NCBI RefSeq assembly: GCF_004010195.1
Contig: NC_057759.1
Span: 7,365,593 to 7,429,592, forward strand
Reading direction: 5' to 3'
From: Chiloscyllium plagiosum
Taxonomy: Eukaryota
Length of the DNA stretch: 64,000 nt
Shown one piece after another: positions 1 through 64,000 of the stretch. The notes under the pieces are model-generated. The model was not told the origin of the DNA. It made no database searches and saw only the letters and a program-made list of their open reading frames with translations. The translations under genes and the position numbers were made by a program. How positions within the stretch are numbered: position 1 is the first letter of the stretch; every line of letters begins with the position of its first letter.

Positions 1-2990
1 CGATCAGGTCTCCTCTCATCCTCCTTCTCTGCAGAGAGAAAAGTCCGAGCTTAGTCAACCTTTCTTCTTAAGACAAGCCCTCCATTCCAGGTAGCATCCT
101 GGTAAACTTTATCTGCACCTTCCCCAAAGCATCCGTATCTTTCCTGTAAGACGGTGTCCAGAAGTGGACACAATATTCCATGTGTGGTCTCACCAGGGTC
201 TTGTAGTGCGACAGCAAAACCTCGTGGCTCTTAAACTCGATCGTCCTCTTAAGGAAAGTCAAATACCATATGCTTTCTTAACAACCCTATTCATTTGGTT
301 GGCATCTTTGAGGGCTCTATGCACTTCAACACCAAGATCCCTCTCTTCCTCCATACAGGCGAGAATCCTGTCTTTAAATCCTATATTCAGCACTCAAGTT
401 CGAACCTTCGAAACTCTATCACTTCGTATTAATCCAGGCTGAACTCCATCTGCCATTTCTCGACCCAGCTCTGCAATCTGTCTATGTCGCACTGCAGCAT
501 GAAATAGCCTCAATACTATCAACGGCACCTCCAACCTTTATGTCATCAGCAAATTTATTAAGCCATCGCTCAACATCCTCATCCTAGTCATTTATAAAAA
601 CTACAAAGAGCAGAGGCCCAAAACAGAGCCCTGCGGGGCACCACTCACCACTGACCTCCAGGCAGAGTACTTCCCATGGACAGCCACTCTCTGCCTTCTG
701 TCAGCGAACCAATTATGAATCCAGACAGCCATATCTTCCTGTCTCCCATACTCCTGACTTTATGAATGAGCCTTCTTTGGGGAACCTGATCAAATGCCTT
801 ACTGAAGTCAACATGCACCACATCCAACGCGCGACCTTCATCGACCTATCTCGTCACATCCTCAAAGTGCTCAATAAGATTTGCGCGGCATGACCTGCTT
901 GTCACAAAGCCACGCTGACTGCCTTTCATCATGCTATGCTTTTCCGAATGTTCATGAATCCTTCCCCTCAGAATTCTTTCCAAAACCTTGCTTACCACAG
1001 ACGTAAGACTGACTAGTCTCTAATTGCCTGGGGTTTCCCTATTCCCCTTCATGAAAAGAGGAACAACAGTCGTCTCCCTCCAATCCTCCGGTACAACTCC
1101 CGTGGAGAATGAGAAAGCAAAGATCTTCGCCAGTAGCGTCGCCTCCTCCTTTCACACTTCCCGGAGCAACATAGGCTAAACCTGGTCTCGCCCTGTGGAC
1201 TTATCATTCTTAAATTTCCAGCAGATCGACTTCATCAATCTTGATCTGTTCAAGCCTGTTTCTCAGCTTCTCAAAGTTCTCATTCACAACAAGATCCCTT
1301 TCATTAGTGAAAACCAAAGCAAAAAACTCATTTTGGGCTTCCCCTATCGGCTCAGACTCCACTCCATGCACAAGTTCCCTACACTCCTTCATCAGTCCTG
1401 CCTTCTCCCTGATCATTCGCTTATTCCTCACGTATGAGTAAAGTGCCTTTGGGTTCTCCATAATCCTTCCTGCCAAGCACTTTGCGTGCCCCGTCCTTGA
1501 TCTCCTCAGTCCATTTCTAAGCTCCTTTCTAGTAAGCCTGCAATCATCTAACGATTTGCTAGATCCCTGCTTTCTCCACCTTACGTAAGCTTCCTTCTTC
1601 CTTTTGACGAGAAACTCCTCTGTTCTCATCATCCAAGTCTCCTTAATCATACTCCGTGTTGCCTGTCTCAGAGGAACCATATTGTGCATCACTCGCAACT
1701 GCGGCTCCTTGTAAATCTCCACAAGTGTGTTGTGCCGTTTCTGTGGAACAATTACTCTCAATCTATACTTCCCAAATCCTGTCTGATAGCGTCATTATTT
1801 CATTTTCCCCAATTAGGTTTCTTCCCTTGGTAAATGCTCCTTTCCCTCTCCAAGTCTAGGATCAATGAAAAGCAGTTGTGGTCACTGTCACCAAAATGTT
1901 CTCCCACTGCGAGATCTGACACCTGCACTGGCTCATTGCCGAGCACCAAATTCAAAATGGGCTCTCCCCTCGTCAGCCTGTCCATATAGGGAGCAAGGAA
2001 AAATTCCTGAACACACCTCGCACAAAACGGCTCCATCCAAATTACCTCCACTAAGGAGTTTCCAGTCAGTATTTGGAAAGTTGAAGTCACCCATAACAAC
2101 GACTCTGTTACACATGCAATTTTCCAAAATCTGCCAGTCGATTAGTTCTTCAATCTCCCTACTGTGTAGAAAACCTTCAATGAGGTGACTGCTTTCTTGC
2201 TGCTCCTAACTTCAATCCATACTAACTCAGTAGACAAACGTTCCTCAACAACCTTCGTTTCTGTGGCTGTAATGCACTCGCTGATTAGCAATGCTATACC
2301 CCCCTCCACTTTTATCACCCTCCCTGTTCTTCTTGAACGTTCTAAACTCTGGAAGATCTAGCGACCATTCCTGCCCTAGTGAAACCCACGTCTCCTTTCT
2401 GGCCACAACATCATAATCTCAAGTACTGATCCATGTTCTAAGTTCGACACTGTTATTTCTGACAGTCCTTGCGTTAAAGCAGACACACGTTAACCGATCC
2501 CTTCGTTTAATTACGTGAATAACCTTCCTGGTGGATTCATTATATCCTGTCACTGTCCCATCTCCAACTACCCCCTTCTCTGATATGTATCATTGATTCA
2601 CACCTCCTGCCAAACTAGTTTAAAGTTTCCTGAACCACACGAACAAATCTCCTACCCAGGGCAATTGTGCCCCTCCACAACCCGTCTTTCTTGTACAGCT
2701 CCCACCTTGCCCAGAAGGCATCCCAGTGATCTAAGTATCTGAAGCCGGCCCCCCCGCATCTGCCTCACAGCCACGTGTTAAGCTGCATTCGCTGACTGTA
2801 CCTCACCTCACTGTCTCGAGGCACAGGTCAGAAACTTGAGATCACGACAGTACTCGCCCTGCTCTTCAGCTTCCAAACTACCTCTCTGTCGTCACTTTTC
2901 AGATCCTCAATATCTTTCTTATCTAAATCATTTGTGTCAATATGTACCACGATTTCCAGCTGCTCATCCTCTCCCTTCAGAATCCAGTAA
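1..2990 (-). mobile_element. CR1-clade LINE, decayed ORF2 (endonuclease + RT) and part of ORF1, continuing past the left edge
   Basis: Minus-strand ORF fragments with CR1 motifs: VVVMGDFNFPNTDW, ILNLVLGNEP, GDSDHN, MDVVHVDFSKAFDQVP, YKTLVRPHMEYCVHFWTP. Many stops and frameshifts. Confidence 0.93.
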
Positions 2991-4699
2991 ATCCAATTGG
3001 CGACCTACCAGATTATGGCATGGGGGAGGAAAGATAACTTCTGGGAGAAAGTAAGAATGTTGGAAGACTGTTAAATTTCCGTCATAAATAGGGAATAGTG
3101 CACTGTATAACCAAGGAAACTAATTGAGAAACGGAGGAAGAAAAACTGTTTTGCGAGAAAAGGAAAGAAAGAACGAAATTCAGAGATAGAGACCCAGAGA
3201 ACAGAGTAATCAGTTTCAGGCATGGAAATAGATGCAGGCTGATACATAAAATCAAAAGTGAGATAGAGATGGAAAAGCAGAGTAATGTACTGTTACAGAG
3301 AATGGAAGATGCAGAATGAAAAGAAATAACCAACAGCACGTTCCTGATCCCAGGACATGACAGAGTGCTGAATAGGCATGTCATTTCTATTTTAATCTCG
3401 GCAATCAGACTGCCATTTGCATAGTCTCAGCTCCCAGAGTTAGCAACAATGTAATGGCTGATTTGACCGAGTGGTAGCTATTGGTACCACAGCAGTGTGC
3501 AAACTGTGTGTGTATGTTTCCAAGAGATGATCGAGTTTCGGGAAATATAATCACCAGCAGAGGTAAATAAATGGTCTTGGCGAAGATTGATTTGCAGATT
3601 GAGGAAAATTACTTTGAAGACTTATTAAGTGTAAACTGCCGGGCTAAGGTGAGCTGTAATCTCATTCAGTCATTCCATGCAATGTTGAATGTAAATAAAT
3701 ACTCGAAGAGGAAGGTCGCAGCAGAACCATTGAAAAGAATCAAGGAATGGTCTTGTTATAATTTCACAGCTTCTTTCAAGGATTAAAAAACGTCATTCTC
3801 TGCAGAATTGCAATAATTTTATAAACAGGCTTTTGCTGCAGTGCTCCATGACAATGGTGGCCTCAACACACAACAGCCATTTTTTAATTCTGAACAAAAC
3901 ATTGATGCCATTTAACGTCAATCTTATTCTTGCTCGATCTGATATGGAAATGGAGACATGAACCCAAGCCTCCTAGGTAAAAAAAAGATGCAGACATTTC
4001 CATCACACGAATCCGACCCTCAGTAGCTTTTCATTTATTGCTAGTTGTTTAAGTGCAAACCAGTAGTGAGAGCCAATTCTCACCTCAAGGGTTGAAGATC
4101 AGGCTAATATCACACAACTGAAAGCAATACTACCATTTAAGGAATGCGATATACAGCAATCTCCGATGCTTTTGCACAGTCGATTAGTCTGTTAAAAAGT
4201 TGAGTTTAACGCGGACCTCACTGGCCACAAGGCTCCATTCAGTCTGTCAGAATTCACCAAAGACTGTATTGTCCTACGATAAATCTGGATAGGATCCAGC
4301 ATATCATTGTGAACTCGTGTGTTCAATACCCAGAATGCACATATTTTGAACACTGTTGAGTGCCAGAATAGCCGCCTTTTCTCGCAGAGGACATTATAAT
4401 ACTGCAGTCAGTGCAGTGCCTGCAGACCTGTCAGAGTTTAATTATCAGCTGTCCCACATTGCAAACATTTCAATGTTGAAGTCAATGTACCGCCTGCATA
4501 CTGCTGACGGTCTCACAGATGGCTCAACAGTCTTAAACAGTATACATTGCGCAACTGCAAAACATTCATAATCTACAAACTACTGAATGTCCAATATCAG
4601 TAAGGTTATCATATAAGCATTGCAAACTAAGCAAGCTGAGATCATATCATGATGTCCAGTGAGAGCTAGACTTTTGGATACAAAAATGACTTCACGGTA

Positions 4700-5950
4700 G
4701 GAGAAAGAAGATGATTGTAGAGTCCTGTGATATGCTGCGTACCACAAGGATTGCTGCCGTGTCTATTGCTTTTTTTTCTCAATACAAATGACTTGGATTT
4801 TAATATAGTAGCATGGTTGTTAAGTTTGCACATTACACCAAAATTGTCGACATTGTTAACAGTGAAGGAGGTTATCTCTGGGTACAACGGGGCCTTGATC
4901 AGATGAGTCAATGGGTCAGGATATGGCAGATAGAATATAATGTGGATAGATATGAGGTGTTACCTTTTGGCAACGCAAATTAAGGCAAGACTTAAGTATT
5001 TAAACGGTGAGTCGAGAGGAGTGTTGCCGAAGTAAGAGATTTTAGGATGCAAGTTCGTAGTTCCTTGAAGATGGAGTCACCGTTAGACAGTGCAGTGAAG
5101 AAGACATTTGGTACTCTTGCCTTTATTGGTCAATTCATCGGGTATGAAAATGTGTTGCTGGAAAAGCGCAGCAGGTCAGGCAGCATCCAAGGAACAGGAG
5201 AATCGACGTTTGGGGCATAAGCTCTTCTCTGCCCGAAACGTCGATTCTCCTGTTCCTTGGATGCTGCCTGACCTGCTGCGCTTTTCCAGCAACACATTTT
5301 CAGCTCTGATTTCCAGAATCTGCAGTCCTCACTTTCTCCTCAATTCATCGGGTATGACAGTTTCAGCATTATTGGAGAGGTTACTTTTGAATGTTCCGTT
5401 CAATTTTGGATTACCAAAAATTCCAAGCATCTCCCTGTTATCGGAAAGATAATAGTAAACTTTAATCGGTGGAGAAAAGATTCACAGGATATTGCCGGGG
5501 CTGGACTTTTAGAACTACAGGGAGATAATGAATATTTCGTGCCTCTTTTCCTTGATGTTTCGGGAGTTTCGGGGTTACTTTCTGGCAGTTTATAAAATCA
5601 CAGGCTCGGATGCGGTGAATATCCAAAATCTTTTTCCCAGAGTAGGTGCAGACCAAAATTAGATGGCATAGGTTAAAGGTGAGAGGGGAAAGATTCAAAG
5701 GGCACCCAAATGGCAGCTTTATGATGTAGAAGGCTGTGTGCATCTGGACTGAGCTGCCAGAGGAAATGGCTGAGTCTGGTGCAATTACAATGTTGGAAAG
5801 TCATGTTAAAGGTTACGTGAATAGGAAGGGTTTAGTGGGATATGGGCAACAAGCTGGAAAATGGAACTTCATTAATTTAGGATATCAAGCCCGCATATTA
5901 GACCTTAGAACAGAACTGTCATTTTCCATTGTATGTACGGATATGACTCC
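4700..5950 (+). mobile_element. Old CR1 LINE 3' fragment, interrupted by a Penelope-like insertion
   Basis: Degenerate RT C-terminal sequence (aagtttgcacattacaccaaaattg; aggttaaaggtgagaggggaaagatt) and a CR1-type 3' tail (tatgactccatga). Confidence 0.8.
5148..5339. mobile_element. Short Penelope-like element end, inverted-repeat form, 18-bp TSD
   Basis: Inverted arms aaaatgtgttgctggaaaagcgcagc ... gctgcgcttttccagcaacacatttt. Direct repeat tcaattcatcgggtatga at 5130-5147 and 5340-5357. Confidence 0.8.
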
Positions 5951-6493
5951 ATGATATCGTATTATTTTCCAAAACACGCAGGTTATACACTGCTGCCTGT
6001 TGAAATAGCAGTGATCCTACGCCTTAGATATTGTGTAACGACATGTAGAACATACGATGCAAACTGATGAGTTTCTAAATGTTCTCCAGGGAAGGAAATC
6101 AGCTGCATGTGATTACAAGCTCACTGCAATGTGCTTGTCTTTTTAAGTTCTTTCTGGATAATTAGAGATGTACAATACGTTTGGTCAAACGAGTGATGCT
6201 CACAACCACTGAATGAACAAGAAGAAACATTTGCATTGTACTTTGAGATTATCAGTTCTGGAACAATGGTTGGACGGCAGCCCACCATATTTGACTTTAC
6301 TTAGCTGAAACACTACAGAGAGCTCCCATTGGTTTTCACCAGGTTAATCATTGTTCATGTCTGTCTCTCCACTTACAAATCTCCTCAGTCTGAGTAGATG
6401 GTTGACTGATGAGTGAAATGGTCCTTTCGCATGCACATCACGGAATAGTTTTTTTCTTTGCAATTATTAACAGCAATATAATTTGTGTTAACA

Positions 6494-6500
6494 TATAAAG
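6494..6500 (+). promoter_or_regulatory. TATA box of defensin copy 1
   Basis: TATAAAG starts 58 nt upstream of the ATG. The paralogous site TATAAG is at 22050-22055. Confidence 0.65.
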
Positions 6501-6551
6501 AGTTCCAATTCTCCAGGTAGTTCATAGTGCAGGAAAAGGTAATCAGCGGCC

Positions 6552-6645
6552 ATGAGAGCTTCCCTGTTCTTACTTCTTGGATTCTTGGTGATGGTGCAGC
6601 TGGGCACTGCTGAAGAAGGAGTGGAACCACGTCTTTTCTTTTCAG
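6552..6645 (+). CDS. Beta-defensin-like precursor, copy 1, exon 1 (signal peptide + acidic propiece: MRASLFLLLGFLVMVQLGTA-EEGVEPRLFFS)
   Basis: gcggccATG context, hydrophobic 20-aa signal ending G-T-A, consensus donor CAG|GTGAGT at 6646. The exon is 94 nt, giving a phase-1 intron. Confidence 0.88.
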
Positions 6646-7237
6646 GTGAGTCCATGTATCATCAAACATCGTTTAGAAGCATTCAGAAGGTCAGATGGAG
6701 GAGATTCATCCCCCTGAACACCACGTTCTCATCTGTAGTGTTTAGATTTACAAGTGCCTAAAATGAATTAGTTGACATGTACAAAATCTGTCCATGGGAT
6801 AGAGGCATCTCTGGCAAAACCGACATTTATTGGACCTTCCTAATGGCTCCAGAGGGCATTCAGTAGTCCATCACATTTCTGTGAATGTGGAGTCACATAT
6901 AAAGAAGAAAAGGGAAAAAATATCAGTTTACTTTCCCTGAAGGAAATGAGTGGAGTAGGTGTTTCTTACTTCCTTTACACAATTTGAACATGATCCGAAC
7001 TTCATTCCCTTCCATTGAGAGATTCGAAGACAGGTCCTCAGAATAGTTAGTCATGGATTGTGATTCTAGTGACAGTTCTGCATGTCCACCATCCAATCGC
7101 ATGACATTTGGTGAAGCAGTGCGGTCATTTCCCAGGAGTGCAGAATTTATTTTAGTTCACAACCATTTGTGCTGGTTTCTTGTTCACTAGAATTATTTCA
7201 CCATTTCATCAATTGCCTCCTCAACTTTACTTTCCAG

Positions 7238-7362
7238 GTGCAACCGTTGGCTGCGTAACCACTGGAGGAAAGTGCAGATTAGGAGGTTGTAAAGAGGGGG
7301 AAATCCAGCTGGAAGAGAAATGCTTAATACTTCTCAAGTGCTGCAAAGTTGACTTAAATTGA
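7238..7362 (+). CDS. Beta-defensin-like precursor, copy 1, exon 2 (GATVGCVTTGGKCRLGGCKEGEIQLEEKCLILLKCCKVDLN*)
   Basis: Polypyrimidine tract and tttccAG acceptor ending at 7237. Splices in frame to exon 1 (72-aa precursor). The C-x6-C-x4-C-x10-C-x5-CC spacing fits the beta-defensin signature, including the common GG-x-C before Cys2. Confidence 0.9.
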
Positions 7363-7494
7363 ATTGTGAAAATGTAATGCGGGCTACCAAGGTTCATCTG
7401 AGACTGTGGCTGAAGCTAACTGCTGTCTCTGTAATTTATTCGCTCTTGACTGTGTACATCCCCATAAAACCTTCTCCATTTCAATTGAATCGTG

Positions 7495-7500
7495 AATAAA
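7495..7500 (+). terminator. Polyadenylation signal AATAAA of defensin copy 1
   Basis: AATAAA about 130 nt after the stop codon, conserved in copy 2 at 23059-23064. Confidence 0.7.
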
Positions 7501-8061
7501 GCCCTCACTGCATTGCTCACATGTCGCGTCACGTGTCTTATTACAGAGTGTGCCCGGTATACGTTACATTGTCGCTAGTTTGGGGAGTGGAGGGGGATAA
7601 AACTCCAACAAATAGCAGTATCACAGTCGCCTCCACACTAGTCTTCTTCAGAGCCTAACATTTTGAGTCCATAGCAAATGACCAACTAATAATGTCTCTA
7701 GAATGAACGGGTGTATAATAAGCTGCTTCTTTCATTTCCATGATAACCTTCATCTAGAAAGCGAACTGCGACAGATATACAGTTCCCTGCAAGTTTCTTT
7801 CAGATCCACTCACCATCCTGATTTGGAAATGTGTCAGAGATTCCTTCTGTTTCATCAAAATCGGAGAATTCCCTCCCAAATATTTCTCTGTGGGCCATTC
7901 CATAGCACCGGGGCAGCAGATGGTTCAAGTAGAATTTCACTCGCATTTCCGAACATTCTCAAATGGACAAATGCGACGAGAAACAAATAACCGAATGGCC
8001 AGCATTCCTCACGACCCATTAGTGAAAACAAATCAAAAATTAGTAAATTCAGCAGTGGTGT

Positions 8062-8340
8062 TGAAAGAAAAAAAGAAATAAAGAAAGAAAGAGAGAAACA
8101 AGGGAAGAGAGAGAGAGAAATAGACAGAAAGAGGATAGAGAAAGAAAGTAAGAAAGAGAGAGAAAGGGAGTGAGAAACATAGAAAAAAGGATATCAGGAA
8201 AGAAAGAGATAGGAAGGAAGAGAGAGGAAGAAAGAGAGAGAAAGAAAGAGAGAGGAAGGAAGTGAGTGGAATGAAGAGAGAGGAAGGAAGACAGAGGAAG
8301 GAAGGAAGGAAGGCAGGAAGGAAGGAAGGAAAGAAAGAAA
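8062..8340 (+). repeat. Purine-rich (GA/GGAA/GAAA) low-complexity tract
   Basis: Directly visible. A shorter paralogous tract is at ~23890-24008. Confidence 0.9.
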
Positions 8341-9141
8341 ATTTCGTGTTTAGTTCTGTCAAGAAGTCTCACATTTTGGGAGATAAATGTGCTGGTGTCA
8401 GACTCAGTATCTGCAGCCGTCACTGTATTGTAACATACAACTATACGAAAATGACTGCAACAGCAGAATTACCTTCGCACATCCAACCAAAGAGAAAACA
8501 AACATGGAAGACATTTACCGACTTGCATTTAACTTTTGATCAATTTGTCAATGTTGTTGAGGAGCAGTCCACTACCATAGAACACCTACAGTACAGAAAC
8601 AAGCCATTCTGCCTAGCAAGATCTCTCCATAGGTTCAAAGAACAATCTTGTAGACGCAGCAATGACTTGCAAAATCCACACAGATATCCACCGAGGGTGG
8701 AACTGAACGTGGCTCTCTGCCACGACGAAGCAGCAGTGCGAAAGACCATGCCACTCCTGGGACACCGCAGTACCAATGTGACTGTCGTTGTTTCATGCAG
8801 GGGGAACTGGGTAATCGATTGGAGTAACTTGTGGGGTTTATCGGGATTGATGTTGCATTCAAAAAGCAAATATTGAATGCATGTGCAGTAATGTAGGGAG
8901 CCCAGAGGAGAGTGGGATTGTATTATTCTGAATGCAAAAGGGACAGAGAGACAGGAAGTCTTCGATTCTGAGTCATCATGTTGTATTTCACTCATTTAAA
9001 CTATTTGAAATTTCACATAGAGGTGGTTACAGAGGAAATCACACTCACACACACACACACAATACCAATCACAGGCACGCATGTACACACACTGAAAACA
9101 AAGCATACTCACCTCCTGCTCAAACTACATTGCAACAGATA

Positions 9142-10973
9142 CGACGTGTCCATGATATGTATGTACCTATCAGGCAGGAAAGAAATGGTCGTGTGAGGGA
9201 GCCTTGGTTGACGAGAGAGGTTGAATGTCTGGTAAAGAGAAAGAAGGAGGCTTACATAAGGTTGAGGAAACAGGATTCAGACAGAGCAGTGGAGGGATAC
9301 AGGATAGCCAGAAGGGACCTGAAGAAAGGGATTAGGAGAGCTAAGAGAGGGCATGAAAAATCGTTGGCGGATAGGATCAAGGATAACCCCAAGGCATTTT
9401 ATGCGCATGTGAGAAACCTGAGAATGACGAGAACGAGGGTAGGTCCGATCAAGGACAGTAGTGGGAGACTGTATATTGAGTCGGAAGTACTTCTCTTCAG
9501 TATTTACGAACGAGAGGGACCGTATTGTAGAAGAGGAGAGTGTGAAATGGACTGGTAAGCTAGAAGAGATACCTGTTAGGAAGGAAGATGTGTTGGACAT
9601 TTTGAACAACTTGAGGATAGACAAGTCCCCCGGGCCTGACGGGATATATCCTAGGATTATGTGGGAAGCAAGAGAGGAAATTGCAGAACCGTTGGCAATG
9701 ATCTTTTCATCTTCACTGTCAACGGGGGTGGTACCAGGGGACTGGAGAGTAGCGAATGTTGTGCCCCTGTTCAAAAAAGGGAATAGGGATAACCCCGGGA
9801 ATTACAGGCCTGTTAGTCTTACTTCTGTGGTAGGCAAAGTAATGGAAAGGGTACTGAGGGATAGGATTTATGAGTATCTGGAAAGACACTGCTTGATTAG
9901 GGACAGCCAGCACGGATTTGCGAAGGGTAGGTCTTGCCNNNNNGGAAGTCGTACGAGGGTAGGTTGAGAGTTCTCGGCCTTTTCTCGTTGGAACGGCGAA
10001 GGATGAGGGGTGACTTGGTAGAGGTTTATAAGATGATCAGAGGAATAGATAGAGTAGACATTCAGAAACTTTTTCCCCGGGTACAACAGAGTGTTGCAAG
10101 GGGACATAAATTTAAGGTGAAGGGTGGAAGGTATAGGGGAGATGTCAGGGGTGGGTTCTTTACCCAGAGAGTGGTGGGGGCATGGAATGCGCTGCCCTTG
10201 GGAGTGGTAGAGTCGGAATCATTGGCGACCTTTAAGCGGCATTTGGATAGGTACATGGATGGGTACTTAATTTAGGTTAGAAGTTCGGCACAACATCGTG
10301 GGCCGAAGGGCCTGTTCTTTGCTGTATTGTTCTATGTTCTATGTTCTAAAACTCTGGTGCGGCCGCACTTTGGAGTATTGCGTGCAGTTCTGGTCACCGC
10401 ATTACAGGAAGGATGTGGAAGCTTTGGAGAGGGTGCAGAGAAGATTTACCAGGATGTTGCCTGGAATGGAGAGGAAGTCGTACGAGGATAGGTTGAGAGT
10501 TCTCGGCCTTTTCTCGTTGGAACGGCGAAGGATGAGGGGTGACTTGATAGAGGTTTATAAGATGATCAGAGGAATAGATAGAGTAGACAGTCAGAGACTT
10601 TTTCCCCGGGTACAACAGAGTGTTACAAGGGGACATGAATTTAAGGTGAAGGGTGGAAGGTATAGGGGAGATGTCAGGGGTGGATTCTTTACCCAGAGAG
10701 TGGTGGGGGCATGGAATGCGCTGCCCGTGGGAGTGGTAGAGTCGGAATCATTGGCGACCTTTAAGCGGCATTTGGATAGGTACATGGATGGGTACTTAAT
10801 CTAGGTGGAATGCGCTGCCCGTGGGAGTGGTAGAGTCGGAATCATTGGCGACCTTTAAGCGGCATTTGGATAGGTACATGGATGGGTACTTAATCTAGGT
10901 TAGAAGTTCGGCACAACATCGTGGGCCGAAGGGCCTGTTCTGTGCTGTATTGTTCTATGTTCTATGTTCTATA
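9142..10973 (+). mobile_element. Young 5'-truncated CR1 LINE with reiterated 3' ends and a 5-N gap (9939-9943)
   Basis: Near-intact RT peptides (DKSPGPDGIYPR, GNYRPVSLTSVVGK, LEYCVQFWSPHYRKD) and (TTCTATG)n tails. Absent from the paralogous site at ~24780. Confidence 0.95.
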
Positions 10974-12856
10974 TATGAGACAGTGTATGGGTACTGTTGG
11001 AATATCAATACCAACTTTGACCATTTGGCTTACCGTCTGCCTGAAGAATTGAGGGGAAGAAAGCAAAAAAAAATCAAAATATGGTCAGTACCTTATGGGA
11101 GAGAAGAAGTCTGACTTTTCTCTGTCTTTACAGTAAATGGGAAAAAAAAAACAGAAATGATAGAGCAAGAGGAACTGGGAGAATGGAATCACTTTCAGCT
11201 GTTCAGCCACACATGCAGGTTCCCTCTGGATGATTGGAAAGAACCAGACATTTCAATTGCAGAATTATGTGGCATATCTGGTCCAAAACGGAATTTCAAA
11301 AAAACAACTGAGGTGAATGTCAGTGGATGTGTGGGGGAGACATCTAAGCAGCTATTTCATAACGTTCAGCAATGCTTGACTATGGGCAAAAAGAGAGACT
11401 CGAGAAGGAGATGAACCACCCGTGGTGCACAAAGGCTGTCAAGGACACAAACCAATCACAAACTAAAGAATTCAGATTGGCAAGCAGTAGTGTCGGCCGG
11501 GTTTGGGATGTTTATTTTTGGGAACAGAAGCAGGTAATACGAAGAAAAATGAAAGAAAAAGCACATAAGTAGCAAAACATTTTATAAACTCGCTGCAAGA
11601 CCTTTTCCGCACCGATTTAAAAAAAATACAATGTGTTTGTGACCCTTGGAAGAGACTCATTATATTACACGTGGAACAGCTGGAGGATGTAACTGGGGAA
11701 TTGATTTCAGGGAACAGGCGGAGAATTTACTCCAATGTTTTATATAGTTTCTTATAGCGGGAGTCACGAGGTATTTAATAGAACATAAAAGATAAAACAT
11801 AGAACGCTACAGCACAATACATGTTATTTGGCCTTCGATGTTGTGCTGACCTATCAATTAAATCTGATGCCCATTGAACATACACCAATCCATTGTTGTC
11901 CGCATGTGTGTCCAATGCCCATTTAAATGCCCTGAATATCAGGGAATCGATTACAGTTGCAGGCTGGCCATTCCACGCCACGACTACTCTCTGAGTAAAG
12001 AAACTACTCATTGTATCTGACATAAATCTGTCACCCCTCAATGTTAAACTATGTCCCCTTATGTAAGCCTTCACCATGCGAGGAAAAACGCCTTCAGTGT
12101 CCACCCTACCTCACCCTTGAATTATGTTATACGTCTTGATGAATTCACCTCTCAACCTTCTTCTCTCCAACGAAAATAGCTTCAGTTCCCTCAGCCTTTA
12201 CACGTAAAACCTTCCTTCCATTCAAGGAAACACCCCAGTAAATTTCCTCTGAACCCTTTCCAAAGCTTCCACGTCCTTCTTATAATGCGGTGAACAGAAC
12301 TGTACACAATACTCCATGTGCGGCCTTACCAGTGTCTTGTATACTTGAAATATGACTTGCTGGTTCCGAAAGCAGTCACACTACCAATAAAGGTATAGTA
12401 ACACACCGTATGCCTTCTTGACATCACTATCAGCCTGGATGGAAACTTTCAAGGATTTGCGCACCTGGACAAAGTTCAGGCTATGTTCATCTGCACTGCA
12501 AAGAGTTTTACCATTAATCCAGTAGTTAAATTCCTGTTACGTCTTCGGATGTGAACTACCTCACAATTTTCCGCATGAAACTTCATTTGCCAGTTCTCAG
12601 CCCAGCTCTACATCTTATCTGCTAAGATATTTGGATCATCGATAGTTACAGGTGAGGTGCCGGATGAGTGGACTTTGGCAAAAGTGGTGCCACTGTTTAA
12701 GAAGAGTGGCAAGGACAAGCTAGGGAACTATAAACGAGTGAGGCCGACCTCGGTTGTGGGCAAGTTGTTGGAGGGAATCGTTAGGGAAAGGATATACATG
12801 TATTTGAAAAGGCAAGGACTGATTAGGGATAGCCAACATGACTTTGGGTGTGGGAA

Positions 12857-13112
12857 GGAGAAAGTGAGGTCTGCAGATGCTGGAGATCAAAGTTGAAACT
12901 TTATTGCTGGAACAGCACAGCAGGTCAGGCAGCATCCAGGGAACAGGAGATTCGACGTTTCGGGCACAGGCCCTTCTTCAGGAAGGGCCTTCCTGAAGAA
13001 GGGCCTTCCTGAAGAAGGGCCTTCCTAAAGAAGGGCCTGTGCCCGAAACGTCGAATCTCCTGTTCCCTGGATGCTGCCTGACCTGCTGTGCTGTTCCAGC
13101 AATAAAGTTTCA
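12857..13112. mobile_element. Penelope-like element end, long inverted repeat with tandem 17-mer core, 16-bp TSD
   Basis: Inverted arms about 90 nt long; core of cttcctgaagaagggc repeats; actttgggtgtgggaa at 12841-12856 and 13113-13128. Confidence 0.8.
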
Positions 13113-13940
13113 ACTTTGGGTGTGGGAAATCATGTCTCACTTGATTGAGTTTTTTGATGAGGACAGAGCGGTAGATGTGACCTATGTGGACTTCAGTAAG
13201 GCGTTTGACAATGTTCCCCATGGAAGACTGATTTGCAAAGTAAGTTTTCATGAAATGCAGGGAAAACGTACCATTTGGAGACAGAATTGGCTCAAACGTA
13301 GAAGATAGATGGTGGTGGAGGGTTTTTTTTTCAGACTGGAGACCTGTGACCAGTGGAGTGCCAACAGGATCAGTGCTGGATCCTCTATTTTTTGTCACTT
13401 ACATAAATAATTTGTAAGCGAATGTAAGATGTACAGTTAGTGAGTTTGCAGATGACATCAAAATTGGAGGTGTAGTGGACAGCGAAGAGGGTTACCTCAG
13501 ATTACAACAGTATCTTGACCAGATGGGCCAATGGGCTGAGAAGTGGTAGATGGAGTTTAATTCAGATAAATGCGAGGTGCTGTATTTTGTGAAAGAAAAT
13601 CATAGCAGGCCTTATACACGTAATGGTAAGGTCCTACGAAGTGTTGCTGAACAAAGACATCTTGGAGTGCAGGTTCATAGTTCCTTGAAAGTGGAGTAGC
13701 AGGTAGATAGAATAGTGAAGAAGGCGTTTGGTATGCTTTCTTTTATTGGTCAGAGCATTGAGTACAGGAGTTGGGAAGTCATTTTGTGGCTGTACAGGTC
13801 ATTGGTTAGGCCACTGTTGGAATGTTGCGTGCAATTCGGGTCTCTGTCCTCTTGGAAAGATGTTGTGGAACTTGAAAGAGTTCAGAAACAAATTTACCGG
13901 GATGTTGCCAGGGTTGGAGAATTTGAGCAATGGGGAGAGG

Positions 13941-14063
13941 GGAAGGGCCTGTGCCCGAAACGTCGAATCTCCTGTTCCCTGGATGCTGCCTGACCTGCTG
14001 TGCTGTTCCAGCAATGAAGTTTCAACTTTGATCTCCAGCATCTGCAGACCTCACTTTCTCCCC
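13941..14063 (+). mobile_element. Penelope-like element end, single arm
   Basis: gaagggcctgtgcccgaaacgtcgaatctcc ... cctcactttctcc, same family as 12857 and 17410. Probable ggagagg TSD. Confidence 0.75.
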
Positions 14064-17000
14064 GGAGAGGCTGAACATGCTGGGGTTATTTTCCCTGAAG
14101 TGTCGGAGGCTGAGGGGTGACCTTATAGAGATTTACAAAATTATGAGGGGCACGGATTGCGTAAATATGCAAAGTCTTTTCCCTGGAGTCGGGGAGTCCA
14201 GAACTAGAGGGCATCGGTTTAGGGTGAGAGGGGAAAGATATAAAAGAGACCTAAGAGGCAACTTTCTTTCACACAGAGGGTGGTACGGGTATGGAATGAG
14301 CTGTCAGAAGCAGTGGTGGAGGCTGCAACATTTGCAACATTTGAGAAGCATTTGGATTGGTATATGAAAATGAAGGGTTTGGAGAGATTTGGGCCGGCTG
14401 CTGGCAGGTGGGCCTAGATTGGGTTGGGATATCTGCTCGGCATGGACGGGTAGGACCGAAGGATCTGTTTCCATACTGTACATCTCTATGACTCTGTGAC
14501 TCTGTAACCCATAACATCCACCGGCACTATCCACAACCCTGCCTAACTGTGTGTCATCAGCAAGTTTATGAAACCATTCTTCTACGCCACATACTTTACA
14601 CAAATGACAAATAAAAGATAGCCAAAAACAGATCCTTACAGCACACCACTGATAACTGATCTTCAGGATGAACATTTTCAATCAACCCGCTGATTTCTTT
14701 CAGCTAACGAATTTCTGATCCAAACCGCTAAATCACCTTCAATCTCGAAACGCTGCATTTTGTGCAATAGCCTACCGTGTGAAAGCACACAAACGCCTGG
14801 CTGAAGTTAATATGCACACATCGGCCGCTTTGCCTTCATTCACCTGTTCTGTCACCTTCTGTAAGAACTCAGTAAGGTTATTAAGGCATGACCAACCCTT
14901 CTCAAAACCGTGTTGACTATCCATAATCAAATTACTCCTTTCCAGATGATACAAATATTATCTCTTATAACATTTTCTAACACATTACCCAGAACTGAAG
15001 TAATTCTCTCTGACCTATACATATCAGGTTTAAGCCGAGTCCCCTTCTTAAAGAAGGGTACAGCATTTGCTGTCGTCCAGACATCTGACACTCCTCCTGC
15101 CGACAATGAACCATTAAGATCAAAGCTAAAGTCTCTGCCATCTCCTCCCTGGCTTCCCAGAGAATCCGAGCATAAATCCCATCCAGTCCAGGGGGCTTAT
15201 CTATTTTCAAAATTCTCAAAATTGCTGAAATCTCCTCTTTGTCAAACACAATATCATCTAATCTAGAACCTTACCTATCCGTATTGTTACTAACATTGCC
15301 CTTTTCCAATGTGATTACTGATAAAAAGTCTTCACTAAGCTCTTCCCCTATGTCCTTCGTTTCCACGCAAAACTTCCCACTACTATCTTTGATTGGCCTA
15401 ATATTCCTCTAGTCGTTCTTTAATTCCGGATATTCCTATCAAACGCTTGGAACATTCCTTGATCTTATCCAGCAGCAACTTCTCATATCCACTCCTGGCT
15501 CTTCTTAGCCCTCTCTGTGTATCATTTCTGGCTAACGTATAACTCTTAAGCCACCTATTTGAGGCTACACACTTTATCCTCACGTAAGCCATCTTCTACC
15601 TCCTGAGAAGAGCTTCAACTTCTTTAGTAAGCCATGGTTGATAGGTATTTACTTATCAAGGACCCGCTATAGCAACTTCTTAACAAGCTCCACAGTTCAC
15701 GTGTGTCCATTCCCTGCAGTTTCCTTCCCCATTCTATGCTTGTTAAATCTTGCCTAATCGCATCACAATTGTCTTTCTCCCAATTATCCCTCTTTCCCTG
15801 CTGTACATACCCATCCCTGTCCATTGCTAATGTAAACATAACCGAATTGTGCTCACAATCGCCAAAGTGCTCACCGACGTCCAAATCTAACACCAGGCCG
15901 CGTTCATTCCCCAGTACCAAATCCAAAATGGCATCGCCCTTTGTTGGCCTGTCTACATACTGTGTCAGAAGACCCTCCAGCACAGATTGAGTAGAAACTT
16001 ACACATCTAAAATACTTGAACTGTATTATTCCCAGTATATATTGGGGACGTTTATGTCCCCATACCAACTACCCTGTTACTCTCGTTCCTATCGAGAATC
16101 ATCTTTGCTATCCTTTTTTCTCCACCTTTGGAACAATTCAGAAGCTTATAGAAAACTCCCAATAGTGTGACTTCCCCTTCCCTGTTGCTAACCTGAGCCC
16201 AAACTATCTCAGTACTCGAACATTATCTCAGCTGCTGTAATACTAACCTTGATTAACAATGCCAACCCCTCCACACCAGCCTCAACCCCTTTTATCATCT
16301 TCGCTGTTCTTACTGAAACATCTACTTAGCGGAATCTGCAACAACCATTCTAGGCCCTCCTCTAGCTACGTCTCTGAAGTAGCCACAACATCGAAATCCC
16401 AGTCACCAAACCAGGCTGCAAGTTCACTCATCATATTCTGAATTTTTCTGGAATTTACATACACACATTTCAATTCAAAAACCTAATTGCAGGTGCCCTA
16501 TCGCGACCTCTAATCCTATCCCTGACTTCTTTACCCTCAACCTCCTGTACATTGGAATTACAATTCATATTGCCATCTGCCTGCTGCATTATTTTAAAAC
16601 ACCTCCCCCGAAGACCATTAACAATTCTGCCCCCAGCCCAATGATATTGGTACCTCTCTGGATTATTTGAAGACCATCCTGTTTTAGAAGAGCCACCTTC
16701 CCCAGAAAGTGCACAAATTATCGCCGAATCCAAAAACCTCTCTTCTATACTATTCCTGCAGCCACATGTTCAGCTCCGCTCTTTCCCTGTTGCTCGCTTC
16801 ACCCGCAGGTGGGACGACCAACAAAACAGAGATAAAACCTCTGTTGTTCTAGCTCGAAGTTTGCACACGAGCTCCCCGAATTTCTGCCTGAGATACCATC
16901 TATCTTCCTACCTTCTTTGTGGGTGCCAATATGGACCACGATTTGGGCCTGCTCCCCCTTCTCCGAAAGGGTCACAAAATCACGATCAGGGATATTACGA

Positions 17001-17409
17001 ACCCTGACACGTGGGAGGAAACACACCGACTGTGAGTCTCTATCGTTCCCACAAAACCTCCTACCTGTCCCCCGACAATGAAATCGCCAATGACAAAAAC
17101 TCTGTTCCTCTTCCCCTTCCCCTCTGAGCAACAGAGACAGACTCTGCGCCAAGAGACCTGCACCCTATTGTTTTTCCCTGGTAAGTAACCCAACACCCAA
17201 CAGTATCCAACACGGTATTGATGCTGTTAAGGGGAACCACCACATGACTTCCCTGCACTTGCAGACACTCTACCTTCTTCACGCGACTGTGGAGGAACTA
17301 CCTTCATGTAACTCCTCTCAGTAACCGCCTTCTCCTCCTCAGTTATCCAAAGAAAATCCAAATGAAACTCCAGTTCCCTCAATGAGCTGGAGTTGGTTGG
17401 GCATCACAC

Positions 17410-17562
17410 TTCTCCTGCTGAACACTCTCTGCTCATTCCTGAAGAAGGGCCTGTGCCCGAAACGTCGAATCTCCTGTTCCCTGGATGCTGCCTGACCTGC
17501 TGTGCTGTTCCAGCAATAAAGTTTCAACTTTGATCTCCAGCATCTGCAGACCTCACTTTCTC
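17410..17562 (+). mobile_element. Penelope-like element end, 8-bp TSD
   Basis: Same family sequence; catcacac at 17402-17409 and 17563-17570; empty paralogous site at ~33395. Confidence 0.78.
17435..17470 (+). ncRNA. Minimal type-I hammerhead ribozyme motif
   Basis: attc-CTGAAGA-a-gggc(ctgt)gccc-GAAA-cg-TC-gaat. Stem I attc/gaat, stem II gggc/gccc, conserved core, vestigial palindromic stem III. Confidence 0.7.
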
Positions 17563-18099
17563 CATCACACAAATGAAGTCAGCAGGGACAATAGAGATGA
17601 CCCTTACCTCCAACATTCTGCAGGAGGAACATTCAACTGCCATAACCTCCAATCATACTATTCTAAATACCCAAACAGATCACTGAAATAAATGAAACAC
17701 GAAGAAAAAGCACTTGCTACCTTCCCAACAGACGCACAGACCTTTTATTTTCATTAGAGGAGAAGGATAGATGGGAGACATTAAACAAATAGTCTTTTGG
17801 CAAAAGCAACAGCCCAAATATGTAACCTCGTGAACTCTCTGACAGACGTCAGGATCTCAAGAACAGGGGACCTAAAGTGAATTAACTTAGATTGTATACA
17901 CACTTATCCCGACAGGATCCACTGCTTCCTGGTGACCTTGCAGCATCTCCGACACACTCCAGGAACTATATTATAAGAAAGATGGTATCACGAAGTCTGT
18001 TCTTGAACTATCTCTATCAAAAGGAACAAGGCTTTTTTCAAACAGATAAGACAAAGCATCGACAAATCAGCAGCAAGTGACACACGGTTTAGAAGAAGC

Positions 18100-20700
18100 G
18101 GTTAAAGAGTAGACTGGTGGCACAGTGTGAAACATTCTTTAACTCTCTGGGTGGAATGAGTGTTCCAGAGAAACTGGAGAACCTCAAAGTGGGACATGTC
18201 TTCATGAAGGTCGTGGGACAGAAAACAAGAGACTACAGGCCATTCAGCCTGACAATTATGATTGGAAATATGCATCATTCTGCTATTCAGGAAGGAATTG
18301 CATATCATTCTAAAAAGCTTAACGCAATCAGATGCAACACGCTTTTGTGAAATGGGAATTTTAATTTGCACAGAAATATCATGCAAATTCTTGCAACATA
18401 TTTGATGAGAACAAAACCAGCAGATTTGGTGAAAGGAAAATGGATAGACCGCGAATTGGGTTTTCAGAATCTTTCAATATGGTTCTTAACATAACAAAAG
18501 AAAGGTTCTTACACAAGACAGAGGCTCATAATCTGACAGAAAATGTAACGGATGGATTTAGGATTTTTTAACACAGGAAAGATGGAGAGTCGGGATTAAT
18601 GGGTCTTTATGTGATTGAAAAGATACTTCTGCCAGAGTACTACAAATATCAGTCCTGTAGCAGCAGTTATTTACAATCTATACTTATGGCTTGAAGGCAG
18701 GGGATGAGTGCATTATATCCGAGTTTGTGGATGTCACAAACATATGTGGAAGTCCATATGGCAGTAAGGATGTAAGGAATCTGAAAGGGGAGGTAGATAA
18801 TGTCACTGAGAGGGCAAATAATTGGCAAGTGGAGAGTATGGTGTTAAAAAATGCATGAGATCCTCCACTTTACCCGTGAGGTCCCAAACGGCAGGCTGTT
18901 ACCGAATGGAGAATACTCGGAAAAAGAAGTGCAGTATAAAGGGATTTGGCTTTTATGTGTATGAAACATAAAGTTAGCGTGGAGGTGCAGCAAGTAATTC
19001 GGGGGAGTCATTAGGTTTTTTTTTGGTAAGAAAGTGCTTTTTTATCAAGAACAAATTACTTGTGGGGCTTCCCAAAGTAAGTGTTGAGAATGTAGTTCAA
19101 CTCCTGTGCAGAATCTCAAACTCGGGGCATAGACAGAGAATCAGCAAACTTAATTTAAAATTGACATGCAGAGAAATGTATTTTCTTCAGAACTTAGTGA
19201 GTGTCTGGAATTGCATAACCCAGAGAGTTGTGGCGGCTGGGTTATGGAAAGTCTTTACAGATAGAATGGATGGGTTTTTGACATATTGGCTTGTTGAGGG
19301 ATGCCCGGCGTCGGCAGGAAAGTGGAGTTGAGCCTTGATGTAGGTCAGCAATATGCTTATTTAATGACAGGTAGACTTGAGGAACCCAATAGACTACCCC
19401 TGTTCCTATTTCATACGTTATCACGCTCAGTTATTGGAAAGCAACTAGTTACTTTCCTGCAAGTCACGTTGTGCAACAATGCATTGACGGAGAGCAGAGG
19501 ATTAGAGTGAGCGAACCTTGTGTGGGGTATGGTGGCTGTATTCACAGTAAACCTGGGATTGCAAAATGGCTCACATTGGGAGCAGAGAGGAGAAGCCTGG
19601 AAAGAGGGATTGTGGTGTTGGGGGTGGCACGATTTTTCTTAGCCAGCAGAGATTTCTAACTGCATTTTCCGACCCTACACCTAAGGTTAGGAGTGGCCTC
19701 GGTCTGCTCCAGTGTAGCAGGGTGGAAGGGTAGAATGGAAAATCAGAACATAGGGCTAAGGGTCCCAAGTGAGCCATTCGGCCTATTGATACTGCTGAAC
19801 GAGTAAATAACTTCATGGCTAATCCCATTATGCTCTCAGCTGCACTTTTCTGTAAAGCCCCCATCATCCCTTATTGACCTGTCTACCAAATGTCGAACTA
19901 AGTTCGCCTTGATATAATATAAAGATTGAGCCATCACAAACTTCTGGGAAAGAGAATTCCCACTTGAATGAATTCCCAACTTGTGAATTTCTCCTCATTC
20001 CGTTTTCCCGTCCCATTTATCCTCTGGTCACAATAGATTTTAACTGTAACCGGATTGGTGATATGGTCAATGATAAAGTTTCAGACTGGCTCAGGTTCAG
20101 TGATAGGAACAAGTCAGGCAGATTTCTTTAGTCAACAACAAATAGTAGGCTAATTCCTGATGTGAGCTGCCGCTACAAATGTACAAAGCCTAATGACGAC
20201 AAATTTGGATGATAAAAACATCCAACGAGTCTCCAACTGATCCATTCTCCTCAAATTACTGTATGACATTATAAGATCACCTGTCATTTCAAGGGTTAAA
20301 CCCCATAATATAAGCCCTTCAATCCGGGAGTAAATGAAGTGAAACATCTCTGAACAGTTTCTAAAGTAACTATATCCTTTCTCAGTTCAGAACACCAAAC
20401 ACACTTCACACACAGTTCTAGGGATGTGTTCTCAGTCAGACTGGTGCAGCTGCAGAAACGCGCCCTTTCCACAGGGTTGTTTAAAAATACACCCAGCTGG
20501 CGCATTTTACATCTTTTTTTTCTTTTATATATTATCTTCAATTTATTACTGTGACGAGAACATTTATTTTCTTTTCTCAGAGTGCTGTGAGACTTGTTGG
20601 AAATTCTCTTCTCAGACAGCATTGGAGGCAGAGATACGGAACATTTCTGAGACACAGAGAGAAAGTCTCATGGATACAATGGAGTCAAGGATTATGAGGG
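18100..20700. mobile_element. Highly decayed CR1 fragments (+ strand ~18100-19400, - strand ~19750-20700)
   Basis: Remnant peptides DYRPFSLT, FLQNLVSVWN, LETVQRCFT. Confidence 0.65.
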
Positions 20701-21422
20701 AGTGGGCAAGAACGTGCAGAGTGGGTGAAAAATGCAGACAATGCTACTAAATGAAACTGCATTTTACCAGAGCAGCCAGAAATATAATGCAAGATGAAAT
20801 GATAACTTTAAAATGCTGGAAGTGATGGAATTATGTTGCTCTCGTCCCAGAGAACCGTCAGGCAGACCAATTATGGTGGTTGAACCTGATTGGCACCACT
20901 CCTCCAGTGTGGAGGTGAGGTTGAGAAACCTGGCCCTTCATAGTAACCTCTGTCAGTGTGGGAAATTGAACCTGCGCTATTGACCTTCCTCTGCATTAGA
21001 AACCAATCATCCAGCCAACAGAGTGGGAGACTATGCAACTGTTATGGACAGAAATAGTCAAAGACAAATGGCAATATAAACTTGGATAAGAAGGAAGAAG
21101 CTACGAGTCAGACAATATTCATGATAAAGGCTCACTGAGATATTACAATACTTTCAATATTGTATTGCTGGAGACAATTCATATTCTGCACACTGATGAG
21201 TGCTATGATTCTAAGACATCGCATTGTTGTCCAAACGACGCAGGTTATACACTGTTGCCTGTCCAAAAATCAGTGATCATACACCTTAGATATTATGTTA
21301 CCATATGCAGAACTGATGAGTTTCTAAATGTCCTCCAGGGAAGGAAACCAGCTGCATGGGATTACAAACTCACTGCAATGTGCTTGTCTTTTTAATGTCC
21401 CACTGAATGCTTGGAGGTTCGT

Positions 21423-21727
21423 GGGCGGTACGGTGCTACAGTGGTTAGCACTGCTTCCTCACAGCGCCAGAGACCCGCGTTCAATTCCCGACTCAGGCGA
21501 TTGACTGTGTGGAGTTTGCACATTCTCCCCGTGTCTGCGTGGGTTTCCTCCGGGTGCTCCGGATTCCTCCCACAGTCCAAAGATGTGCAGGTCAGGTAAA
21601 TTGGCCATGCTAAATTGCCCGTAGTGTTGGGTAAATGTCGGGGAATGGGTGGGTTGCGCTTTGGCGGGTCGGTGAGGACTTGTTGGGCGGAAGGGCCTGT
21701 TTCCACACTGTAAGCAAGTAATCTAAT
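21423..21727 (+). mobile_element. tRNA-derived SINE (HE1/V-SINE type)
   Basis: A-box/B-box head (cagtggttagcactgc ... gttcaattcc), V-domain tgtgtggagtttgcacattctccccgtgtctgcgtgggtttcctccggg, CR1-like 3' tail. Absent at paralogous ~6150. Confidence 0.92.
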
Positions 21728-22107
21728 GCTAGAGATGCACCGTACACTTTGATCGCCACGTCGACTGGATGAACAAGAAGAGCATTTAAGTTATAATTTA
21801 AGATTATCAGTTCCGGAACGATGGTCGGATACTAGCCCTCCTTATTTGATTATACTTAGCTGAGTAACTGCAGAGAATTCCCACTGATTTTCACCAGGTT
21901 AGTCATGATTCATTTCTGTCCCTCCACTAACAAATCTCCTTAATCTGAGTACATGATTCACTGATGAGCGAAATGGTCCTTTCTCATACACATCACGGAA
22001 TCGTTCCTTGCTTTTGCAATTATTAACAGCAATGTAGTTTGTGTTATCCTATAAGGAGTTCCCATTCTCCAGGTAGCTCACAGTGCCGAAAGAAGAAATC
22101 AGCGGCC

Positions 22108-22923
22108 ATGAGAACTGCCCTGTTCTTACTTCTGGGATTCTTGGTGACAGTGCAGCTGGGCACTGCTGATGAAGGAGTGCAACCACTTCTTCTCTTTCAA
22201 CGTGAGTCCATGTCTCCCCAAACATCCTTTAGAAGCATTCAGAAGGTCAGTTGAATCTGATTAGTTCCCTGAAAACTACATTCACATCTGTCGTGTTTAG
22301 ATTTACAAATGTCTAAAAAGAATCAATTGATACCTCCAAAAACCGGCCATGGAATGGACGCATCTCTGGCAAAGCTAACATTTTTTGTACCTTCCTAATG
22401 GCCCCAGAGGACATTCAGAAGTGAAACACGTTTCTGTGACTCTGCAGTCACATATAAAGAAGAAACGATAAGAACATCAGTTTACTTTCCCTGAAGGATA
22501 TGAGTTGAGTATTTATTTCCTATTTTCATTTCACAATTTAAACGTCATTCAAACTTCATTACTTTCCATTGAGAGATTCGAAGACAGGTCCTTAGAACAT
22601 GAGCTTGTTAATTCTGGATTCGATTCTGGTGACAGTCCTGCAAGTCCACCCTCCAGTCTCACGGCATTTGGTGAAGCAGTGCAGTTATTTCCCATGAGTG
22701 CAGAATTCATTTTAGGTCAGAAGCATTTGTAATGTTGTATTTTAGATTAGAATTATTTCACCATTTCATCAATTACCTCCTCATCTTTGCTTTCCAGATT
22801 GGCGCAACCGCTGCGAACAGTCTGGAGAGGTATGCAAGGTTGGAGAATGCCCAGAGGGTCAAAGTCGAGGTGGAAGGGAACTGCTTATTGCTTCTCAAGT
22901 GCTGCAAAGATGTCTTAAATTGA
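22108..22923 (+). pseudogene. Beta-defensin-like copy 2, join(22108..22201,22798..22923), +1 frameshift near 22860 (pseudogene or base-call error)
   Basis: Exon 1 is MRTALFLLLGFLVTVQLGTADEGVQPLLLFQ with donor GTGAGT at 22202; acceptor tttccAG ends at 22797. Exon 2 is 126 nt versus 125 in copy 1. Removing one base gives HWRNRCEQSGEVCKVGECPEG(K/Q)VEVEGNCLLLLKCCKDVLN*. Confidence 0.85.
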
Positions 22924-24751
22924 ATCGTGAAAGGGTAAATGTGCGGGCTACCAAGGTGTGTCTGAGACTGTGGCTGAAGCTAGCTGCTGTCTCTGTAATT
23001 TATTGTCTCTTGACTGTGTACGTCCCCAAAAAACCTTTTCCATTTCTACTAAATCGTAAATAAAGCCCTCACTGTATTGCTCACATGTCGTGCCACGAGT
23101 CTTCTTACAGACTGTGCGCAGTATGAATGATATTGTCGCTACTTTGGGGAGTGGAGGTGGAAGAAAGTCCAACAAAAGCAGATACGCAGTCGCCTCTGTT
23201 GGCTGCAAACTAGCCTCCTTCAGAATCTTACATTTTGAGTCCATAGCGAATGACAAACTAATATTGTCTCAAGTATGAGCAGGTGTATAATAAGCAACTC
23301 CTTCCATTTCCATGGTCACTTTCAACCAAAAGGTGAACGGCAACAGATACACAGGAATTCCACCACCCTGCTAGTTTCTCTCTGATCCACTCACCGTCCT
23401 GATTTCGAAATGTATAAGCTGTTACTTATGTTTCATCAAAATCCGAGAATTTGCTCCCAATCGTTTCGTTGTGGGCCCCTTCACAGCACCCGGCCAGCAA
23501 ATGGTTCAAGTAGAAGTTCACTCGCATCCCCAAACATTCTCAAACGGACAACTGTGACGAGCGACAAATAACTGAACGGCCAGCGTCACTCAAGACGCAT
23601 CAGTGAAAAGAAATCATGGGTTAGTGAATTCAGTGAAGTTGTGCTTTTCGGGGAATTAATCTCTGGGATGTCCTTCCCTACCACACCCCGCTTTCATCTG
23701 ACTGCAACTCTGTCTTGTTGCCTACTACTGAGTCGTTTTCCATCCTTCTGTTCTCTTTGACTCTCAAGACTCGACTGTGAAACTGTTCAATTGTTACAAA
23801 TGTTCATAAATGAATGCAAAAACTAGATTCCTCACGCATGTCGAGCACTGTAAATCCTCGAGCTGACGCTTACTGAAAGAAAGCAATAAGGAGTGAAACG
23901 AAGAGAGAAGGAAATAAAAAAAGAAAGAAGAGAGAGAGAGAGAGAAATAAATAAAGGAAAAACGAGGGAAAATAAACAACCACCCAACCAAAGGAAGAAA
24001 GAAAGAAATGTTCCTACTGAGTTCTGTCAACAGCTCTCACATTGTGGTGGAGAAATGTGCTGGTATCAGAACCAGCATCTGCACACGTCACTGTATTGTA
24101 CAGTATAAATGGATGAATACCACCGCAATACCAAAATTACCCTCACATCCCCGAATAAAACGTGAACAAACATGGAAGAAGTCTACCGACTTCCCCCTAA
24201 CTTTAGATCAGTTTGTCAATGCTATTAAAGAACAGTCTACTAACGTAGCACACCTACAGTGCGGAAACAAGTCATTCGGCCGAGCGAGGTCTCTCCATAG
24301 CTTCAAAGAGCAGCCTTGTGGACACAGTGATGACGTGAAAACTCCACACAGATATGCACCAAGAATGGAACTGAACGCAGCAGAACCCAACCCCATGCCA
24401 TCCCTGGAGGACAGCCGGACCAATGTGACTGCGGTTGTTTCATGCTCCAGGTGGACTGGGTTATCGGTGTGAACCACTTGAGATGGTTGCCTGAATTGAT
24501 GTCGCATTAAAAAAGCAAACATTGAATGTTTGTGCGGTGATGTAGGGAGTACAGCGGAGCATGGGATTCCATCTTTCTGGACGCAGGACGGACTGAGAGA
24601 TAGGAAACTCTTAGATTTTGAGTCATCATGTTGTAAATCACTCACTTAAAGGTTTTGGCATTGCATGGAGAGGTGGTCACAGAGTGACACACACACACAC
24701 AAACAGTCACAGACACGTATGTACACACAAGGAAAACACACGCATACTCAC

Positions 24752-24847
24752 CTTCTTCTCAATCTACATTGAAATAGGGATATGAGAAAGGGTATGGGCA
24801 CTGTTTGAATAGCAAGGCCAGCTTTGATAATTTGGCTTTCACTCTGC
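24752..24847 (-). other. Candidate 96-nt internal exon (antisense to the defensin), product unknown
   Basis: Minus-strand polypyrimidine tract with ttcttCAG acceptor and AAG|GTGAGT donor. Both sites are conserved in unit A (11040 and 9113), and one frame is open in both copies. Confidence 0.4.
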
Positions 24848-25254
24848 CTGAAGAATTGAGGGGAAGCAAAGAAAAAAACACACTATGGTCAGTCCCTCAT
24901 GGGAGAGAAGAAGTATGAAACATTATCGAGAGAAAGAGTTAGCTTCCAATGCAATCATGATTGTCAGCTTGTCATTCTCTCACATGTCTTTCCTTAACTC
25001 CTGTTTGTCTTCGTTTGACGTTCCCCTTTTCCAACTTCCTGTCGTTATCTGTTGGTCTCTGCATTTCTCTTTCTCTCTCGGACTCTGTCTCTCTTTCTTG
25101 TTCAATGTCTGTGTCTTTCTCTCTGACGCTGTCTTGTTCTGTGTCCCTTTCTATCTTTCTCTCTCTGTAACGCTCTCACATACATCCCCGCTCCACTCCT
25201 ACACCTCATCCTGCTTTATTTCAATCTCTCGCTTCTATTTCTTTCTCTCCAGAT

Positions 25255-28160
25255 ACCACAGTCAGGGCAGGCAGGGACAAGGTAGGACGAATAGATTAAA
25301 CTGCACTTATTTCAATGCAAGGGGCCGAACAGGGAAGGCAGGTAAAGTCAGGGCATGGTTAGCAACATGGGACTGGGATATCATAGCAATTACAGAAACT
25401 TGGCTCAGGGATGGGCAGGACTGGCAGCTTAATGTTCCAGGATACAAATGCGACAGGAGTGATAGAAAGAGAGGCAAGACTGGGGGGGGGGGGGGGGGAG
25501 TAGCATTTTTGATAAGGGATAGCATTACAGCTGTGCTGAGGGAGGATATTCCCGGAAATACATCCAGGGAAGTTATTTGGGTAGAACTGAGAAATAATAA
25601 AGGGATGATCTTCTCATTGGGATTGTATTATAGACCTCGTAATAGTCAGAGGGAAATTGAGAAACAAACTTGTAAGTAGATATCAGCTAACTGTAAGAAT
25701 AATAGGGTAGTTATGGTAGGGGATTTTAACTTTCCAAACAGCGACTGGGACTGAACAGAGTGTTAAAGGTTTAGATGGAGAGCAATTTCTTAAGTGTGTA
25801 CAAGACAATTTTCTGATACAGATTGTGGAAGTACCTACTATAGAGAAGGTGCAAAACTCGACCTACTCTTTGGAAATAAGGCAGGGCAGGTGCCTGAGGT
25901 GTCAGTGGGGGAGCACTTTGGGTTTTAAAATAATGATAGAAAAGGATAGACCAGATCTAAAAGTTGAATTTCTAAATTGGAGAAAGGCCAATTTTGACGA
26001 TATTAGGCAAGAACTTTCGGCAGCTGATTGGAGGCAGATGTTCGCAGGTAAAGGACGGCTGGAAAATGAGAAGCCTTCAGAAATGAGGTAACAAGAATCC
26101 AGAGAAAGTATATTCCCTTCAGAGTGAAAGGAAAGGCTGGTAGGTATATGGAATGCTGGATGACTCAAGAAATTGAGGGTTTTGTTCAGAAAAAGAAGAA
26201 AGCATATGTCAGGTCTTGACAGGATTGATCGAGTGAATCCTTAGAAGAGTATAAAGAAAGTAGGACTATACTTCAGAGAGAAATCAAAAGAGCAAAAAGG
26301 GGACATGAGATAGCTTTGGCAAATAGAATTAAGGAGAATCCAAAGGGTTTTTACAAATATATTAAGGAAAAAAGGGTAACTAGGGAGAGAATAGGGCCCC
26401 TCAAAGATCAGCAAGGCGGCTTTTGTGTGGAGCCACTGAAAATGGGAGGGATACTAAATGAATGTTTTGTATCAGTATTTGCTGTGGAAAAGGATATGGA
26501 AATTACAGACTGAAGGGAAATAAATGGTGACATCTTGCAAAATGTACAGATTGCAGAGGAGGAAGTGCTGGATCTCTTGAAACAGGAAAAGGTGGATAAA
26601 TCCACAGGACGTTATCAGGTGTACCAGAGAACTCTGTGGGAAGTCAGAGAACTGATTGCTGGGCCTCTTGATGAGATATTTGTATCATCAATAGTCATAG
26701 GTATGGTGCCGGAAGACTGGAGGTTGACAAAAGTGGTGCCATTTTTTAAGAAGGGTGGTGAAGACAAACCAGGGAAGCATAGACCTGACCTCGGTGGTGG
26801 GCAATTTGTTGGAGGGAATCCTTAGGGACAGGATGTACATGTATTTGGAAAGGCAATGACTGATTAGTGGTATTCAACATGTCTTGGTGCGTGGGAAATC
26901 ATGTCTCACAAACTTTATTGAGTTTCTTAAAGCAGTAACAAAGAGGATCGATTTGGGCAGAGCAGTAGATGTGATCTATATGGACTTCAGTAAGGCGTTT
27001 GACAAGGTTTCCCATGGGAGACTGGTTAGTAAGGTTAGATCTCATGAAATACAGGGAGAACTTGCCATTTTGATACCGAACAGGCTCAAAGGTAGAAGAC
27101 AGGGGGTGGTGGTGGAGGGTTATTTTTTAGACTGGAGGCCTGTGATGGGTGGAGTTCCACAAGGATCGGTACTGGGTCTTCTACGTTTTGTCATTTACAC
27201 AAATAATTTGGGTGCGAGCATAATAGGTACAGTTAGTACGTTTGCAGATGACACCAAAATTGGAGGTGTAATGTACAGCGAAGAGGGTTACCTCAGATTA
27301 CAACAGGATCTGGACCAGATGGGCCAATGGGCTGAGAAGTGACAGATGGAGTTTAATTCAGATAAATGCGAGGTGCTGCATTTTGGGAAGCAAATCTTAG
27401 CAGGACTTGTACACTTATTGGTAAGGTCCTAGGAAGTGTTGCTGAACAAAGAGACCTTGGAGTGCAGGTTCATAGCTTCATGAAAGTGGAGTCGCAGGTA
27501 GATAGGATAGTGAAGAAGACGTTTGGTATGCTTTCCTTCATTGGTCATAGTATTGAGTACAGGAGTTGGGAGGTCATGTTGCGGCTGTACAGGACATTGG
27601 TTAGGCCACTGTTGGAAAGTTGCATGCAATTCTGGTCTCCTTCCTACCGGAAAGATGTTGTGTAAGGTGAAAGGGTTCTGAAAAGATTTACCAGGATATT
27701 GCCAGCGTTGGAGGATTTGTGCTATAGGGAGAGGCTAAACAGGCTGGGGCCGTTTTCCCAGGAGCGTCGGAGGCTGAGTGGAGACCTTACAGAGGTTTAC
27801 AAAATTATGAGGGGCATGGATAGGATAAATAGGCAAAGTTATTTCTTTGGGATCGGGGAGTCCAGAACGAGATGGCATAGGTTTAGGGTGGGAAGGGAAA
27901 AATAAAAAAGAGACCTAATAAGCAACCTTTCCAAACAGAGGGTGATGCGTGTTTGGAATGAGCTGCCAGAGGAAGTGATGGAGGCTGGTGCAATTGCAGC
28001 ATTTAAAAGGCATTTGGATGGGACTATGAATCGGAAGGGTTTGTAGGGATATGAGCCAGGTGCTGGCAGGTGGGATTAGATTGGGTTGGGATATCTGGTC
28101 GGCATAGACGGGTTGGACCGAAGGGTCTGTTTCCATGCTGTACATCCCAATGACTCCATG
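25255..28160 (+). mobile_element. CR1 LINE, near-complete ORF2 with stops and frameshifts
   Basis: LNCTYFNARG, DIIAITETWL, YMDFSKAFDKV, GVPQGSVLG, FADDTKIG motifs and 3' tail. Absent from unit A. Confidence 0.95.
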
Positions 28161-29908
28161 ATTCTTTTTATCCTTGTTTTCACGTTCATTCTCTTGCTGT
28201 CCCTTTCTCTTAAATATTCTAGCCCCCATCTTTATGTCTTTCTATTTCATCAGCTTTCCTTCCATATTTCTCTCCTTCATTCTCTCCTAGACTCGAACTA
28301 TTTCATTCGTTTTTTCTGTTGATCTCACTTAAATCGCTTTATCTCTCTGTCACACTTCTACATTTGTCTCCAGTTTAATATATCTCATTTTGTTCTTTGC
28401 ATTGTTAGCTCTGTCTGACACTTTTTTCCCCGGTGTCTCATTGTTCACTCTGTCTTGTTTTTCCCCTGCCCCTTGCTTCATTTTCTCTTCCTGTCTTTTG
28501 TCTGTCGTACCAGGAAATGGAAAAACAGAAATGACAGAGCAAGAGAAACTGGGAGAATGGAGTTTATCTCTGAACGATTAGAACGAAACAGGCATTTCAA
28601 TTGCAGAATTCTGTCGATTCTCTGGTCTAAAATAGTGTGTGAAAATAGACAGAGGTGAATGTCAGTGGATGTGTGGGGGGTACTTTTAAGCAGCTATTTC
28701 ATAACACGCAGCAATGATTGACTATAGGCAAAAAGAAAGACTCGAGAAAAAGATGAACCATCAATGGTGCACAAAAGCTGTCAAGGTTATAAACCAATCA
28801 CAAATTAAAGAATTCAGGTTGACAAGCAATAGTGTCGACCGAATTTGGGATGTTTATTTTCGGAACCAGAAACAGATAATACAGAGCAAAATGAAAAGGA
28901 AAAGCATAAAATTGACAAGAAATGTATAAGCCAGCTGCAGGAGCGTTTCCATACAGAATTAAACAAAATCCAATGTGGGTGTGACCCTTGAAAAAAGCTC
29001 AGGGTAGCATAAGTGGGACAGCTGGAGGATGGAACTGGGGTTTGATTTCAGGGAACAGGCAAAGAATTGACTCCAATATTTTACATCGTTCTTCACATGG
29101 GAAGTTACGAAGTTATTTCATAGAACATAAAATATAAAACAGAGAACGTTACAGAACACTACAGGTTCTTCGGCCCTTATGTCATACTGACGTGTCAATT
29201 TAATCTGATACTCATCGAATCTACACCGTTCCATTGTTGTCCATATATATGTCCAATGCCCATTTAAATGCCCTTAACGTCAGGGAGTCTACTACCTTTG
29301 CAGGCAGGCCGTTCCACGCCACTACTACTCTCCGAGTAAAGAAACTGCCCAATGTATCAGACCTAAATCACCCCTCAATTTTAAGATTCGTTCCCTCTAT
29401 GTGGCCTTCACCATCCGAGGAAAAAGGATCTCACTGTCCACCCAACCGAACCCTTGGATTATGTTATATGTCTCGATGAAATCACATCTTAATCTTCTTC
29501 TCTCCAACAAAAACAGTTTCAGTTCGCTCAGCCTTTCCTAATAAAACATTCCTTCCATTCAATGCAACACCCGAGGAAATCTCCTCTGAACCCTTTCCAA
29601 AGTTTCCACATCATTCCTACAATGTGGTGGCCAGAACTGAACACAATACTCCATGGGCGGTCTTACCAGTATCTTGCACACCCGAAACCAGTCACCCTAC
29701 CAATGAAAGCCAACACACTGTATGCCTTCTTGACAACTCTATCAGCCGGGGTGGAACATTTCAAGGATTTATGCACGTGGACAAAGTTATCTCTTTGTTC
29801 ATCTGCACTGCCAAGAATTTTACAATTAGGCCAGTACCCTGCATTCCTGTTGCTTCTTCGGAAGTGATCTCACTCACACTTTTCTGCGTTAAACTTTATT
29901 TACCACGT

Positions 29909-30219
29909 GGGCGGCACGGTGGCACAGTGGTTAGCACTGCTGCCTCACAGCGCCAGAGACCCGGCTTCAATTCCCGACTCAGGCGACTGACTGTGTGGAG
30001 TTTGCACATTCTCCCCGTGTCTGCGTGGGCTTCCTCCGGGTGCTCCGGTTTCCTGCCACAGTCCAAAGATGTGCGGGTCAGTTGCATTGGCCATGCTAAA
30101 TTGCCCGTAGTGTTAGGTTAAAGGGGTAAATGTAGGGGTATGGGTGGGTTGCGCTTCGGCGGGTCGGTGTGGACTTGTTGGGCCGAAGGGCCTGTTTCCA
30201 CACTGTAAGTAATCTAATC
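29909..30219 (+). mobile_element. tRNA-derived SINE (HE1/V-SINE type)
   Basis: Same family as 21423; inserted in the CR1; absent at paralogous ~12592. Confidence 0.92.
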
Positions 30220-30644
30220 TTCTCAGCCCAGCTCTGCATCTTGTCTATGTCGCTCTGTAATCCATAACATCCGTCGGCACGATCCACAACTCTGCCTACC
30301 TATGTCCACATCCATATCATTTACAAAAATGAGAAGCAGAAGAGAGCCAAAAACAGATCCTTGCGGCACATTACCGAGAACTGACCGTCAGGATGAACAT
30401 TTTCCATCAATCACCACCCCCTGACTTCTTCCAGCTGCACAATTTCTGATTCAAATCGCTAAATCACCTCCAATCTCGAAACTCTGTATTTTGTGCAATT
30501 GCTTACTGTGCGGAAGCTTATCAAATGCTTCATTGAAGTTAGTATGCCCACATCAGCCGCTTTGGCTTCATTCACCTGTTTTGTCACCTATTTGAAGAAC
30601 TCAATAAGGTTATTGAGGCACGGCCTACCCTTCTAGAAACCGTG

Positions 30645-30885
30645 GTGAAAATGTGTTACTGGAAAAGCGCAGCAGGTCAGGCAGCATTCAAGGAACAGGA
30701 GAATCGACGTTTCGGGCATAAGCCCTTATTCAGGAATGAGGAAAGACACTTTCCTCATTCCTGAAGAAGGGCTTATGCCCGAAACGTCGATTCTCCTGTT
30801 CCTTAGATGCTGCCTGACCTGCTGCGCTTTTCCAGCAACACATTTTCAGCTCTGATCTCCAGCATCTGCAGTCCTCACTTTCTCC
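30645..30885. mobile_element. Penelope-like element end, inverted-repeat form, hammerhead motif at 30757-30792, 14-bp TSD
   Basis: Inverted arms about 95 nt long around gacac; ctgaaga-agggc-ttat-gccc-gaaa-cgtc; ttctagaaaccgtg/ttctaaaaaccgtg flanks; empty site at ~14900. Confidence 0.82.
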
Positions 30886-33800
30886 TTCTAAAAACCGTGT
30901 TGACTATCCCTAATCAAATTACTCCTTTCTAGACGATATAAATCTTATTTCACAATATTTTCCAACAACTTAACCAGAACCGAAATAAGTCTCACTGATC
31001 TTTCATTATCAGGTTTATCCCGACTCCCCTTCTTTAACACCGTAACAACATTTGTTGTCCTCCAATCTTCTGACACTAATCCTGTCGACATTGATGGCAT
31101 AAAGATCAAAGCCAAAGGCTCTGTAATCTTGCCCCTGGCTTCCCAGAGAAGCCGAGCGTAAATGCCATCCAGCCCAGGGGTCTTATCTATTTTCAGATTT
31201 TCCAAAATTTCAAAAACCTCTTCGTTGTCATCCACAGTCTCACCCAATCTATTAGCCTGCATCTCCGTATTCTCACTAACATTGCCCTCCAACGTGAATA
31301 CTGATAAAAAGTCTTCATTAAGCGCTTACCCTATGTCCTCAGTTTCCAAGCATAACATTCCACTACTATCTTGGATTGGCCTAATCTTCCTCCAGTCATT
31401 CTTTAAATCCTGGTATTCCTATGAATACCCTTCGAGCTTTCCTTGATCTTATCCAATAGCAATTTCTCATATCCACTCCTGAATCTTCTAAGTATTCTGT
31501 GTGGGTCTTTTCTGGCTAACGTATAACTGTCAAGCCCTGTAATCCAGACTTCACGCCTTGTTCTCACATAAGCCTTCCTCTTCCTATTTACAAGAGCTTC
31601 AACTTCTTTCGCAAACTATGGCTGATAGGTGTATACTTATCAAGGACCCGTAGTAGCAACTCCTTGAACAAGCTCCACATTTCATGTGTGCCCATCCCCT
31701 GCAGTTTCCTTCCCAATCCTATGCATGTTAAATCTTGCCAATCGCATCATAATTGCCTTCTCCTGCTATCCTTCTTGCCCTGCGGTATATACCCGTCTCT
31801 GCCCATTGCTATTGTAAACATAACCGAATTGTAATCACGATCGCCAAAGGGCTCACTACCTCCAAAACTAACACCTGGCCGCGTTCATTCCTCAGTACCA
31901 ATTCCAGTATGGCATCGCCCCTTGTTGTCCTGTCTACATACTGTGTCAGAAAGCGCATTGAACAGAAACTTACCCATCTAAACTACTTGAACTATATTAT
32001 TCACAGTCAATATTGGAGATGTTAAAGGCCCCCATAAAAACAATTCTGTCACTCCATTCCTGTCGAGAATCATCTTTGCTATTCTTTCCTCTATATCACT
32101 GGAACAATTCGGAGGCCTGTAGAAAACCCCCAAGAGGGTGACCTCTCCTTCCCTGTTTCTAACCTTAGCCCAAACTACCTCAGTCGATTAGTCCTCAAAC
32201 GTTTTCTCAGCTGCTGTAATACTACCTTTATTTAACAATGCCAACACCCCCTCTTCCCAGCACACCCCTTTTAGCATCTTCTCTGTTCTTACTGAAACGT
32301 CTAAATCCCAAAATCTACAATAACCATTCTCTCCCTCCTCTAGCTATGTCTCTGAAGTAGCCACAACATCTAAATCCCCGGGATCAATCCCTGCTGCAAG
32401 TTCACCAACCGCATTCTGGATGCTCCTTGCATTTAAGTACACACATTTTAGACCAAAATCCTGATTGCCAGTGCACTCTCGCGACCTTGTAATCCCACCC
32501 CTGATTTCACTATCCTCAAACCCCTGTTCACTGGAACTACAGTTCAGATTCCCATCTCCCTGCTGTATTAGTTTAACCCCTTCCCCCGAAGAACATTAGC
32601 AACTCAACCCCCTATCCCCAGAATACGGGTACCCCTCTGGTCCATGTGAAGTCCACCTTGTTTGTAGAGGTGCCACTTTTTCCAGACAGAGCTCCAATTT
32701 TCCAAGAATCAAAAACCGTCAGTTCTGCACCATTTCTGCTGCCACATGTTCAGCTCTGCTCTAACCCTGTTTCATACTTCACTAGCAGGTGGCACGGACA
32801 ACAAACCAGAGATACTAATCTCTGTTTGTTCTCGCTCTAAGGTTCCACCCTAGCTTCCTGAATTTCTGCCTGCGATTCCCACGTTTCTTCCTACCAACAT
32901 CGTTGGTATAAATATGCACCACGACTTGGGCCTGCTCCCCCTCCGCCGCAAGGATCGCAAAAACAGGATGAGGGACATCACGAACCCTGGCACCGGGGAG
33001 GCAATACACCGAACTTGAATCTCCATCTTTCCCACCGTCCCCTTAAATATGCAGTTCCCAATGACTAAATCTCTGTTCCTCTTCTACCTTCCTGTCTGAG
33101 CAGCAAAGACAGTCTCTGTGGCCGACGCCTGTGCCCCATTGCTTACCCTTGGTAATTCCCCCACCCGAAACAGTATCAACATGGTATATTTGTTGAGGGG
33201 AACCACCACAGGAGATCTCTGTACTTGCTGCCAATTCCCTTTCCTACTCCTGACCCCTCTACTTTATTCACATGGCTGTGGATGAACGATCTCCATATAA
33301 CTCCTCTCAATAACTGCCTCAGCCTCCCGAATGATCTAATCTTCATCCATCTCTCGATCCAGCTCCCTCAATGAGCTGGAGTTGGTTGGACTTCCCACAA
33401 ATGAAGTCAGCAGCAACTTTAGAGGTGACCATTACCTCCCACATACTGCAAAAGGAACATTCAACTGCCCTAACCTCCAATCCCACTAATCTAATTTCCC
33501 CAATAGACCGCTGAAAAAATGAAACACGAAAGAAAACACATGCCACCTTCTCAACTGACGCACAGAACATTTATTTTGGTTTGAGGAGGAGGAAAGGTGG
33601 GTGACATTACCCGAATAGTGTTTCTGATAAAGCAGCTGCCCAAATCTGTAACCTTGTGCACTCTCTGAACGACGCCAGCAAATAACGATCACCGAACCTA
33701 AAAGTAAGTAATTTGTACAGTATACTCACGTATCCTGAGAGACTCCGCTGCTCCCAGGTGACCTTGTAACATCTCCGACAGACTCCAGGACCTAAAGAAC

Positions 33801-36800
33801 ACCGGACCTAAAGTTAGTGATTTATACAGTATACTGACATATCCTGACTTTATCCGCTGCTCTCTGGTGACCTCGTAACATCTCCGACAGACTCCAGGAA
33901 CATATATTCAATAAAATAAGCAGGATGGAAATAGGACTATAGTTCTTGAACTGTCTCTAACAAGAGGAACAAGGTTTCTCTTAAACAGAGAAGACCAAGG
34001 GTATACATATCAGCAGCAACTGACACATAGTTTTAGAAGAAGTGGTTACAGAGTGACCACATGGCACTAAGGATGTAAGGAATCTGAACGGTAATATCTA
34101 TAATGTCAGTGAGAGGGCGAATAATTGGCCAATAAAGTTTATGGTTAAAAAAAAAAGGATGAGGTCGTGCATGTTAACCCTGAGAGCAAAAAGGGCAGAC
34201 TGTTAGTGAATGCAGAAAACCCCAAAAAGAAGTGCAGTACAACTCATTGGGGTGTTCCTGCATAAGAATCATAAAGTTAGCACATTGGTGCAGTAAGCAA
34301 CTCGGCTGAGTCATTAGGTTTATTCTTGGAATGAAAGTGTTAATTTATCAAAAACATCTAAAATGTTTCGGCATTTATTCATTGTAATTGAAGTGAATGA
34401 GGGGTAATATTACTGAAATGTACAAAATCCAGATGGGGCTTGCGAAGGTAGATGTTAAGAATGCGGTTCTACCCCTGGACTGAGTCTCAAATTCAGGGAG
34501 ATGGATACAGAATAAGCGATGTAGATTTAAAATTGAGATGCAGAGAAATGTCTTCTGTCAGAAGATAGTGATTGTCTGGAATTCCCTTACCCGAAGAGTT
34601 GTGGCAGATAGGTCACTAAAATTCTTTACATATAGAGTGGATGGGTTTTTGACATATTGGTGATTTGAGGGATGCAGGAAAGTGGAGTTGAGAAATGGAG
34701 TAGGTCAGCCATTTCTTTTTTAATGACAGGGCTTCGACAATTGAGAGTAAGTGGGAGTTAAATATTTGAATTTTCAGAAGAAGTTTGACATGGTTGAATA
34801 CGGGTGAGTGGACAATGTTAGGTTCAGTGGGTAGGTAGGGAAGGAATGCATGCCATGTGGATAAAAATTGGGTAATGTACAAAATGAAGACCGTATGTTT
34901 TTTGTCCTCTGGACGGAAGGATTGTGGGGTATCAGAACGACCAAGGCTCTAATAATACCTGCTTGCAAGGTATAAAAATGATTCCGATCTGAACAACGTA
35001 CATGATGATTCTAATTTATGTTCATTAAACAGGGAGAGCTTGCGAAGTGCTGTTGTTAAAAAGGGCCTTGGTTATAATTCAGTCGCAGAATTCATGCAGG
35101 CCCGTAAGTAACAATAACTGTAAATGATATGTGGTCCTTCATGCAAAATGATTAAGGTATCAGAGTAAATATGTCTTAGTGAGTAGTAGTGTGTTTTGAG
35201 AGATTGTTTGGGATTTTCTGTATAGATTTGGTCTGCTTTATAAATAATAATCTCCATGTCAACGAGACAGTGTAAATGAGTTTCAACAGACTAGACCCTG
35301 GTATGACGTTAGCATGAGAACAGAGTGAAGTAGCAATGTGTTTAATCTTCAGCGCTGTGAGAGAATAAGAATTTGAACATTGATGGTTATGGACACACAC
35401 TCAGTATGTCCCAAACAACCATAGAATGCAAGAAATTCCATTCTGTCCGTAGGATGGTTGGTTCCCAATATTTTACGTGCCTGCACAGAGAGGTATAGGC
35501 TTTGAATGCACTCTGGACATTTTATTGCACAGCAACTATGTGGCACTGCACTCAACGTTACATTGTTCCCAACCTGTCAGCAAACACAACGCCTTAATTC
35601 TGAAACAGTTAGCCTTTCCCCACCAGCTTGTGATTTCCAGAGAGAACATGGTTCTGCTCTCTCAGCGATTGAAGATGCTTTTGAGACTAGTTTAAAAAAA
35701 GCTTCATTCCCACTGCCAGAAAACCATGTTGAAGTAACTCGTATGTACCATGAGTAATGAAGCCACGAGGAACAACAGGGAACAGTCCATCTGCGCAGTT
35801 CCTGCTCCATTTGTTTCTGAAGTTGGAACATCTCTGACAGCTTCCTGTTCATGTGTTCGTGACTTGAGAAGCTGAATAACCTCTTCTTGTTTCTTTGTAA
35901 ATGATTCGAGGTTTGAAATGGCCTCGTTCTGATCCCGTGTAAGTGACCCGTGGAAGTGAGCAGACTGCTTGTCATCCCGTGTAACAAGCGGGAGGGACTG
36001 AATGGGCTGTTCTTCTTCATCCCCAATAGTATTGATGAGATGAATGACTTCTCCACATCCTTGTGAAGCCTAATGGAGGTACTGAATGATTTCCTTCAGT
36101 TTCGGTGGGAATGTGAAGAGTCTAGCAGCGCTGTCACATGAATGTTACCGACACTTTAACAGCCATAGCTTGACTGTTCTCCAGGCCTTGTTGCACATAT
36201 ACACAGACTGCATCAAGGGATGTTCGGGGACAAATTGTTCTGAACATTGTGCAACCTACAATAAATATCCACATTTCTGATCGGTGTGAACTCAATTTGC
36301 TGAATACTGCTTCCACACTGCCGGGATTCCACGATGACAAACAGGAGATGCCTGGGTTCAGGAAGCTACCCAGAGGATCTCCTGTACAGCTGTCCCACGG
36401 CTGAGGTGATTGATGTCCACCGATGATAAACATCCTCCATTGTACTTTGAATGACTCCAAAAAATGGGGAGTTTGCAATAGATTTTCATGAAGCACAATT
36501 TTGCTCAGGTTCCTTGATGTCATCCTCAGGTAAATACTGCCTTGATATCAGGGCCAGTTGTTCTTATGAAAGTCCTTGTGTTGACCTCTATTGCTCATAT
36601 CAGTTAGTCATGGTGTAGGATCATGAAGTGATTTCTTCAAAAAGAGGGCAACGAACGACAGGAATTGTCTGGGAACTTCCCTTCCTGTCTCTCATTATCC
36701 CTGACTCACTTCTCTTTTAAATAATTTAAGAGCGCAATTTGAAAAAAAAAAACGTAAACAGAGAGGCACCACAAACATTGAGGGAAGAGATTTCCCACTT

Positions 36801-36839
36801 GAAACGCCCTTTTATTATTTTTTTTCCTCAGCTCTCTTG

Positions 36840-38150
36840 CAGAGTCATACAGCACTGAACCTTGTCCACATTGACCATTCATCCCAATCAGATCTCGTCC
36901 CACTTGACATCATCAGACCCATATCCTCCACTCCTTCCTGTTAATCCTGGTGTCTTTTAAATTTGTAACGTTACCAGCCGACATCGCTTTCTCTGACAGC
37001 TCGTTCTACACACACACACCACTCTCTGCAACAAACTTCTGTCCCTTTTACATCTTTGTCGTCTCACCTTAATCATTTTTCCTTTAGTTTTGGACTTTAT
37101 TATCCTGGGAAAAGACCTTGGCTATTATGGCTATCCAGGCCCCTCATGATTTTAGAAGCCAGTATAATGTCTCGCCCCAGCCTCTGATGCTCCAAAGTGA
37201 AAAAGAAAGCTCCAGTCCGCCCAGCGTCGGCCTGTAGCTTAATTCCTCCAGTTCCAGCAATCTGCTTGTAAATCTTTTCTGCACCTTGTCAAGTTTTGCA
37301 ACATCTTTCCTGTAGCAGCGAGAACCAAATGAAATACATTGTTCTAAATGTGGCCCAACCAAAGTTCTGCCCAGTCGCAACATCAGCTCCCAAGTTGCAT
37401 ACTCAATGCATTGACCAATGAAGTCAAGCATGCCAAACTCCTTCTTCACGATCCTGTCTACTGTGACTCCAGTACTGAGCCTGCACCCTTTTGTTCAACA
37501 ACACTCTCCAGGGCCCAACCATAAATTGTGCAAGTCCTGTCCTGCTTTTACTTACCAAAATGGAACACTTCACATTTGTCTAAATTAAACACAATTTGTC
37601 ACTCCTTAGCCTATTGACCCATCTAACCAAAGTCCCATTGTACTCTGAGGTAAACATTACTGGCCACTGTTCCTCGAATTTTGATGTAATCTGCAAACAC
37701 ACTAAGCAGGCAAATGTTCACATTCAAATCACTTATATAAATGACAAAAATTAGTGGACTCAGCACTGGTGGTACACCAGTGGTCGCAGGGTTCCATTCT
37801 GGAAAGCAATCCTCTATGAACCTCTATCTCCTATCTTCAATCTAATTTTGTAGTCAATTGGCTAGCTCAGCTTGGATCCATTTTAAATCTCGTATTACTA
37901 ACTTGTCTGCCATATGGGATCCTGTCGACCGCCGAGCTGAAGTGCATATGAATAACGTCTCCCACTCTGCCTTCATCAATCTTATTTTTCACCTCTTCAA
38001 AAGGCAATCGAGTTTGTTAGATATGATTTCTCAACCACAAAGCGATGCTGAGTATGCCTAATCAGTCGGTGCATTTGAAAATGCGTGTAAATCCCATCCC
38101 TGACAATCCTGTCCAACAACTTACTCACCAATGATTTCAGGCTCACTGAT
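36840..38150 (-). mobile_element. CR1 LINE 3' fragment
   Basis: RTLVGPHLEQC ... RKDVAKLDKVQKRFT peptide; 3' tail near 36845. Confidence 0.85.
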
Positions 38151-39879
38151 TTATCATTCGGGTCAGCTTTCAACTTATGAAGTCATTCTGCTCTTACAAG
38201 CTGCTGTCAATCTGATTACTTCCTGGAACAGTTGGATTTGGCTGAATTCCCTTCGCTCTGGCAGTGGGGAGATTCCAATGAATCTTCGTCAGAAATCCTC
38301 CATGAGTGGTAAAGATGACTGAGGAGTTTTCAGCTCGCAGTTATTACTGGGAGGAGGAATACGGCAAGAGAGAGGGAGCAATAGGTCGTTGCCCTGTTCA
38401 GGAAGATTGCACCTTCTCCCTCTCTGAGTTGAAGCTCACAACAATATTATCTAGCCCCAAAGTGGACCGAATGAGGTCTCTTTGAACAGTGACCGAACTG
38501 CGTGAATTCATCACATTCCATGCTCCATATAATCACATCATTGTTGCTGTTGTACACAAAGCCATTTCTTTCGTAACAAATAGCCCCATTAGACTTGAAT
38601 ATGTGTTCAAATGTGCCAATATAATTTTAAACTACAACGTTTAGTATTTTCACGATGTTTGTATTTCAATAAATGCGTTTTATTCTTAAATGACCTCCCC
38701 AGTTTTATGCTCCCATACAAAATAAAATATTCAGCAGGTGTTCACGAGCTCAAAACCTTATGTGCACAGTAAGAACATTCCTCATTCTAAGGCCTAAACT
38801 ACTAATCGTGCATATCATTACACCTTCGTCCCAAGAATGAGCAAAGAGAAACATCTTTGAAAGCTTTCCAAAGCCATTGGTTTTTCACTTCAGAGAATTA
38901 CAACCTCACATGGTACATCAGGTACGGTCACATGAATGACCTGTACCAATGCAGTAAATCATCTTTAAAATCGTACCCGATACTGTTTGCAAGAAACAGT
39001 ACCATTCCATTTATTTTCCAAATCACGTGCAATATATAGAGACTAACTTGATGTGATTTGTGTGCAAGGACACAGGAATCTGCGTTCTGTCGCCAATTAT
39101 ATATTTTGAAGTTGTTTTATGCTTTCTCCAAATTCTCACAAATTTTGCAACACACACATTGTGCTATTTCACTTTTTGATAAGGTTTTTCTCAATTTCCT
39201 CCCCGTCTCTATCCCATTGCAGACACTCTGTCTCCATTTGATATCTTATTGAATGGCTTTCATGGTGTATGAGCAAACTAAGCTCCAATCCATTCAGCCC
39301 ATTTATTCAAATCATTAATCTAGTTTGTAATTTGTTCCTAACCTCAATTTGATCCCTGAGGAATCCCATTAGTTTTAGTTTTCCAAACTGAAAATCTGTA
39401 ATTACCCCGACCTCTAATCTATAGCTAATCGGGCTCCCCTGTTCCTGTGAAGCAGCTTAGAAAGGCTGTATTGCCTCCTGCTGTGCCGTCTCGCTGGTTG
39501 TCGAGGTGTTTCTGAGCTCAGCGATACTCCATTAGGACCATTTCTTTTCAGAGGTTGATGTCGTACTGTCAATGATCTTGATTTCTAAGAGTTTAAAAGA
39601 TGAGCACAGAACGTAGACTAATTTTCGAGTAGAACGCGACATGGTCAAAAATGCTGTCTTACAGATTAGATGGAGATCCATTCTGCAATCTCAGTCATGT
39701 GCTCAATTTTCACCAGACACATATTGACGAGGAAAGGATATTTCCCCTATTCCTAATTAACATGTGTCCCTTTAACAACGCAACGAATTCAAATATTTTT
39801 AATCATTAGTTTCAGTTTTGGTTTTTGATGCTGTCTTGAAAAATTTCCACAGTCACAACATATTAAAAAAAACTATTTT

Positions 39880-41450
39880 CTTTGAAGGGTGATCATATCG
39901 AGGTTCACAAAATCATGCTGCACATGGATCAGGTGAAAAGGCAAAGTTATTCCCTGGGGAGAAAGAGTCCAGAACTAGTGGGCTTAGGTTTTCACAATGA
40001 GGATGATGTGTGTATGGAATCAGCTGCCTGAGAAAGTGGTAGAGGCTTTTACAATTATACGTTTGAAAGGCCTCTGAATCGGTATATACAAAGGAATAGT
40101 TTAGAGGGAAATGGGTCAAATGCTGACATTGAGACTAAATTAATTTATGACATCTGGTTAGGAGGACTAAAAGACCTGTTCTGTAATGTATATCTCCATG
40201 ACACTATGAATACTTCATTCCATTCCTGTGTAACTCTTTAGAGGGGCAGAATGGGCTCCTCCTGTCTCATTGCAGTGATACTGACTGGCTGAATTGGGAC
40301 TTCCTCTGCCTCTGTAAGACCGCTTAGGGGTGCAGTGAAGGAGCAGCACATGTGGTTAGGAGTTGCAGTAGGCCATTTTAACCTTAAACCTGCTGTTCAG
40401 TTTAGAAACCTTACCATTTAGTGTATAAGTCCTGCCCGAATTTTCCTTTCCAAAATGTAGAACCTCACCTTTATCTAAATTAAACTCCATCCGCCACTCC
40501 TCAGCCCGTTGGCCCATCTGATCAAGATCCCGCTATATTCTGAGATAGCCTTCTTCTCTGTCCATTACACCTACAATTTTGGTGTCATCTGTAAACGAAC
40601 TAACCATACGTCCTATGTTAACATTCTAACCATTTATATAAATGATGAACAGCAGTGGACCCAGCACTGGTGCTTGTGACACACCACTGGTGATAGACCT
40701 CCAGGCTGAAAAGCAACCCTACTCCACCACCATCTATCTTCTAACTTCAGCCTAAATCCGAGTGACTAGTTCTTCCTATTTTCCATGAGATTTAACCTTA
40801 CTAAGCAGTCTACCATGAGTAAATTTGTCAAACGTTTTACTGAAGTCATGACCCCTGCTCTGCACTCATCAATCCGCTCCGCTGCTTCTTCCAAAATAGT
40901 CAACTTAATGAAATATAACTTCGTACGCACACAACCACGTTGACCAACCCTCACCAGACCTTGTACATCCAAATACATGTAAATCCTATCCTCAGGATTC
41001 CCTCCAACAGCTTGCCACCACAAATGTTAAGCTCAGTAGGCTATATTTCCCTGGTTCTTCTTTCCCATGTTGTTTGATAATGGCATCACGTTAGCCACCC
41101 GCATGTCTTCCTGTACCTCAACTGTGGCTACTGATGATAAAGATATCTCGGCAAGGTGGCCAGCAATCAGTTCCCGAGCTTCCCACAGAGTTGTCGGGTA
41201 ACCTGATCAGGACCCATGAAGTGCATTTTTTAAACAGCCTGTGGTTCGTGGATGGAATGAACATCCTGTGGAAGTGATGGATGTGGGTGAAGTTACAGCG
41301 TTTAATAGACATTTGATTAAATGCAAGAATTAAGAGAAAGTTTGAAATAAAAGGGGCCAAGTGTAGGCAAGTGGGAATGGTTTAGTTGGGGATCATCGTG
41401 AGAATGGACTGTATGGGCCGATAGATCTGCCTTCAAAGACTCTGTATAAC
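39880..41450. mobile_element. Cluster of decayed CR1 fragments on both strands
   Basis: gagtccagaactag 3'-end motif on + (~39965); RT fragment on - (40410-41220, DRIYMYLD). Confidence 0.75.
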
Positions 41451-42034
41451 TCGATAACACCATGTGTGTTTCTATGCTCAAGTATGCGTCTCTCTATTTG
41501 TGTCCGTGTTTATCTCTTTTCGTGTCCATATCTCTTTTCGTGTCTACATGAGTCTCTCAGTTCATATCTTACTTTCATTACATGCTATGTGTGTTCCTGC
41601 GTTTGTGTGTATACGTATGTTTGTATCTCTGCCTCTGCATCTCTGTACAACAGGAACTCTTTTGTGTTGGGGATGAATAATTGAAACGGGTGTCAAAACC
41701 TCCCTCCAACCCTCTTCCTCTGTCTGTTCCCCTTTTTGTTTAAAGTGATACAATGCCACACTCTTCTGGTCTGTTTTAGGACTTTTTCAGTCCTTTCTAA
41801 AATGTAAGATTATTTGCAAGTGACAGAAAGTGCATTAAAAATCATCTCATTTCCTTACAAAACAGTTCACTCAGAGTTGCTGGGATATAATTGCGATGAA
41901 ATGTGTGTCATGAAAACTGCACAAAGACAAATCATTTCTACTTTGCAGAGGGAGCACATACAATTCTCCAAATTAACTTATTCCACTCTGAGAGCCTCAG
42001 TGCACCAACAATCCTCTCGATGCCAACATAGTCA

Positions 42035-42850
42035 GCATGTGTGTGCCTATGTCAATATGTGTGTGCATGTCTGTGTGGATTTATGTATTTGCGTGTGTGT
42101 CTGTGTGTATGTATGTGTGTGTCTGGGTATATATTTGTGGGTGTCTGTGTTGGTCTGTGTGCGTGTGTGTGCGTGTTTGTGGTGTGTGGGTGTCTTTGTG
42201 TGTTGGTCCGTGTATATGTATCTATGTGTTGGCAGAGCATGAGTGTCTGTGTCTTTGTGTGTGCAGTGGGTGGGTGAATGTGTGTGTATGATTGTGTACG
42301 TGTGTTGGTTTGTAAGTGTGTGTGTGCATGTGTGTGCATGTCAAAGAGTGTAGCGGTGGAAAAGCACAGCAGATCAGACAGCATCCGAGATGCGGTAAAG
42401 TCGACATTTCACACATAAGCCCTTCGTCAGGAATGAGAACAAGATGGTAGAGGGATAAATGGGAGGGTGTGGGGTTGGGTAAAAGGCAGCTGGGAAAGCG
42501 GTGAGTCGATGATGATGAGGTGATAGGTTGTAGCGGAGGTTGGAGCAGAAGGTTGGGAAGGATAATGGAAAGACAGGGCGGTGCCAAATGGAGGATTGAA
42601 TCTGGGATAAGGTGGGGGGACGGGAAATGAGGAAACTAGTGAAATCTGTGTCTCTCTGTGTGTGGTGTGTCGGTGTCTCTGTGTGTTTGTCGTTCCGCAT
42701 CAGTGTATCATTGGACGTGTGTATTACTCTGCGTGTCTCTCTGCGTCTTTGTGTGTGTGTCTTTACGTGTGCTGTGCTACATGTGTGTGCGTGTGTGTAT
42801 ATGTGAGTATGTCTGTGTCTGTGTGTGTTAGTGATTTTTTTGTGTGTCTA
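42035..42850 (+). repeat. Degenerate (GT)n tract split by an older Penelope-like fragment (~42350-42645, - strand)
   Basis: GT-rich sequence. The insert has aaaagcacagcagatcagacagcatcc and a reverse ctgacgaagggcttat ... gaaa hammerhead remnant. Confidence 0.8.
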
Positions 42851-43311
42851 TGGTATATCAAAATTGTGTTGATCCCTTTGGCCATAAGCTGATTCCTGAC
42901 ACTGATTATTCCTAATTGTATCTACTAACCCCTCCAGAACATACCTCACTTGTTCATCTCATCTGCTATTACAACCTTGAGCTATGAAATACAGTCTTAA
43001 CGATGGCAATAATCTGCTGCTGGCCCTCCCAGCTTTACACCTGCAGAAGCAAATCTGAGTCGATACTCCATAACTCGCATCTGAACTCACACCAAAATCC
43101 CGTCATTTCTGCACAGATTGATTTATATTGTTGTTGGGTCTAGCAATGCCTTTGTTTTAATATCTTCAAGGACGTCGTCACCTCTGTCCATGACCCGGTC
43201 CTCAGTCTCTCTCTGTTTATTGCCCAAACCCCTGTCAGTTGTTCACATTTAAATTGATTTCCTCCATGTGTGTTCTCCCAAAAACAATAATGTTCGTATG
43301 TACTGCCACAA

Positions 43312-43337
43312 ACAACACACACACAGATACACACACA

Positions 43338-43395
<58 letters not shown>
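43312..43395 (+). repeat. (CA)n microsatellite
   Basis: Directly visible. Confidence 0.97.
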
Positions 43396-43399
<4 letters not shown>

Positions 43400-43504
43400 T
43401 CTGTGGGTTGAATTTGCATTTGCACATTTGTATTTGCAGACACATTGCATTTGACGACATGCATGTCCTTAACGGAGTGGGACGGGGGCAGGGAAATTGA
43501 ATTG

Positions 43505-43790
43505 TCTCTGACCTCCTTCATTGCAAAACCGTTACCACCTAACGTTAGTAGGAAGAACGCCTCATATTTCGCCTTGGGACCCTGCAATTATACGGGATCA
43601 ATGTGGATTTCAACAGTTTCCTCATGGCCCCTGCCCCCACATTTTCCCAGTCCATGCATCCAACTCGGCACTGCCGTCCTGACTTGCCACCACCATTCCC
43701 ATCTCTCTACTCCAACTTCCTTTACGACCCATCACCTTCTCCCTCACCTTCGTTGATCTGTCGCATTCTCAGCTACCTTCTAGTCTAATC
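43505..43790 (+). mobile_element. Penelope-like element fragment (endonuclease C-terminus + pyrimidine-rich 3' region)
   Basis: Translates to EERLIFRLGTLQLYGINVDFNSF, matching the typical end of Penelope GIY-YIG ORFs. Confidence 0.7.
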
Positions 43791-43984
43791 AAGTGAAGTT
43801 TGTTATTGCAAATTCTTCCCTTTCTGTAACCTATACGTTCCCTTTCAATTCCTGTGTAACAGGCACAAGGCTGTAGAAGAGCTGCTCCAATTGCTGTGTC
43901 AGAGGCACGAGTGACCGAATGGACTCATTCTGCTGCTCATTTGCACACCCAGTATCTGGTGTTCCAGCATTATCGCCTCAAAAT

Positions 43985-45640
43985 TTGGACAAGAGGGCAT
44001 AGCCTCAAAATTCGGGGGAAGAGATGTAGGACTGTAATAAGATGGAAGTTCTTGACCAAGAAGATTTTGAATCTGTGGAATTCCCTGCCCAGTGAAATAG
44101 TTGAAGCTTTGTCCATGAATGCTTTTGAAGCTAAGACAGACAACTTTTTGACCAGTAAATGAATTAACGGCTATGGTGAGAGGCTAGGTAAGTTGAGCTG
44201 AAGCCATGAAGAAATCTCATTGAATGGTGGAGCAGGCACAAAGGACCAGATGGCCTTCTCCTGCTCCGAGTACTTCTGTTCTTACGTAATGGATCAACAT
44301 GTAGACAAGTCAACAAGAAACGGGAATCATATTTGAGCAACTGACTGGTCGATACTTACAGAGAAGCAAAGGATGCAATACATTTGGATTTTCAGCAAGA
44401 TATTTGATAAAGTCTCCGGCCTACTTTGCAAAGTTAAATGTTGCAGGATTGGCGCCAAACTATGGACATGGTTTTAGAACAGGAGAGCTGACACAAAAGA
44501 GTGAATGGGAATAAACCAATCTGTTTTGAAATGGAGGGATCATATGATGTCGCAGGGATCAGTGCTTGCGTGCCAGCATGTCAAACATTTGGTTAAGAGA
44601 ATGAAATGCAATGTAACCAAGCGTGCTGATGGCAGGAAGCGATACTAAATTGTGAGTGCATGAGGAGGATGTAAAAAAGCTCCAAGGTGACTGAGATGAG
44701 TTGAGTGATGGGCAAATAAGTGGCAGATGAAGATTAATGTGGGTAGTTGTAACGTTGTACAATTTGGTTGGAAAAATAGAATAGCAGCCTACCATTTGCA
44801 AACAGATTAGTTAAAAATGATATTTAAAGGGACTTGTGCTCTTTTTGGTTTCTTCTGTGCAGTTCACTGGTCCGTTGAGTTGTGAAGCCAGAAATCAATA
44901 CTGGGAATGGCATTGACACGGTGACCAGTGTACATAGACCCAACAAGTGGGTAGCTGTAACATTGAAAAGGATCTGTATCTCCCTGTACACTAGACACTG
45001 AAAGTATTCTTGGAGGTACAGAAAGCAATTGGGAAGGTTAATGGTGTGTTGACATCCAATTCAGGGAGATTTGAGTGCAGAGACAATGATGTCTTGCTGC
45101 ATCTGTACTGGGGCTTGCCCAGACACCCATCTGGAACATTTTGCAGTATTGTGTGCAATTTTGGTCTTCTGACCTAATAAATGACACCTCTGGCATTGAG
45201 AGAGGGCAGTGAAGGATGACTAAACTAATCTCTGTGATGACAAGCTTCTAACATGAGCAGAGCTGGGGTCGACTGGGCCTGCATTCCATTGGGGTGAAGG
45301 AAAATGAGGTGAGATCGTATGAAAATATATAAACATCAGACAGCGTGAGACAGGTTGGAAGCAGAGATGATGATTCCCCTATCTGGCATCTCTGAAACAA
45401 GGCCACTCTGTGTTGGAATGATAACATTTGTGTGCATTCAGAAGCTGGTGAACGTGCGGACTTTTCTACCACATAAGGCTGCGGAAACCAAGGCACTGAA
45501 TATGAATTAGGATTTCTAGACACTAAAGGGAGAGAGAGCAGGAGTATGGTATGGATATAGAGGATCAACTATCATCGTATTGTATTGGGTAGAAACGTTG
45601 ACGGACCAAAGGAACTATTGACGTTCATATATTATAACTT
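43985..45640 (+). mobile_element. Decayed CR1 fragments
   Basis: TRGHSLKIRG ... LNLWNSLP 3'-end peptide; remnant cagggatcagtgctt and gtattgtgtgcaattttggtct. Confidence 0.7.
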
Positions 45641-46249
45641 CCCAAGATCAGACATATTGTGAGATATGTACACAGTGTCCGAAAAGTGAATTGAGTAGAT
45701 AGTTGGCCATGGACTAGAATGGCGGAGGCTCAATGTGCTGTTTGGCCTACTCCTTTCGCGATGTTTCTGTGCAGCCTATGGGAAAGCGCTATAGATGTTG
45801 TCACGAGTACTCAGATGTTAGGAAGGAGGCCTCTGCAGTGTCGACAGGACTGTGTTTCCCAATCCCTTTCCCAATACGGAGGGTGGTACAGGGTGTTTGT
45901 ACAGTTTTATCCTTTAGGAACTCGGAACAGTTTGATACAATTGAGTCTCTTGCTTTTCTGTTTCAGAGACCATTGAAGAGTTTATCATTTGTCTGTGTGT
46001 CTGGAAAACCGCTTAGGCCAGGGGATTTGCTTTCTGAAAGTACGTTGGGGAAGCAAATTTGACATTGACATTGGTTTCTAGGTCAATACTACTGCCATCA
46101 GACTTTAAATCTAGATATTTCATTAATTGTTTTTAACTTCCACCAGCTGCCAGAGAATTAACCTCGTCGGGATTAGTAATCCAGTGACATTTCTATAACA
46201 GCACCATCTCCACATGGGGCCCAATCAGAAACCATACTGAGCATGATAT

Positions 46250-47060
46250 TTTGGTGCTGCTTGACAGCTCTGTCAAAAACAACTCTCATCAATTTGACTA
46301 TCGTGATGGGACTGAGTGGGTGGTAATTGGTCACGTTGTAATTATTTCCCTCTTAGGGGGCAGGACGTAGTTAAGTAATTTTTCACACTGCCAGGCAGAT
46401 GACAGAGTTTGAGCTGAAATATAACAGCTTCCCCAGGACAAGGCTTGTTGTGCTGCTCAGGTGCTCAGTCTTATTGCAGGAATGGGATCAGAGCTCATTG
46501 CCATTATCGTATCTACTGTGTTCAATTGTTTCATGTCACGCACAGCGAATCGAATTGATTGTGGACTGGCACCTGTGATTCTGTGGGAATCATGATGAGG
46601 GTGAGGTAGAAAATTGACTCAAATGTTCGGGCTAAGGATGATGCAGATATTACATCCTTATCTTTTACACTGATGTGCAAGGCTGTTCCAGTATTTAGGA
46701 TGAGAACATGTGTGAAGCCATCTCCTTTGGTGAGTTGTTTAATCGTCCATCATTCTTTATGACTTGATGTGCAGAGCTTCAATCTGATGTTTGCCTTGGG
46801 ATCATTGCACGCTCTCTATTAGATGTTACTCCTGTTGTTGGAATGTAAGCAGTCAAGTGCGTTAGCTTTACGTGTTGTTATCAGTTTTAGGTACACATGG
46901 TTCTGATGTTAGTTTGGTTCTCCACACTCATCACTGGACCATAGATCAGCTTGATGGTTATAGTCGACTGAGGGATTATCCCAGACAAAAAGTTACAGTT
47001 TGTGATTGAGTGGGATTCTGCTGCTGCTGTGGTCGACACCGGCACATGATTGTCAGGATG
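46250..47060 (-). mobile_element. Ancient LINE RT fragment (CR1/L2 group)
   Basis: Minus-strand remnant of the 'NY.P.S' RT region (gatgggactgagtgggtggtaattgg). A similar family is at ~52990-53760. Confidence 0.5.
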
Positions 47061-47179
47061 TCTCGATTCAAGAAATCTCCGAGATCATTGCAAGCATTTG
47101 AAGAGGATTTTTAACCAGGAAATTAATTGAGGCCATTGAAAAATTGGTGATAAAACGACGTTTCAGAGTAATGGACTCT

Positions 47180-49070
47180 GAGTCGTGCAATATGCAAAAA
47201 GGAGCCCAACCTGCCCATGCTCACCAGATTTCCTGAACTGAACTCGTCCTATTTGTCTGTGTTTGGCACATATCTCTCTAAACAGTTCAATTCATGCCCC
47301 CATTGAATTGTCTTTTACGTGTTATAATTGTAATCGCCTGTACCACTTTCTCTGATAACTCGTTACATATACACACCACCCTCTGTGAGAAGCAGGTGCC
47401 TCAGAGATCCCTTTTAAATCTCCCACCTCTCACAATAAATCTATACTCTCTGGTTTTTGACACCTGTACCCTCCAACAAAGACCTTGGCTATTCACTCTA
47501 TTCATGCACCTCATGCTTTTGTAAACCTCGATAAGGTCACCTCTTCGCTTCGTATGCAAAATGGAAAAATAATCCCAGGCTATCCAATCTATCCTTATAT
47601 TTTAAAAACCCCAGTCTCCATCACATAATTTAAAACATTGTGCAGAGAAATCAGAGTCAATGTTTCGGGCACATTGACACTTCGTCCGAATGCTGAGGAC
47701 TAATGCAAATATCTCAATCAGTGGCCCTGCAATTTCTTCCCCAGCTACCCAAAAAAGTCCTGGGTATTTAACTACGGTTTTAGGACCGACTGCATTTTAA
47801 GAGCTCCAGCACTTCTTCCTCTGTAATGTTGACTCATTTCAAAACAGCCCAGCATGGATTTATTTCCCCGAATTCCATCGCTTCCATATCTTTCTCCAAA
47901 AGAAGTACTGATGAGAAATCTTTGTGTAGGATCTCACACATCGAGCAGGAACAGACTGGAAGGCAGCGCAGTGGGTGAGGTCTAATCCCTGTGAGGTAGT
48001 GTGAAAAGAGCATGGCCAGGCACTTATTGATCGTGTTGTTGAACTGTTAACTGTCTTTCCTATTTTGTCTCACTTTTTCAGGAAGAACTGCATTGTTTTA
48101 CATTTTAACATTGTTCTCTTCATTTTTCTGCTTTGCACCAAGAATCAGGACCTTGGGTGTTGGGGTGGAGGTTGGGGGGGTGGGGGGGGGCGGGGGGGCA
48201 GCGGTGGCAGGCTTTGCGCATAAGATTTTGTCACACTTGGCAACTTGTCCTCATGTGAGTTCATAAAACTAACCAATCTAATTCTTCCCTTGTGGGTCCA
48301 CACATAGATGGCTATTTGATCTTATGTTTTAATAAATATTTTTATTGAAGAAAAAGATATTTTAACAACATCTTATTTCAAACTTACAAAATAATACACA
48401 CAAATACAAACATTAATATACAATTAGATAGTAAATAAATAATGTCCACAACGTAGCAAACAAAGTGAAAAGGGGCCCTATTCTATCCCTAGTTACTCTT
48501 TACCATTAATAAACTTGTGGACCCTCTTGTGATACTTATAACCTCTATTTGCCAAATCTGTCTCATGTCCGCTTTTTGACCCCCTGATCTCTCCCAACAG
48601 TATACATTCCCCATTCCTCTTGAGGGACTCACTTGATCCCCGCTGCCTATACCTGACAATTACCGCTTTCTTTTTCCGTGACCATAGCCTCAATACACCC
48701 AATCATGTCCTGCTCCCTACTCGTGCGAGCATTTTCCTGCACATTAACAGGAACATACTGTCCCTGAACTCTCGTCATCTCGCTTGAAAAGACTCCCACT
48801 TGACAGATGTCCCGAGACCTGCAAACAGTTTCTCCAATCATATTTTCTAAGTTCTTCCTAATAACATCTAAATAAGCCTTGCACTAATTGATAACATTAA
48901 CTTGTGGACCAGGGCTATCCTTTCCCAGAACTATTTTTCAAACTAATAGAATTATAGTCACTGGTCCCAAAGTGCTCCCACTCTAACACTTGCCCTGTCT
49001 TATTTCCTAAGGAAAGGATATTATTAAACTGGAAAGAGTGAAGAAGAAATTTACAAGGATATTGCCTGGA
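47180..49070 (-). mobile_element. Decayed CR1 fragments
   Basis: 3'-end motif (tataaggtcacc-like), GHETDLANR peptide, gggagcactttgggaccagtgac. Confidence 0.7.
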
Positions 49071-49074
49071 CGCA

Positions 49075-51920
49075 GAGCTGCTGGTGGTGGATCGGTACCA
49101 AATTCGAGTTTATAGGTCAATGCAGTGTTGTGGTCGGCCTAGATCCTCGTGCTGGACAGATGTCTAGCTCGGGTTTATAGACCAATGCACTGCTGTGGCC
49201 TGCGTAGCTCGCCCTGCTAGACACACACCTCATACTTGTTTATAGATCAATGCACTGCTGTGGTTTGCATAGCTCCCTGTGCTGCACAGATATCTAGTCC
49301 GGGTTTACAGATCAATACAGTGCTATAGTCTGAACAGGATCTGTTGCTGGACGGATACGTAGTCTGTCTTTATAGATAAAGAGACCTGCTGTATTCTGCA
49401 CAGTTCCTGTTGCTGGACAGATATCCTGTCCGGGTTGATAGACCAGTGCACTGCTTTAGGCTGCATGCTACCCAACGCTGGTCACATATCCAGCCTGGGT
49501 TACATATCAATGCACTGCTGCGACATGAATGCCACTCACTGCTGGTCAGATATCTAGTCTGGGTTTATTGATCAAAGCACTGCTGTGGCCTGCATTGTTC
49601 CCTGTGATGGACAAATATCCAAGACTGGCTTTGTCGATCAATGCACTGCTGTGGTCTGCATAGCTCCCGGTGCTAGGCACATATCTAGTTCGGATTTATA
49701 GATCAATGCACTGTCGTATTCTGCATTGCTCCTGCTGCTGGACAGATACTTAGTCCGGGTTTATTGTGGTCTGCATAGGTCCCGGTTCTAGACAGATATC
49801 TAGTTCAGATTTATAGATCAATACACTGAAACCCTGCATAGATCCCTGTGCTGGACAGATATCTTGTCCGGGGGTTTATAGATCAATGCACTACTGTGGT
49901 CTGCATAGATGCCGCTGTTGGACCGATATCTATTCTGGGTTTATTGATGAATGCACAGCCGTGATCTGCATAACTTCATGTGCTGGATAGATTATCTAGT
50001 CCGTGTTTAAAGATCAATGCCATGCTGTTGTCGTCACAGTTGCCGGTGCTGTGCCGACATCTTCTCCATGTTAATGGAGCAATGCAATACTATGGCCTAC
50101 ATACTACCCAGTGTTGGACAGATATCTAGTCCGGGGTTATAGATCAATGCAATCATGCGTTCTGCATACCACCCGGTACTGGGCAAATATCTAGTTCAGG
50201 TGCATAGGTTAATGTACTACGATGGTCTGCATACATCCGGGTGCTGGACAGATATCTCGTCCGGGTTTATAGATCAATGTCCTGTTGCAATCAGCATAGC
50301 TCCTTGTGCTGAATAGATATCTGGTCGGGTTCATAGGTCAATGCAGTGCTGTGGTCTGCCTAGCTCCCCGTGCTGGACAGATGTCTAGCCCGGGTTTATA
50401 GACCAATGTAGTGCTGTGGCCTGCATAGTTACCCCTGTTAGACAGATATCTCATCCGTGTTTATAGACAATGCACTGCTGTGATGTGCATGGACTCCGTG
50501 CTGGACAGATATGTAGTCCAGTTTTGTAGATCAATGCTCTGCTGTAGTCTGCATAGCTCCCGGTGCTATGCAAACATCTTGTCTAGCTTTGTAGATCAAT
50601 ACACTGCTGATATCTGCATTGGTCCTGGTGCTGTACTGATACCTAGTCCTGCTTTGTAGATCAAGGCACTGCTGTGGCCTACATAGCTCCATGTGGTATA
50701 CAGATATCTGGTCCAGCTTTGTAGATCAACGAACTGGTGGGTCTGCATAGCTCCCTGTGATGTACAGATATCTAGTCCGGGTTTATAGATCAATACAGTG
50801 CTGTGGTCTGAAAGGTTCTGTTGCTGGACAGATACGTACTCTGTATTTATAAATCAAAGAACTGCTGCATTCTGCATAGCCTCTGTTGCTGGACAGATAT
50901 TTCTGTCCGGGTTTATAAATCAGTGCACTGCTTTAGTTTGCATACTACCTCACGCTGGTCACATATCCCGTCTGGGTTATAGATCAAGGCACTGCTGCGA
51001 TCTGAATGCCACTCGCTGCTGGTCAGATATCTAGTCTGTGTTTAATCATCAAAGCATTGCTGTTTCCTGTATTGCTCCCCGTGATGGACAAGTATCCTGT
51101 CCGTCTTTGTAGCTCAATGCACTGCTGTGGTCTGCATAGCTCCCCGCGCTAGACAGATATGTAGTTCGGATTTATAGCTTAATACACAGTTAAGTCTGCA
51201 TAGCTCCCCGTGTTGGATAGATATCTCGTCCAGGGGTTTATAGATTAGTGCACTTCTGTGTCTATATGGCTCCTGGTCCTGGACAGACATTGACTCCGGA
51301 TTGAGACATCCATGCACTGCTGTAGTCTGCACAGATCCCTGTACTGGATAGATACCTAGTCGGTGTTTATAGATCAATGCACTGCTGTGGTCTACATAGC
51401 TCCCCGTGCTGAAGTGTTATGTAGCCCGGGTTTACAGACCAATGCTCCGTTGTGATCTGCACAGCTTCCCGGTGCTGCACAGATATCCAGTGCGGGTTTA
51501 CAGATCAGTGCACTGCTGTTGCCTGCATAGCTCCCTGTTTAGACAGATATCTAGAGTCAGAGAGTCATAGAAATGTACAGCATGGAAACAGACCCTTCGG
51601 TCCAACCCGTCCATGCCGACCAGATGGTTTACAGATCAATTCACTGCTAATGTCTGCATAGCTCCCAGTGCGGGACAGATATGTTGCCCAGGTTTATGGA
51701 TTAATTTACTGCTGGTGTCTCTACAAGCTCCCAGTGCTGGACAGATATCTAGTCCGGGTTTATCGATCAATGCACTGCTGGGATTTGCGCAGCTCCCGGT
51801 ACTGGACAGAAAGCTAGTCTAGGTTTATAGATCAGTGTACTGCTGTGGTCTGTGTAGATCCCGGTGCTGGACAGATATCTAGTCAGGGTTTATTTATTAA
51901 TGTACTGCCGTGGTCTGCTC
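49075..51920. repeat. 65-bp minisatellite, roughly 40-44 diverged units
   Basis: Consensus agatatctagtccgggtttatagatcaatgcactgctgtggtctgcatagctcccggtgctggac with 65-nt spacing. A CR1 3'-tail fragment is inserted at ~51553-51625. Confidence 0.95.
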
Positions 51921-53699
51921 AGGTTTGCACTCTAAGTAGATTACCAGGTTGCACCAAGCATAGATTACGCTATACTGTGCACCGTGCTGAATAGATATAT
52001 CATCTGGATTTATGGTGTGTGCGATTATCTGTGAGGTGGATTGATATAACAGCTATGTCCGCTTATTTTATGTAACCATTCTTGTGAGTCGACACTCCAC
52101 CTCTCACTTCATTAATGCTACAATGTGAACATGCACAGTATATCATGTTGGTGAATAGAACATCATGTTGGTGAATACACACTGTCTTGACAGCAGCCGC
52201 AGTATATTTATTTAGAAGCAGTCAGCCATTCCCAAAGTTTTGTGAGTCACCATGTGGAAAGAAAGGTTGGTCTCTCGGATAAAGGCCAACCTTTTGATAC
52301 ATAGTTCAAAATCCCCTCCTCCTCATCACTCCCTAACGGCAATCAACTACATTAAAGTATCCCGTCTGCAGTGAGAAAAATGAGGCCAAATGGGAACATC
52401 AGGAGCAAACCATCAGGGAGATAGAGCAGCACTTCCCACGTCTGAACAGGTCAGAGTGAACACTCCAGTACACACTCTGTCACTAAGTCCTGTAATCTCT
52501 GTCCATTTATTGTAATATACAGTTTTTTATTCTTCCTGAACAATATCCCAATTCACGTTTACCCACATTATAGTCCAGCTGCAAAATTGATGTCTATTAC
52601 TAATCCTATTAGAGATTCTCTACGTACTCTTGAAAATTTAATTTCCTGGCTATCTTTGTTAGAATACATTTATTTCATTTCTCGAAAACGTTGATATCGT
52701 TTTCAAACAGTTGAGGCCCCAGCACTGCTCACTGTATCTCTGCAGTTGTTCAACTGATAAAGGCTGACTTATCACCAATTTATCCCTGCTCCCGACTCAG
52801 TAACCAGTCCTCGCCGTATATCTGTGTAGAAGCTTTAAAAGGCTAAATATTCCCTTTCATTTCCTATATAACAGGCATACGAGATGAAAAGATCTGCTCC
52901 AATCCCTGAGTAACACCCTCAAACGGCTGAATGGCCTCATTCTGTTCCTGTTTAAAACTCTGGATGGGCTGAATGGCCTGCTTCAATATGTGTACAGTTG
53001 TGTGTGGTGCAGAACATTTTGGAACCATCAGCGAACAGCCCATTTCTGTCTTAATGGTGGAGGGAAGACCATTGATGCTGCAGCTGCACATAGCCAACAG
53101 AGCCTCATGAATGCTCCGTTTCCATTTGCTTGGCCCTTTTGAAGTATATCCTACTTCAGAGGATGTGTAAAACATAACAAAGTGTACAGTATCTTCAATA
53201 TGAGGCTGAGACTTTCCCTCCGCCAGGACTGTGAGCTGGCTGCTCCTATAGATAATGTTCGGGACAGATCCATCTGTGACAAGGAGTTTGGTGAGAATGT
53301 TTCCCACTTTCCCATCACTTCCACAGTGTGGTTGTTGTGCGTTTGAGGCCTCTCCTTGCTCATTCATTGTGGGCCCGTATTAGACACTTCACAGGTGATG
53401 AACATTGAAGTCCCACACCGAGAGTACGTACTGCCTCCATGTCACTCTCAGTGTTTCCTCTGATCTGTTATCAACATTTAGAAGTACAGGGTTATCACGG
53501 AGAGGTGATGAGGAGGACAGTAGATGTCCACCATCAGGTGATTTCCAAGACTTTTTGACCTGTTATCATGAGGTTTCCTGGATTCTTGAATCAATCTTGG
53601 GGATTTCCAGGGCAACTCCTTTCCTGTTTGTATTCAGTGGTGTCCCCAACACTGGTCCGTCCTGCTGCTGGGCCGGGATAGACCCAGGGATGATGATGG

Positions 53700-55510
53700 G
53701 GCATCTTGAAACATTACCATCAGGTCTAATTCTGTGAGTTTGACGGTGTCAGACTGTTTCCTGACCTTGTCTATATGAGGAATAAAGGTGACAATGGGGC
53801 ATAGAATAGTGATTATCAAGCAAAATGAAAGACATTCTATCTGAATGCGTGGTTTATTCTCAAAACAGACTGAGGAAATCAATGTACACATCGAGGCAAA
53901 TAAATATGATTTCATGGCATTAGTGAGACCTGGCTACAGGGACACCAATATTGGGAATTGAATATCCAGAACATTTTATGTTTGGGAGACTTGGACAAAA
54001 ATGAAAAGGAAGTGAGGGAGAGTTTGGAATAAGTAATGGAATCTCTATGATCGTAAAAGAGGATCTTACATCAAATGATTGAGATAACTTTGTTAACCAT
54101 GTTGTTTTTGTTGGAAAATTATTTGAGTTGAGTTTGACGAGAGATTCACACTCTTAGTCTGAGTGGGTCTCATCAAATTTAATGGGCAGAAGGGCCTTAA
54201 TGATGTCGCTCTTTATGACTCCATTACATTCTCTACCAGCAATTCCCCGGAACGTTCTACCCCTGAACGGCTGGACGTCAGTGAATTGAACAAAGGATAA
54301 GAACCCGAAGGAAGGGATCTCGTTCCAGGGAGAAGGAGACATTGTTCCAAAGTCACCTCAGGCAGTTAAAGGTGTGAATACGTTTTCCCTGCGTTTACAT
54401 TTCTTCGCCACAGAGGATTGACCACAATTTCGATTAGAAGACTGAAATGTCCAACCTCAGTTTTACTTCAAGGAATTGAGAGACAATACTTCAGTACAGC
54501 AATGTTTCCACCGTCTGAATTAGGAACTGGAAAAAAAAAGTTACCTGTGTCTGCTCTTGAGTGATAAGTGTGTGAGGATGTTCTAGAAACCATCTGAATG
54601 TGCCTCTCTGTGATTGAAGAGGGAGGGTTTCTTGTGTTTTACGTCACATTTTTGTCAGTAATTCAGACCTTCCTATTTATTATTTCAGTTATTTGAAACA
54701 TTACCCAACAGGTCTGGTTCTGTGAGTATGACAATGTCAGACTCTTTCCCGATCGGTCAATATGCGGAAAAAGGTGACAATCAAGTAGGGCTAAAAATGA
54801 GCTAAAAGCTGAATGAAAGGCTTTCCGCCTGAATGTATGTTTTATTCTCAAACCAGACTGAGAAATTCACTACATACATTAAGGGAAATAGATATAATTA
54901 AATGGCATGAGAGAGACATAGCGACAGGGTGACCAATATTGGGAACTGAATTTCCAGAACATTCTACAGGTGGGACTGTTAGGCAGAACAGAAAAAAAAG
55001 GTGGTAGGAAATAGCTGAATAAAGGATGACATCTGCATTTTCATTAAAGATGATCGTACATCATTCTGCACCAAGCATGCTCCAAAACATTCTACCACCG
55101 ACATTCACTGGGACATTCTTCAACTGATATCCTCCAGATCATTCTATAACTGATATTCCTCAGGACATTCCATGCCCGAATGTCCCCAGAACATTCTATT
55201 CACAACATACTACAACTGACATTCATGGAACATCCTATACCCATAATTCCCTGGAACATTCTGCGCCCAACATTCTTTCGCCGACATTCCCCAGAACGTT
55301 CTATTCCTGACATTACTGATGAACGTCCAATCGTCAGTCGAATTGAACAAAGGAAAAGATCCCGAGGGAAGAGATCCCGTTCCAGGGAGAAGGAGTCACT
55401 GTTCCGAAGTACCCACAGGTATTTATAAGTTCTGATTGGGGAGGGAGAGTTGTTTATGTTTCTTATGTTTTACATCACATTTTTTGTCAGTAATTCAGAC
55501 CTTCATTTTT
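53700..55510 (+). repeat. Local ~1-kb diverged tandem duplication containing CR1 endonuclease N-terminal remnants
   Basis: 53710-54070 resembles 54700-55065 (tttattctcaaa.cagactgag; accaatattgggaa.tgaat); 54240-54360 resembles 55285-55420; 54620-54675 resembles 55435-55505. Confidence 0.75.
55080..55315 (+). repeat. Short degenerate minisatellite built on ACATTC motifs
   Basis: Recurrent acattc(t/c) every ~12-25 nt. Confidence 0.65.
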
Positions 55511-55648
55511 TTAAAAAAATTCCGCTCGAATTATTTAAATACATCTCTGAACGTGGTAACACATTTGAAAATTGCACTGGGTCCTTAATCAAACTGATCA
55601 CTTTGCTCCCAGGATGATCGATAACGTGTTTGTTTACCTTCCACACAG

Positions 55649-56325
55649 TTAACAAAGTGACGATCTACGTCCTACTTTATAAAGATTGTGGATTATCTCC
55701 ATGTGTCAGACGTTACCTGGGAGACATGGCAGTGGCGGATCTCCTGATCATTATCCTCGACCTGATACTGAGACACATAGCCGTTGTTTATCGGGAACAG
55801 TTTTAGTTCCTGAGGTCCATCCCTGTTTGCGATATCCATACCACCCTGATGTATGCAGCCACTGATGGTTCAGTCTGGTTCACTGTCACTTTCACCTTTG
55901 ATCGGTTTGTGGTCATTTGTTGCCAGACGTTGAAAAGTAACTATTGCAGTGGCTGTGGTTCTGGGAGTAGTGACAGTGCTGGGTTGTTTGAACAGCATTT
56001 TCTGGTATTTTATGCTCAATGCTAGGTATTGGCTGAGGAATGCACCCTGGTTTTGTGAGGTAACGTGCGCTTTTCATGTCTCCATTGTCTGGGTCACAAT
56101 CGAGGTCATTACCACATTCTAACCCCGGTTCTCTCATTTCCCCTGATTCTGCTGCTCAATGTTTTCATCGTCGCACACATTTTAGTGACCAGAAAAGCCG
56201 GTAGGGCACTCCGGGCTCACTCCAAAGGGTACGCTCAGTCTGACACAGAAATGAGAAATCGAAAAACTCCATCATTTTACTATTTGTGATCTCGGCCAAA
56301 TTCATCCTGTTATGGTTGCTGAACA
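55649..56325 (+). pseudogene. GPR139/GPR142-like class A GPCR pseudogene, second coding exon (end of TM1 to TM6)
   Basis: After acceptor ccacacAG: NKVTIYVLLYKDCGLSPCVRRYLGDMAVADLLIIILDL ... SVWFTVTFTFDRFVVICC ... ILTPVLSFPLILLLNVF ... SIILLFVISAKFILLW. In-frame TAG at 55804, several frameshifts, no TM7. Confidence 0.85.
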
Positions 56326-56554
56326 GCAGAATGAACGATATTGTTGTCTGCCTCTGTGTTGAAGAAGCTGAGCTGGAGGGAGAGATACTCAACCCCAAGT
56401 CTTGGTCCTCAGGTAAGGGAAAGGAACCTCGACCTGAGTTCGGGAGTTGGGTTTAAGGAGTTGGTCCTTGCTTTAACGTCTCAGTCACCAACTATTACCA
56501 GGCCTTCTGCAGAATTGATCTCTCTATCCTGTCCCCTGCATCTCCAGTCAACTG

Positions 56555-57230
56555 CATCCATCTCTCTCTCTCTCTCTCACTTTCTACCCCTTTTCCCCTC
56601 TTTTGTACTCTCTCCCTATTTCCTCTCCCCTTCTCCTCATTTCCCCCTTCGTCTCTCCCCGCACACTCTCTTTTTCTTCTGTTCCCCGTTAAGTCTCTCT
56701 CTCTTCCCCAACTCTTTCTTTCTCCCTCTCACCCCATCGCTCCAATAGTCTCCACTCCTCTCTCCATCCCTTTCTCTTTCATTCTCCTGCTGTCTCTGTT
56801 TCCCTCCCGCCTTTATATCTCTCCCTCATGTTCTCCCTCCTCCCATCCCCTCCCTACATCTGCCTATCCTCTCTCTCCCCGACAGCCATTCCAACCACCT
56901 CTAGTCTCTGGGTCAGAGGGAGAGAGCAGGAGCAGCGAGGGTGAGTGTTTCAGATAGACAGGGAGGGACATTCGGCCAGAGGGAAAATGAGGGAAGAAGA
57001 GAGTGTGTGTGCGAGAGTACAGGAGAGGGGCGGGGTCGAGAGAAAGAGAAAGTGAAAGTGCTGGTGGGGTAGAGACAGAGTGTAAGTAGGGATTGAGAGA
57101 CAGAGTTGGAGAGGGTAACGAGAGAGTGGGGCATAAAGAGAAAGGGTGTGGAAGCAGGGTAGACAGAAAGGCGGAAAGGGGTAGAGAGAGAGAGAAAGTG
57201 AGGGAGAGAGAGAGAGAGAGAGAGAGATAA
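56555..57230. repeat. Pyrimidine-rich tract abutting a purine-rich tract
   Basis: CT-rich 56555-56910, then GA-rich 56915-57230. Confidence 0.85.
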
Positions 57231-58767
57231 ATCCTCCAAAGATTGAATTTGGAGGGTTGTTAAATTTGAATGTTTGTGTTTATTTTGAGCCAGTCAACTG
57301 AAGCAAACAACCCAGTTAAGCGCACACATAACTTTATATCATCAATTTGAGAACTAGTTAAAGATTCCTAGGGAAAGATTTACTTTTCTTCCTGCTTGAC
57401 TCAGTTTGAGGTTTGCTCATTCACCTTCAGCAAGCAACTGGAGCGAAAGATTCACAGAAAATAAAGTGGAAAGTAAATTACTTGGACTTCACTGAACTTT
57501 CCATTTTAATACCCCATCAAAAACAATGGATTGCAAAGATTTCTTTGGTTTCTGGAGCAACCCAATTTAATTAATGCTCTTCATCTCGACAATTAAATTG
57601 GAGTTTTTGTAACGGAACCAGTTATCGTCCAGCTTAAGATTTCTCTCTTGCAGGACATTTACAAGAAAGGAAAGGTGCGATGTGGGGCAGAATTTAAAGA
57701 ATGGAATCCATTTAAGTTTGAGAATTACTTTGGAGCGCTTCTAGTACTTCTAACGTGTGGGTATTTACTTATTCTAATGGCACATGCTATTGTGTGAGTC
57801 ATTTCAATGCAACTTGCTAGGCAGGAAGCCCATGAATTAAGGTTGAATGCTCTGTCCAATGTTCCTGTCCATTGAGTTCTGAGCATAAAACCAGTGATGT
57901 ACCTAATTTGTGTTAAATTGCCCAATTACACAAATAGCATAAATTGGCATAATCAGGTTGTAGAGTTTTACAATTACTTTACTGAGAAGTCTCTGAGAGT
58001 TTGCACATGCCCCATACCAAAAATATACAATTAGCAACATTTAATGCAAGTTACAGATGGAATTTTATATAGAGTGTAGAAAGTCCTGTAGTTGAAGATC
58101 TTCAAAAAGCCCAAATATCCTTTGCATGACTTGATCACTCAGAATTTAACCAATTTGCCTTGATCAAATCCATGTTTAAACTATGGTTTTGGTAACGAAT
58201 GTTCACTTAGTCCTTGAGTAAAACATTTCTACTGAATTTACCATCACTAATGTTAGGCTTGAAGTTTATTCCTCTCCTGTCGCTTGAAGTGTGGGAAAAA
58301 CACTGCTGGTGCTGATGGGTTCCTATTCATTCAGGCAGTCATAAAGCAACCAAACAAGTCGGTTATCAATTTGCAAATACTTCTATCACACAGCAATACA
58401 CATGGTAAGAGTGGGAGAGATTCTTGTTCAGCCTGTAATGGAAGGGTTTTTGGAGCTTTTCTTAATTCATTCAGGGTTTGTGGGCTTTGTTGGCTGGGCC
58501 AACATTTATTATCCATCAGCAGTGAGCTCTAATGCCCTCGAACAACTAGTGGTGAGTTCTCTTCTTGAACTGCTGTAGTCCACTTGGTGCAAAGACATGC
58601 TCAATGTTGTTGTGATGATACTATGGCCTTAAGAGGTATATTTTGTCCTATTCTTTTCTGAAGCGAGGCTTTCAGACAGAGGTACAGAGCTACTCCATAA
58701 AGTAAACAGCTTGTGAGGCCTTGGGATTTTTTTAAAAATGAAGGAACAGTGGAAGCAGTGTGAATGC

Positions 58768-59080
58768 TTAGATTAGATTCCCTACAGTGTGGAAACAGGC
58801 TCTTTGACCAGACAAGTCCACACCGACCCTCTGAAGAGTAACCCAAGGAGACCCATTTCCCACTGACTAATGCACCTAACACTATGGGTAAGTTAGCATG
58901 GCCAATTCACCTGACCTGTACATCTTTGGAGTGTGGGAGGAAACCAAAGCACCCAAAGGAAACCCACACAGACACAGGAGAATGTGCAAACTCCACACAG
59001 ACAGTCACCCGAGATTGGAATCAAATCTGGGTCCCTGGCACTGTGAAGCAGCAGTGCTAACCACTGAGCCACTGTGCCAC
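58768..59080 (-). mobile_element. tRNA-derived SINE (HE1/V-SINE type), older copy
   Basis: Reverse complement of the SINE head and V-domain (gcagcagtgctaaccactgagccactgtgcc; aatgtgcaaactccacacag). Confidence 0.9.
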
Positions 59081-59824
59081 TCATATGGGTGGGGTCAAGC
59101 TCCCACAGAATCAGGATTTTTAGTTTTAGTTTTCTTAGCAATTCCTGCTGGGGTCTTGAAGCTAGGTGTGGAAGTTGCAGTACATCTCTCTCTCTGTTTT
59201 TCTTGTAATCTCTCTTGTGCTGTCTCACACTCTTGATGTTTTTCCTCCTGGACTGGAGAGTTACTTGCGAGGTAATCTATTTTGCCTCTGTCAAGGGTGT
59301 GTTTATGGGATGTTAGTATATTGGACCAGTTACTGTCTAGTAGTAAAATAACTTATTATCCTGTTAAGTTTCCCAATGGAGATAAGTTATTCCAATTTCT
59401 TCTTTATTCATACATTATTGTTAAGATACAACAAAAGAAAGTGTGTTTTGCTTCACATTTGATAGCTTAAATGGAACACAACACCTGGCACTTGCCTTTA
59501 AAATAAGAAAAATTTAGGGTTAAGGCTATTTTCTTAATATATTTTGAGGGAGATTGTCTGGTCTATAACACTGTTGTGGAGGTAGTTCCAGAATTGTGAC
59601 CCTTCTATCACTAGGGTCTTCTATTACGAGGAACTCTACCACAGAGCTCAGATTATAACATGTATTTAAAAGTGAGATAGAGACGTAATGGTGGAATTGG
59701 AGAGAGAATGAAAGGACAGTAGAGAGGGAGAGAGAGCTTGGGAGGGAATAGAGTGAGAGAATGTGGAATGGGGTAGACAGAAAGAGAGGCATGTGGGAGA
59801 GTTGAGAGAGAGAGAGTGGGAGAT

Positions 59825-62800
59825 GTGCACGTCAGTATTTACACGGAACTCCCGGGTAGAGTGTCGGTATTTAAAGGAGGCTCCTGGGGAGTGTGCCGGT
59901 ATTTAGATGAGGGTGCCAAGGATTGTGTCGGTATTAACAGGGGTGTCCCGGGGAGTGTGTCAGTATTTACAGAAGGGTCCTGGGCACTGTCTCGAGTGTG
60001 TTCATATGGACAGGGAGATTCTGGGGAGTGTTTCAGGTTGGTGTGGTGGTCGGATAGTGTGTGAGTACTTGCAGCGGCTTTCAGTGAGTGTGTTAGTATT
60101 GACACGGGATCCCAGGAAGTGTGTCCATACTTACACGGGGTTTTTGGGGAGTGTGTAGTTATTTACAAGAGGTTCCCGGGGAGTGTGTCAGTATTTAAAA
60201 GGGGGTCCAGGCAAGGTGTCAGTATTTCGAGGAGGATTCTAGGGATTGCGTCGATGTACACAGGATGGTCTCCGTGCTTGTGTGAGTACTTACATGGGGT
60301 CTCAGGGACTGAATCAGTGTGTACAGGGTGGGTCTGGAAAATGTTTCGGTATTTACAAGTGTGTTCCCGGGTAATGTGCCAGTATTTACATAAGGCTTCC
60401 AGAGAGTGTGGCCTATATTCACAGATGGGTCCCTGGGAGAGTCTTAGTACTGACTGGGAGGTACTGGGGAGATGTGTCAGCATTTAGATGGGGGATCTCA
60501 GTGAGTGTGTCAGTCTTACAGGGAGGTCCAGGGAGTGTGTCAGTATCTACAGGAGAATCTCACAGAGTATGTTAGTATTTTCAGGGGCATCCATGGGTTA
60601 TATAAGCATACATACGTCAGTATGTATGGGCTACGGGAGTGCAGGAATGTCTCGGTATTTAAAGGGGGGTCCAAGGGTGTCTGCCAATATTTACAGTGAG
60701 TTACTGAAGACTGCTTTAGCATTTACAGCGGATCTTGGGGAGTTAGAGATATATATAGAGAGGTCCCTGGGAGCCTGTCAGTACGCACAGGAGGTCTGGG
60801 GGAATGTGTCAGTATTAGGCGGGGCGTCCCACGGAGTGTGTAAGTCCTTACGGGGGGTGTCTCGGGGAGTGTGTCAGTATTTACAGGAGGTTCCCAGGGA
60901 GTTTGTCGGTATTTACAAGCGGGAGTGGGTGGGCACGAGTGTGTCTGTGTTTAAAGTGGTGGTCACAGGGGAGTCTGTCAGTATTTAGAGACGTTTCTCA
61001 AAGAGTATTTCAGTATTTACACGGGGTCCTGGGAGTGTGTTGATCGTTATAAGGAAACTTCCAAGAGCGTATGTCATTATTTGCAGGGCAGACTCGGGAA
61101 GTGTGCGAGTATTTACACTGGAATTCTGGGGATTGTGTCGGTATTTACAGAGTGGTCCCTGGGAGTCTGTCAGTACTCACAGATGGTTCCTGGGGAGTGT
61201 GTCAGTATTTATAAGAGGGTCGCGGGAGTATGTCAATATTTTCAATGGCATGCAATGCAGTGTGTCTGTGTACACAGGTCTGGTACCAGGACGTGTGGAT
61301 GAGGTGGGGGGAAGCAGTGTGTAGGTATTTAAAGGGAGCGTCCCAGGGTGTCTGTCAGCATTTAGAGGAAGTTTCCGAAGAGTGTTTAGGTGTTTACGGG
61401 GTGTCCCAGGGAGAATGTCGGTAGTTACAGGGGGACTTTTGAGGGAGTGTGTCGGGATTAGCTGGTGGTGTCCCAGGGAATGTGCCAGTATGAACAGTGT
61501 GTGTCTCAGGAAGTGTGTCAGTTATTACACTGTGTGACCCGGGGAATGTTTCAGTTGTTACGTGGGTACTAGGGAGTGTGTCATTACTTACAGGGATTCC
61601 CAGTGACTGTGTCAGTATTTGCAAAGGGGTCCTGGGGAGTGTGTCGGTATATAAATTAGGATCCTTGGGAGTGTGTCAGTATTTACAGGTGATTCCTGGG
61701 GAGTGTGTCAATATTCATTGGAGGTCCAGGGGTGCGTGTCAGTATTTACAGAGGGGTTTGCAGAATTGAATCAGTATTTACACGGGGTCCCTGGGAATGT
61801 GTAGGTGCTGCCAATGGCTCCCGATATTTGTGTCAATATTTACAGGGGAATGGTTCCCGCGGCGTGTGTCGGTATTTCCAGGGACATAGTGCCTGGGGAG
61901 CATGTCAGTATTTTGTGGGGTGTGTGTCAGTATTTGCAGGGGTGGTCTCAGGGAGTGTGTTGTTATTTAATGGGAGGGTCGCGGGAAACGTTTCAGTATT
62001 TGCAGAGGCGACCTAGGGAGCACGCCAGTAGTTAATGGGGGTCCTGGGGACTGTGTCGGTATTTATATGCGGTGTCCTGCGGAGTGGATCAGTATTTACA
62101 GGGGGGTTACGGGGAGTGTGTCGATATTTCGAGGGGTGTCTCAGGGAGTGTGTCAGTACATATGGGGGGTGCCATGGAGTGTTTCAGTGTATACATAGGG
62201 GTTTCCGAGGTAGTGTGCTTGTATTTACATGGGGCTCCAGGGGAGTGTGCCCATATTTATAGACGGGGAGTACAGTGGAGCGTGTCAGCCTTTACAGGGT
62301 GCGTATTGGGGAGTGTGTCAGTATTTACAGAAGTGTCCCCAGGAGTGTGTCAGTACATATTGGGCTTGGGGAGGAGAGTGTCGATATTTAAAACGATGAT
62401 CCCAGGGCGTCTGTCAGTACTTACACGGGGTTCCCGAAGAATGTTTCGGAATTTACAGGGTGTCCCGGGGAATGCAGGGAGACTTCCCAGAGAGTGTGTC
62501 GGTATTTGCAGGAGAGACTCGGGGAGTGTGTCACTGTTTACACGGGGCTAATGGGGCATGTGTTGGTATTTACAGAGGAGTCCTGGGGAGTATGTCCGTA
62601 GTTTCAGGGGAACCCTGTATAGTATGGCAGTATACACAAGTCGGGAACGGGAGTGTGTGTCAGAGTATACGATGTGGGGGAGGGAGGGGTCTGTTGGTAT
62701 TTAAAGGGTCTGTTCCAAGGTTTCTGTCAGTACTTACATGGAGTTCCTGGAAAGTGTTCCCTTATTTACTGGTTGTCCCAGGGAGCGTTTCAGTAGTGAC

Positions 62801-64000
62801 AGGGGGATTTTGGGGACTGTCGGTATTTGCCATAGGGTGGGGGAACCAGGGAGTGTATCAGAACGTACAGAGTGGTTCGTAGGGATTGTGTCAGTGTTTT
62901 CAGTAGGTGGCCCAGGGAGAGTTTCGGTACTTTCAGGGCGGTCCCCGGAGGTTGTCAGTACTTACAGGAGTTCCCAGTGACAGTGCCAGCATTTCCAAAG
63001 GGATCCTGGGGAGTGCGTCGGTATTTAAAAAGGGGTGCACCGGGTGTGTGTCAGTAATTACAGGGCAGGAGAATATTGGTACTTTCTGGATTTTTAATGG
63101 AGTGTATCATTATTTGCAGGGGCCGTGGAATGTTTCGGTATTTACAGGGAGAATCACGAGGTGTGTGTTGGTATTTACTGAGGGGGTCCAATGTAGAGTG
63201 TCATGATTTACAAGGGGTCAGCCAGGGTGTCTGTCAGTATTTGCATGAGAATCTTGGGAGGGAGTCAGCATTCATGGTGGGGTCCGAGGGAGAGTGTTGG
63301 TATTTAGAAGGGGTTTGTCTGGAAGTGTGTCGGTATTTACGGGGGTTCCCAGGGCAGTATGTCAGCATTTACATGGGCATTCCATGCAGCATGTCAGTAT
63401 ATACAGGTCGGGTATTGTGGAGTGTGTCAAAATTTTACAGGAGGGCCCAGGTGCGTGTCAGGATTTATAGCGAGTTCCTGGTGAGTGTTTTGGTATTTAC
63501 AGGGGTTCCCAAGGAGTGTGTCGGTAGTTACAGGGGGAGTTCCCGGGAGGGGTGTCGGCATTTGCAGTTGGGTCCCGGGGAATGCGTCAGAATTTACTGT
63601 GGGGGCGCGGTATCATGGTGATCATACCAGTATTTACAGTGGTGTCCCACTGAGTGTGTCAGTATTCACAAAGGGGAGGAGGTTGCACGGCGGGTGTCAG
63701 ATTTTTCAAGGGTTCCCAGGGAGTGTATTTGTATTCACAGGGGTGTCCCGACGTGTGTCAGTATTTACAAGGCGGGGGTGTGTAGAATGTGTGCCAATGA
63801 TTACATAGCGGTCCCGGGCACTGTGTTTGTATTTATAGGGGTGTTCTGAAGAGTGTATTTACAAGGGGAGGGAAATGCATGGAGTGTGTCAGTGCTTATA
63901 TGGTGATGCTGGGAGTGTATCGCTATTTACAAGGGTGTCCGGAGGATTGTTTCAGTATTTACAAGGGGTTAGTGCATGGACTGTATCGGTGTTTACATTA
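59825..64000. repeat. Degenerate ~32-bp satellite, more than 100 units, continuing past the window end
   Basis: Consensus approximately gggagtgtgtcagtatttacagggggtccc(g/a), strong G/T strand bias. Confidence 0.95.

Follow-up and report, generated by a model that had tools for sequence, protein, structure and literature searches.

A two-exon beta-defensin-type gene of the bamboo shark Chiloscyllium plagiosum, apparently spliced and expressed, and its large family of related loci

A gene of the beta-defensin type, built of two coding exons, lies in the bamboo shark Chiloscyllium plagiosum within a 64,000-nucleotide stretch of DNA, here called the window, on contig C50 (8.1 Mb) of a 3.56 Gb genome. 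The locus is apparently an expressed member of the beta-defensin family, its splicing having been read in a putative RNA run that carries the label of another species. As judged by searches of the genome, the gene does not stand alone but belongs to a family that numbers about 100 loci. The initial annotation had attributed the gene to a cartilaginous fish, and this origin is borne out by an alpha-globin exon of the same genome, which is 100% identical over 68 amino acids to a public C. plagiosum protein and 87% identical to a C. punctatum protein. Among single-domain PDB chains, the closest to this exon are 1gcv, 3mkb and 1cg5, which come from two sharks and a ray.

The gene is on the plus strand. 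A TATA box (TATAAA, 6494-6499) stands 58 nt upstream of the ATG, a spacing shared by 3 of 13 other family gene models, with a spacing of 53 nt in one more. Coding exon 1 (6552-6645, 94 nt) begins with the start codon at 6552 in the context GCC-ATG and encodes a signal peptide of about 20 residues and a short acidic pro-segment. After these 94 coding nucleotides comes a phase-1 GT-AG intron of 592 nt (6646-7237), with the donor GTGAGT at 6646 and, at its other end, a pyrimidine tract and a CAG whose last base is 7237. Coding exon 2 (7238-7362) holds a six-cysteine domain of predicted beta-defensin fold and the TGA stop codon (7360-7362), which closes an open frame of 72 amino acids with cysteines at residues 37, 44, 49, 60, 66 and 67 (gaps of 6, 4, 10, 5 and 0). 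The 3' UTR (7363-7500) ends in AATAAA (7495-7500), and contigs of the putative RNA run reach 7491. Promoter box, Kozak-type start, intron, cysteine spacing, stop, poly(A) signal and precursor length all lie where the initial annotation had placed them. Its signal peptide agrees with the properties of the leader, which is conserved in 17 gene models and combines Arg2 with a hydrophobic core, whose Kyte-Doolittle mean over 11 residues reaches 3.1, and with small residues at -3 and -1 before residue 21. The acidic pro-segment is about 11 residues long, and a furin-type site is absent from the 72-residue precursor.

By itself, the cysteine motif is only modest evidence for a gene. It occurs once in an open frame of the window, and it also arose in 5 of 100 order-2 Markov resamples of the window (mean 0.05). 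The gene is judged to be real because the exact splice joint is present in run X1 and because many paralogs have the same architecture, and these two observations rule out a chance open reading frame. A transposon-derived fragment was likewise rejected, as the locus has no repeat similarity and self-BLAST finds a single further copy, copy B. A search of the window against Rfam returned no match.

Seventeen sequencing runs were listed as matching the stretch, none of them recorded as RNA, and four of the 17 were aligned to the window at 85% likeness. Run X1 is RNA by guess, and its species label differs from that of the best DNA matches. Nineteen of its contigs fall on the locus at this likeness. 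Contig depth, a poor measure of expression, was 1,239-1,323 over exon 1, 8,600-30,900 over exon 2 and the 3' UTR, and about 18 in the intron, with a depth of zero before 6488 and from 7522; coverage by the RNA contigs begins at 6534. In one X1 contig a 592-nt gap with GT..AG ends matches the predicted joint 6645^7238 exactly; the joint proposed as a check on the gene is thereby present in a contig of a putative RNA run of another species label. This contig differs from the window at 14 of 142 nt and is about 90% identical over exon 2, and an X1 contig of the intron, compared over 608 nt, shows 52 differences and 24 gap letters. The likeliest source of the spliced contig is the ortholog of a close relative, since the closest paralogs fetched from the C. 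plagiosum genome reach about 75% identity in exon 2 (81-84% in the intron). The DNA-like run X2, which may not be independent of the assembly, covers 6300-7472 with six differences, no gap and no splice joint. The single-cell runs X6 and X7, which bear the label of the best DNA matches, yielded 0 aligned reads in the roughly 2% and 6% of them that were sampled.

Two further structures appear in X1 at the 5' end of the gene. One contig extends beyond 6534 in the 5' direction by about 840 nt that were not found in the window; a 20-nt piece of this extension matched nothing there even with three mismatches allowed. In another, a joint steps back 98 nt inside exon 1 (region 6534-6650). These structures may reflect an upstream exon, an insertion in that species or an assembly artefact.

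The assignment of the peptide to the beta-defensin type is supported by several lines that are each weak and that all converge on the same family. Its cysteines fit the avian motif C-x4-6-C-x3-5-C-x9-10-C-x5-6-CC, described with the CTSB-TRAM2 cluster (PMC11874394). The best sequence match in the PDB is duck AvBD3 (E 0.019), to which all six cysteines align, and the family profile leads to hBD-3 at E 0.072. AlphaFold2 models of exon 2 built with 11 and 18 family rows have pLDDT values of 80 and 83 and predict a helix (3-7) and three strands (11-14, 21-27 and 32-37). Foldseek, run on the first of these models, found 0 matches at E<=0.001; its top 12 rows were AvBD3 and human beta-defensins. In a VIA-align comparison with 48,161 chains, in which a Z below 8 may reflect common arrangement alone, hBD-2 ranked first (Z 5.0, rmsd 1.5 A over 37 residues), followed by AvBD3 (Z 4.7) and CpoBD13 (Z 4.5), and the top nine rows were all vertebrate beta-defensins. 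The top three Atlas clusters are beta-defensins as well (0.84, 0.81 and 0.77), which we treat as a lead only. Position of the intron, cysteine alignment and both fold searches thus agree with the earlier call of a beta-defensin, and the predicted fold is compatible with it. From the cysteine alignment and the fold, disulfides C1-C5, C2-C4 and C3-C6 would be expected. The proposed Pfam check had a mixed outcome: the window peptide scores 6.8 bits against PF00711, where the cut-off is 21, and some paralogs exceed the cut-off at 21.4-24.1 bits. In sets of 11 and 18 members of the family, six of each match PF00711, with a best E of 1.8e-5.

The window holds a second copy of the gene. Self-BLAST reveals a tandem segmental duplication of about 15 kb, with a first unit at 5942-19371 on the plus strand and a second at about 21204-34730, whose blocks are 75-86% identical to the first. 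Copy B (22108-23064, plus strand) has an intact 94-nt exon 1 (22108-22201), a 596-nt intron (22202-22797) with intact splice sites, and AATAAA at 23059. Its exon 2 is interrupted by a frameshift near 22860, after the third cysteine, so that copy B is a probable pseudogene or carries an assembly indel. The family profile found no third copy in the 64-kb window. Exon 1 of copy B is 100% identical over 94 nt to that of locus L002 (C50, about 7.807 Mb), and their introns are 91.7% identical, which hints at gene conversion.

The window also holds other elements. Among them are a 65-bp satellite (49108-51918, about 43 copies, about 67% matches) and a diverged G-rich satellite-like array (59830-64000, GC skew 0.4). 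Broken pieces of non-LTR retrotransposons, with matches to the PF03372 endonuclease and the PF00078 reverse transcriptase, lie at 24852-25676, 26860-27339 and 9.3-10.9 kb, and a perfect 94-bp tandem pair at 10712-10900. Three copies of an element of about 310 bp, 80-90% alike (21420-21727, 29906-30220 and 58768-59078), presumably resemble a V-SINE/HE1-type SINE of sharks. Two open frames on the minus strand (35580-36095 and 52867-53379), for which Pfam gave no credible match, look alike on visual inspection and are probably what is left of a single repeat.

The genome was searched with six protein queries, for a tally of 139 distinct places, which leaves out the 25 weakest rows of one search and four redundant rows of another. 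At least 100 places have E<=0.01, with 43 on contigs C1-C51 and 57 on small unplaced contigs. The 43 are concentrated on three small chromosomes, C49 (21), C46 (12) and C50 (7), with one each on C45, C43 and C27, and become 54 once 11 weaker ones that were read as sequence are added. These family counts are lower bounds, and some of the 57 unplaced places, most of them unread, may be alleles. From 98 fetched loci, which include three globin loci and many redundant or noise, 33 distinct six-cysteine cores were obtained, and 32 of them have the exact 6-4-10-5-0 spacing. Median pairwise identity of the cores is 31%; three residues, a Gly before C2, an Arg after C2 and a Glu between C3 and C4, are each conserved in 29 of 32 cores. 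Coding exon 1 is 94 nt long in all 17 full gene models, a length first seen in scans that allowed 55-125 nt and then fixed for modelling, and the phase-1 intron measures 409-1,355 nt. About 20 of the fetched copies are broken by stops, lost cysteines or a lost acceptor. A search of the genome with PF00711 returned 28 matches (best E 0.15), of which six are members of the six-cysteine family and the rest mostly fragmentary noise. Searching the genome for a short DNA pattern of C-x5-CC was uninformative, with more than 600,000 matches. In a tree of the family built from 32 rows and 36 columns, 3 of 29 inner branches are well supported; most of it is unresolved, and no order of events was drawn from it.

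Several loci depart from the common layout. L019, L020, L053 and L060, on C49 and unplaced contigs, have a seventh cysteine in the exon-1 pro-segment, through which dimers might form covalently; all but one of these four are cationic, with an exon-2 charge of +4 to +5. L010 carries exon 2 twice (C46, 3859755 and 3860138), 383 bp apart and differing at one residue, either as alternative last exons or as an assembly artefact. L093 and L098 (C16) and L094 (C37) have a family-type exon 1 with an in-frame stop, the six-cysteine exon being absent from the fetched stretch; read from these remnants, they are dispersed dead copies on larger chromosomes.

Exon 2 changes faster than the intron before it. 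Among the three closest intact copies on C50, compared pairwise, non-synonymous differences in the mature core are 0.31, 0.43 and 0.42 against 0.18, 0.16 and 0.10 in the intron (Fisher p 0.011, 5.9e-7 and 1.5e-11). The whole core was used for this test, a split of exon 2 into 65 and 42 nt having been chosen post hoc from the alignment. Exon 1 is 86-94% identical among these copies; for the 3' region, one pair could be compared over the full length and shows 93% identity. At synonymous sites exon 2 also has raised differences (0.34-0.52), giving dN/dS of about 0.7-1. Part of this rise comes from the many changed codons that differ at two or three bases, which are the majority in each pair (10 of 18, 17 of 22 and 14 of 19). 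Five other pairs, taken without an intron comparison, have dN/dS of 0.3-1.2. Diversifying selection is the best reading of the faster change in exon 2, and homogenisation of the flanks by gene conversion could lie behind part of the contrast between exon and intron.

The net charge of the window peptide is +0.7 for exon 2 without the pro-segment and -1.2 with it, which is below the +4 or more of classic cationic beta-defensins; hBD1-4 carry +4 to +11 (PMC7304343 Table 1). Across the family the charge ranges from -2 to +7 with a median of +2, 13 of 32 peptides having +1 or less and 7 of 32 having +4 or more. Because the window copy is far below the Pfam cut-off and barely cationic, antimicrobial action would not be implied by its membership of the family.

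The initial annotation had considered the gene short enough to escape annotation, and the protein searches agree with it. The exon-2 peptide drew one candidate from public proteins of 71-2000 amino acids and the family alignment drew four from proteins of 19-70 amino acids, none of which scored; both results are weak evidence, and the globin control was added for that reason. The family profile found 0 relatives at E<=0.001 among 1.84 billion representatives. That no relative appeared in protein collections that contain the globin of the species suggests, as something less than proof, that annotation has passed the family over. A literature search, with subscription fish-immunology journals mostly outside it, found no defensin reported from a chondrichthyan, which does not establish absence from print. 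The term 'beta-defensin' has 0 occurrences in the available portions of the shark genome papers. Section 14 of one review names transferrin, squalamine and kenojeinin as the antimicrobial peptides of sharks and skates and, in the part available, no defensin (PMC6795676). Beta-defensins have been placed 'from teleost fish to mammals' (PMC7203481), the accessible text of PMC13203813 does not mention sharks, and in that of PMC10707392 defensin appears in a reference only.

We consider it rather probable that the gene serves epithelial host defence, acting through the binding of a target or receptor more than through charge-driven lysis. The 72-residue precursor would enter the secretory pathway and be cleaved after residue 20, with the acidic pro-segment either retained or trimmed, and the domain would fold into a short helix and a three-stranded sheet held by the three bonds given above. 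The peptide would be secreted in quantity at an epithelial surface for host defence. There it would bind either a particular target on the microbial surface or a receptor of chemokine type on host cells; such binding is favoured over charge-driven membrane lysis because the charge is about +1 and a hydrophobic stretch lies between C4 and C5. Repeated duplication together with diversifying selection on exon 2 would produce a repertoire of specificities in a family that evolves by birth-and-death.

The alternative that survives best, although we think it unlikely, keeps the same gene and fold and assigns it a mainly reproductive role in male ducts, seminal fluid, the oviducal gland or egg-case fluid. 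Its hypervariability would then come from sperm-coat or gamete interactions instead of microbes, as for many mammalian beta-defensins. Beta-defensins are expressed in the male tract (PMC7304343), and such a role would suit the low charge of much of the family, the rapid change of the mature exon, and a very high exon depth in one run with none elsewhere among the runs listed. Host defence is compatible with it, however, and several subfamilies are clearly cationic. That the window copy is instead decaying or functionless in its species, with other paralogs alone of importance, is improbable. Many fetched paralogs are broken, including its neighbour copy B, and dN/dS is near 1 in several pairs, but the frame, six cysteines, both splice sites, TATA box and poly(A) signal of the window copy are intact, X2 matches it over 6300-7472 without a gap, and X1 contains the apparent ortholog in spliced form and in abundance.

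Slightly less probable again is a ligand of a receptor or ion channel (signalling, pigment or toxin-like), of the kind that arose as offshoots in snakes, lizards and the platypus. In venom-peptide families a conserved signal and conserved flanks accompany a hypervariable mature exon, the pattern seen here, and the VIA-align ranking includes crotamine and the platypus DLP (Z 3.2, 2.9 and 2.5). Those rows nevertheless stand below nine beta-defensins, the strong basic charge is absent, and we know of no venom organ in the bamboo shark. Squalene synthase, which we take to be a neighbour of CTSB, was used as a single-gene proxy for synteny with the avian CTSB-TRAM2 cluster, and its matches lie on C9 and C4 and not on the defensin-rich C46, C49 and C50. 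This missing link, the weak sequence scores, the empty search of 1.84 billion representatives and an exon 1 longer than the 55-58 nt of teleosts (PMC8231796) could suggest a shark-specific six-cysteine group that converged on the trans-defensin fold without homology to vertebrate beta-defensins, but we regard this as the least credible reading given the same cysteine spacing, the conserved Gly and Glu, paralogs above the PF00711 cut-off and a phase-1 intron where beta- and big defensins have theirs (PMC7203481).

We offer a wider proposal more tentatively, at less than even confidence. It holds that sharks possess an undescribed and very large beta-defensin repertoire of about 100 loci, dozens of them intact, which fills the smallest chromosomes, has the two-exon layout that has been proposed as ancestral for vertebrates, and has a mature exon that diversifies two to four times faster than signal exon, intron and UTR. 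With many of its products neutral or acidic, it would be a repertoire for recognition or signalling suited to high-salt, urea-rich fluids and not one of cationic antibiotics. If a shark has a spliced gene of two exons, the origin of the beta-defensin family shifts back to the ancestor of jawed vertebrates. It would also support the proposal of a two-exon ancestor, in which the third exon of teleosts and birds is derived (PMC8231796). A family of about 100 loci, compared with at most seven in teleosts, would change the picture of innate immunity in sharks, and its many natural, weakly charged variants would allow a test of charge-independent, salt-stable activity. The family seems to be invisible to standard annotation and largely to Pfam. 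Its interest lies in a large, fast-diversifying, weakly charged two-exon family more than in the single copy of the window.

Compared with known systems, the shark peptide shares its fold class with crotamine and the platypus DLP, which have lower structural ranks than the beta-defensins; unlike them it is not strongly basic, and a venom context is without evidence. With the big defensins of amphioxus, molluscs and horseshoe crab it has in common a phase-1 intron 5' of a beta-defensin-like domain, at a position that beta- and big defensins share (PMC7203481), and the C-domain of oyster BigDef1 aligns to the shark model at Z 3.3. A big defensin was rejected, as about 11 residues separate signal and intron and there is no hydrophobic N-terminal domain of about 40 residues. 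Teleost beta-defensins resemble the shark gene in their six-cysteine fold, fish host and signal peptide of about 20 residues, and the flounder provides a precedent for anionic character and for a pro-region of 5-15 residues (PMC8231796). They differ in having three exons and no more than about seven copies per species, whereas the shark has two coding exons, many more copies and a coding exon 1 of 94 instead of 55-58 nt (PMC8231796). A teleost-type gene was rejected, since the stop lies inside exon 2 and the coding region has a single joint.

Tetrapod beta-defensins (PF00711/PF13841) provided the solved structures for comparison: AvBD3 (7lzl), hBD-1, hBD-2 (1fd3), hBD-3 (1kj6) and CpoBD13 of a crocodile (7t9q). 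Unlike these, the window copy has a charge of about +1 and lies far under the Pfam cut-off, and the shark family combines a fixed 94-nt exon 1 and a pro-segment of about 11 residues with a near-invariant 6-4-10-5 spacing despite a median identity of 31%. Its roughly 100 loci compare with about 33 human genes and 14 avian lineages. Shared with the tetrapod genes are the signal peptide, the phase-1 intron before the cysteine module, the avian-type motif, a helix with a three-stranded sheet (here predicted) and clustered birth-and-death evolution, and the mammalian genes, like that of the shark, have two coding exons.

Follow-up and report, generated by a model that had tools for sequence, protein, structure and literature searches.

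In the beta-defensin clusters of mammals (human 8p23 and mouse), exon 1 encodes the signal peptide and exon 2 the six-cysteine peptide, and duplication is followed by fast divergence of exon 2 and stasis of exon 1 (PMC1156880, available text). The same text describes selected sites in the prepro region as well, and regards pairwise dN/dS as too weak for genes this short. Fast exon-2 divergence is the textbook beta-defensin pattern, already known from mammals and birds. According to the available text of PMC3978493, teleost beta-defensins have six cysteines and prepropeptides of 60-77 residues, and anionic members are known from flounder. Their genes consist of three exons, and the cysteines are divided between two of these, whereas two exons with all cysteines on exon 2 is the arrangement of human and bird genes (PMC3978493).

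A window of 64,000 nucleotides, the whole stretch of DNA analysed here, was found to contain two tandem genes of two exons each, both encoding a signal peptide and a six-cysteine beta-defensin-type peptide. The layout and the contrast between a stable exon 1 and a fast exon 2 are those of the mammalian clusters, and the six cysteines and prepropeptide length (here 72 residues) also agree with teleosts. The genes differ from the teleost ones in having two coding exons, the second of which carries all six cysteines. In contrast to the mammalian clusters, the host is probably a cartilaginous fish, a shark to judge from its repeats, and the peptide is nearly neutral.

Both genes lie on the forward strand. 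The exon 1 coding part of copy 1 (6552..6645) encodes a hydrophobic signal region (codons 1-20, with the cleavage site placed by eye) followed by a short acidic pro-segment. It ends in phase 1, and this end is backed by spliced contigs. A motif match at 6494..6499, 58 nt 5' of the ATG, is a candidate TATA box. The phase 1 intron (6646..7237, 592 nt, GT...AG) is followed by the exon 2 coding part (7238..7362), which is open up to the stop at 7360-7362. The 3' UTR (7363..7515, end approximate) has an AATAAA at 7495-7500, and spliced contigs stop just past the matching motif. The 72-residue product has a hydrophobic N-terminus, and its exon-2 peptide contains six basic and five acidic residues. 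Copy 2 has an intact exon 1 coding part (22108..22201), a GT...AG intron of 596 nt (22202..22797) and an exon 2 coding part (22798..22923) with one base more than copy 1. The extra base lies between the Cys3 and Cys4 codons, at about 22857-22862; as assembled, the frame shifts and runs to 23063. Despite this, copy 2 retains the ATG, splice sites, homologous stop, poly(A) signal (AATAAA at 23059..23064) and, as the preliminary description had stated, all six Cys codons present in copy 1.

The cysteine spacing of copy 1, C-X6-C-X4-C-X10-C-X5-CC, agrees with the consensus C-X(6-7)-C-X(3-5)-C-X(8-14)-C-X(5-7)-CC, which comes from lizard beta-defensins and is taken here as the vertebrate pattern; the locus also has tandem expansion in common with the lizard genes (PMC12278569, available text). 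The length is that of a beta-defensin prepropeptide (about 60-80 residues with an N-terminal signal), and signal and mature peptide are on separate spliced exons, as is typical of the family. The closest sequence matches among solved structures (PDB) are avian, namely beta-defensin 3 (AvBD3, 7lzl; E=0.019) and gallinacin-2 (2lg5; E=0.12). Compared with these, the peptide has one residue more between Cys3 and Cys4; two residues before Cys4, copy 1 has Glu where copy 2 and the avian matches have Gly. In the ESM Atlas the top three clusters are all beta-defensin (0.84-0.77, the best sharing 178 of 256 features), scores below 0.9 being leads only. The Pfam Defensin_beta profile gave E=9.3 and 6.8 bits against a cut-off of 21. 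Beta strands were predicted in a single-sequence structure model of low confidence (pLDDT 63.6), with which neither fold search listed a defensin. A word index gave no protein homologue, a separate protein search had 0 hits among 1.84 billion representatives, and a 30-letter pattern from the signal region had 0 matches in metagenome contigs. A retroelement protein from the window also matched nothing closer than 67%, so the lineage seems poorly covered and the protein negative is weak. Crotamine and the platypus defensin-like peptides are venom peptides with a beta-defensin fold, a six-cysteine scaffold and fast evolution. Unlike these, the peptide here has no strong positive charge, and no toxin was among its PDB or ESM Atlas matches. 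The preliminary description had likened the locus to both host-defence and toxin families; the host-defence comparison fits, but nothing points to a venom toxin.

Self-blastn showed that the genes lie in a tandem duplication (5942..34730, forward strand) with a unit of about 15.5 kb. Segment 5942-9138 pairs with 21204-24777, and blocks in 10973-19371 pair with 24780-34730. Divergence is 14-25% over 11 aligned blocks, some of which are transposon copies whose age may differ. An alignment gap 5' of copy 2 marks an insertion at 21420..21727 (no strand assigned) that has no copy 1 equivalent and is SINE-like; similar copies are found at 29906-30218 and 58768-59066. Within the window, tblastn and sensitive blastn found no third gene copy, Rfam gave 0 matches, and no flanking host gene was present among 11 long ORFs scanned, three of which had retroelement domains. 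The window lies among repeats and contains small gaps.

Besides the two copies in the window, further paralogs were found in public sequencing contigs, which were compared from four of 24 runs. Two of the four (X9 and X13) contain spliced contigs of copy-1 type, with 76 letters across the intron as spliced copy 1 predicts, and these reproduce the copy-1/copy-2 difference counts exactly (9, 22, 3 gaps; 4, 22, 3 gaps). From their exon-only cover, splice joint and adaptor-like loose ends (presumably adaptor), they are read as cDNA; processed DNA copies are less likely. No spliced contig of copy-2 type was among the pieces listed from the four runs, and run X1 had neither a contig covering 22817-22853 nor a close copy-2 contig within the intron, a gap that weighs neither for nor against the frameshift. 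In a relative, organism E, the counterpart is 92.8% identical to copy 2 and, in the break region, shorter by one letter, so that its frame would be open, and a contig of 2,006 nt aligns to copy 2 unbroken from 22057 to 23120. Over 637 nt, most of it intron, a third paralog (records 3 and 5 of run X1) has 89.5% identity to copy 2, and its exon 2 fails to align. Its UTR piece is somewhat more diverged (12 of 69 vs 10.5% in the intron, p=0.055), and in codons 27-31, read by hand, all five differences among those listed change the residue. For a second gene in record 13 of run X15, intron and UTR align and exon 2 does not. With the more distant paralogs in contigs of X9, X13 and X15, only part of the signal region is common.

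The preliminary description had reported 17 of 20 signal residues and 18 of 41 exon-2 residues as identical, and both counts were reproduced: codons 1-20 have 5 differences in 60 nt, and 17 of 39 exon-2 codons agree without the two break codons, with one further Gly common to both copies. The closer likeness it saw in the 3' UTR and intron end holds as well (17 differences in 153 nt and 8 in the last 60 nt of the intron). Its two purely synonymous codons are present (TGT/TGC and the Gly codon at the break), but the figure undercounts synonymous change: for four residue-changing codons in 33-51, every path includes a synonymous step, and exon 2 as a whole has about 7.8 synonymous differences by pathway counting. 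Exon 2 differs at 40 of 125 sites, compared with 102 of 589 in the intron (Fisher p=2.7e-4) and 279 of 1617 in pooled non-coding DNA (p=9e-5). After correction, divergence is 0.42 in exon 2 and 0.20 in the intron, a difference of about 2.1-fold. The signal region and the UTR have diverged less than background (p=0.03 and 0.02), and the intron is therefore the fair contrast for exon 2. The best 60-column window was matched by 0 of 20,000 permutations, and the best 124-column window has p=0.0035.

The excess is confined to the 5' half of exon 2 (30 of 62 sites), with the 3' half at background (10 of 63). A change-point fit placed a hyper-divergent patch at 7238..7292 on the forward strand, from before Cys1 through Cys3, its best left edge falling on the first base of exon 2; edges within 3 log-likelihood units span 7229-7242 on the left and 7279-7321 on the right. 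The patch has 29 differences in 55 nt, and the maximum in other duplicated sequence is 24 (8,403 windows outside exon 2, about 9 kb of duplicated blocks). A random tract would begin that close to the exon start about 0.8% of the time, and wholly inside exon 2 about 4%. Residues are changed in 21 of 38 codons, against 13.1 +/- 2.8 in non-coding pseudo-codons (0.2% reach 21), while the probability that all six Cys are kept by chance is 0.005 at the exon's distance. The patch contains 12 transitions and 18 transversions, and CpG decay was ruled out as its cause on account of this richness in transversions.

The diversifying selection proposed in the preliminary description stands in so far as exon-2 dN exceeds intron and flank divergence, but dN shows no significant excess over dS within the exon itself. 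Against the non-coding value of 0.173, exon-2 pN is 0.35 (bootstrap p=0.001), and omega is 2.66 when the neutral distance is fixed at 0.20 (p=3e-5). Within the exon, one-ratio omega is 1.66 (p=0.32, not significant) and counted dN is 0.47 vs a dS of 0.31 (bootstrap p=0.10), since synonymous steps are masked in multi-hit codons. With site classes and the distance left free, the model gave p=0.027, with 29% of sites at very high omega and a distance of 0.21, which lands on the non-coding value; with the distance fixed at 0.20 and 0.28, p was 4e-6 and 0.001. At 35-49, the fitted omega is too high to be plausible and is driven by multi-hit codons, a known cause of false positives in selection tests (10.1101/165969, available text). 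These codon models used equal codon frequencies, a fixed kappa and two full sequences only. For codons 33-51, the selection model as fitted recovers all five summary counts. Selection is the best reading of the exon-2 excess, short of proof from one pair.

The rival that survives best, although we consider it unlikely, is short-tract gene conversion or exon exchange, by which one copy would have received the first 55-80 nt or so of its exon 2 from a much older paralog. Selection may have fixed such a tract, yet its differences would predate this duplication and would not have arisen stepwise. In keeping with this, the patch has elevated silent divergence too (counted pS 0.47 vs 0.173), its one-ratio omega is near 1 (1.29, p=0.71) and its differences are spread 9/10/9 over codon positions. 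More distant paralogs exist, and only exons stay alike between them, which could pin a tract to the exon edge; the third paralog's UTR piece is somewhat more diverged than its intron, as tract exchange would give. The older-patch model also lies within 1 log-likelihood unit of selection (lnL -103.1 with four parameters vs -102.2 with three). What separates the two is the rarity of silent change, found in one of six unchanged patch residues: its probability is 0.67 if selection acted, against 0.105 for the best older-patch model (0.67-0.70 vs 0.105-0.27 overall), and this predictive check favours selection about six-fold. Moreover, the donor would be only about 50% identical, and such identity makes a poor conversion substrate. 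In the third paralog, residue changes are also clustered in the last part of exon 1, on the far side of a 600-nt intron whose divergence is ordinary, which argues against one exchanged tract.

It is improbable that the patch reflects a few tolerated complex mutations (compensated indels, template switching at short inverted repeats, multi-nucleotide changes) with little positive selection. A 4-nt insertion with a 4-nt deletion does improve the alignment of the first four codons under background scoring (gain 3.4, p=0.013), but not under scoring at 30% divergence, and the event accounts for about 12 of the 55 nt. Although more than one position is changed in 10 of 19 patch codons, and such codons drive the false positives noted above (10.1101/165969), gene-proximal non-coding DNA has no excess of adjacent differences (26 vs 29.1; 25 vs 20.2). 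No non-coding window comes near the patch, and the further paralogs also lose alignment in exon 2.

Relaxed constraint, with copy 2 an early pseudogene that then drifted, is largely refuted and very improbable. The frameshift and the missing copy-2-type spliced contig among the listed pieces speak for it, but drift gives the background of 0.20, not 0.42-0.78, and would hardly have kept the Cys codons and all gene signals, while in the break region the organism E counterpart is shorter by one letter. An assembly artefact or two-paralog chimera in the patch, conceivable for a multi-copy family in gapped repeats, is less credible still, given the unbroken organism E contig and spliced contigs with copy-1 length and difference counts, whose word share of 0.28 fits the all-exon expectation (0.283, or 0.233 without the patch) and is no proof of an identical patch.

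We regard it as probable that a tandem-duplicated two-exon beta-defensin-type gene has undergone selection-driven peptide change, with a late frameshift in copy 2, in a birth-and-death family. Tandem duplication would have copied a gene for a secreted prepropeptide, with secretion, processing and disulfide pattern (1-5, 2-4, 3-6) as predicted for the family. Selection would then have favoured residue change in the mature peptide's N-terminal half, with cysteines and signal region held constant. Copy 2 would have stayed in frame for most of its branch before the frameshift, unless the extra base is an assembly error, and the whole would amount to birth-and-death evolution in a multigene family. 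The earlier proposal that copy 2 was functional for most of its history draws support from the relative's counterpart and a clock estimate, by which about 61% of the copy-2 branch precedes the split from organism E. The weak charge would make action through specific targets likelier than plain cationic membrane lysis; microbial surface molecules or host receptors are candidates, and the variable N-terminal patch would be the putative specificity surface.

A 2019 review (PMC6795676, available text) names no antimicrobials isolated from sharks or skates other than transferrin, squalamine and kenojeninin I. The open literature searched yielded no paper on beta-defensins of cartilaginous fishes, and the annotation tables of shark genome papers or subscription journals could already contain such genes; the available texts of PMC7203481, PMC10707392 and PMC13337447 do not mention shark defensins. 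Somewhat tentatively, cartilaginous fishes may have an undescribed, expressed, two-exon beta-defensin family, evolving by birth and death under strong selection in a genome that otherwise changes slowly, its weakly charged peptides having an N-terminal patch across the exon junction as recognition surface. Microbial ligands, host receptors and reproductive-tract partners are candidates for what such a patch would bind. The pattern would not surprise a defensin specialist, and its value is the lineage in which it was found. An expressed, fast-diverging family here would place adaptive clusters and the exon layout at a time before bony and cartilaginous fishes diverged. If this is true, the two-exon, clustered, adaptive state would be ancestral for jawed vertebrates and the teleost three-exon state derived, and natural peptide pairs differing mainly in one patch would make patch recognition directly testable.

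Self-comparison showed that a unit of ~15.5 kb is tandemly duplicated in the window and that each duplication unit carries one small two-exon gene on the + strand. In copy 1, the ATG lies at 6552, exon 1 runs to 6645, and a 592-nt GT-AG intron leads to exon 2, which extends from 7238 to a stop codon ending at 7362; the whole coding sequence has 72 codons. In copy 2, the ATG lies at 22108, exon 1 runs to 22201, and a 596-nt intron precedes exon 2 (22798-22923). Both copies have a TATA-like motif 5' and AATAAA 3'. As assembled, the frame of copy 2 is shifted in exon 2 by one additional base lying between the codons for Cys3 and Cys4. No third gene copy was found within the 64-kb window, and the Pfam matches in 3 of the 11 long ORFs scanned were to retroelement domains. 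The repeats suggest that the sequence comes from a shark. A separate ~1-kb local duplication at 53706-55435 (73-75% identity) had no defensin match. The window also holds a degenerate tandem array at 49108-51918 (65-nt unit, more than 40 copies, ~67% matches) and strongly G-skewed degenerate repeats with many self-matches at 59827-64000. An exact 94-nt tandem duplication (10712-10900) and LINE segments that are 97-98% identical (9944-10971) lie beside a 5-N gap at ~9940 and may be an assembly artefact.

The cysteine spacing of copy 1, C-X6-C-X4-C-X10-C-X5-CC, falls within the lizard beta-defensin consensus given in passages of PMC12278569. The best solved-structure matches were avian beta-defensin 3 and gallinacin-2, and the three Atlas clusters shown were all beta-defensins (0.84-0.77). 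Pfam reached E=9.3 at best. A single-sequence structure model contained beta strands (pLDDT 63.6), and fold searches with it matched no defensin. All cysteines lie on one exon, as in human and bird genes and unlike the three-exon teleost genes (PMC3978493, in part). Based on motif, precursor, and gene layout, we file copy 1 as a putative divergent beta-defensin. The Gly two residues before Cys4 is usually conserved in beta-defensins; it is found in copy 2 (22876-22878) and the avian matches, whereas copy 1 has a Glu (7315-7317).

The preliminary description had attributed faster divergence of exon 2, relative to the signal peptide and UTR, to diversifying selection. Its counts were reproduced, with 17 of 20 residues the same and 5 of 60 nt different in the signal region, and 18 of 41 residues the same in the exon-2 peptide with all six cysteines kept. 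The signal region (p=0.03) and UTR (p=0.02) are both below background, so the contrast with them is exaggerated. Nevertheless, exon 2 has a higher proportion of differing sites (40/125) than either the intron (102/589, p=2.7e-4; a ~2.1-fold difference) or pooled non-coding DNA (279/1617, p=9e-5). This excess is local, with 30/62 sites differing in the 5' half and 10/63 in the 3' half. The best segment is a patch at 7238-7292 with 29 differences in 55 nt, whose left edge is the first base of exon 2. Outside exon 2, the scan took in 11 duplicated blocks (8,997 aligned columns), some of them transposon copies of uncertain age; the maximum was 24 differences per 55-column window and 0 of 8,403 windows reached 25. 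In the two gene-adjoining blocks the maximum was 15. At the exon's distance, all six cysteines would be retained by chance with a probability of 0.005; at background distance, the value is 0.07. In the pro-segment (6612-6645 and 22168-22201), codons 21-31 contain six residue-changing and no silent differences, at a total divergence equal to background.

The two codons affected by the break in copy 2 were dropped from all codon tests, and the models were simple, covering two sequences with codon frequencies set equal and kappa set to 2.6. The pN of exon 2 was 0.35 vs 0.173 in non-coding DNA (bootstrap p=0.001), and fixing the neutral distance at 0.20 gave an omega of 2.66 (p=3e-5). Moreover, 21 of 38 residues changed, whereas pseudo-codons taken from non-coding DNA gave 13.1 ± 2.8. 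Measured against silent sites within exon 2 itself, however, omega was not significantly above 1 (1.66, p=0.32), nor was it in codons 33-51 (1.29, p=0.71). The claim of diversifying selection is therefore partly supported, as exon-2 dN stands above non-coding divergence but not significantly above the exon's own silent divergence. This lack of significance is due to multi-difference codons: 10 of the 19 codons from 33 to 51 differ at two or three positions, and four of these require a silent step on any path. A previous tally of two synonymous codons missed these obligatory steps and was too low. A site-class model with free distance returned 0.21, equal to the non-coding value, and assigned an omega of about 35 to 29% of sites (p=0.027). 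Since pairwise averages are underpowered for beta-defensins (PMC1156880, in part) and multi-difference codons can give false positives (10.1101/165969, in part), rival models were compared.

Among the 24 public runs matching copy 1, none has RNA on record; the contigs of four of these runs were aligned to copy 2 at 85% likeness. In runs X9 (organism B) and X13 (organism D), cover was limited to exon parts. Each has an intron-crossing contig (399 nt at depth 112 in X9, 385 nt at depth 338 in X13) with 76 letters across the intron, where splicing predicts 76 for copy 1 and 77 for copy 2, and the difference counts of both contigs are those of copy 1 vs copy 2. We read these as probable spliced cDNA of a copy-1-type gene, which would support the copy-1 gene model and its expression. 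One further contig in each (X9 record 17, X13 record 9) shares with copy 2 no more than a 35-nt stretch of the signal region (22140-22174; depth 104 and 397) and is a more distant paralog, at a depth similar to or above that of the copy-1-type contigs.

In run X15 (organism E), one contig (depth 7.3) aligned to copy 2 along its full length, differing at 77 positions in ~1,060 nt; four single-letter gaps at its exon 1 end sum to zero. This counterpart is one letter shorter in the break region and therefore has an open frame. A clock placed ~61% of the copy-2 branch before their split. Both findings favor the suggestion that copy 2 was functional for most of its history, which would fit a late break. 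For a second X15 gene (record 13), the alignment held in the intron and UTR but failed in exon 2, at a depth of 3.4 where errors are possible; this gene carries an additional letter in exon 1 (at 22189), lacks 10 letters over the exon-2 stretch, and is possibly another broken copy. Two more divergent signal-region variants were seen in X15 as loose ends.

Run X1 (organism A) shares 82% of copy-1 words. It contains a third paralog with 67 differences from copy 2 in 637 nt and an exon 2 that did not align; record positions suggest that it is one letter shorter than copy 2. X1 gave no cover at the position of the copy-2 frameshift. Among the differences listed, the five in codons 27-31 all change residues when read by hand (5/15 at 10.5% expected, p=0.016). 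Two 140-nt X1 contigs (22046-22185; depth 11 and 24) differ from copy 2 at 5 and 10 positions, where copy 1 and copy 2 have 18 differences; these are further family members, possibly with a different copy number. The public contigs thus indicate a family of several paralogs. The exon 1 end was variable in all contig comparisons with copy 2. Together, the third paralog and the second X15 gene suggest that exon-2 divergence recurs among paralogs and extends into the exon 1 end, as selection on the protein would predict.

Diversifying selection is the explanation we favor with reasonable confidence. The main rival, acquisition of the patch by conversion from an older paralog, seems improbable. 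An older-patch model fits nearly as well (lnL -103.1, 4 parameters) as selection (-102.2, 3 parameters), and the UTR piece of the third paralog is slightly more diverged than its intron (12/69, p=0.055), which counts against selection. However, just one of six unchanged residues carries a silent change, an outcome with a simulated probability of 0.67 under selection and 0.105 under an older patch. The first four exon-2 codons may reflect an insertion of 4 nt offset by a deletion of 4 nt, with p=0.013 under one scoring but no gain under another. At the same exon start, 7-nt and 4-nt blocks occur in swapped order (7238-7254 vs 22798-22814) within short imperfect inverted repeats, which could be a template-switch event. 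Adjacent differences are not in excess in nearby non-coding DNA (26 vs 29.1, 25 vs 20.2), the count in a third, more distant block being 49 vs 40.9.

A fast exon 2 with a static exon 1 is already known from mammalian beta-defensins (PMC1156880, in part), and the copy pair has the same pattern. No papers on cartilaginous-fish beta-defensins were found in searches of the open literature, which included passages of PMC6795676, PMC10707392, PMC13337447, and PMC7203481, with subscription journals mostly outside. New from the window are a measured selection test on one pair, the spliced copy-1-type contigs, and the open-frame copy-2 counterpart. The exon-2 peptide of copy 1 has 6 basic and 5 acidic residues, and the stretches of copy 2 exon 2 on either side of the break together have 5 and 7; from this near-neutral charge we infer that the peptide may act by binding to specific targets, not through simple lysis of membranes. 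Some mammalian beta-defensins have a reproductive role, and these peptides could have one as well. Overall, the gene product is probably a secreted, processed, disulfide-bonded host-defence peptide; after tandem duplication, selection would have diversified the N-terminal half of the mature peptide, in a family that would gain and lose copies.

Follow-up and report, generated by a model that had tools for sequence, protein, structure and literature searches.

A +1 frameshift, varying among public samples, in a beta-defensin-like gene of the shark Chiloscyllium plagiosum

Within a 64,000-nucleotide stretch of the Chiloscyllium plagiosum genome (contig NC_057759.1, positions 7,365,593 to 7,429,592; hereafter the window), a two-exon beta-defensin-like gene, g2, carries a single +1 frameshift past its third cysteine codon. 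The site of the extra base, an A, is polymorphic, since both states were found in public samples (three samples, whose contigs show presence and not absence). The variant is probably a loss-of-function allele that segregates in a gene of the beta-defensin family which worked until recently, the family being one that evolves by birth and death.

The spliced frame of g2 as written encodes 119 amino acids (Table 1). All of the elements that an earlier note on this DNA had listed, namely the TATA-like site, the ATG, the splice sites, the six cysteine codons, the old stop and the AATAAA, were found in place, and translation does run, as it had claimed, through the 3' UTR to a TAA within the AATAAA. 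Exon 1 has a hydrophobic N-terminus, which we infer to be a signal peptide, and does not differ from exon 1 of the paralog L002 at any of its 94 positions, and the splice sites align across all four close paralogs. The gene is not a chance open reading frame, because 13 intact relatives have the same 94-nt phase-1 exon 1 and the same C-6-C-4-C-10-C-5-CC spacing. In g2 the codons of Cys4 to Cys6 sit one base off frame. Two routes of rescue by splicing were considered and rejected: a phase-0 join regains Cys4-6 and loses Cys1-3, and joining the phase-1 exon 1 to any of the AG sites checked by eye a short way 5' of the conserved UTR element leaves the tail out of frame.

Table 1. Positions in the window of g2, its parts and the tandem duplication around it.
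Feature	Positions	Strand	Remarks
TATA-like site, TATAA (putative)	22050..22054	+	TATAAGG in g2, TATAAAG in g1; same position and sequence in L002 and L004
g2 coding exon 1	22108..22201	+	94 nt; ATG at 22108; phase-1 end; predicted signal peptide and short pro-piece
g2 intron	22202..22797	+	596 nt; GT-AG, phase 1; donor GT 22202, acceptor AG 22796-22797; predicted from sequence
g2 exon 2, in-frame part	22798..22860	+	Cys1-Cys3 codons at 22812, 22833 and 22848
A run with the extra base (AA to AAA)	22861..22863	+	varies among public runs; L002 has CAA
Out-of-frame defensin remainder	22864..22923	+	Cys4 codon 22882; Cys5-Cys6 22900-22905 (codons 22900 and 22903); old stop TGA 22921-22923
Read-through frame	22863..23063	+	66 new residues; stop TAA 23061-23063; hydrophobic stretch ~22956-23024
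Polyadenylation signal, AATAAA	23059..23064	+	aligned in 4 paralogs
Intact tandem paralog g1	6552..7500	+	72 aa; exon 1 6552-6645; exon 2 from 7238; stop 7360-7362; AATAAA 7495-7500
Second unit of old tandem duplication, carrying g2	21204..34730	+	first unit ~5942-19371; blocks 75-86% identical

The earlier note was right that g2 has one extra base after Cys3, and wrong in naming C22860 as that base. L002 reads GGT CAA GTC where g2 reads GGT CAAA GTC, and the public contigs drop an A, which rules out the C. The extra base is one of the A's of the 22861-22863 run; with it the two A's in codon 21 of exon 2 become three, and the product loses Cys4-6.

Parts of the stretch around g2 are present in twenty public runs, of which we examined three DNA runs (X1, X2 and X3, which are different samples of one organism from two studies), and we added the RNA run X21; runs of two other organisms, with small shares of the stretch, carry no weight as evidence. 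The X1 contig spanning 22769-23250 is free of the extra base (5 other letters differ, depth 16.9 of 16.9), as is the X2 contig spanning 22769-22899 (0 other letters, depth 7.5 of 7.5), both having a single gap recorded at 22861 that leaves out 1 base. The X3 contig spanning 22747-22941 carries the base (no gap and one other letter different, at a depth of 4.1). The base-free state was thus found in two of the three samples, and the frameshift in one of the three and in the reference. These contigs were assigned to g2 because L002, the nearest assembled paralog, is far more different over the same spans (58, 19 and 20 letters for X1, X2 and X3, respectively) and because no near-identical second copy is assembled: a genome search gave four matches, none of them a second near-identical g2, so that no intact duplicate was found at another place in the assembled genome. 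There were no RNA runs among the listed public runs holding the stretch, and X21 gave 0 reads with about 2% of the run read, which is no test of expression.

We infer a fully intact base-free reading frame in X1, whose contig has the five further substitutions noted above. In X2 the contig stops at 22899, short of Cys5-6, where a branch runs on into unrelated sequence as well. The carrier sample X3 may be the source animal of the assembly. Between the window and the g2-like contigs of X3, 6 of 669 letters differ, a sign of another haplotype though not necessarily of another animal.

Among the options that the earlier note had offered, a fixed gene death does not agree with the X1 and X2 contigs, which lack the base, nor a consensus error with the X3 contig, which has it; a segregating null allele fits best. 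The check it had proposed, in which reads without the base would make g2 a second intact gene, proved too simple, as base-free contigs were found but so was a carrier contig. The six cysteine codons, taken there as a sign of very recent death, are indeed kept; they are weak evidence of recency by themselves, because the short g2 branch (0.044 changes per site, with about 16 vulnerable sites) would often keep them anyway, and by our own arithmetic all six would outlast neutral decay about half the time.

Disabled and non-disabled versions are both present (X1 and X2 without the base, X3 and the window with it), the combination expected of a polymorphic pseudogene as the available part of PMC7392758 defines the term. 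If the allele is a segregating null, the insertion would have arisen by replication slippage. Transcripts whose stop lies in the last exon escape nonsense-mediated decay, and those with a stop ahead of the poly(A) site escape non-stop decay. The frameshifted mRNA would be spared both, its new stop lying in the last exon and shortly ahead of the poly(A) site. The product would enter the endoplasmic reticulum through its intact signal peptide, fail to fold and, most likely, be retained and degraded there. In beta-defensins the disulfides join Cys1 to Cys5, Cys2 to Cys4 and Cys3 to Cys6, so none of the three would be possible in the product because Cys4-6 are lost. Since many paralogs would buffer the loss, drift or weak selection could govern the allele.

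The two states may be alleles or else near-identical copy-number variants, the contigs being short and unphased. An identity of 99-100% to g2, unlike that of any assembled paralog, and the lack of an assembled duplicate would agree with one locus, and other features of the same contigs hint at extra copies. A possible, if rather doubtful, reading is thus that g2 is a dead copy in a copy-number-variable array, that the base-free versions are near-identical duplicates of it and that the copies differ among individuals. It would account for an X2 3' contig (22870-23235) at depth 29 against 7.5 over the frameshift site, for L004-like contigs at depths of 50 (X2) and 37 (X3) against 7.5 and 4 for the g2-specific contigs, and for the 11 of 40 listed substitution rows that fit no assembled paralog. 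These figures suggest that the samples hold more copies than the assembly, with the proviso that contig depth is not copy number. An ambiguity between alleles and paralogs is also on record for macaque DEFB2L, in the part of PMC4255768 available. Against near-identical duplicates, the X1 contig runs unbroken from the intron to the 3' flank at 99% identity, and no X1 or X2 contig has the base and no X3 contig lacks it, a weak point since the records are filtered.

The same runs gave several observations on structure around g2. Over window positions 21953-22661 the L004-like contigs are 7-9 times deeper than the g2-specific ones in X2 and X3 and about equally deep in X1, and they bear exon-1 variants at 22111, 22130, 22132 and 22152 that are in no assembled copy; unassembled, copy-number-variable paralogs are the probable source of these contigs. 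At 22899, just before the Cys5-Cys6 codons, an X2 contig leaves exon 2 for at least 255 unrelated letters, and this loose end matched none of the 24 loci with which it was compared; a g2-like copy may here have been disabled by another insertion, independent of the frameshift. In X1 a contig breaks at 22102, six bases 5' of the ATG, into 63 unrelated letters, as in a rearranged or truncated copy. Another X2 contig is identical to g2 over 156 letters and runs at 22312 into the start of the tRNA-derived SINE seen in L002, a probably HE1-like element; this would be an intronic insertion in X2 that the reference lacks. HE1 SINEs are known from elasmobranchs and also from zebrafish (PMC2911107, in the part available).

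The earlier note had called g2 a second defensin paralog. A paralog it is, but the count was understated, as contig C50 has four close copies, g2 among them, and the whole family numbers at least 23 loci. A search of the assembly with exon 1 gave at least 23 matches, on C50, C45, C46, C39, C16 and small contigs, and we examined 20 of the 23 loci, leaving out three. Besides g2 these comprised 13 intact loci, all with the invariant cysteine spacing 6-4-10-5-0, five broken ones and one truncated by a contig end, so that five of the 19 examined loci other than g2 are broken. Gene death is therefore common in the family. L022 is broken by a frameshift and a stop, and L011 by a ~220-nt repeat insertion in exon 2 (~2410-2650 in gene orientation) flanked by a 15-nt target-site duplication. 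L010, L015 and L021 have a common stop in exon 1. The close relative of L011, L009, lies 7.6 kb away, inverted and intact. The three loci with the common stop, which lie on C45, a small contig and C16, also share a lost donor, indicating that duplication or dispersal followed the death of the copy.

In an intron tree L002 is the sister of g2 (support 98/97; branches of 0.046 and 0.044), and their exons 2 have 62% identity. Among the four close copies, differences in exon 1 amount to 0-14%. In all six pairs of these copies, g2-L002 included, the intron has diverged less (0.08-0.18) than exon 2 has at its nonsynonymous sites (pN 0.18-0.41), with Fisher p from 0.017 to 2e-11; the synonymous sites of exon 2 have likewise diverged strongly (0.13-0.49), and dN/dS within the exon is ~0.85-1.45. 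The sequences suggest positive (diversifying) selection on exon 2. In the 3' UTR, a block of ~27 nt (window 22961-22990) is conserved even between subfamilies whose exons 1 are only ~72% identical and is a possible regulatory element. Separately, g1 and L002 differ at 10 of 150 3' UTR sites (6.7%; window 7340-7520) and by 18% in their introns, a low UTR divergence for which gene conversion or UTR constraint is possible. The tandem duplication in which g1 and g2 lie is of ~13-15 kb. Elsewhere the window contains two satellite arrays (49072-51926 and 59811-64000, with units of ~65 nt and ~32 nt that are 60-80% identical) and near-perfect palindromes at 5145-5302, 12888-13118 and 30646-30848, which are head-to-head copies of short repeats with arms 94-96% complementary.

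The placing of base-free g2 among the beta-defensins holds on its predicted gene structure, its cysteine spacing and the modelled fold of its sister paralog. Judged from sequence, a signal-peptide exon is followed by a mature-peptide exon, and six cysteines ending in CC with beta-type spacing (6-4-10-5-0) are found in base-free g2 and in the 13 paralogs. The frameshifted g2 product has Cys1-3 only and hence is not a beta-defensin. For L002, standing in for g2, the predicted exon-2 peptide (pLDDT 79) shows the expected helix and three strands in the order H-E-E-E. In a wide fold search of 48,161 chains with this model the top 8 rows were all beta-defensins, the best matches being hBD-2 (Z 4.5, rmsd 2.8 over 36) and AvBD3 (Z 4.3, rmsd 1.7 over 35), and Foldseek gave a TM of ~0.7 against hBD-1 with a non-significant E of 0.27. 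Low fold scores are to be expected because the peptide has only 39 residues. Venom peptides are also among the fold relatives, and nothing here points to a use in venom.

Sequence comparison placed the family close to known models and below their thresholds. Against Pfam PF00711, with a cut-off of 21 bits, g2 read through with an X scored 16.3 bits (E 0.01) and L002 17.5 bits, and g1 had no match; PF00711 was matched by 4 of 13 members and PF13841 by 5 of 13 (E up to 1). An Atlas search with g1 gave beta-defensin clusters at the level of leads (0.84). Protein searches found no relatives with exon 1 plus intron read-through (26-84 aa) and no match at E<=1 with a profile of the 13 members (21-79 aa). 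A profile search of 1.84 billion representative proteins gave two matches, both repetitive non-defensins, and PDB sequence searches gave only matches at E>0.8. The 13 paralog peptides are near neutral, with net charges of -2 to +3, and the base-free g2 exon-2 peptide has about -2 by hand count.

Past the frameshift the product acquires, as the earlier note had said, a basic and then hydrophobic tail, with a net charge of +12, three new cysteines, a hydrophobic window of 1.97 (Kyte-Doolittle) and a hydrophobic moment of up to 0.58, so that with Cys1-3 the product again totals six cysteines. A quite improbable reading takes the allele for a neomorph, a secreted or membrane-anchored cationic helical protein of 119 aa that would have an activity of its own and be maintained through balancing selection. 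Its most specific form, to which we give a similarly slim chance, is that the frameshift would act as a switch from a near-neutral, disulfide-locked defensin to a signal-peptide protein with a strongly cationic amphipathic helix and a hydrophobic segment of membrane length drawn from the 3' UTR, as a balanced polymorphism; if true, a new host-defence peptide would have been caught at birth. The expected escape from decay, the change in charge and the six cysteines would suit a new function, and the few differences of the X3 contigs from the reference would mean that the allele may not be brand new. In all four close paralogs, moreover, the UTR frame is open from the old-stop region to the AATAAA, and both UTR indels there are of 3 nt. 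Across the family, however, the alignment (15 of 16 loci anchorable) shows that the frame relative to the coding sequence shifts between subfamilies, with stops or non-triplet indels interrupting it in L009, L011, L017 and L019. The variable UTR columns of the close copies fall 7/8/11 by codon position, without bias, and 26 random changes would keep the frame open 31% of the time. A conserved overlapping reading frame in the 3' UTR was dropped as a candidate on these grounds. In all six pairs pN is below pS in the UTR frame, with small numbers, and weak constraint may act on it.

The modelled exon-2 part of the product speaks against a neomorph too, being helical at low confidence (pLDDT 60, pTM 0.30), and the transmembrane estimate for the tail is marginal (+1.2). 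Random read-through typically yields tails that are basic and hydrophobic. The long read-through is itself only mildly unusual: when 18230 stretches of 66 codons were sampled from the window, 1280 (7%) contained no stop. A protein search with the read-through peptide (47-153 aa) found no homologue, and an Atlas search with the tail gave no usable match. From the sequences, the tail is best read as inherited, translated 3' UTR without sign of coding constraint.

That the extra base is an error of sequencing or of the consensus at a short homopolymer, with g2 intact everywhere, is very unlikely and has barely any probability left to it: AA to AAA is a typical class of error, two of three samples lack the base and the sole carrier contig has a depth of 4.1 with its platform not on record, but that 195-letter public contig reproduces the base between ~114 and 80 flanking letters with one other letter different, and the same insertion would have to be re-created independently.

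Compared with vertebrate beta-defensins (PF00711 and PF13841; hBD-1, hBD-2 1fd3, mallard AvBD3 7lzl, crocodile CpoBD13 7t9q), the shark family is alike in its two coding exons with the signal peptide in exon 1, its six cysteines ending in CC, the helix and three strands of the L002 model and its tandem birth-and-death clusters. It differs in its spacing, 6-4-10-5-0 against the usual 6-3/4-9-6-0, and in its near-zero charge, its Pfam scores below the cut-off and its lack of sequence relatives in the protein databases searched. A cationic charge is typical of defensins and not universal, according to the part of PMC10423725 available. The 2019 review PMC6795676, in its section 14, describes shark antimicrobial peptides as little studied and names there only transferrin, squalamine and kenojeinin (shark/skate). 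Our search for literature on shark beta-defensins found none, most subscription journals lying outside its scope, and in PMC10707392 the term is present in a reference only. We found no description of such a family in sharks in the literature and protein databases searched, which does not show its absence from print.

Segregating disablement has precedents, described in the parts of the sources available. In humans, two common polymorphisms of DEFB126, rs11467417 and rs11467497 (PMC9809482), shift the frame in exon 2, so that there too an exon 2 of a beta-defensin is frameshifted in some individuals only. The DEFB126 variants differ in kind: a 2-nt deletion leads to a non-stop mRNA and a 4-nt deletion to a truncated C-terminus, whereas the 1-nt insertion in g2 breaks the cysteine core and brings a new stop within the AATAAA, upstream of any cleavage site, and so does not give a non-stop mRNA. 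Null alleles of Diptericin segregate in wild Drosophila melanogaster (PMC6857651), a likeness in that disabling alleles of an antimicrobial peptide persist in a population; Diptericin belongs to an unrelated peptide family, and its null alleles number at least six, follow a cline and carry a known cost, against one variant in three samples and the reference here. Beta-defensins also show birth-and-death evolution and copy-number variation, and the macaque case (PMC4255768) resembles ours in its recent duplicates, its diversification of the mature peptide and its alleles that are hard to tell from paralogs. The available part of that source describes no frameshift variant, and copy-number variation in the shark is suggested by contig depths alone.

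Given the human precedent for segregating beta-defensin frameshifts, a segregating null allele of g2 is useful to the specialist and not surprising. Annotation based on the reference would score g2 as dead though the gene probably works in other animals. The break in g2 is real and polymorphic, and it can be typed directly as a mark of gene death still under way in a beta-defensin family of a shark.
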